DNA of 32,000 bases from Pseudodesulfovibrio piezophilus C1TLV30 (GTDB lineage: Bacteria; Desulfobacterota; Desulfovibrionia; Desulfovibrionales; Desulfovibrionaceae). Under the pieces are notes generated by a model. It saw only the letters and a program-made list of their open reading frames with translations, searched no databases and was not told the DNA's origin. This document shows positions 1 to 32,000 of this stretch, piece by piece (positions within the stretch are counted from its first letter, which is position 1; every line of letters starts with the position of its first letter). A program made the translations under genes and the position numbers. The DNA lies in the NCBI RefSeq assembly GCF_000341895.1, contig NC_020409.1:2880001-2912000 (forward strand). The letters are read 5' to 3'.

Positions 1-143
1 TTTCAGTCTTGGCTTGAGGAGTGGGAATAGTGCTTTGGAGTGGCTTGAAGAGTTTTTTTCGTCGTTATTGTCTTTGTTTTGACAGTATCAGGTTACTTGA
101 TTGGATGCATCGAAAGAACATTCAATTGTTTTTTTTCTTTTTC

Positions 144-911
144 ATGCGCTATCGGGTTTCTCCTTTGATTCTTGAAGATGTGTATAAGCATGGTTTCGAT
201 GATGAAGAGATGGGAAGACTCTTTGCTCTGGGAACATCCTCTCTAAAAATTGGAAAAATATTTAAGACAACAGGCTTGATGCGCACTCGCATGGCTGATG
301 GCATGCTTTTAAAGAGAGCAGAAGAAAAGAAAAAACCATCACTAATGGAAATTGGTGTTTCTGACGGTAGTTCCTCTCTCGGACTTTTCGATCATTTTGA
401 GATGTTTGAGCGTATTGTTCTCACTGATCGATTTAGTCGATTCTATGTGCGGAAACATTTTTTCTGGAAGCTCATTTTGGACGCTGAAAAAAGAATGTAT
501 GGCTTAAAAATTCTGTGTTTTTTTATATTCTTATCTCCTAAGAAAGTAAAAGATAGTACCGAGTGTGTCCCCATTGAAGTTATCAATCCTATTCTTCGGA
601 AGAAGTACGGTATACAGGCCATAACTCGTTTCGATATGTTTGAGGATGTTCTTGATGAACCTGTCGATCTGATCAAGTGTTCAAATATTTTAAATAAGGC
701 ATACTTTTCTGATAGAGAAATTTGCCTTGCAGTTGCAAAACTTTGCCAAAGTCTCCGCGAGGGAGGCCATATTCTTATTTCCCAGAATAATAAACAATAT
801 AAAGACGGTGAAGCCGGGTTTATTTTACGAAAAGAAGGCGACGATGTTTACCTTGAAGAAGCCTTTAATAATCATGACTGTTTAAATCTTTTCAAAACTT
901 ATATTGGATAA
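144..911 (+). CDS. Class I SAM-dependent methyltransferase-like protein. Start is uncertain: the ORF opens at GTG 21, with ATG candidates at 105 and 144.
   Basis: ORF 21..911. It has a motif-I-like EIGVSDGSSS and a later DLIKCSNILNKAYF ... GGHILI block, in the order seen in CheR/class I methyltransferases. The first ~40 codons are encoded by a T-rich tract (QLFFFFFM) that looks non-coding, so I prefer ATG 144. Confidence 0.5.
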   Translation: MRYRVSPLILEDVYKHGFDDEEMGRLFALGTSSLKIGKIFKTTGLMRTRMADGMLLKRAEEKKKPSLMEIGVSDGSSSLGLFDHFEMFERIVLTDRFSRFYVRKHFFWKLILDAEKRMYGLKILCFFIFLSPKKVKDSTECVPIEVINPILRKKYGIQAITRFDMFEDVLDEPVDLIKCSNILNKAYFSDREICLAVAKLCQSLREGGHILISQNNKQYKDGEAGFILRKEGDDVYLEEAFNNHDCLNLFKTYIG

Positions 912-920
912 ATTGGTTTC

Positions 921-2039
921 ATGAAGGGCTCTCTGAAAATTATGCTGCTTGCTCCTTCCTTGGATGTTGGAGGGGCTGAACGACAATTGAGTTTTTTGGC
1001 AAATGGGCTAAGTCAGCGAGGCCACGATGTCCATGTTGCTCTTTTTTACAAACAGGGGGCATTGCTTGCAGACTTGGCCAAGGGAGTTTGTACGCATGAC
1101 TTAAAAAAACAAGGGCGATTAGATCTTTTCGGTTTTATTTGGCGTTTTCGTCGATTGGTTCAATGTAAACGGCCTGATATAATTTACTCTTTCTTAGGCG
1201 TACCTAATCTCACGTCGGTTTTTTTAAAAATGACAGGTATTCGGGTTCCTATTGTTTGGTCGGTACGTGCTTCTGATGTGGATTTGAGTCAATATGGCAT
1301 ACTATCTCGTCTTTGTTATGCTTTGGAATCAAAGTTGTCCAAGTTTGCCGACCACATCATTGTTAACTCTAGTGCCGGGCAAAAATATTCTATGGCCCAA
1401 GGTTATTCTGGAAAAAAAATGTCAGTTATTTTCAACGGAATAGAGACTGATCTTTTCAAGCCAGACAAGGCAGGTGCTGCCCTTTTACGACAGCAATGGT
1501 CTCTACAACGAGACGATATTCTGATAGGGATCGTTGCCCGGCTTGATCCTATGAAGAATCACGAGACTTTTCTTGAGGCCGCGAAATTGGTTTTAGTCGA
1601 AAATCCGAAAATCCGCTTTGCTTGCATAGGTGATGGGCCGCAATATAAGCAGCTGAAAGCTCTGAGCGAGAGACTTGGGCTTTCAGAAAATCTTATTTGG
1701 GTTGGAGCTCGTTCGGATATGCCCAATATCTATAATGCTCTAGATATTTTGTGCCTTTCGTCTGTTACTGAAGGTTTCCCAAATGCTCTTGGGGAGGCGA
1801 TGAGTTGTAGTGTGCCATGTATCACGACAGATGTTGGGGATGCTGCATATGAAGTGGGTGAAACCGGCATTGTCGTGCCTAAATTGAACCCTGAAGCGAT
1901 GGCGATGGCGATGTTAAAAATGATAGAAAACGTGCGCCGTGGCAAAACATTTGCAACTCGGGCGAGGGTAAAAAAACTGTTTTCAGTGGAGCGTATGGTG
2001 ACTGAAACCGAGCGAATTCTACAAGAGGTCCTTCAATGA
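921..2039 (+). CDS. Glycosyltransferase, GT4 / group 1 family
   Basis: 372-aa ORF. N-terminal LAPSLDVGGAERQL is typical of GT4 enzymes. The C-terminal E-x7-E motif is EGFPNALGEAM, followed by PCITTDVGDAAYEV. It starts 9 nt after the upstream ORF. Confidence 0.85.
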   Translation: MKGSLKIMLLAPSLDVGGAERQLSFLANGLSQRGHDVHVALFYKQGALLADLAKGVCTHDLKKQGRLDLFGFIWRFRRLVQCKRPDIIYSFLGVPNLTSVFLKMTGIRVPIVWSVRASDVDLSQYGILSRLCYALESKLSKFADHIIVNSSAGQKYSMAQGYSGKKMSVIFNGIETDLFKPDKAGAALLRQQWSLQRDDILIGIVARLDPMKNHETFLEAAKLVLVENPKIRFACIGDGPQYKQLKALSERLGLSENLIWVGARSDMPNIYNALDILCLSSVTEGFPNALGEAMSCSVPCITTDVGDAAYEVGETGIVVPKLNPEAMAMAMLKMIENVRRGKTFATRARVKKLFSVERMVTETERILQEVLQ

Positions 2040-3079
2040 AATGCAGGACGTTTTTTGTTTGGGGGATAGGTTTCATTTTTTCCTGCTTGTTTATTTGGGC
2101 AGTCTCAGCGGTCTTTTTGAATAGCGCTGTTCCACAAGTCTGGGACGAAGTCCTCAATGAGTATGTCCGTAAGCCTGGGATTACAGTTCGTTTTCGTAGT
2201 GAGGGGTGGGGTGATACTCGCATTGGTCAGCATGGTTTACAGGCTGCAAGCAGTGATGTCTTAGAAAGTAAGACGAAGTGCCTTTTATTTTGGGGAGACT
2301 CTCATGGAGAAGCTTACCAAGTTGATGATGAAGATAAGATAATCTCTGTATTTAATCGAGAGTCAACAACCCCTTTAAAAGGAGCACTCGTGGGCCAAAG
2401 TGGACTGAGCGTTGTTGATTACTATTATTTACTCCCTCACTTTGAGGCTGCTTTTCCAAATGTTGAAGGGCATGTGATCCTCCTTTCTGGCATGGGGGAT
2501 GTTACTCCAGGATATCAAAATGGGTGCAATGGACATTTCATGTCAAATCCGTTCCGCTTTGAGGAGGGGGACTGTTCTCCTTCCCCTAGAGGGCTTAGGT
2601 GGGGCCCATTAATCTATACATTCAAGTTGGAATTTGCTTATCAAGTCTATCTCTCCATTAAAAAAATCGTATTTCATTCAGATGAACCTGTTGATACAGG
2701 CAATAAGAATCTCAATGTTTTGAGACAAAAATCAGTACCACCTGATGATGCTTGGGAGTTTTTGTTAGCCAAACTTAAACGAGTTACAAAAAAACCTATA
2801 ATATTTGTCTATTTTCCCTATATCCCCCGTTTTGTTAATGGTGTTTTAGATTTAAAAGACAGCAAGGCAGAAGAAAAAATCCGGTTTCAGAAGGGGTGTG
2901 CCGCCAAGGGCTTTGGATTTATTGATATGACAGATGCTTTTAAGACCTTATATCTTCAGAAGAAGAAACTGCCTCGTGGGTTCATGAATACCCCTCAAGG
3001 CCAAGGTCACTTGAACGCGCAAGGTCAAGCTTTAATAGCGCAAGCTCTTAATAAATATTTGCTAGAGGTCGGCCTGTGA
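2036..3079 (+). CDS. Membrane-anchored hypothetical protein with a GDSH motif; possible SGNH/AlgJ-like partner of the downstream MBOAT
   Basis: 347-aa ORF. Its ATG overlaps the GT4 stop (ATGA) and its stop overlaps the MBOAT GTG (GTGA). It has one N-terminal TM helix (FFVWGIGFIFSCLFIWAVSAVF) and FWGDSHGEAY, which resembles SGNH block I. The function is inferred mainly from its position next to the MBOAT. Confidence 0.4.
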   Translation: MKCRTFFVWGIGFIFSCLFIWAVSAVFLNSAVPQVWDEVLNEYVRKPGITVRFRSEGWGDTRIGQHGLQAASSDVLESKTKCLLFWGDSHGEAYQVDDEDKIISVFNRESTTPLKGALVGQSGLSVVDYYYLLPHFEAAFPNVEGHVILLSGMGDVTPGYQNGCNGHFMSNPFRFEEGDCSPSPRGLRWGPLIYTFKLEFAYQVYLSIKKIVFHSDEPVDTGNKNLNVLRQKSVPPDDAWEFLLAKLKRVTKKPIIFVYFPYIPRFVNGVLDLKDSKAEEKIRFQKGCAAKGFGFIDMTDAFKTLYLQKKKLPRGFMNTPQGQGHLNAQGQALIAQALNKYLLEVGL

Positions 3080-4473
3080 TTTTTTCTTCGATAACATTTT
3101 GCCTCTTTTTCCTTTGTATCCTCGTTGGCTTGGGAGTTTTTCGTCGTAATTCTTCTCGTAAAAGATTTCTACTTTTAGGGAGTTGGTTTTTTTACGCTTA
3201 TTGGGACTGGCGTTTCCTTTTTCTTATTTTAATCTCCACCATTGTTGATTTTGTAATTGGGGCGATGCTGGGGCACGAAAAGAAAAAAGGGACGCGTCGG
3301 TTGCTCTTAGGGGTAAGTCTGACGGTTAACCTTGGCCTGCTTGGTTTTTTTAAGTACTTCAACTTTTTTATTGATTCAATGCGTCCGTTGGTAGAAAGTT
3401 TTGGTTTTCATGTTGGCTCTTTGGATATAATCCTTCCGGTGGGTATATCCTTTTACACCTTTCAGACGCTGAGTTACACGATTGATATTTATCGTGGGCA
3501 AATAAAGCCGCATGATAATTTACTGGATTTTTCTCTTTTTGTGAGTTTTTTCCCACAGCTTGTGGCTGGTCCAATTGTGCGTGCGTCGCATTTCCTGCCC
3601 CAACTCAAGGAGTACAAACCACTTACTGCGGGGAATGCCTATGCAGGGTTCCAACTTTTTACTTATGGGCTTTGTAAAAAAGTATTTCTTGCAGACAGGC
3701 TGGCGTTATTCTCAGATCATGTTTTCACTAATGCCGGGTTGTACGATTGTGCGACCACGTGGATGGCTGCGGGAGCATATTCACTTCAGATTTATTTGGA
3801 CTTTTCCGGTTACTCTGACATGGCGATCGGCATAGCTCGCATCTTAGGGTATGATCTCGGGAAGAATTTTAATTTTCCATACTTATCCCGAAGTCCCCAA
3901 GAGTTTTGGCGCCGATGGCATATTTCTTTGTCAACTTGGGTACGAGATTATCTTTATATCCCACTTGGGGGGAGTCGCAGAGGTAAAGCTCGTACGTATG
4001 TTAATGTCTTTGTTTCAATGGGGTTATGTGGTTTATGGCATGGTGCAGCTTGGACTTTTGTTGTTTGGGGGATGCTCCATGGAGTCGGATTAGTATTGAA
4101 CAGGATGTGGCAATGGAAGGCAGAAGGGCCAGGGTTTAGACTGATAGGACGGGGAGTGGCATGGATTGGAACAATGTTGTTCGTCGTGGTGGGCTGGGTG
4201 CTGTTTCGATCCGTTGGATTTAGCGAAGCTCGTTTGATGCTCCGCCAGATGTTTGTTCCTGAATCTGGAGTAAATTGGTTTTTCCCTTATTTCCCTTTTG
4301 TTCTTGGTGTGGTCGCAGGAGCTCACATTTTGAAGGGGTTTGGGTTTTATGAAAAGTATTTGGAGTCAGAGACGGTTCGTTGGTACTCGCCTGCGCTTTT
4401 GTTCAGCCTGCTGTGGCTTGTCATTATCTTTCAACCTACAGGCTTCAACCCATTTATATATTTCCAATTTTAG
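3076..4473 (+). CDS. MBOAT-family membrane O-acyltransferase (AlgI/DltB/PatA-like)
   Basis: 465-aa polytopic ORF carrying the family hallmark FWRRWHISLSTWVRDYLYIPLGGSRRG and the conserved histidine context GLWHGAAWTF. Confidence 0.9.
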   Translation: MIFSSITFCLFFLCILVGLGVFRRNSSRKRFLLLGSWFFYAYWDWRFLFLILISTIVDFVIGAMLGHEKKKGTRRLLLGVSLTVNLGLLGFFKYFNFFIDSMRPLVESFGFHVGSLDIILPVGISFYTFQTLSYTIDIYRGQIKPHDNLLDFSLFVSFFPQLVAGPIVRASHFLPQLKEYKPLTAGNAYAGFQLFTYGLCKKVFLADRLALFSDHVFTNAGLYDCATTWMAAGAYSLQIYLDFSGYSDMAIGIARILGYDLGKNFNFPYLSRSPQEFWRRWHISLSTWVRDYLYIPLGGSRRGKARTYVNVFVSMGLCGLWHGAAWTFVVWGMLHGVGLVLNRMWQWKAEGPGFRLIGRGVAWIGTMLFVVVGWVLFRSVGFSEARLMLRQMFVPESGVNWFFPYFPFVLGVVAGAHILKGFGFYEKYLESETVRWYSPALLFSLLWLVIIFQPTGFNPFIYFQF

Positions 4474-4486
4474 TCCAATGAGAAAC

Positions 4487-4505
4487 CCCCCAGCTCTGCT
4501 GGGGG
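4487..4505 (+). repeat. Left subterminal hairpin of the IS200-like element; may also terminate the MBOAT operon
   Basis: Perfect 8-bp stem (cccccagc / gctggggg) with a 3-nt loop, 14 nt after the MBOAT stop codon. It resembles the hairpin at 5058-5076. Confidence 0.55.
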
Positions 4506-4540
4506 ACCAGTAAAGTTTGACTTATGCGGGAGTAATATAA

Positions 4541-4583
4541 AGCCTCTCCTTGTGAGCTGCTCAGAGTGAGCAGAGGAGAGGCT
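4541..4583 (+). promoter_or_regulatory. 5' leader stem-loop that sequesters the tnpA Shine-Dalgarno sequence
   Basis: agcctctcct (4541-4550) pairs with aggagaggct (4574-4583). An inner stem pairs ctgctca with tgagcag (4557-4563 / 4567-4573). The GGAGAGG ribosome-binding site for ATG 4586 lies inside the 3' arm. Translational occlusion of this kind is known for IS200. Confidence 0.55.
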
Positions 4584-4585
4584 CT

Positions 4586-5017
4586 ATGAAGTGCAATTCA
4601 AGCCTATGCCATACAAAATGGGACTGCAAGTATCATGTTGTGTGGATACCGAAATGTCGGCGTAAGGTATTGTTTGGCAAGTTGAAAAACTACTTGGGCG
4701 AGGTGTTCCACAAGCTCGCACGTCAACGTGAATGTATGATTTTGGAAGGGCATTTATGCATTGATCATGTGCATATGTACATCGCCATTCCTCCCAAATA
4801 CTCTGTGGCACAAGTAGTTGGTTATATAAAAGGTAAGAGCGCAATACACATAGCGCGTGAAGTCCAAAATCGCGCAAGGGGATTTGCAGGGCAAAGCTTC
4901 TGGGCGCGTGGTTACTATGTGACCACGGTTGGACGAGACGAAAAGGTAATAAGGGAATACATCCGCAAACAAGAACATGAAGACAAGCGGGTGGAGCAGT
5001 TGAAATTCCGCCTTTAG
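4586..5017 (+). CDS. tnpA: IS200/IS605-family Y1 (HUH) transposase TnpA
   Basis: 143-aa ORF with N-terminal WDCKYHVVWIPKCRRKVL, the HUH motif HVHMYI, YIKGKSA, and a C-terminal catalytic Tyr context REYIRKQE. Confidence 0.92.
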   Translation: MKCNSSLCHTKWDCKYHVVWIPKCRRKVLFGKLKNYLGEVFHKLARQRECMILEGHLCIDHVHMYIAIPPKYSVAQVVGYIKGKSAIHIAREVQNRARGFAGQSFWARGYYVTTVGRDEKVIREYIRKQEHEDKRVEQLKFRL

Positions 5018-5057
5018 GCGGTTCTTAAAGCCACTTTGAGTGGCTCACAAGCTCAAG

Positions 5058-5076
5058 CCCCCGGCTTTGCCGGGGG
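5058..5076 (+). repeat. Right subterminal hairpin of the IS200-like element
   Basis: Perfect 8-bp stem (cccccggc / gccggggg) with a ttt loop, preceded by a second small hairpin agccact-ttg-agtggct (5029-5045). Confidence 0.55.
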
Positions 5077-5478
5077 TGTTATGACTTTGAAAATAGGTTA
5101 TAATTGAGGATGTAAATATGTTTTTCGTAGCTTTAGGGCTTCTCAATCAAGTTTGGGCAAGTGCGATGGATGCGTTGCCATAATGAGGAGCTAGAGGGCG
5201 TGATGCTTCCGTCTGAAGGCTGGGGGCATGTTACAAAAGTGCATGAAAACAAGGACTGTTCGCTGAAATGGTCTCAGCAAATTCTCGATAACATTGTGAG
5301 CATCATGGTTTAAAAACTGAGATCAAAGAGTCTTTGCCTTTAGATTTGATTCTTGGTTCCCAATCTTAACATCCGCAAACTGTCGGAATATTTTATTCAA
5401 TCAGATTCCAACTTCCTATAGTTGTTCCGGCACTCGTCGATTCAAGCGAAAGGTAACTCGTTCGTATTGTCGTGAGAA

Positions 5479-7476
5479 CTAATCGCAAGCTTTAAGTTCA
5501 AAGCAAAATGCATTTTGATATGTCTCTAGAACTTTCTCGACTGCGTATTGGGGGTTTTTTTCAAATTCATATTTCTTTAGTAATGCCCGCACAGCTGAAC
5601 AAACTTTCTCATCTTTGTATAACGTTATAGTTGAGCGGTTCTCTAAATCAAGGAAGGGACGAAGATATTCCAATTCAGTAGTTTTGAAGTTGCTAGGATG
5701 AGGAAAAGGTAGGATTTTATGGGTACAACCTGGCAGTTTGTTATAAACTGTTAAGGGGTCGATAAAGCTGTTTTCAGTCACCTTCTGAAAAGCAGGAGAT
5801 ACTTTTTGTGAACTTAATTCTTCTGTGGCTGAAAAAATAAGACTGAGAAAATCAAGTAATAATTTTCTATCATACAGCAATCTGCTGACAACTTTAAAAT
5901 ATAATTTTGAAAAGCCTCCAGAAAGCAGCCTTCCCCAGTGTGGTTCTTTTGTGTGTTTTTTTATTAATGCATCTCTACTGGGATGTAATTCTGTGTCCAG
6001 CGAGTTTATAATATCGCGCGCAAAATGGCCAAGTCGTGTCTCTGTGCCCTTCAATTCAGTAATTTTCTCAACAAGGCTGTTAAGGACATGTATGGGGTTA
6101 ATCTTATTAGTGTGGTGGAGGTTTGAGAGAAAAGGCTTGAGGTGTCCAGAATTCCAGCAAAATCCTACTAGGCATTGTAAAAGTCGCATTGATTTAAATT
6201 CGTTAGGGCTCATATCCTTTGAGCCACTTGCAACTTCTTCACATTCAACAACTTTGATTCCTTGATATTCGCCATAGCAGCCAGATTTTAGCCTAAAACT
6301 TGTTTGGTATTGATATTTTTTGCGTTCTTCTTCCAAATTTAGTTGAGTCCCTGGCAAAAAGAGAAGTGTCCTATCCCCAATGACGTCAAATCCTAGTTCG
6401 AAGCATTTTTCAAGGGTTTTCAGGTGGTTTGCATATGTTTCTCCTGGAAGTCCTCCTATTAAATCCGTGCCGACTTGGATATGTTTTTTTTTGTATGTGG
6501 AGAGGTAGTCCTTGAGGTCATCTTGTTGAATATTTCGCCTACCTATATTTTCTTGCACTACTGGGTCTAAGGACTGAACTGCCAATAAAACTCGTTCTCC
6601 TTCTCCGAGCAGTTTGACTATTTCATAATTGGTTTCAGCATTGTTTTTGCTCGACCAGAAGACGATACGTTGAAGAATTGGGTTTACATCTTTTATGGAT
6701 CTAAGGGCCTTAGCTATTTGGATGTCTCGTTTGAATATCCCGAAGTTCCCATCGGCAAGAATATAGGTTGGGAGAGTGGGGAATTTGGTCCCCACGTAGT
6801 CTATTTCTGCGAGAATTCTCTCCATAGGAAATTTTCTGGTTTGATTTAAAAAGGATATTCCCCAAGCACAATAGGAGCATGAGTATGGACAACCTCTATT
6901 GGATTCGAAGAGAGGTATAAGTCCTTGATCAAGGAAAGAATCAAGATACCCTGCGAGGTATGGTGATGGGAGGTGGCTTAGATCATCAAAGAGCTGGGGG
7001 GGGCGATAGCATAGGTTTCCATGTCGAAGGAATGCAACTCCAGGATGTAATGTATTGAGTTGGTTAGATGGAGAAGTGATGTCTTTTACAATATTCGCGA
7101 AGGCCATCTCTCCTTCAAATACGATAGCAGAATCGATGGCAGGATTTTTTGTTAAGAAATTGGTAAGAAAGGTAAGGTCATTTTCTATTGATGGACCTCC
7201 TACGGATATGTGGGTGGCTGGGGAGAGTTGCTTAATCCTTTTTGCCACTGAGACGCTTAGGTTCCAGTTCCATTCGTACATAGAAAGCCCGACTACAGCC
7301 GGGGAGGCTTGTTTCACCGCGTCGAGTAGATCTGCTGTGTATTTAAAAAGTGTTACGGGGGGAGGAGTTCCTTGTGTGCTCAGATAAGCAGCAAGGCTTG
7401 CGGCGTTTAATGGGACAGAGTAATTCCCTGGGAGAGTGTTGTGAACCAGATCTGCAATGTATATTTTTTTCTTCAT
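5479..7476 (-). CDS. B12-binding-domain radical SAM protein (class B rSAM-like); substrate unknown
   Basis: The ORF track gives 5479..7482 with a TTG start; the first ATG (MKKKIYIADL) is at 7476. The N-terminal ~140 aa look like a Rossmann/B12-binding region (VVGLSMYEWNW ... ISVGGPS). The radical SAM CX3CX2C motif CPYSCSYC is encoded at 6868-6891. The C-terminal ~250 aa carry no motif I recognise. Confidence 0.8.
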   Translation of the reverse strand: MKKKIYIADLVHNTLPGNYSVPLNAASLAAYLSTQGTPPPVTLFKYTADLLDAVKQASPAVVGLSMYEWNWNLSVSVAKRIKQLSPATHISVGGPSIENDLTFLTNFLTKNPAIDSAIVFEGEMAFANIVKDITSPSNQLNTLHPGVAFLRHGNLCYRPPQLFDDLSHLPSPYLAGYLDSFLDQGLIPLFESNRGCPYSCSYCAWGISFLNQTRKFPMERILAEIDYVGTKFPTLPTYILADGNFGIFKRDIQIAKALRSIKDVNPILQRIVFWSSKNNAETNYEIVKLLGEGERVLLAVQSLDPVVQENIGRRNIQQDDLKDYLSTYKKKHIQVGTDLIGGLPGETYANHLKTLEKCFELGFDVIGDRTLLFLPGTQLNLEEERKKYQYQTSFRLKSGCYGEYQGIKVVECEEVASGSKDMSPNEFKSMRLLQCLVGFCWNSGHLKPFLSNLHHTNKINPIHVLNSLVEKITELKGTETRLGHFARDIINSLDTELHPSRDALIKKHTKEPHWGRLLSGGFSKLYFKVVSRLLYDRKLLLDFLSLIFSATEELSSQKVSPAFQKVTENSFIDPLTVYNKLPGCTHKILPFPHPSNFKTTELEYLRPFLDLENRSTITLYKDEKVCSAVRALLKKYEFEKNPQYAVEKVLETYQNAFCFELKACD

Positions 7477-7854
7477 TAGCAATGGGCAAATAGAGCCAAT
7501 TTTATTATTTTTGTTTGTCGAGGAGCGAATTTACAGCTTCGATGAGGGGAAGATCTCGTTGCGTAGTATAAATGGAGAGGATGACTTGGTTCTTTCTTTA
7601 GACACAGTTTCTCTACTTTAGCTATACCATATTGTAAATATAGTGCTCCTTCTCCTTTTGATCTGTCAAGAGAAGGCCATGAGGCATGTCATGAGATTCT
7701 CAGAGGTAATTCTGGTGTAAGTATGTGGTCATATTAGGGTGCATTGGATTACATCCATAATTTTTAGTTTGTTGTTGTCTTATTGGCCGTGGCAGAAAAA
7801 TTTATATAGTTTGAGCCGTTTCCTGCGCTTTGTAAATCAAAAGGACAGTATCAT

Positions 7855-8301
7855 ATGGAGGGAACATTGATGATCGTACCAGCTCGGGAAGGTGATTTTA
7901 GTGAAATTGTCGAAGTTTGGGAAGCTTCGGTACGGGCGACGCATTTGTTTTTGTCTGAAGAAGATATTCAATATTATAAGCAGCTTATTCTCAATGAATA
8001 TCTGGCTGCCGTGACATTGTTTTGTGCAAAGGATGATCAGGGCGTAATTCAGGGGTTTTTGGGAACGTCAGGGCAAAGTATAGAGATGTTGTTTCTGGCT
8101 CCACGCGCGCGAGGGAGCGGATTAGGGAGGAAATTGGTGCTTTTTGCTACTGACGAATTGGGGGCGACAAAGGTTGATGTGAATGAACAGAATCCGGCAG
8201 CAGTCGGATTTTATGAGCATATGGGCTTCAAGACCACGGGGCGCTCTCCGGTTGATGGCATGGGCAAGCCATTTCCTTTGCTACATATGGAGAAAGAGTG
8301 A
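7855..8301 (+). CDS. GNAT-family N-acetyltransferase (small, stand-alone)
   Basis: 148-aa ORF with acetyl-CoA motif A RARGSGLGRKL and C-terminal NPAAVGFYEHMGF. An alternative ATG at 7870 sits 7 nt after GGAGGG and may be the true start. Confidence 0.85.
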   Translation: MEGTLMIVPAREGDFSEIVEVWEASVRATHLFLSEEDIQYYKQLILNEYLAAVTLFCAKDDQGVIQGFLGTSGQSIEMLFLAPRARGSGLGRKLVLFATDELGATKVDVNEQNPAAVGFYEHMGFKTTGRSPVDGMGKPFPLLHMEKE

Positions 8302-8637
8302 CGGTGATGGCACCATGATTTTTTGCGGGCAAGTGTCAATTTTCATGGGATGATTGGTCTGGTCGGCGAAAAGGTGGTATGCGGCACTGTCTCTTGTCTT
8401 GGCTTGGCTTGAAAATTCTTTTGCTTTATTTTTTCAACGTATCAACAAGTTTTTGATACCCAGTTTTTTTTGACGTTGTTGGTCTGGTGTTCGAGTTGTG
8501 ACTTGCGGCCTTTAAAAAAATTCTTCCTGAATCGTTTTTTCTATTTACCTGACCTTATACAACGGATATTGGCCGTCTGTCTTTTGTGTGCATGACACGC
8601 AGTTGGTGGGCAATTTTACTCCCAGGAGGGAGGTTGT

Positions 8638-10629
8638 ATGAGTGCGCAATGCAAGGCTGTGCCCGATTCCGGCTTCAGCCCAGTGGTTCGAGAGGCTGTT
8701 CCGGCTGATCTGGATTTTTTGGAAAGTCTGGAGAGGGACTGCTTTAGTGGAACCAGACAAAGTTCCAGGCAAAGTTTGCGGCACAGTCTTACGAGTGCCA
8801 GCCAGATGGTTTTTATCGCCGAAAGGAAAAAAGGAAGAAAACAAGGCGTTCCGACCGGGGCTGCTGTTGTCTTTGAGTACAAGCGGTCGCTGCGTGTTTA
8901 CTCATTGGCGATTCTGAAAGAACACAGGATGCAGGGGATGGGCGAAGCGCTCATGCAGCATATTATTGATTTCGCTCTCAGCCATGGCTATGAACGGATA
9001 TCCCTTGAAGCAGACGCTGGGAACCCGAAACTTGTTGATTGGTACCGCCAATTCGGCTTTGAAGGCACCAAGGCTATGCCCGATTATTATGGTCCGGCAG
9101 AAGCTGCGCTTCGTATGGTTTTGCTCCTGGCCAACAAAGGACGGACATCGGAGCGTATCGTCATTGTCGTCGATGATTCCAATTTGGCAAAAAAATGTGT
9201 TTCAGGCATTCAGTTCTGCTCTGCTCCAGAGTATCTTTCCGATACCAATTTTTCCAATTCAAATCGGTTTCATATTCTGAATCTGTGCAATTCCTATAAG
9301 ACCCACTCCATGGGCTATTACGTTTCCCTGCTGGCTTCAGCGAGAAATCACAGAATTACGCCATCGGTCATGGCGGTGAAGGATGGGACAACACCAAGCA
9401 TCGCCCAGAGCCTGCTGGATGAGATTCGTGAGTATACCCATGACAAGCTGCCCTCTCATGATGGGAGCGTGGTGGAACTGACCATCGTGCTGGGTAAGAC
9501 TGATGACCCTCATCATGGCGAGTTGGCTCGAAAATTGTTTTCTCTTTTTTCCATACCTTTTTTTTCCATCACGATGGAGCGGCATGATTCCTGGAGATTT
9601 AAGAAATTGAAAACGCTTCATCTCAAGCAAGTCGCGCATCAACATCCAGAGCTCTTGCAGGATGCATTGACCTGTTATTGTGAGAAAAAACGATATAATC
9701 GTCCACGACTCAAGAGCTATAAATACGATCTCGCCATCTTGATAAACGAGGAAGAGGGGACGCCTCCATCGTGCCCATTGGCATTGGAGAAATTTCGCAA
9801 GGCTGCCGAGCGTGTTGGGTTTTTCGTTGAATTTATTACCAAAGCCGATCATCGGCGGTTATGTGAGTTTGATGCTCTTTTTATGCGGGAGACAACCGCA
9901 ATCGAAAACCACACGTATGAGATGGCTCGCCATGCCTATACCGAAGGATTGGTTGTCATTGATGATCCCTGGTCGATACTGCTGTGTTCCAACAAGGTGT
10001 ATCTTCATGAACGGTTGGCCAATGCAGGAGTCTGCCAACCTCGGGGTTGGCTTTTGACCAGAAAAGGATGCTCGGACGAACTTCTCAAATCCTTGCCATT
10101 GCCGGTGGTTTTGAAGTTGCCGGAGAGTTCTTTTTCCCAGGGGGTCTACCGGGTGTGTTCCCTTGAGGAACTCCGCTCAAAGTTGCATGAGATGTTTCGG
10201 CAAACCGATCTGGTTATAGCCCAGGAGTTTCTGACTTCTGATTATGACTGGCGCATCGGGCTGCTCGACAACATGCCTTTGTTCGCATGCAAATATTACA
10301 TGGCAAACAATCATTGGCAAATTTACAACTGGCAGTCGAGCGAGTCCGAGGAGTTCAGCGGCCGATCGGAGACCATTCCCGTTAGTCAGATTCCGGCCCA
10401 TATCCTTAAGGCGGCAGTTAATGCCTCGTCGCTTATCGGTAACGGGCTGTACGGAGTGGACCTGAAAGAGGTCAACAAGAAAGCTTACGTCATAGAGGTC
10501 AACGATAATCCGAATATTGATGCCGGGATCGAAGACTTGTTGTTGGGGGATGAGTTGTACGAACGCATCATGCATTCACTCTACAACCGCATCGAAGCTG
10601 AACGTCACCAGGTTCGATATCTTTACTGA
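8638..10629 (+). CDS. Fusion protein: N-terminal GNAT acetyltransferase, central RimK-like N-terminal region, C-terminal RimK-type ATP-grasp ligase (Ngg / NAAG-synthetase-like architecture)
   Basis: 663-aa ORF preceded by GGAGGGAGG. GNAT motif A is HRMQGMGEALMQHI, with a WYRQFGF tail. ATP-grasp elements are VVLKLPESSFSQGVYRV, LVIAQEFL, YDWRIGLL and YVIEVNDNPNID (Mg/ATP-binding E-x-N). Confidence 0.8.
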   Translation: MSAQCKAVPDSGFSPVVREAVPADLDFLESLERDCFSGTRQSSRQSLRHSLTSASQMVFIAERKKGRKQGVPTGAAVVFEYKRSLRVYSLAILKEHRMQGMGEALMQHIIDFALSHGYERISLEADAGNPKLVDWYRQFGFEGTKAMPDYYGPAEAALRMVLLLANKGRTSERIVIVVDDSNLAKKCVSGIQFCSAPEYLSDTNFSNSNRFHILNLCNSYKTHSMGYYVSLLASARNHRITPSVMAVKDGTTPSIAQSLLDEIREYTHDKLPSHDGSVVELTIVLGKTDDPHHGELARKLFSLFSIPFFSITMERHDSWRFKKLKTLHLKQVAHQHPELLQDALTCYCEKKRYNRPRLKSYKYDLAILINEEEGTPPSCPLALEKFRKAAERVGFFVEFITKADHRRLCEFDALFMRETTAIENHTYEMARHAYTEGLVVIDDPWSILLCSNKVYLHERLANAGVCQPRGWLLTRKGCSDELLKSLPLPVVLKLPESSFSQGVYRVCSLEELRSKLHEMFRQTDLVIAQEFLTSDYDWRIGLLDNMPLFACKYYMANNHWQIYNWQSSESEEFSGRSETIPVSQIPAHILKAAVNASSLIGNGLYGVDLKEVNKKAYVIEVNDNPNIDAGIEDLLLGDELYERIMHSLYNRIEAERHQVRYLY

Positions 10630-10644
10630 TGGAGGGAGGCCCTC

Positions 10645-11250
10645 ATGATTCATCCACATACCACGGTACGAACAGTTTCCCCATGTATCGGCGTCGGTGT
10701 CTTCGCCACTCATCCCATTGCCAGGGGGACCATTGTGGTCGTCCGTGACAGTCTTGATACCTGCCTGACTCGGCAGGAATTCTGTGCGCTTCCGGAGGCG
10801 GTTCGTCTTTCCATGGAGACGTATCTTTATCATGATAAATGCGGCAATCTGATTTTGAGTTGGGATCATGCCCGATATATGAATCACCACTGCCAGAGCA
10901 ACACGATGATGACGGATTACGGTTTGGAGCTTGCAGTCAGGGATATTGCGGCAGGTGAGGAACTGACCACCGAGTACGGCCTGCTTAATATCCAGGACCC
11001 GTATGAAATTTGTTGCCACTGTGAGAGCTGCCGAGAAGCACTGCGGCTTGATGATGTCGATACATATGGTGATGCCTGGGATGCGCTTGTGGAGGAAAAT
11101 CTGTTGCGTATTTTCGATCTGGAGCAACCATTGCTCGACCTGCTCGGGGCACAGCATCGGGCCAGGCTTGATGCCTTGGTTTCGGGGGAGGGTGCGTATG
11201 CATCCGTGAAAAATCTGAAGTGGCGGATTGGAGACTGCTCTGGCGAGTAG
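10645..11250 (+). CDS. SET-domain protein (putative lysine methyltransferase)
   Basis: 201-aa ORF starting 15 nt after the ATP-grasp fusion stop, with GGAGGGAGG in the gap. SET hallmarks are GVGVFATHPIARGTIV, RYMNHHCQSN (NHxCxPN-like) and EELTTEYG (ELxxxY), plus a Cys-rich post-SET-like CCHCESC. Confidence 0.8.
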   Translation: MIHPHTTVRTVSPCIGVGVFATHPIARGTIVVVRDSLDTCLTRQEFCALPEAVRLSMETYLYHDKCGNLILSWDHARYMNHHCQSNTMMTDYGLELAVRDIAAGEELTTEYGLLNIQDPYEICCHCESCREALRLDDVDTYGDAWDALVEENLLRIFDLEQPLLDLLGAQHRARLDALVSGEGAYASVKNLKWRIGDCSGE

Positions 11251-11323
11251 CCCTGTCCGGTCTCAGCAGAGAACAGTGAAAGGAGTCAGGGAACGGCAGA
11301 GTCGTGTTTCGAGATCTTTCGAG

Positions 11324-11366
11324 GACGGCAGCACTGGCTCCATGGGGGTGCTGCCGTCTTTTTTTT
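11324..11366 (+). terminator. Rho-independent terminator after the ATP-grasp/SET operon
   Basis: Perfect 11-bp stem gacggcagcac (11324-11334) / gtgctgccgtc (11348-11358), followed by a run of 8 T. It lies between convergent genes. Confidence 0.8.
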
Positions 11367-11371
11367 GTGTT

Positions 11372-12931
11372 TTATTCCGTTCTGATTACGGTGATTTTCT
11401 TTCGCGCCTTGAGTTCATAGATGTCCGGCCTGCGTTCATGCAGGGGACGGACACTGCCAAACTCCCTGATTTGTGACAGGCTGGCAAAATCCAGATCCGC
11501 TATAACCACTGTTTCCACGCCGGGGTCAGCCTCTCCGCTAAGAGACGGAATGGGAAATGCAAAGTCGCTCGGTGCGAAGATCGCTGACTGTCCATAGTTC
11601 AACAGATATGTCTTGACGCCCGGCAGGTTTCCCACGTTGGCCGCAATGACGGTATAAATCGAGTTTTCGATGGCACGAGCCTGTGCTGTGGCCCGTACTC
11701 GATGGTAGGCCCGTTTCTCATCGGTACTGAAAGGGACGAAGATGACTTCGGCCCCGGCCATTGCCAGGAGTCGGGAGGTTTCGGGGAACTCGATATCATA
11801 GCAGACCTGAATGGCTATGCGCCCCAGTGGGGTCTGGAAAACGCTCAAGCCTTCGCCGGGATGGATACCCCAGTCCTCACGCTCTCCTGGAGTGATGTGA
11901 AGTTTGTCTTGCGTGTATACATTGCCCGTAGGCGTGAAAAGGTGCCCGACATTGTAAAGCTTGCCGTCACGCAGTACGGGGTGGGAGCCACCAATGATAT
12001 GCAGATTGTATGTGCTAGCGAGCTCTCGAAACATGTCCAGATATTTGTCAGTCATTCCTGCCAGTTCCGCAACCGCTCTGCGTGGAGTCCACTCCGGGGG
12101 CATGGTGCTGAACATTTGTGCTGTGAACAGTTCGGGCAGGACCAGGAAATGACAGTGGTATGCGTCGGCCGTCACGACAAAAAACTCAACGGATTGCCGC
12201 AGATCTTCCCAGGATGATATCCTGCGCATTTGGTACTGAGCGGCGCAGACTCGATATTGGCGAACAGGGCGACGCAGAGGAGCACCCGCGATCTTGCGCC
12301 GAACCGGCTGGAAGTCCGGGTTGGGCATTTCCAGAAAGGTGGAGTAATTCAGACTGGAGTCGTCCTGGAGCAGGTCGAGGAAAACGCCCTTGACCCGATA
12401 TCCGGCCTTGAGGTGCGCATTGAGGGCAGAATCCTTCAGTTCACCTTTGGCGACCATCTCGACATATTCCTTGGCGGTCAGAATACCTTCCTGCTCGCTG
12501 TAATTCATTATGCGTCCATGGGCGATCATCCTGCTTAGATTGTAGCGCTTCATGATACGTTTTCGGTATTTATATATTTTCCCGGCTACTCCCTGGCCCC
12601 GGTATTCCGGTCGAACCGCGATATCTGCGCCATATAGGGTATCGCCGGTTGGGGTATGCGTGCTGAATGTCCCCCCTCCGGTGATCTCATCATAGCGATA
12701 CCAGTCAACGGATTCATCCAATTGGACGATGATGGAAGTCGCGTAGCCGATGATTTCTCCATCGCACTCAGCCAGGACTTGTCCTTCCGGGAAGGCGGCA
12801 AACTGCATGGCATATGTGCGCTCGTCGTAATGGTCGTCAAAATCGGGATAAGCCGCCTTTTGGCAGGCGACAATGGCCGGGAGATCATCCTCATTCCAAC
12901 TGCGAATTTTGATAGCCTTTCTTTTACCCAT
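11372..12931 (-). CDS. Fusion protein: N-terminal GNAT acetyltransferase, C-terminal carbon-nitrogen hydrolase (nitrilase superfamily)
   Basis: 519-aa ORF with ribosome-binding site GAGGAAAATC before the ATG. GNAT motif A is RPEYRGQGVAGKIYKY. The nitrilase Glu-Lys-Cys triad contexts are VLPELF, QDKLHITP and IQVCYDIEFPE. Confidence 0.85.
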   Translation of the reverse strand: MGKRKAIKIRSWNEDDLPAIVACQKAAYPDFDDHYDERTYAMQFAAFPEGQVLAECDGEIIGYATSIIVQLDESVDWYRYDEITGGGTFSTHTPTGDTLYGADIAVRPEYRGQGVAGKIYKYRKRIMKRYNLSRMIAHGRIMNYSEQEGILTAKEYVEMVAKGELKDSALNAHLKAGYRVKGVFLDLLQDDSSLNYSTFLEMPNPDFQPVRRKIAGAPLRRPVRQYRVCAAQYQMRRISSWEDLRQSVEFFVVTADAYHCHFLVLPELFTAQMFSTMPPEWTPRRAVAELAGMTDKYLDMFRELASTYNLHIIGGSHPVLRDGKLYNVGHLFTPTGNVYTQDKLHITPGEREDWGIHPGEGLSVFQTPLGRIAIQVCYDIEFPETSRLLAMAGAEVIFVPFSTDEKRAYHRVRATAQARAIENSIYTVIAANVGNLPGVKTYLLNYGQSAIFAPSDFAFPIPSLSGEADPGVETVVIADLDFASLSQIREFGSVRPLHERRPDIYELKARKKITVIRTE

Positions 12932-13202
12932 GATTTTCCTCGAAAAATGGCCTGTTCATGCTGATTGTTTGTTGTGGGCATTGGCAACGTCGGGGTGAAT
13001 GAAATTCGATACAAGAAACCATTTCTTGGCATCGGGAAAGCGTCAGGGAAAAACGGCTGCTGATCGAGGTTGTGTCGCCCTGAGTTCATTTGCTGGACTG
13101 ACCTGAGAGTTGGCAGTTGTCAAAGTCGTATGAAAATCATTTTTGCCGTCTCCCTGAGTATCAATATGTCCTCGTTCTTTTTTGAGAACAGCAGCAGACC
13201 GA

Positions 13203-14267
13203 TCATATCCATTTTCTTTTTTTGAAATATGCCAGCATGACGGCGGCGACCGTGCCCATAATACCGAGCAGGATGAAATATCCATTCCTGTAGTGTAGTT
13301 CGGGCATGATTTCGAAGTTCATGCCATACACGCCTGCCAGAAAGGAAAGCGGGATAAAAATGGTGGCAAATACTGTCAAGAATTTCATGACGTCATTGAG
13401 CCTGTTGGTCACGGCCATGTTGTAACTGTTGAGATGGTCGTTGAGCATCTCTCGGTAGATGTCCACCGCATCCACAACCTGTTCCGCCATGTCGTGCAGG
13501 TCGCGAATGAATGGGGCTATCTGAGGCGTGATAATTTCGTTTTCTGTTTTTGCCAATTTCAGGATAATTTCACGCGCCGGGCGAACTGCTTTTCGGATAT
13601 ACGCCATTTCCCGCCTGTAGAGGTTGATCTCTTCCAAAAGGTCCGGGGTGGGATTGCCGAGAACCTCCTCATCAAATTCCTCGATCCTCTCTCCAAGGAT
13701 TTCAACTACCTTGAGGTAGTTTTCGAAAACGCAGTCAAGGAGTGTGTAGAGCAGGTAGTCCGCTCCAAGGCGACGCAGTCTGCCGGATTGCCTCCTGAGG
13801 CGTTCGCGGACCGGGTCAAAGACATCGCCGGGTTTCTCCTGAAAGGTGATCAGGCAGTTTCCGGTCAGCACGGCGCTCAGCTGTTCTGCATTGATCCGGC
13901 CTAGTTCTTCGTCCAGGGAGAGCATCTTGAGCGTGACGAACAGGGCATCGGGAAATTCTTCAAGCTTGGGGCGTTGTCCCGTATTGACGATATCCTCCAG
14001 AATCAGGGAAGAGAGATCAAACAGGTTTCCCACCTGTGACATCAGATCTGGGACATGGAGTCCGTCTATGTTGAGCCAACTGGTGGATTGGCTGTCCGTG
14101 CAAGCCGAGAGAGTGTCCAGGGAGTCGATAAAATCATCCTTGAGCATCTCCTGGTCATAGTCGATCAACCGCAGACGGGGAGTGTCGGTCTTTTGCTGTC
14201 CGACGAAAATGAGTGACCCCGGTGATCGTCCGGTCTCCTGGTCGCGTTTTTTCAGGAAACGAGCCAT
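13203..14267 (-). CDS. corA: CorA-family Mg2+/Co2+ transporter
   Basis: 354-aa ORF preceded by a GGAGGA ribosome-binding site. It has two C-terminal TM helices flanking the signature YGMNFEIMPEL (GMN motif). Confidence 0.92.
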   Translation of the reverse strand: MARFLKKRDQETGRSPGSLIFVGQQKTDTPRLRLIDYDQEMLKDDFIDSLDTLSACTDSQSTSWLNIDGLHVPDLMSQVGNLFDLSSLILEDIVNTGQRPKLEEFPDALFVTLKMLSLDEELGRINAEQLSAVLTGNCLITFQEKPGDVFDPVRERLRRQSGRLRRLGADYLLYTLLDCVFENYLKVVEILGERIEEFDEEVLGNPTPDLLEEINLYRREMAYIRKAVRPAREIILKLAKTENEIITPQIAPFIRDLHDMAEQVVDAVDIYREMLNDHLNSYNMAVTNRLNDVMKFLTVFATIFIPLSFLAGVYGMNFEIMPELHYRNGYFILLGIMGTVAAVMLAYFKKRKWI

Positions 14268-14407
14268 GTACTTCCTCCGATATCCTTTCTATTAAGGGAG
14301 AATGAATTCATTGCTTCCGGCAATGGATTTGATTGTCTTATCATATTAATAATACCCAGACTTGGGAACTGTTTTGATCATGGTTTAATGAAGAAAAGGA
14401 GGGGGGC

Positions 14408-15475
14408 ATGGATTGGAGTAATGGTTCGGGCGTGATGCTCAGGGCGTGGTTCGCGGTGTTGGTGCTGCTCGGCATATATATCGCCGCTCGTTGGTTGAAG
14501 AAGGGGAATGCAAAAGGCTGGCGGGAATTGCTTGATATGCTGACAGTCTCCATGAAAAGAAAGATCATTCTTTTCATGGTGATGCTTGGTCTTGTGGTGT
14601 GCTTGGCAGTGTTGGCTCCTCTTGCTCGATTTGATGCCGGGGTGGATGTTTTTGTCACGGCCTTTTTAGGAACCGCCTGGATCATACTCGTTGCATGGGC
14701 ATTGACTTTATTGCTGACGGTGCTGACCGGGTTGGTTCAGTGGAAGTATGATATTGGTGTGGAGGACAATCTGGGTGCGCGTCAGATAAATACCAAGGTA
14801 CGGGTTCTGCATCGAATTGCTGCCGTTCTTGTCTGGCTTGGAGCTCTTGCCGGAATATTGATGCAGTTCGAGCGATTTCGGGCTCTTGGTGGGGCCATGC
14901 TGGCCTCGGCGGGGGTCTTGAGCATTGTTCTCGGGCTTTCTGCACAAAAGACTTTTGGCGCGGTTATAGCCGGAGTGCAGATAGCTCTGACCCATCCCAT
15001 CAACCTGGATGACGTGGTTATCGTGGAAGGAGAGTGGGGGCGGATCGAGGAGATCACATTTACTTATGTAGTAGTCAAGATATGGGATTTGCGGCGCATG
15101 GTTGTCCCCATCAGCTATTTTGTTGAGACACCCTTTCAGAACTGGACAAAAAAAAGCGCTGAAATAATCGGGACCGTGACTTTGCATGTGGATTATACCA
15201 CGCCGTTGCAGCCACTGCGCGAAGAACTCAAGTCCTTGTGTGAGGCTTCCGGAGCCTTGTGGAATGGCAAGACCTGCGTGCTTCAGGTGACGGAGGCAGG
15301 GGGAGAGAGCATGACAGTCAGAGCGTTGGTCAGTTCCCCCGGAGCCTCAGCCGCATGGGACCTCCGATGCATGGTGCGTGAGGGATTGATAGATTTCCTG
15401 CGACGGAACTACCCCGAGTGCCTCCCCCGTCGGCGTGTGGTTTTGCAGAATGGGGCCATGGAAAAAGAGGGATAG
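14408..15475 (+). CDS. MscS-family mechanosensitive ion channel
   Basis: 355-aa ORF with an AGGAGG ribosome-binding site and several N-terminal TM helices. The MscS pore/beta-domain pattern is LGLSAQKTFGAVIAGVQIALTHPINLDDVVIVEGEWGRIEEITFTYVVVKIWDLRRMVVPISYF. Confidence 0.85.
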   Translation: MDWSNGSGVMLRAWFAVLVLLGIYIAARWLKKGNAKGWRELLDMLTVSMKRKIILFMVMLGLVVCLAVLAPLARFDAGVDVFVTAFLGTAWIILVAWALTLLLTVLTGLVQWKYDIGVEDNLGARQINTKVRVLHRIAAVLVWLGALAGILMQFERFRALGGAMLASAGVLSIVLGLSAQKTFGAVIAGVQIALTHPINLDDVVIVEGEWGRIEEITFTYVVVKIWDLRRMVVPISYFVETPFQNWTKKSAEIIGTVTLHVDYTTPLQPLREELKSLCEASGALWNGKTCVLQVTEAGGESMTVRALVSSPGASAAWDLRCMVREGLIDFLRRNYPECLPRRRVVLQNGAMEKEG

Positions 15476-15502
15476 AAAGACGGATTTGGGGAGGGAGAGC
15501 AT

Positions 15503-15607
15503 ATGGTGGTACTTCTCGTTTTAGTCTTACTCTTTCGAGTGCTTTTCGGGCATGGAGACGTCGGATTTGATCGGGAGTTGGAGCGCCTGCTTCCCCTTTT
15601 ATTCTGA
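15503..15607 (+). CDS. Candidate 34-aa small hydrophobic protein (unannotated size class)
   Basis: ATG 15503 sits 5 nt after GGAGGGAGAG. It translates to MVVLLVLVLLFRVLFGHGDVGFDRELERLLPLLF, with TGA at 15605-15607. A weak hairpin plus T-run follows at ~15618-15650. There is no homology evidence. Confidence 0.25.
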   Translation: MVVLLVLVLLFRVLFGHGDVGFDRELERLLPLLF

Positions 15608-15698
15608 GATGGCAAGAGGACAGCCTCGGGATGGAAAGACTGTCTTTTTAACACGCCAGGGTTGATCCTGTCGTCAGTTTGAAACAAGAGTGTGTATT

Positions 15699-16724
15699 AT
15701 GCAAACGGTCTTCATTTGGTGTGGCATTGTTTTTTGTCTGACCCAGTCAGCCATCTTCTCCGGTCTCAATCTCGCCTATTTCAGTCTCAGCAGGCTTCGC
15801 TTGGAAGTGGAGGCATATTCCGGCAATCGGCGGGCAGCCAAGGTCTTGGCGTTGCGGCAGGAGCCGAATCTTCTTTTATGCACCATTCTCTGGGGGAATG
15901 TCGGCATCAACGTCCTGCTGACCCTGCTCTCGGAGTCGGTCATGACAGGCGTCGCCTCTTTTGCCTTTTCCACGTTTGTCATCACCATTGTTGGTGAAAT
16001 TTTGCCACAGGCCTACTTCTCACGCCAGGCTCTTTTGATTGGAGCAACGCTCGTGCCGGTCATCCGTTTTTATCAGGTGGTGCTCTATCCTCTGGCCAAA
16101 CCCGCTTCAATGATGTTGGATCGGCTGGTGGGCAGGGAAAATATCGAGTATTTCAAGGAGAACAAGATTCGTCATCTGCTGAAGATGCACATTGATTCCA
16201 CTGACGCCGACATCGATGAAATCGAAGGGATGGGAGCCATGAATTTCCTGACACTTGACGACATCGAAGTCTGTCAGGAAGGAGAGCCTATTCAGATTCA
16301 GAGTATTATAGGGCTTCGTTTTGAGAATGGTCGGCCAATTTTTCCCTCGGACGTTGCAACCTTCGTGGAACAGGTCAATTCTTCCGGTGAGAAGTGGGTT
16401 GTCCTGACGGATAGCCAGGACCGTCCCCGCCTGTTGCTCGATGCCGATGGATATCTGAGAAACGTCATGAAGGGCGGGGTTGTCTCGCCTGCGGATTATT
16501 GCCACCTACCTATTCTCGTTCACAATGATCATATCCGACTGGGTGAAGTGCTGAACAGGCTTGAGGTTCACCCGGTGTCACCGGAGGACGATGTCATTGA
16601 CGCAGACACCATACTTGTCTGGACAGCGCGTCATCGGCGCATCATTACCGGAGCCGATATATTCGGGCGGTTGATGCGTGGCATCTCTCGGGTTCGACGA
16701 AGCGGTCGCCCTTCGGCGACGTGA
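15699..16724 (+). CDS. CNNM/DUF21-domain membrane protein (CorB/CorC-type putative Mg2+/Co2+ efflux family)
   Basis: The ORF opens at GTG 15690; the first ATG is at 15699. The DUF21-type N-terminus reads SAIFSGLNLAYFSLSRLRLEV ... ILWGNVGINVLL ... GEILPQAY. The C-terminal half looks like a degenerate CBS region, with no obvious CorC_HlyC tail. Confidence 0.75.
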   Translation: MQTVFIWCGIVFCLTQSAIFSGLNLAYFSLSRLRLEVEAYSGNRRAAKVLALRQEPNLLLCTILWGNVGINVLLTLLSESVMTGVASFAFSTFVITIVGEILPQAYFSRQALLIGATLVPVIRFYQVVLYPLAKPASMMLDRLVGRENIEYFKENKIRHLLKMHIDSTDADIDEIEGMGAMNFLTLDDIEVCQEGEPIQIQSIIGLRFENGRPIFPSDVATFVEQVNSSGEKWVVLTDSQDRPRLLLDADGYLRNVMKGGVVSPADYCHLPILVHNDHIRLGEVLNRLEVHPVSPEDDVIDADTILVWTARHRRIITGADIFGRLMRGISRVRRSGRPSAT

Positions 16725-19028
16725 TCAGGATTCTTTTTTCATCAAGTGCTCTGCAAGGGCCGGGGCAGTCTTGAAATGAATATCCATCTGTGGGAAGGCA
16801 ATTTCAATATCGGCTTCCCGGAATGCCGCGTCAATGGCGAAACGCAGTTCGGATGTCGCTTTGACTGTGTTGTCAATGTCGTCAATCCATATCCTGAGAA
16901 TAAAGTCGAGGCTGCTGGCACCAAAATCATTGAACAGAACCTGGGCTGCGGGGGTTTTCAGGACATGCGGGTGTTCCTGGGCAAGAGCCAACAGGGTTTG
17001 TTCTACCTTTCTTGTCTCTGATCCGTAGGCCACACCCACGAGGATATCCCGTCTCAGTGTCGGGTTATTCTTGGTCCAGTTGGTCACCTGTGTGGTCACG
17101 AGATCCGAGTTGGGTATCATGATGACGGCATTTTCGAATGTCTCCACCAGGGTTGTGCGGATATTGATTTTTTTGACCGTGCACCAAACCTGCCCCATCT
17201 CAATCACATCTCCTTGCTGGATGGATCTGCCGAAAAGCAGGATCAGGCCGCTGATGAAGTTGTTGACAACATTTTGCAAGCCGAAACCGATACCGACACT
17301 GAGACCTCCGGCGATGACAGTGATGCTGGTCAGGCTGACTCCGAGGATGCGCAGGGCTGCCAGAGTGAAAAGAGACCAGACAGCGTAGGAAAAAAGTGTC
17401 TGGATTGATGGGACAGCCCCGCGTTTGGCCCTGGGCCATCGGTTGCCGACGTGTTCGAGAGAGACCTTGAAAGTGGAAATGCAGCTTTTTGTCAGGAAAA
17501 AGAGAATTGCGAGGGCGATGACATCTTTGAGATAGAGGGACTGGCCCCCAAAGGTTGCCTTCATTTCTAGCACTGTTGCTATGGTCTTTTCACCAAAGAA
17601 ATCGACAAGCCAGAGAAATGTCATGACAAAAGCGACAGCCCAGCCAAAAGGGACCAGCAGACTCCGAACCAATCCCTTTTGGAATTTCGCACTCCTTTCA
17701 GTTTCCAGGGACAGACATTGTGCCCAGACATTCCCGAGCGCCCGAATGAAAACTCCCAGGCACCAGAGGAGTGTCAAGAGACAGGCCAAGCGGCCATAGC
17801 CGAAGAGGGTGATGGCAAACAAAGGAGCCAGTGCCCCGCCGCGCATGGCCGTGACCGTGAGTTTCTGTCCTTTTTTTCTCCATGCATGAAAAGAATCGTT
17901 CGCCCACAAGATAAGGACAATGAGCATGAACGTCACTGTCGTGGTCCGGCTTGGCATATAGAGTATGAGTAACTGCGTGGAGACCACGAAGAGAAAGGCC
18001 AACCGAGTGTGCCCGTAGGTGGCAAGATACCTGTCGGCACAGATGTGTTTCGCAAGCTTGAGAATACTGAGCAGGAAAAGTCCGGCAGCAAGGGCGGCCA
18101 GTGAATCCATGCCATTGGGAAAGGTGAAGCGGATGGCGAGAAAGAGTGAAAGGCCCACGACCGCTGTCAGAAAGTACAGATTGATTCGGCCGTGATTTTT
18201 GTTTCTGAGCGCCGGGCTGGGCAGCAACTTGAGGAGACGTTTGGACGAAAGACCCACGGCCGCAAGCGTTATCAGGATGAAGATAAATTTGATCCCCCCG
18301 TCATGGAGTGAGATAAGGGCTGATTCAAATTCTGTTTGCTTCAGTATCAACCAGTTCTTGCCGAGAGCGGGACTTTGCCAGAAATCAAGACTGAAGACGG
18401 GCATCTTGCCCACAAGAAGATATTGTATCCATATGTCGTATAGTGTTTGAGTGTCTTCCTTGGGGGATTCCAGTTTTCCGTTCAATCGTTTTATCTGACG
18501 GAGCAATGAATTCATTTTGGCCAGGTGTGTCTCGGTCTGTTTTTCCAGCCGGGAGACCCTCTGTCTCATGTTTTGTGCGGAGTGGCGGAGCATGGCCCTG
18601 GAATCCTGCGGCAGGGTCGATGTCATCTGCCCATAGGACTGCAAAAATTCCAGTCGGGCGTTTCCTGCTCGTGCAGCTTCATGCAGCGTGGCAGTCAGTT
18701 GATCGCACTGGTCGAGGATGTGACGAATTGAGGCCTCATAGTGTTTGCGATCAATGGGTGAGGTGCTTGAGGTGTTTTTGGCAATACCCGCTTTCTGGTA
18801 ACTTTCCAGAAGTCCTCCGAGTTGGGTCTCGATTGTCATGAGAAGGGATGCTGTCCTTTCGGCTGCATTTTCCTCTTCTGATAGAAGCAGGGAAAAAGAT
18901 TCGATCTGATAGCGAAATATTTCCTGGCTTGAATTTTCTGCCCCATATGCACGATTCAGGGGACTCAGCCCCAGAGTGAGAAAGCAGAGGAGTGTTGCTA
19001 GAATGGGCAAGACTTGGCGAGATCTCAT
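16725..19028 (-). CDS. Large MscK/MscM-like mechanosensitive channel
   Basis: 767-aa ORF with a signal-like N-terminus, a ~200-aa helical/coiled-coil region, and about ten TM helices. The C-terminal MscS core is GLQNVVNNFISGLILLFGRSIQQGDVIEMGQVWCTVKKINIRTTLVETFENAVIMIPNSDL. Confidence 0.85.
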   Translation of the reverse strand: MRSRQVLPILATLLCFLTLGLSPLNRAYGAENSSQEIFRYQIESFSLLLSEEENAAERTASLLMTIETQLGGLLESYQKAGIAKNTSSTSPIDRKHYEASIRHILDQCDQLTATLHEAARAGNARLEFLQSYGQMTSTLPQDSRAMLRHSAQNMRQRVSRLEKQTETHLAKMNSLLRQIKRLNGKLESPKEDTQTLYDIWIQYLLVGKMPVFSLDFWQSPALGKNWLILKQTEFESALISLHDGGIKFIFILITLAAVGLSSKRLLKLLPSPALRNKNHGRINLYFLTAVVGLSLFLAIRFTFPNGMDSLAALAAGLFLLSILKLAKHICADRYLATYGHTRLAFLFVVSTQLLILYMPSRTTTVTFMLIVLILWANDSFHAWRKKGQKLTVTAMRGGALAPLFAITLFGYGRLACLLTLLWCLGVFIRALGNVWAQCLSLETERSAKFQKGLVRSLLVPFGWAVAFVMTFLWLVDFFGEKTIATVLEMKATFGGQSLYLKDVIALAILFFLTKSCISTFKVSLEHVGNRWPRAKRGAVPSIQTLFSYAVWSLFTLAALRILGVSLTSITVIAGGLSVGIGFGLQNVVNNFISGLILLFGRSIQQGDVIEMGQVWCTVKKINIRTTLVETFENAVIMIPNSDLVTTQVTNWTKNNPTLRRDILVGVAYGSETRKVEQTLLALAQEHPHVLKTPAAQVLFNDFGASSLDFILRIWIDDIDNTVKATSELRFAIDAAFREADIEIAFPQMDIHFKTAPALAEHLMKKES

Positions 19029-19350
19029 TGTACTCCTACCGTCAATGGCTTGATTCTGTGGATCCGGTTTTCTTCATACAGAGATATGTCCAGCACTCAT
19101 GAGTGGCGTGTCAAGGCTGTTTCTTGACATGAAGAAGGGAAAAAGCGTTATAGTTTGTAAGACTCACTACGCTCATGACAAGAGAGTGAGCAATAAAAAA
19201 GAAACAAATCTGCCACAACACCAAACAAAGGGCGTCGGTCTTTGAGTTTGCAGGAGGAGCAGGTATGGAGACTCTTTTTCTCACATGGGTTGCTCGGGTT
19301 TTCCCCTCGGCAGGAGGTTCGTTCCTGTTCTTTCGGTCCGGAGTCTTGTC

Positions 19351-21504
19351 ATGAAAATACGTGTGCCGCTCTACGTGAATATCCTGACTGTCTTTGCTCT
19401 TTTGATTTCAGCTGTGGTAGCGATTGTTGTTTCCTATGGATATTTGAGGAATGCCGATACCGCAATCCTTTCAGCTGAGCTTCTTCTTCAAAGGAGCGGT
19501 TCGTCCATCGTCGAGAGAACCCAAAAGATGTTTGACACCGCCTTTACCACTGTGGATACCTATGTCAGTTTTCGCGATATAGGGGTTAAGGCATCCATTC
19601 ATTCCCATCCCATGAGTCCTGTCTTTTTCAAGTTTTTGAGTCAACACCCCGATTTTACATCTGTTTATATCGGTTTTGATGACGGAGATTTTTTTCTTGT
19701 CTCTTCATTGGCAGAACGGGATGAACTCAAGGCACAGTTGCACCTCCCACAGACTGCTTTATGGTATACCCAAACCATTGGGCATATGGCAGACGGTCGA
19801 CGGTATGAAATACGAAAATTTCTCGATGCCGGATTTGTTCCCGTTGGTTCCGACTGCATCCCTGATATTGCATATGATCCGAGGGGACGGCCTTGGTTCA
19901 AAGCAGCTCTTGAGAACGATATCCCCACGCTGAGTGATATTTATGTCTTTTTTTTGTCAGGAGAGCCGGGAATCACGGTTTCTCATCGGTTCGATAGTGT
20001 CGTATCCGGTGTTGTTGGCGTGGATCTTTCTCTCTCCAATCTCTCCTGTTTCGTGAAGCGGCAGAAGGTCAGCCCATCCAGTGATATCATGATTTTCGAT
20101 ACGGAAGGCAGGATTTATGCTTACCCTGATACCGACAGGCTGGTTTCCAGTATTCAGCTGGAACCTCACCCCGGCATGGGGTCAGAAGTGGACTGCCTTG
20201 AATCTCCTGTTCTGACCGCTCTTCTCGAAGATTTTCAGTCAGTTGGGAGCAAGACACTCTACAGCCATGAATTGATTGTGGATGGGACTGCCTATCTCGC
20301 ACATATTGATCCTTTGCCAACGGAATATGGCAAAGAGCTTTTTGTCGGAGTGGTGGTCCCAAAACATTTTTTTACAGGGCCGATTGCCGTTATCGGTGAA
20401 CAGACGCTTTTTGTCTCACTTATCATTCTGCTTTTGTTCATCCCCGTGGTCTATTATGCGGCCAAGCGTATCAGTTATCCACTCAAGGGGTTGATTGAAT
20501 CGGCTGAAAATATCAAGGCATTCAGGCTCGATATTCCCGTAAATGTGGACTCTCATATTATCGAAATCAGGAATCTGAGCAGGGCCATGGAGACTATGCG
20601 CGGTGCTCTGAAAGCCTTTGGAAGCTACATACCAACTCCTCTTGTGGAGGCGATGGTCGTCAATGACATCCAACCTGTTCTTGGCGGAAGCAGAAAAATA
20701 ATGACATTCTTTTTCAGTGATATACAGGATTTTACGGCTATCTCAGAGACCCTGAGTCCCGAGTTGGTGACTGAAAGTATTACCCGCTATCTGAAGGTTA
20801 TGAGCCAGGTTATACTGGAAAATGGGGGGACTGTGGATAAATACATCGGCGATTCGATCATGGCATTTTGGAATGCTCCGGTCGAAGATGCGGATCACGC
20901 ATGGCATGCCTGTCTTTCCGCACTGCAATGCCGCGATGTGCTCACGGCATTTAATGCTGATTGTCGAGAGCGTGGCGCGCCGGAATTTTTGACCAGAATG
21001 GGAGTGCATACAGGAGATGCCGTTGTGGGAAATATCGGCTCCTCGGACCGGATGGAATATACTGCCATGGGAGCTGCCGTGAATCTTGCCTCCCGCTTGG
21101 AAGGACTGAATAAGTATCTGGGGACCGGTATCCTGGTCAGTGAACCGACCAGGATCATAGCCGGAGATGACTTCTGCTTCCGGTTTGCAGGAAAAGCTTC
21201 TCCCAAAGGGACCAGTGTCGGTCTTGGGGTCTTTGAACTGCTTGGCACCAGGAGTGGCTCACAAGGGGTTTATGAACCGTTTGCTGTTTCACCGGAGGTT
21301 GAAGCGCGTCTTGAAGAATGGGAAAATGGTGTGCGTGTCTTTTTCATGCGAGAGTTCGAGAAGGCTTCAATCCTGTTTTCCAAATATCTTGCGGAACATG
21401 GAGCTGATCCACTTGTGGAGCATTATTTGAATCTTGCTCGGGAGTATTCGGACTGGCCACCCTCGGAGGATTGGAATGGTGAGCAGAAGTTTTCTAATAA
21501 ATAA
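19351..21504 (+). CDS. Class III adenylate/guanylate cyclase with an extracytoplasmic Cache-like sensor and a HAMP domain
   Basis: The ORF track starts at 19285, but ATG 19351 (MKIRVPLYVNILTVFALLI, GGAG 8 nt upstream) begins at TM1. A ~300-aa periplasmic region precedes a second TM and a HAMP segment. Cyclase motifs are FFFSDIQDFT, KYIGDSIMAFWNAP, GVHTGDAVVGNIGS and YTAMGAAVNLASRLE. Confidence 0.88.
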   Translation: MKIRVPLYVNILTVFALLISAVVAIVVSYGYLRNADTAILSAELLLQRSGSSIVERTQKMFDTAFTTVDTYVSFRDIGVKASIHSHPMSPVFFKFLSQHPDFTSVYIGFDDGDFFLVSSLAERDELKAQLHLPQTALWYTQTIGHMADGRRYEIRKFLDAGFVPVGSDCIPDIAYDPRGRPWFKAALENDIPTLSDIYVFFLSGEPGITVSHRFDSVVSGVVGVDLSLSNLSCFVKRQKVSPSSDIMIFDTEGRIYAYPDTDRLVSSIQLEPHPGMGSEVDCLESPVLTALLEDFQSVGSKTLYSHELIVDGTAYLAHIDPLPTEYGKELFVGVVVPKHFFTGPIAVIGEQTLFVSLIILLLFIPVVYYAAKRISYPLKGLIESAENIKAFRLDIPVNVDSHIIEIRNLSRAMETMRGALKAFGSYIPTPLVEAMVVNDIQPVLGGSRKIMTFFFSDIQDFTAISETLSPELVTESITRYLKVMSQVILENGGTVDKYIGDSIMAFWNAPVEDADHAWHACLSALQCRDVLTAFNADCRERGAPEFLTRMGVHTGDAVVGNIGSSDRMEYTAMGAAVNLASRLEGLNKYLGTGILVSEPTRIIAGDDFCFRFAGKASPKGTSVGLGVFELLGTRSGSQGVYEPFAVSPEVEARLEEWENGVRVFFMREFEKASILFSKYLAEHGADPLVEHYLNLAREYSDWPPSEDWNGEQKFSNK

Positions 21505-22888
21505 GGGGTGGCATATTGCATGGTTGCGCCCTTTTTTTGTCGGAATAGTTTTGACCATGACTCTGAGTATGGTCTTTCCTTCAATTGGAGCGGCGACGAA
21601 TCTTGTTTTTTGGACGACAGAGGTCAGCCCTGAACGGAAGGTCGTTGTTGATTATCTCACAAACGTGTTCACCCTGTTTCACCCCGATATTTCAATTGAA
21701 GTCCGGGGTGAGGATGAAAATACTATTGCGCAGGCGTTGGCCCGGGCGCTGAAAACAGGCCGAGGTCCGGATATTATCAGTTGCGCCTCTGATCTTGTCG
21801 TCTCGTTCGATACCATGGGGTGGATAGATGAGGCTCTTTCCAAGACCCTTCTGGAGGAATTGGGAAAGGACCGTTTCTACTCCGGCGCACTGGCCAAGAT
21901 TACGAAAAAAAATGGGATATACTGCGGTATTCCTTTCAATGGGTGGGTTCAGGGAATTTGGTACAGGAAGGATTGGTTTGAAGATTTCAGGTTGGAACCG
22001 CCTGATACATGGTCCCGTATCCTGGAAGCTGCCAAAACCCTGCATGCCCCGGAGAAAGGCAGGTACGGGATTCTCGTCGGGACGCGTGAAGATGCCTATG
22101 CCGAGCAGGTTTTTACTCACCTGGCGCTGTCTGCCGGAGTGCGAGAGTTTTCATCCGAAGGAACGGTGCTTTTCAATTCCCCTGCGACGGTTGAAACTGT
22201 GAAATTGTATGCGGAATTGGCCCGGTATACTCCGTCTGGGCCGCAGTCTTGGCGTGCACGGGATTTTTATCTTCAAGGAAAACTGGGCATGATTTTCTAT
22301 TCGACGTTCATAATGGATGATTTGGCGGTTCCGTCTGTTGCTGCGGATTCTCTGACCGGTGATCATTTTGAGGAGCTTGATGGGGGCGAGTATGATTATC
22401 GACTCTTCAGAAATACGGGTATGGTCTCAACCCTTACCGGGACACAGCCTGCCAGCTACGGGGTGCTGCATGCTCTCGGGATCATGCGTCATTCCGACAA
22501 GGACAAGGATATGGCCTTGAAAGAATTCATTCATTTCCTTTTCACCGAAGAGGCATACGTCACCTGGTTGCATATGGTGCCGGGTGGGATGCTGCCTGTC
22601 CTGAAAGAGATTGCCGATGCCCCGGCATTCTATCGGGATGCTCAAGGTGTTTTTCAACGATATTCCCGACGCCGAGTGAATGAGATTGTCACGGGATTTG
22701 AGACGCTGCAAAGTTTCAGTTTCATTGACGGGGTTCTTCAGCCCCAAGCTTCGGATGTTTCTGCCCACAAAGTCATTCCGAGGATGTTGGGCAAGGTGCT
22801 CGATAAGGGGATTTCACCACGCCAAGCCGTTTCAGAAGCGGCTGCCGAGATGCGGGATATTGCTGGCGGGGAAGATGATATCCTGTGA
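21476..22888 (+). CDS. Extracellular solute-binding protein (ABC-type, family 1-like) with no adjacent permease or ATPase
   Basis: The ORF opens at TTG 21434. ATG 21476 is 5 nt after GGAGGA and yields a signal peptide (MVSRSFLINKGWHIAWLRPFFVGIVLTMTLSMVFPSIGAA). Overall length and composition fit a sugar/polyamine-type SBP. It overlaps the cyclase 3' end by 29 nt. Confidence 0.7.
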   Translation: MVSRSFLINKGWHIAWLRPFFVGIVLTMTLSMVFPSIGAATNLVFWTTEVSPERKVVVDYLTNVFTLFHPDISIEVRGEDENTIAQALARALKTGRGPDIISCASDLVVSFDTMGWIDEALSKTLLEELGKDRFYSGALAKITKKNGIYCGIPFNGWVQGIWYRKDWFEDFRLEPPDTWSRILEAAKTLHAPEKGRYGILVGTREDAYAEQVFTHLALSAGVREFSSEGTVLFNSPATVETVKLYAELARYTPSGPQSWRARDFYLQGKLGMIFYSTFIMDDLAVPSVAADSLTGDHFEELDGGEYDYRLFRNTGMVSTLTGTQPASYGVLHALGIMRHSDKDKDMALKEFIHFLFTEEAYVTWLHMVPGGMLPVLKEIADAPAFYRDAQGVFQRYSRRRVNEIVTGFETLQSFSFIDGVLQPQASDVSAHKVIPRMLGKVLDKGISPRQAVSEAAAEMRDIAGGEDDIL

Positions 22889-22934
22889 TGCGAGAGTGGA
22901 TTTATCGGTGGTGTTGGGTCGTGCCCTTCGAAGG

Positions 22935-22977
22935 TTCCGATGCAGGGACATCGCTTACTGATCTCCCTGCATCGGAA
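22935..22977 (+). terminator. Strong hairpin between convergent genes (probable terminator)
   Basis: 14-bp perfect stem ttccgatgcaggga (22935-22948) / tcccTgcatcggaa (22964-22977) with a 15-nt loop. There is only a weak T-rich tail on the + strand. Confidence 0.5.
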
Positions 22978-22991
22978 TTCTGTGTCATTGG

Positions 22992-24599
22992 TCAGCTTTC
23001 GTCTTTCTCATCGAGGCACTCCAACTCGGGAAAAGCATAGACACCGTCTTCATTCAAAGAGAAGAAGGCTGTGGCTTGGGACAACTCGTTTGCCTTTTCC
23101 GAGAGAGCGTGTGTTGTTCCCGCTATTTCTTCGGCTGCGGAAGCATTCTGGTGGATAACACTTCCCAGCCCTTGCAGAGCGTCGTTGACCATGGTTGCAC
23201 TGGCATTTTGTTCGGCACTGTCTGCGGCTATTTCCTTGACGAGTTCCGCAGTGTGCTTGATATCCGGCACCAGCCTGGTCAACTGGTCTCCGGCCCTGTC
23301 AGCCACTTCCACACTGGCATTCGATATATTGATTATCTCAAGGGCTGCATTGCCGCTGCGCTCAGCCAATTTGCGGACTTCTGATGCCACGACGGCAAAT
23401 CCCTTGCCGTGTTCTCCTGCGCGAGCGGCTTCGATGGCCGCATTCAGGGCCAGGAGATTGGTTTGGCGAGCAATTTCTTCGATTATCTGAATTTTGTTGG
23501 CTATTTCCTTGAGCGCCCCCAATCCTTCCTTCAAGGCTTTGCCACTTTCTTCCGCATTGGACGCAGCTTTTTGAGCTATCCCTTCAGTTTTGTGTGAGTT
23601 CTCTGCGTTACGTTTGATGCTGTGGGCTATCTCATCCATGCTGGACGCGACCTGTTCGACGTTGGCGGCTTGGCTTGCCGCTCCCTTGGCCACATTGTCC
23701 GCAGCCTCGGAAAGTTCCCGGCTGCTGATTTTGACAGAGTCCGTGGCAGAGGTGACGGTTCCTATGACATTGGTGAGGCTTCTGAGCATGGAGTTGAGGG
23801 AAAAGCCGACTTTTCCTATTTCGTCATGAGATGGGTTCTGCACGCCATTTTTGAAATCCCCTTTTGACATGGCCTTGGTCACTGTCGTGATTTCAAGCAG
23901 GGGCCGGATGACTGTGGAACGCATGATCCACGTCACAAGCGTTGCTATGATCCCCAATATGAGCAGGGTCCAGAGGGAAAAGGAGATGGCCGCAACCTTT
24001 GTATCCCGATTCGCTCCTTCCAGAGAACTTATTATTTCGAATGCTCCATGGATTTCACCGACTTTCCATCCCTCTTTGATCCCCCCTGTGACATCTTTCT
24101 CTCCCGGTGGGTTGCCGTGACAGAACAGGCACTCCTTAGTCAAGCGTATCGCCTTGAAGTATCGTATCTTATCGCTTTCAAAAATTGTGATTTCGTCTTG
24201 GCCAGTCGCTTTCATTTCAGCCAGGACTTTTCCCTCCAATTCAGTGGGAGTGTTTTCCTTATTGCGAGGAGAAACTTTGGGGGCACGAAATTTATATCCT
24301 GCTTCATCGGCATTCTCCATGGCCATACGGATGGCAACGATGACCGGAACCGCATCCATGATTCTCTCTTTGGGGATTTCCTCAAAAGGTCGAATAACAC
24401 CTGAGTCGAGTTTGGCGCTCATTTCATTCCGCGCGGCCTCGGCCATAAGGACAATAGCCTGGCTCTGTTTCAGGACGGTTTCCTCGGATTTTTCCTGAAT
24501 GGTGAAGATTTGTTGAGCTCCCATTATCAGTGCGATGACCACCGGGCCACCCAATGCTGTAAGAATAGTCTTCAACCTGACACTTGTGTTGCCGAGCAT
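22992..24599 (-). CDS. Methyl-accepting chemotaxis protein with a periplasmic c-type heme-binding sensor domain (DUF3365/Tll0287-like)
   Basis: 535-aa ORF. TM1 spans residues ~14-32 and TM2 is [25 protein letters not shown] (CXXCH) is encoded at 24117-24131, between the two TMs, in the context [19 protein letters not shown] ... [13 protein letters not shown] follows, then the conserved MCP signalling hairpin [41 protein letters not shown]. Confidence 0.88.
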
Positions 24600-24902
24600 A
24601 ATACAGTCCTTGGCTTGAAATTGCGATTTATCTCATCGTAAGAACAGTCTTGAGTATCTCAATATGCCCTAGTCCCCACGTATTTGGGTATTATTTTCGG
24701 TAAGTCATGGTGGAATGAATCGCTCAGGTCTGAAATAAGGATGAGAGGGAATGGGTTTCAGTCCCTGAAGAAGACTGATACCTTCTGTTTGAGGAAACTG
24801 GTTCATTGGGTGAATCTTGTGAGTTGGGAGCATGTGCCCCGCGTCTCTGAATGAGACGTTGTTTTTTGCATGGGGCGGAGTCTTTGGGGGAGGGGTTGAA
24901 CG

Positions 24903-26135
24903 TTGAAAGGTGGTGTCAGCGTGTGGCGACGAGATTGTGTTACGGGACAAATCGATTTTACCGCTTTGTGTCTTTTCGGTGTTGCTTTGCAGCGATTGCT
25001 GTGTGGCTTCCTTTTTTGTTTTTTTCTGATTCATGTATCTCCCTCCCTGGCGGGAGATGCAGATATCTGGTCCATGCAGGTGAAAAGTTATTATGGAGAA
25101 TATGACGCGGGTCAAAAAAGCAAGGGGTATGCTTCAGCGAGTCTGGCACGCCCCCGGCTTGAAGAATGGATGCCCCCGCCGACCATGGCTCCCGGCAAAG
25201 AAAGAAATTATACGATCGGTGTCAGTTTTCCCCATTACGGCTATTCCCTTTGGAAGGCGGTTAACTATGGTATTCTCGAGGAAGCCAAACGGCTCGGTAT
25301 TGCTGTTCGGGTGATGGAAGCCGGGGGATACGGTATGATCGACAGGCAACAGGAACAGCTGCGGCAGTTGGCTCAGGCCGGAGTAGACGGTATCCTGCTT
25401 GGCTCGGTCAGTTATTCGGGCAACAATGATGCTATTGCCGAGTTAAAAAAACAGGGAATTCCCGTTGTCGGTGTGGTGAATGATGTCTCGGCCCCGGATC
25501 TTGCCGCCAAGGCATTGGTTTCCTTTCTGGATATGGGATATTATGCAGGTGAATTCATCGCGCTTGATGCGGAAAGACGGGGGTTGCGCGAAGTCAGGGT
25601 GGCGGCCTTTCCCGGACCGAAAAAATCCGGATGGTCGGCAGACAGTCTTCATGGTCTTCTTGAAGCTCTTCAGGAATTTCCCGGTCCTGTCAGAGTCGTG
25701 GAAACGAGCTGGGGGAGTCTTGACTCCTCGAAACAGCGCGATCTTGTGCGGCGGAGCCTGATGGAGCACCCAGACGTTGATTATGTGGTTGGCAATGCCG
25801 TGGCCGCGGATGTTGCCTATGACATTCTGTTGGGGATCGGCATGGCAAAGAGAACAACGATTGTTTCAACCTATATTATGCCTGGGCTGTACGAGAAAAT
25901 CCGGGAAGGGCAGGTTGCTGCCGCACCTTCCGGGTTGATGATTTTTCAGGGGCGCATGGCAGTGGATATGCTGATCCGTTTGCTCGACGGCGACAAGGCA
26001 GGAAAGGATTTTCCCTTTCGATCGGGACCGTTCATCCCTTTGATCACGACAGATAATATTGATCGTTTTCCCTATGAAGCCTTGTTCGGGCCTCGAGATT
26101 ATAAACCGATCCTCAGATTGGATAGTGGGCGTTGA
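24903..26135 (+). CDS. Periplasmic binding protein, type 1 (sugar-binding / TorT-LuxP-like). Start is uncertain.
   Basis: TTG 24903 sits 7 nt after GGAGGGG. A hydrophobic signal-like segment ends in SPSLAGD. The PBP1 pattern is YTIGVSFPHYGYSLWKAVNYGILEEAKRLGIAV ... GVDGILLGSV ... GIPVVGVVNDV. Confidence 0.75.
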   Translation: MKGGVSVWRRDCVTGQIDFTALCLFGVALQRLLCGFLFCFFLIHVSPSLAGDADIWSMQVKSYYGEYDAGQKSKGYASASLARPRLEEWMPPPTMAPGKERNYTIGVSFPHYGYSLWKAVNYGILEEAKRLGIAVRVMEAGGYGMIDRQQEQLRQLAQAGVDGILLGSVSYSGNNDAIAELKKQGIPVVGVVNDVSAPDLAAKALVSFLDMGYYAGEFIALDAERRGLREVRVAAFPGPKKSGWSADSLHGLLEALQEFPGPVRVVETSWGSLDSSKQRDLVRRSLMEHPDVDYVVGNAVAADVAYDILLGIGMAKRTTIVSTYIMPGLYEKIREGQVAAAPSGLMIFQGRMAVDMLIRLLDGDKAGKDFPFRSGPFIPLITTDNIDRFPYEALFGPRDYKPILRLDSGR

Positions 26136-26138
26136 GGC

Positions 26139-28091
26139 ATGTTTGAAGTCTTCCACAATCTGCGAATTCGGAACAAGCTGTTTCTGGCATATTCCTTTGC
26201 CTTCTTTTTGGTGTTTCTTATTGGTGGTGGCATTGTTTATTCCCAGGTTCGGAGCATTGTGCAAAAGAGCATCAATACCGAACTGACCAGAACAACGGAA
26301 ACCATCAGAAACATGCTGCGCACCAGCGTGGATGTGTCCATCAGGAATTACATGCGTGCTGTTGCCGAAAAAAACCTCGAATTGGCAGGAGCGCTCCACC
26401 GTCAGGCTTTACGTGGCCTGATTTCCGAGGAGGAAGCAAAAAAACGGGCCAGGGATGCTTTCCTTTCCCAGACCATAGGCAAGACCGGGCATATATATTG
26501 TTTGAACAGTGACGGTGTCATGGTGGTCCATCCCAAGCGGAGGTTAGTGGGGGTGGATTTGTCAACGCAGCATTTCGTGAAGGAGCAGATACGTCGCAAG
26601 AAAGGGTATCTTGAGTATGATTGGAAAGAACCGCTGGAGACTGTGTCCCGTCCAAAAGCCATTTCCATGGCTTATTTTGCTCCGTGGGATTGGATTATTT
26701 CTGCCACTGCCTACCGGGATGAATTTCAGAAGCTGGTGAATATTTCCGATTTCAAGAAAAGGATCCTTCAACTCGGGTTCGGTCAATCCGGGTATCCCTT
26801 TGTCCTGGATTACAACGGCAACATGCTGATTCACCCCTTCATGGAAGGGAAACATTTCAGCGAATACGGGGACCCGGCTCTCAGCGCTATTGCGCGGAGG
26901 ATCATCTCCGAACGAGAAGGACAATTCGAATACCAGTGGAAGAATCCCGGAGAGCCTCAATTGCGCAGGAAGATTGTTTATTTCAGAGCCATCCCCGAGA
27001 TGCGATGGGTGGTCGCTTCCTCCTCCTATTATGATGATTTTAAGAAACCGCTTTACGCCGTACGGGATGTTATTCTTATGGCTCTGGCTGCGGGAGTGCT
27101 GCTGATGATCCCCCTGTCCATGTGGATAGGATCAATCATTACTCGTCCTCTGGGGGGGCTTGGCAGGAGCTTTGCCCGTGCTGCTGACGGGGATTTCTCG
27201 GTTCGGATGACCCGGCAGTCCGGAGATGAACTGGGAACCCTGGCCCTGTATTTCAATAGCTTCATGGAAAAACTCACTGAATACAGTGAGAGCTTGCAAA
27301 ATGAGATTACGGTTCGCAAGGAAGCCGAAGAAAAACTCATCGCGCTGGACAAGGCCAAAACGTTGTTTCTCTCTTCGGCATCCCATGAACTGCGGACCCC
27401 ACTGACCTCTATCATTGGATTCCTGCGTCTCATGGAGAAGAATTTTACCAAACGCTTCCAGCCCTATTTATCGAGAGAACCGGAGATGCGGAGTCATGCG
27501 ACTCGGTTCAAGGATAACCTCGGTGTGGTTCGAGGTGAAGCTGATCGACTTGGCCGATTGGTCAATGATCTGCTGGATCTGAACAAGATAGAGGCCGGGC
27601 ATATGGAGTGGCGGGATGAAGTCCTGACGGTTCGCTCTGTACTGACTCGCGCCGGGCAGGCCATTGAAGCTCAGGCCAGACAGAAAGCCGGAGTCGATTT
27701 CATGGTGGATACGACCGAAGGAGGGCAGTCTCTGCTGGCGGATGCAGATCGTCTTCATCAAGTCCTCATCAATTTGCTGAACAATGCTTTCAAATATACT
27801 GAGACAGGGCATGTGATTTTGGGTGCATCCAGAACAAAGCACGAACTGGTTTTTTTTGTTACGGATACAGGTCGTGGCATTCCTGAGGAAGATCAGGAAA
27901 AGGTGTTTGATATTTTTTATCAGGTCAATGATCCGAATATGCGTTCCAGTAAAGTTTTCGGAACCGGACTTGGGCTGGCGATTAGCAGACAGATCGTCCA
28001 GCACTATGGCGGGCAGATGCAAGTCGAGTCGACTCTTGGGATGGGAAGTACTTTCAAATTCACGATTCCCGTGGGGCCGGTCAGGGGCTGA
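26139..28091 (+). CDS. Sensor histidine kinase with a double-Cache-like periplasmic domain, HAMP, HisKA and HATPase_c
   Basis: It starts 3 nt after the PBP1 stop. Two TM segments bracket a ~280-aa extracytoplasmic region. The H-box is SSASHELRTPLTSIIGF, the N-box LINLLNNAFKYT, G1 DTGRGIP and G2 GTGLGLAISRQIV. There is no receiver domain. Confidence 0.9.
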   Translation: MFEVFHNLRIRNKLFLAYSFAFFLVFLIGGGIVYSQVRSIVQKSINTELTRTTETIRNMLRTSVDVSIRNYMRAVAEKNLELAGALHRQALRGLISEEEAKKRARDAFLSQTIGKTGHIYCLNSDGVMVVHPKRRLVGVDLSTQHFVKEQIRRKKGYLEYDWKEPLETVSRPKAISMAYFAPWDWIISATAYRDEFQKLVNISDFKKRILQLGFGQSGYPFVLDYNGNMLIHPFMEGKHFSEYGDPALSAIARRIISEREGQFEYQWKNPGEPQLRRKIVYFRAIPEMRWVVASSSYYDDFKKPLYAVRDVILMALAAGVLLMIPLSMWIGSIITRPLGGLGRSFARAADGDFSVRMTRQSGDELGTLALYFNSFMEKLTEYSESLQNEITVRKEAEEKLIALDKAKTLFLSSASHELRTPLTSIIGFLRLMEKNFTKRFQPYLSREPEMRSHATRFKDNLGVVRGEADRLGRLVNDLLDLNKIEAGHMEWRDEVLTVRSVLTRAGQAIEAQARQKAGVDFMVDTTEGGQSLLADADRLHQVLINLLNNAFKYTETGHVILGASRTKHELVFFVTDTGRGIPEEDQEKVFDIFYQVNDPNMRSSKVFGTGLGLAISRQIVQHYGGQMQVESTLGMGSTFKFTIPVGPVRG

Positions 28092-28141
28092 ACGGGACAT
28101 TGAGAATACCAAGGCTGTCAACTGAAAATTTGGCAGCCTTT

Positions 28142-28927
28142 TCAATAGATGCCTCGGTCGCGGTACAGGCGGGCAACACTAAATTCGACAATGATGAACA
28201 GGATGATGGGGACAGTCAGAAAGACCAACGTCATCAGCGCACCGGTGCTTCGGTCTGAGGACGTGAGGTAGGGAACCAGATAGCCGGTAAAGGAATCCAC
28301 GGCCCCGCCACCGATAAGGAACACCAGAAAGTATTCGGAGAAAGCAACGAGAAAGACCACTGACCCTCCAGCAATGGCTGAAGGCATGAGTAGAGGCAGG
28401 TCTATTCGCAGCAGGCATTGGAGTGGGGATGCCCCGAGATTGCGAGCGCAGAGTTCATAGTCTTCGCCAATGGCCTGATATCCGGCAGTCAAGGCCCTGA
28501 GCATATAGGGATAACTGAAAATGGTCAGGACCAGCACCACTCCTGGAAATGAATCGGCAAGCCCCGCCTTGATAAAGAGGAAGTGGACTCCCATGGAAAA
28601 AGTCATGGCCGGGACCAGGGCTGGTGCGAGGAATATCCCTTCAAGAAATTGTTTGCCGCGAAACTGTTGTCTGGCAAAGTGGTGGGCCGGTGCAACACAG
28701 ATCAGGAATGACAAGGCAACTGTCAGTAGTGAATATGCCAGGGATGAAGCGAGGTGGCGCATGACAGGTTCTGACTGTGAAGCCAGATACTGGAGTGCCC
28801 GCATGTCGAAATGAGTGGGAATCACATGGGGGAAACGCCACCCCGGTGCCACGGCGTAGAGCACAAGCACACCAAGAGGAAGTATGGCAGCCAAGGCAAT
28901 ACTGAAGAGAATGAGACGTGCTCTCAC
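28142..28927 (-). CDS. ABC transporter permease
   Basis: 261-aa six-TM ORF with the EAA-loop-like sequence ELCARNLGASPLQCLLRIDLPLLMPSAI. Its GTG start overlaps the upstream permease stop (GTGA). Confidence 0.85.
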   Translation of the reverse strand: MRARLILFSIALAAILPLGVLVLYAVAPGWRFPHVIPTHFDMRALQYLASQSEPVMRHLASSLAYSLLTVALSFLICVAPAHHFARQQFRGKQFLEGIFLAPALVPAMTFSMGVHFLFIKAGLADSFPGVVLVLTIFSYPYMLRALTAGYQAIGEDYELCARNLGASPLQCLLRIDLPLLMPSAIAGGSVVFLVAFSEYFLVFLIGGGAVDSFTGYLVPYLTSSDRSTGALMTLVFLTVPIILFIIVEFSVARLYRDRGIY

Positions 28928-29811
28928 AGTTTTCGGTCCTTTGCACTCAATCGTGCGGCCAGACGTGTATAGATGACAATGAAAGCCAGGGAAAAGAGGA
29001 ACATGCAGATTAAAAGAGCCATGGCTTGGGGACGATTGGAAAGATCACGACGAAAATAGAGATTGAAGGCTTCGATGCTGAGCATGCTTGGAGAGCTTTC
29101 ACTGAGAAGGTAGGGGATATCAAATGCCCCGAATGCATAGAGAAAAAGGATAATTGAAGCTGTGTTCAGTGCAGGGCGCATATGAGGAAGCATGATCTTG
29201 AAGAAAATGGTCATTGGCCCGGCCCCGAGCATGGAAGCGGTCTGGACCAGCCTCGGGTCTAGGCGCTTGAGGACGGCATGGGCAAGAATGATGACAAACG
29301 GGATTTCTTTGTACACATAAGCGAGTATCATGCCAGCCCCGGATCCCCCGTGGATCAGCGAGGGGAAATCCTGTGGTGTTTCCACTAAGCCTAGGAGGTT
29401 GCCGATGGAGGCTATCACTCCGGATTGACTCCAGAAGATCAGAACAATGAAGGCCACGGCAATGTGCGGGAGAATTAAGGGAATTTTGTACACGATCGAC
29501 ATGCGTTCCAGGGTGCTGGGCAGAAGCCATATGAGTGAAGCGAGAATTGCTCCGATGGAGACGGCGAGGACCATGGAAATCAATGCCACCCATATGGAAT
29601 GAATGGCGGCATCTATAATATGTGGCCGCACTAATTCTCCGTAAGCCGCGAACATGCCGCCTTCGGGAGGGATGGGGACCCAGTAGCCCAGAGATTGGAC
29701 CAGGGCTAGCGTCAACCCTCCCAGAAAGAGCACCATGAAAGGAATCAGCAGAGACGAAAGCTTGGTCAGCGTTCGTCCAGAAACAGGGTGCAGGCTCTTA
29801 CCTGAGGACAT
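28924..29811 (-). CDS. ABC transporter permease
   Basis: The ORF track extends to 29844. ATG 29811 follows GGAGGAAA and is more likely the start. The EAA loop is QTASMLGAGPMTIFFKIMLPHMRPAL. Confidence 0.85.
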   Translation of the reverse strand: MSSGKSLHPVSGRTLTKLSSLLIPFMVLFLGGLTLALVQSLGYWVPIPPEGGMFAAYGELVRPHIIDAAIHSIWVALISMVLAVSIGAILASLIWLLPSTLERMSIVYKIPLILPHIAVAFIVLIFWSQSGVIASIGNLLGLVETPQDFPSLIHGGSGAGMILAYVYKEIPFVIILAHAVLKRLDPRLVQTASMLGAGPMTIFFKIMLPHMRPALNTASIILFLYAFGAFDIPYLLSESSPSMLSIEAFNLYFRRDLSNRPQAMALLICMFLFSLAFIVIYTRLAARLSAKDRKL

Positions 29812-31015
29812 TTTCCTCCCAGCCCTTTTCCAGTGCCTCAACATACTCGGCAGGGATTTCCGGGAGGGAATTTTGTGTCAGAATATCGGGTTGCAGGGTT
29901 GCTGAGCCGAGTTCAACGCCTTCAAAGGCATGTCGGTTCTCTTCGGAGAGGGTGAGCATTTCAATGGCTGGAAAGTCCCCCCAGTTGCCGGGGTCAAGTT
30001 TGGAGAGTTGTGCTTCCGGCGAGAGCAGGAAATTGGAGACGACCATGGCTCCTGCCTTGTTGGGCGCATTGGCGGGAATCGCCGTGAAATGCAGATTGAA
30101 GAGAGCTCCTTCATGCATGACATAGGTGTGGATAGACTCGGGGTAGGAGCCATCCAGGATTTTCGATTGGGCATGAAGAGGATGATAGGACATGTTGATG
30201 CTTAATTCCCCTCGGGAGAACAGAGTGTCCATTTCTGCAGAGCTTTTGGGGTAGGATTTGCCTTTTTGCCACAGAAACGGTTTGAGCTCATTGAGGTACT
30301 CCCAAAGCTTGGGAGCTTGCCTGTTGAACAGTTCCTCATCCCATCCGTCCATATACTGCTGTGCTCCCCCGGTTGTGGCGTAAAAAGCCTGTCGGATGAA
30401 TGCGGAGCCGGTAAAATCAGGGGGCTGAGGGTACGTGAATTGGCCCGGATTTTCCCGAACCCATGAGGAAAGATCCAGGAAACTCGCCGGTGTTGTTGGC
30501 GTTGTCTGGGTATCATATTCGTAGACAAACTGGGCGCGTCCATAAGGAGCTTCAAATCCATCGACAGGATAACCGAAGTCAAAGGAGGCAAGAGATTTGT
30601 CCACATGTTTTATATAGTTCGGCAGTTTTTCGGCATAGGGACCAAAGAGCGTCCCGGCCTGTTTTGTCGTCTTGAAATTTTCGCCGTTGATCCAGAGCAG
30701 ATCAATGGATCCAATTGTCTTGCCCGCATCCTTTTCAGTCAGGAGTTTGTTGACAAAGACACTCGCGTCCATGGGGACACGAACCAGACTGATATCAAAG
30801 CGTTTTTTGACTTCTTGGGCAACGTATGTATCAACCCAGTTATTCACATGAGCGAAACCACCGTACATATAGAATCGGACAGTGCTTCCTTCTGCTGCTT
30901 TTTCGATCGATGTCCAGTTTTCATTGAGCAGTGCGGTCCCGTCCTGTTTTGGCGGTTCCTCGGCGCATCCTGCCAGAATGACTATCATCATGATGACGAT
31001 CAGTAATTTTTTCAT
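29798..31015 (-). CDS. ABC transporter substrate-binding lipoprotein (YnjB/COG4134-like, unknown ligand)
   Basis: The ORF extends to 31021; the second ATG at 31015 has better spacing from GGAG. The lipobox is MKKLLIVIMMIVILAGCA. The family guess rests on VRFYMYGG...NNWVD and overall size. Confidence 0.7.
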   Translation of the reverse strand: MKKLLIVIMMIVILAGCAEEPPKQDGTALLNENWTSIEKAAEGSTVRFYMYGGFAHVNNWVDTYVAQEVKKRFDISLVRVPMDASVFVNKLLTEKDAGKTIGSIDLLWINGENFKTTKQAGTLFGPYAEKLPNYIKHVDKSLASFDFGYPVDGFEAPYGRAQFVYEYDTQTTPTTPASFLDLSSWVRENPGQFTYPQPPDFTGSAFIRQAFYATTGGAQQYMDGWDEELFNRQAPKLWEYLNELKPFLWQKGKSYPKSSAEMDTLFSRGELSINMSYHPLHAQSKILDGSYPESIHTYVMHEGALFNLHFTAIPANAPNKAGAMVVSNFLLSPEAQLSKLDPGNWGDFPAIEMLTLSEENRHAFEGVELGSATLQPDILTQNSLPEIPAEYVEALEKGWEENVLR

Positions 31016-31027
31016 TGTCATTGACTC

Positions 31028-31969
31028 CTATTGGTTCTTGAAGACGAGATTCACTCTGTCGCCGCACCGAACATCACTGTCAGATGTGAAAACAATAAGT
31101 GAAACTCCCTCTGCTTCGATAGTATATTTGACGTAATGGCCTGCAAAAATGGCCTCTTTTATTTCGCCAATACCTTCTGCACAGGCTGTAATCTGTAAAT
31201 TTTCCGGGCGTGTGTAGTATTCTCCGTTCTGCTTATGCACACCCAATTTCTGCGCCAAAGCTTCCGGGAGTATGTTCACCGGTCCGAGAAAGCGTGCAAC
31301 ATCCAGACTGATGGGGGTGCCATAGATTTCCCTGGGCGGAGCGAATTGAGCCAGTCCCCCTTCGAGTATGACACCGACTTTATCCGACATCAAAAAGGCT
31401 TCCTCCTGATCGTGGGTTACGGCGATGGTCGTGACGCCGAATTCCTTCTGCGTGTCACGGATGAACTCGGCGGTTCGCAGCTTGAGGTTGCGATCAAGAT
31501 TCGCAAAGGGTTCATCCAGCAAAAGCATGGCGGGATTGACGATCATGGCACGGGCAATGGCGACGCGTTGCCTTTGTCCGGCAGACAAGGCAGCGGGATA
31601 TGCCTTTCTTTTTTCGGCCAGTTGGAAATACTCAAGGTGGGCCATGACCCGTTTTTCGATTTCTTTTCCTGAGACTTTTCGTGTGCGTAACCCAAAGGCC
31701 ACATTTTCAAAAACCGTCAGGGTTGGGAAGAGGAGATAATCCTGAAAAACGAGGATAATCGGGTTCTCCTTGCTCGGCAGATTCCCGAAATTCACCGTGC
31801 CCGAATCTGGTTCCTCCAGCCCGGCGATGATCTTGAGCAAGGTTGTCTTTCCCACGCCGGATGGACCGACAAAGGAAACGGCACAGCCTTCTTCAACCGT
31901 GAAGCTGATGTTCTTCAGGATTGGTTTGTTTCCAAAGGCCTTGTTCAGTTTTTTGATTTCAAGAAACAT
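31028..31969 (-). CDS. ABC transporter ATP-binding protein with a C-terminal TOBE-like domain (PotA/FbpC-like)
   Basis: Walker A GPSGVGKTTLL, signature LSAGQRQRVAIARA, Walker B LLLDEPFANLD and H-loop VTHDQEEA, plus a ~80-aa beta-rich C-terminal extension. Confidence 0.92.
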   Translation of the reverse strand: MFLEIKKLNKAFGNKPILKNISFTVEEGCAVSFVGPSGVGKTTLLKIIAGLEEPDSGTVNFGNLPSKENPIILVFQDYLLFPTLTVFENVAFGLRTRKVSGKEIEKRVMAHLEYFQLAEKRKAYPAALSAGQRQRVAIARAMIVNPAMLLLDEPFANLDRNLKLRTAEFIRDTQKEFGVTTIAVTHDQEEAFLMSDKVGVILEGGLAQFAPPREIYGTPISLDVARFLGPVNILPEALAQKLGVHKQNGEYYTRPENLQITACAEGIGEIKEAIFAGHYVKYTIEAEGVSLIVFTSDSDVRCGDRVNLVFKNQ

Positions 31970-32000
31970 TCTATTCCGTCCAGATATTGCCCTATGGTCT

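Follow-up and report, generated by a model that had tools for sequence, protein, structure and literature searches.

A two-gene operon that joins a fused acetyltransferase/amino-acid ligase to a SET-domain methyltransferase, previously unstudied and conserved in several phyla, is carried by Pseudodesulfovibrio piezophilus, a sulfate-reducing deep-sea bacterium. The two genes lie at positions 8638-11250 of the plus strand of the window (the whole 32-kb stretch of DNA analysed here). The ligase→SET arrangement is a real operon, co-inherited within one clade, and its chemistry most likely combines acetylation, amino-acid ligation and methylation. We found no description of this pairing in the searchable literature.

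Operon organization

The three open reading frames, the 15-nt gap with its ribosome-binding site, the terminator and the Glu-Lys-Cys triad described in the initial annotation are all present (Table 1). Judged by its sequence signals, 8638-11250 is a two-gene operon with its own putative promoter and predicted terminator. The conserved element upstream of the ligase gene would act as the promoter (a strict sigma-70 scan makes no call for it), and the conserved 5′-UTR motif, for which an Rfam search gave no match, lies a few nucleotides before the ligase ribosome-binding site. The terminator hairpin has a ΔG of -26.9 kcal/mol (z -3.6; an equally good fold in 0 of 200 shuffles). We assign it to the plus strand because no U-run follows the hairpin on the minus strand; a consensus terminator scanner overlooked it, the loop exceeding 8 nt.

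Table 1. Features of the ligase–SET locus and of the convergent neighbouring gene (window coordinates)
Feature	Position	Strand	Basis or detail
Promoter-like element (putative)	8544-8572	+	TTTACC at 8544-8549, spacer 15-17 nt, GATATT/TATTGG; upstream-region alignment of five Desulfovibrionaceae
5′-UTR motif GGTGGGCAATTTT	8605-8617	+	Common to the window, P. hydrargyri and M. salexigens
Ligase ribosome-binding site AGGAGGGAGG	8624-8633	+	
Bifunctional ligase, 663 aa (GNAT + RLAN + RimK-like ATP-grasp)	8638-10629	+	ORF and domain profiles
RimI-like GNAT, ~aa 15-165	8680-9132	+	Acetyltransf_1, aa 27-141, 1.8e-12
RLAN, aa 197-342	9226-9663	+	PF14401, 3.6e-43; 147 bits (cutoff 25)
RimK-like ATP-grasp, ~aa 355-657	9700-10608	+	RimK/Dala_Dala_lig_C/ATP-grasp_3, aa 450-628
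Ligase stop codon	10627-10629	+	TGA
Intercistronic gap, 15 nt	10630-10644	+	
SET ribosome-binding site GGAGGGAGG	10631-10639	+	
SET-domain methyltransferase, 201 aa	10645-11250	+	PF00856, 1.5e-10
Intrinsic terminator (predicted)	11322-11366	+	13-bp G+C-rich stem, then T8; hairpin 11322-11359, T8 11359-11366
GNAT + carbon-nitrogen hydrolase fusion (GNAT-nitrilase), 519 aa, convergent	11372-12931	-	Acetyltransf_1 and CN_hydrolase PF00795, 2.8e-32

Domain composition of the two proteins

Profile searches recovered every domain that had been predicted, RLAN included. The ligase is 100% identical to the P. piezophilus protein P0001, and its invariant residues include G100 and G102 of the GNAT acetyl-CoA loop and K493, R539, D608, E620 and N622 of the ATP-grasp domain. 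Its structure model is of moderate quality (pLDDT 69.6); in Foldseek searches the ATP-grasp part is nearest to RimK (5zct, 9.5e-14), ArgX and LysX, and the GNAT part to RimI (5isv, TM 0.87). The ligase nevertheless belongs neither to Ngg, the identity that the initial annotation had singled out for a model test (18 bits; cutoff 569), nor to RimK proper (rimK_fam, TIGR00768, 61.4 bits against 143.4), and its score for the rimI equivalog is 41.6 bits against 86.4.

The SET protein consists of a core (aa 1-115), a post-SET cysteine cluster (around aa 123-130) and, at the C-terminus, a helical extension specific to the family (aa 137-191), with N80, H81, C83, Y111, C124 and C129 invariant. Its model has a pLDDT of 89, and the best Foldseek matches are ASH1L, MLL, NSD and vSET.

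Distribution of the ligase and its pairing with SET

The ligase family is large and uncharacterised, with more than 2939 matches in many phyla, and the GNAT + RLAN + ATP-grasp architecture is found in nearly all of the 120 homologues listed. The gene mostly stands alone, no neighbour cluster recurring in more than eight of the 80 loci, and the recurrent neighbours include no RimA/RimB-type (EAL or retropepsin) partner. The initial annotation had noted that the canonical NAGGN partners are missing; indeed, neither an AsnO-type amidotransferase nor an M42 peptidase is encoded anywhere in the 32-kb window. It had also considered an ordinary RimK in an rpsF-linked context, and no rpsF/rpsR link was found across 1.83 Mb of related loci. 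Gene context gave a single clue to an osmotic role, the proximity of MscS channels, but these show no enrichment around the ligase. The organism names at ligase loci are overwhelmingly those of marine or saline taxa, a bias that a habitat-linked metabolite would fit better than a universal housekeeping modification.

The ligase–SET adjacency, on which the initial annotation had built its proposal, is conserved among relatives and in several phyla. The clade in which it occurs comprises Desulfovibrionaceae, Desulfuromonadaceae, Sedimentisphaerales/Limihaloglobus, some Verrucomicrobiota and some Bacteroidota, with order and strand kept at loci L001, L003, L074, L043, L081, L084, L167, L168, L085, L086, L088 and L158. 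The gap measures 9-37 nt where the genes are directly adjacent, the exception being L043, where an MgtC gene lies in between. Identity to the window ligase and identity to the window SET rise and fall together (Spearman 0.89, p=1e-4). As lower bounds, a ligase cluster shares its contig with a SET match in 19 of 43 cases at ≥60% identity, 10 of 43 at 50-59% and one of 22 below 50%. Six adjacent SET genes were observed in 84 loci, against about 0.05-0.15 by chance (enrichment ∼50-fold). Both families are mostly found apart, paired loci making up four of the 80 scanned ligase loci and four of about 52 SET loci, and genes for an ABC exporter, a PAD_porph-type deiminase and FtsY are also repeatedly found beside SET. 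M. salexigens and Coraliomargarita, for example, possess the ligase with no adjacent SET, and neither was found in the SET match list. SET thus appears dispensable, an accessory within one clade rather than a partner that the ligase always has.

Proposed function and alternative explanations

Since its catalytic motifs are intact and the gene stands alone in most lineages, the ligase would be self-sufficient. Its GNAT part may acetylate the α-amino group of an amino acid or peptide, and the ATP-grasp part would then use ATP to join a further amino acid, probably of the Glu or Asp type, to the carboxylate through an acyl-phosphate, following the chemical logic of Ngg (N-acetyl-Gln-Gln) and of NAT8L with RIMKLA (N-acetyl-Asp-Glu). 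The product that we favour, tentatively, is a small N-acetylated di- or oligopeptide, to which the co-transcribed and co-inherited SET enzyme would add a methylation step in the clade of the window genome. The methyl acceptor would be the product or a substrate of the ligase, with BurB as the small-molecule SET precedent; a less likely acceptor is a protein that handles the ligase product, which grades into a protein-modification scheme. We infer this order of reactions, the class of substrate and the role of SET from domain content and context. Against a peptide product, the nearest characterised relatives (RimI/NAA50, RimK/LysX/ArgX and ASH1L/MLL) all act on proteins, and SET retains the post-SET Zn cluster usually found in protein-lysine methyltransferases. 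Moreover, context offers no evidence for an osmolyte pathway, because the ligase has no consistent association with a transporter, an amidotransferase or a peptidase.

A protein target is the competing reading, in our view only somewhat less likely than a small peptide. The RimI-like part would acetylate a protein N-terminus, the RimK-like part would add Glu to a protein C-terminus, on one target protein or on two partners, and SET would methylate a lysine of the same target or complex. The obvious candidates would be the bS18/bS6 heterodimer; in E. coli, RimI modifies bS18 and RimK modifies bS6. By NCBIfam and by structure, the best matches are indeed RimI and RimK (also 9mto, a bS18 acetyltransferase, for the former and 7qys for the latter), the next closest relatives, LysX and ArgX, likewise modify a protein C-terminus, and SET resembles a canonical protein-lysine SET enzyme with a post-SET domain. 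The missing rpsF context is neutral here, because in E. coli, to our knowledge, rimI and rimK likewise lie apart from rpsR and rpsF. However, both scores fall far under their equivalog cutoffs, and `RimI-like' is the generic best match of many small GNATs. We know of no precedent for a fusion of enzymes acting on opposite ends of a protein, whereas the precedent for a GNAT + ATP-grasp fusion, Ngg, is a small-molecule enzyme. A patchy, habitat-biased distribution would also be unexpected of a ribosome modification; no candidate lysine set the SET-linked ligases apart, and no candidate substrate gene is linked.

Two further explanations concern the gene neighbourhood. That the adjacency lacks functional meaning, ligase and SET being unrelated genes travelling together, seems very improbable: although the families mostly live apart and SET keeps other company, the two genes show this order, strand and short gap in four phyla or more, the pairing survives between completely different flanks, and co-varying identities and enrichment over chance argue in the same direction. 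The initial annotation had gone further and treated the convergent GNAT-nitrilase as part of one module with the pair, and this we regard as unlikely. As such a partner it would serve, for example, N-acetyl peptide turnover or deamidation, or a further acyl transfer. Three Pseudodesulfovibrio-clade genomes retain the arrangement ligase→SET←GNAT-nitrilase, with both flanks differing between the window and L165/L167; a convergent ligase←GNAT-nitrilase adjacency is independently present on the Bacteroidales contig L079, where the GNAT-nitrilase is linked to an MgtC gene, as SET is in L043; and two independent adjacency events in about 90 loci compare with an estimated 0.05 or so expected by chance. 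Yet the gene is convergent and lies behind the operon terminator, and its adjacency is limited to that contig and to one Pseudodesulfovibrio subclade (the window, L165/L167 and L170). It lies 1.3 Mb from the ligase in Pseudodesulfovibrio sp. CP182342 and about 250 kb from it in Maridesulfovibrio FT414 (both complete genomes), is not in the ligase flanks of P. hydrargyri, and in L171 has neither ligase nor SET in its own flanks. It occurs at none of the 80 SET loci and at one of the 80 scanned ligase loci. Between Pseudodesulfovibrio and Maridesulfovibrio the GNAT-nitrilase keeps 87% identity and the ligase 59-64%, the former being much the better conserved, and the GNAT-nitrilase family is widespread, including phyla not among the ligase matches listed; this strong conservation and wider range suggest an independent housekeeping role. 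Its gene neighbourhoods also include an AstE/AspA deacylase operon (L169) and, in L165 and L170, a divergent polyamine cluster. Its triad, E267/K343/C377, is intact in the window protein, and one subclade carries K→A and C→S replacements. It is a separate, highly conserved, putative amidase-type enzyme whose adjacency here is lineage-specific; it is probably only loosely associated with the cassette and not core to it. Because this adjacency is restricted and the genes are unlinked in four other Desulfovibrionaceae, we describe a two-gene cassette and not a three-gene module.

Comparison with known systems

Ngg (TIGR03103) is the N-acetylglutaminylglutamine synthetase of the NAGGN osmolyte pathway in Sinorhizobium and Pseudomonas. 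Like the window ligase, it combines a GNAT acetyltransferase and an ATP-grasp ligase in one polypeptide, and its chemistry, N-acetylation with dipeptide bond formation, would be expected of the window ligase too. The alignment between them is, however, limited to a 60-residue GNAT stretch, the window ligase has a RimK-like ATP-grasp domain with RLAN inserted, and its partner is a SET methyltransferase instead of AsnO and the M42 peptidase. RimK is the poly-α-L-glutamate ligase of bS6, and RIMKLA and RIMKLB are N-acetylaspartylglutamate and β-citrylglutamate synthetases. RimK is closest to the window ATP-grasp domain by profile (TIGR00768 is the best NCBIfam match) and by fold, with the ATP- and Mg-binding residues conserved, but RimK and RIMKLA/B lack the N-terminal GNAT and RLAN. 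A computational study of 2009 by Iyer, Abhiman, Burroughs and Aravind reportedly defined the RLAN-containing RimK-like ATP-grasp proteins (PF14401); the window ligase is a full member of this uncharacterised family.

For the GNAT-nitrilase, the closest solved structure is mouse Nit2 ω-amidase (4.2e-19), which shares the CN_hydrolase fold and the Glu-Lys-Cys triad. It reaches no equivalog threshold (65 against 410 for AguB, N-carbamoylputrescine amidase, and 73.5 against 500 for nitrilase), and the fused divergent GNAT sets the protein apart from Nit2 and AguB; nitrilase branches with an N-terminal RimI-like domain are said to have been noted by Pace and Brenner in 2001.

As for SET, BurB, the Burkholderia SET-domain methionine S-methyltransferase of DMSP synthesis (PDB entries 9l4t/9l4v; PMC12542666), establishes that a SET fold is able to methylate a free amino acid in an osmolyte/metabolite pathway. 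Both are small bacterial SET enzymes, but the two sequences match weakly and over aa 68-131 only (E 0.0047), BurB ranks 24th among the structural matches, no better than histone methyltransferases, and the post-SET cysteine cluster and helical C-terminal extension of the window SET are features that BurB does not share. The best matches in both sequence and structure are the eukaryotic SET + post-SET protein-lysine methyltransferases ASH1L, KMT2/MLL, NSD and vSET. The NHxC motif, the catalytic tyrosine and the post-SET cysteines are conserved between the window SET and the ASH1L/MLL-type enzymes, whereas the window SET is a stand-alone protein of 200 aa, free of chromatin-reader domains and encoded in an amidoligase operon of free-living anaerobes.

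Organization of the ligase–SET operon

The ligase gene, which encodes a GNAT + RLAN + RimK-like ATP-grasp fusion, and the SET gene follow each other on the same strand, and the 15 nt gap between them carries GGAGGGAGG in a translational-coupling-style arrangement. The operon ends with a strong terminator, a hairpin followed by T8 (ΔG −26.9 kcal/mol, z −3.6), behind which lies the convergent gene of the GNAT-nitrilase, a GNAT + CN_hydrolase fusion. Each of the three proteins has a 100% identical database entry from P. piezophilus. The ORFs, domains, gap, terminator and catalytic triad described in the initial annotation were all borne out by ORF calls, Pfam, folding and alignment, and the Acetyltransf, RLAN, RimK, SET and CN_hydrolase families that it expected were all matched in Pfam (see the table). 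The operon encodes three catalytic domains with intact motifs: an acetyl-CoA-dependent N-acetyltransferase, an ATP-dependent carboxylate–amine ligase and a SAM-dependent methyltransferase.

A promoter-like element and a 5′-UTR motif, GGNGGGCAAYTTT, are conserved upstream of the ligase in Desulfovibrionaceae; both are also present in M. salexigens, which is without SET. The motif has no Rfam match, and neither a riboswitch nor any other known RNA was found in the 336 nt leader or the rest of the window.

Positions 1–8000 of the window have a G+C content of 38–46%, compared with about 50–54% downstream, and are probably an island gained by horizontal transfer, whose end lies just upstream of the ligase locus. 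The small stand-alone GNAT encoded upstream of the ligase was rejected as a part of the system, as none of the 80 scanned loci has it beside the ligase. On the other side of the GNAT-nitrilase, four consecutive genes of ion or osmotic homeostasis span positions 13203–19028. Further downstream, the cyclase ORF overlaps by 71 nt the mechanically called start of the solute-binding protein ORF; the true start of the latter gene is probably further downstream.

Features of the window and of related loci (window coordinates unless a locus or residues are given; L numbers are related loci from other genomes or contigs)
Feature	Position	Strand	Remarks
GT4 glycosyltransferase	921–2039
MBOAT acyltransferase	3076–4473
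IS200-type Y1 transposase	4586–5017
KedN5-like B12-radical-SAM methyltransferase	5479–7482
Small stand-alone GNAT	7855–8301		PRK10514 acetyltransferase, 127.9 bits, just under the cutoff of 134
Promoter-like element	8544–8572
5′-UTR motif	8605–8617
Ligase ORF	8638–10629	+	663 aa
Ligase, GNAT	aa 27–141		Pfam
Ligase, RLAN (PF14401)	aa 197–342		Pfam, 3.6e-43, 147.2 bits, cutoff 25
Ligase, RimK/D-Ala-D-Ala-ligase-type ATP-grasp	aa 450–628		Pfam
SET ORF	10645–11250	+	201 aa
Terminator hairpin	11322–11359
GNAT-nitrilase ORF	11372–12931	−	519 aa
CorA	13203–14267	−
MscS-like channel	14408–15475	+
CNNM/CorC-type protein	15690–16724	+
Large MscS/MscK-like channel	16725–19028	−
dCache/HAMP adenylate/guanylate cyclase ORF	19285–21504
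Solute-binding protein ORF	21434–22888		mechanically called start
MgtC-family protein, Draconibacterium	L043 8971–9438
MgtC-family protein, Bacteroidales contig	L079 2840–3298
PF04371 deiminase, metagenome locus	L108 4567–5781
Divergent polyamine cluster at GNAT-nitrilase	L165 1158–6348; L170 2456–7637		SpeA arginine decarboxylase, CANSDH, NspC, agmatinase
Deacylase, GNAT-nitrilase and MscS genes, Maridesulfovibrio FT414	L169 5932–10116

Domains and family membership of the ligase

The RLAN domain, reportedly defined in computational work (the amidoligase paper of Iyer and coworkers from 2009), sits directly N-terminal to an ATP-grasp domain of RimK-like type, with the GNAT at the N-terminus. 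Members of the RLAN family have this order of RLAN and ATP-grasp, often with a GNAT in front, and the full architecture is common to nearly all 120 homologues among the matches listed. The ligase does not belong to Ngg, the synthetase of N-acetylglutaminylglutamine (NAGGN) in a pathway induced by osmotic stress: the TIGR03103 (trio_acet_GNAT) model, singled out for testing in the initial annotation, scores 18.1 bits against an equivalog cutoff of 569 (E = 8e-4), with only residues 81–143, in the GNAT, aligned. The same annotation had noted that the partners of the NAGGN pathway are missing here, and Pfam agrees: no AsnO-type amidotransferase or M42-type peptidase domain occurs in any window ORF, nor are these proteins among the recurrent neighbours of the 80 homologous loci.

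Canonical RimK (TIGR00768) is the best ATP-grasp family model, yet its score of 61.4 bits over residues 393–627 is below the subfamily cutoff of 143.4; likewise, the best GNAT match, RimI, reaches 42 bits with a cutoff of 86. A canonical RimK/S6 context found no support in these scores or in the neighbourhoods: rpsF and rpsR are absent from the window and from 171 related loci (1.83 Mb), and no EAL or retropepsin (rimA/rimB-type) partner was found among the recurrent ligase neighbours. The neighbourhoods say little about bS6 as a substrate, as canonical rimK, linked to rpsF or rimA/rimB in some genomes, is often unlinked to rpsF too.

In PDB sequence and Foldseek searches, the latter with an AlphaFold model of pLDDT 69.6, the ATP-grasp domain is nearest to RimK, ArgX and LysX (PDB entry 5zct, 9.5e-14; also 7qys and 4iwx) and the GNAT to Escherichia coli RimI (TM 0.87) and NAA50-type N-α-acetyltransferases. 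RLAN is covered by no solved structure found in either search, and a fold assignment was abandoned, the model being poor at residues 206–249 and whole-model Foldseek returning ATP-grasp and GNAT matches only. The nucleotide/Mg residues of the RimK-type ATP-grasp fold are present (Lys493, Asp608, Glu620 and Asn622). Neither these residues nor the acetyl-CoA loop vary among 14 homologues that represent six phyla, so that both catalytic domains of the ligase look active.

The family comprises more than 2939 proteins at E ≤ 1e-10, with 587 confirmed loci in one-genome-per-species GTDB contigs. It is found in Desulfovibrionaceae, Desulfuromonadaceae, Kiritimatiellia, Verrucomicrobiota and Planctomycetota, and also in Spirochaetes, Bacillota/Izemoplasmatales and many Bacteroidota; the names point mostly to marine or saline taxa. 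In the searchable literature no experimental study of the family was found, and searches for RLAN/PF14401 gave nothing relevant. It has no universal partner gene: the top neighbour cluster occurs in at most eight of 80 loci, from which we take it that the ligase is normally self-sufficient and that SET is an accessory of one lineage. Linkage to MscS or osmotic genes looked suggestive in the window and in three related loci (L019, L020 and L082), yet MscS channels are not enriched near the ligase, at 0.62 per 100 kb compared with 0.70 in control SET loci, and this lead was dropped. A role in anti-phage defence was also discarded, with no PADLOC-DB family matching any of the four proteins.

The SET protein

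SET proteins are common in free-living bacteria, and we know of almost none with an established substrate; the characterized bacterial examples are mostly effectors by which pathogens act on the histones of the host, BurB being the chief exception. The SET protein of the operon matches PF00856 (1.5e-10, 41.8 bits, gathering score 22.4) and contains the NHxC motif and catalytic tyrosine, with Asn80, His81, Cys83 and Tyr111 invariant in 25 homologues. Its confidently predicted structure (pLDDT 89) can be superposed on ASH1L, MLL and vSET. It is a genuine SET + post-SET enzyme whose helical tail is specific to the family.

In fold and in sequence it is about as close to protein-lysine SETs as to the small-molecule SET BurB; the model fits histone methyltransferases and BurB to about the same degree, and the fold is therefore uninformative as to the class of substrate, protein or small molecule. 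BurB, a bacterial SET that methylates a free amino acid (PMC12542666), is matched with an E value of 0.0047 over 64 residues by the single sequence and of 1.2e-5 with a profile, and ranks 24th in the Foldseek list with an r.m.s.d. of 8.1 Å.

The subfamily is widespread (more than 522 metagenome loci) and has no universal partner, its top neighbour clusters occurring in at most eight of 80 loci. A Porphyromonas-type peptidyl-arginine/agmatine deiminase (PF04371) is encoded about 27 nt 5′ of subfamily members in four metagenome loci, including L108, and an ABC exporter 3′ of them in eight high-GC loci; the deiminase and the exporter are alternative partners of the SET family.

Conservation of the ligase–SET pairing

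SET follows the ligase in four of 80 genome loci, from Pseudodesulfovibrio, Sedimentisphaeraceae, Verrucomicrobiales and Draconibacterium. Seven further homologues were looked up and gave four more pairs (P. hydrargyri, Limihaloglobus, an uncultured Pseudodesulfovibrio and Maridesulfovibrio FT414), while the pairing is missing at the looked-up ligase loci of M. salexigens and Coraliomargarita. Order and strand are constant in all pairs and the gap is 9–37 nt, except in Draconibacterium, where a gene for an MgtC-family membrane protein (PF02308, 6e-31) lies between the two. The genes flanking the pair differ completely between genomes. With the 80 scanned loci and four look-ups taken together, SET is directly adjacent in six of 84 ligase loci, compared with about 0.05–0.15 expected by chance.

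When contigs were matched by length between the ligase and SET match lists, which yields lower bounds, at least 19 of 43 ligase clusters at ≥60% identity shared a contig with SET, at least ten of 43 at 50–59% and at least one of 22 below 50%; 16 of the contigs in common measure less than 20 kb. Moreover, identity to the respective window protein varies in parallel for ligase and SET (Spearman 0.89, p = 1e-4, n = 12), which is the pattern expected of a co-inherited or co-transferred cassette. In the reverse direction, a ligase lies upstream in only four of about 52 SET loci with enough upstream sequence. The adjacency of ligase and SET initially pointed out is thus conserved, but within one clade only. 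A comparison of SET-linked and SET-less ligases for distinguishing residues, lysines in particular, gave only differences that track the clade, none of them a lysine.

The pairing appears to be undescribed: literature searches for SET with RimK found nothing relevant, and the paper on the genome and proteome of D. piezophilus makes no mention of the ligase, SET or GNAT-nitrilase genes.

The GNAT-nitrilase neighbour

The third protein combines a GNAT with a CN_hydrolase domain (PF00795, 2.8e-32, 112.5 bits, cutoff 23.2) that has the Glu–Lys–Cys triad of the nitrilase superfamily (Glu267, Lys343 and Cys377). It reaches no NCBIfam equivalog threshold, which sets aside N-carbamoylputrescine amidase AguB (TIGR03381, 65.3 bits versus 410), archaeal nitrilase (NF040852, 73.5 versus 500) and deaminated-glutathione amidase (NF033621, 51.5 versus 355); its closest solved structure is Nit2 ω-amidase. 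Literature searches on GNAT-nitrilase fusions gave nothing relevant. Three homologues that are 62–64% identical to it (P0160, P0198 and P0233 in alignment A4) carry the correlated replacements K343→A and C377→S and keep Glu267, and one cluster of this subclade holds 38 member sequences; its members may be paralogues that are inactive or have altered chemistry.

The GNAT-nitrilase adjoins ligase–SET in the window, in L165 and L167 from uncultured Pseudodesulfovibrio and in L170 from a related assembly, whose contig ends inside SET. Its outer flank is a polyamine cluster in L165 and L170, including carboxynorspermidine dehydrogenase and decarboxylase (CANSDH and NspC), and CorA in the window. 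In one Bacteroidales contig (L079), ligase and GNAT-nitrilase are adjacent and convergent independently of these loci. Two independent events exceed the chance prediction, and we therefore keep a functional link to ligase–SET as a minor alternative, albeit an improbable one. Elsewhere the GNAT-nitrilase gene is unlinked: it lies 1.3 Mb from ligase–SET in Pseudodesulfovibrio sp. CP182342 and about 250 kb away in Maridesulfovibrio FT414, where it is found 44 nt downstream of a gene for an AstE/AspA-family deacylase, in an apparent operon with it, and upstream of MscS. There is no GNAT-nitrilase in the ligase flanks of P. hydrargyri, no ligase or SET in the flanks of the GNAT-nitrilase in L171, and no GNAT-nitrilase in any of 80 SET loci. 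Between Pseudodesulfovibrio and Maridesulfovibrio its identity is 87%, and that of the ligase 59–64%; it is widespread, including in the phyla Chloroflexota and Hydrogenedentota.

The GNAT-nitrilase is thus probably not a core component of the ligase–SET cassette. The tempting module of three genes proposed in the initial annotation is not supported, the third gene being convergent, past the terminator, unlinked in several relatives and absent from the 80 SET loci, and this enzyme is better treated as independent and very conserved. In L079 it adjoins an MgtC-family protein and in the window the Mg2+ channel CorA, which may reflect an Mg2+ theme or a coincidence.

Proposed mechanism and comparison with known systems

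The fusion of the GNAT to the ATP-grasp domain speaks for a single acceptor shared by the two. The GNAT would catalyse the N-α-acetylation of an amino acid or peptide, the ATP-grasp domain would ligate a second amino acid via an acyl-phosphate and, in this clade, SET would methylate the resulting N-acetyl di- or oligopeptide. Ngg and the NAT8L/RIMKLA pair likewise carry out N-acetylation and then amino-acid ligation. As the scheme matches their chemistry, we prefer, by analogy, a small N-acetyl di- or oligopeptide as the product, methylated by SET in this clade. A more far-reaching version, of low probability, has SET as a small-molecule methyltransferase acting on the N-acetyl-peptide product of the ligase or on its amino-acid precursor, with the operon making a methylated N-acetyl-peptide solute in marine anaerobes.

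The main alternative is the modification of a protein by the ligase–SET cassette. The nearest characterized relatives of the three domains (RimI/NAA50, RimK/LysX/ArgX and ASH1L/MLL) all act on proteins. Moreover, RimI modifies bS18 and RimK modifies bS6, and because these two proteins form a heterodimer, the fusion could be a ‘Rosetta stone’ joining RimI- and RimK-type modification of bS18/bS6, to which SET would add lysine methylation.

We know of no experimentally established product for the GNAT–RLAN–ATP-grasp ligases, in spite of thousands of sequences in many phyla. For both families, the conserved and tightly coupled operon supplies a concrete hypothesis of function that can be tested, that of one shared substrate which receives an acetyl group, a further amino acid and a methyl group. 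Strains of Pseudodesulfovibrio and Maridesulfovibrio exist in culture and offer a tractable model organism. Known peptide osmolytes form a small set, NAGGN and NAAG-like compounds, which would grow if the preferred N-acetyl-peptide product were a new solute. If SET acted on this product or its precursor, the pathway to a compatible solute or metabolite would be a new one, and action on a metabolite would make it only the second such SET after BurB; were the target a protein, bacteria would have a further, new system of multiple modification. We regard the pair as a GNAT/ATP-grasp amidoligase system in which SET serves as the tailoring enzyme. In Pfam, the ligase belongs to the RLAN/RimK-like family; by analogy, it would work in a manner similar to Ngg, RimK and RIMKLA, yet it falls outside both Ngg and RimK proper.
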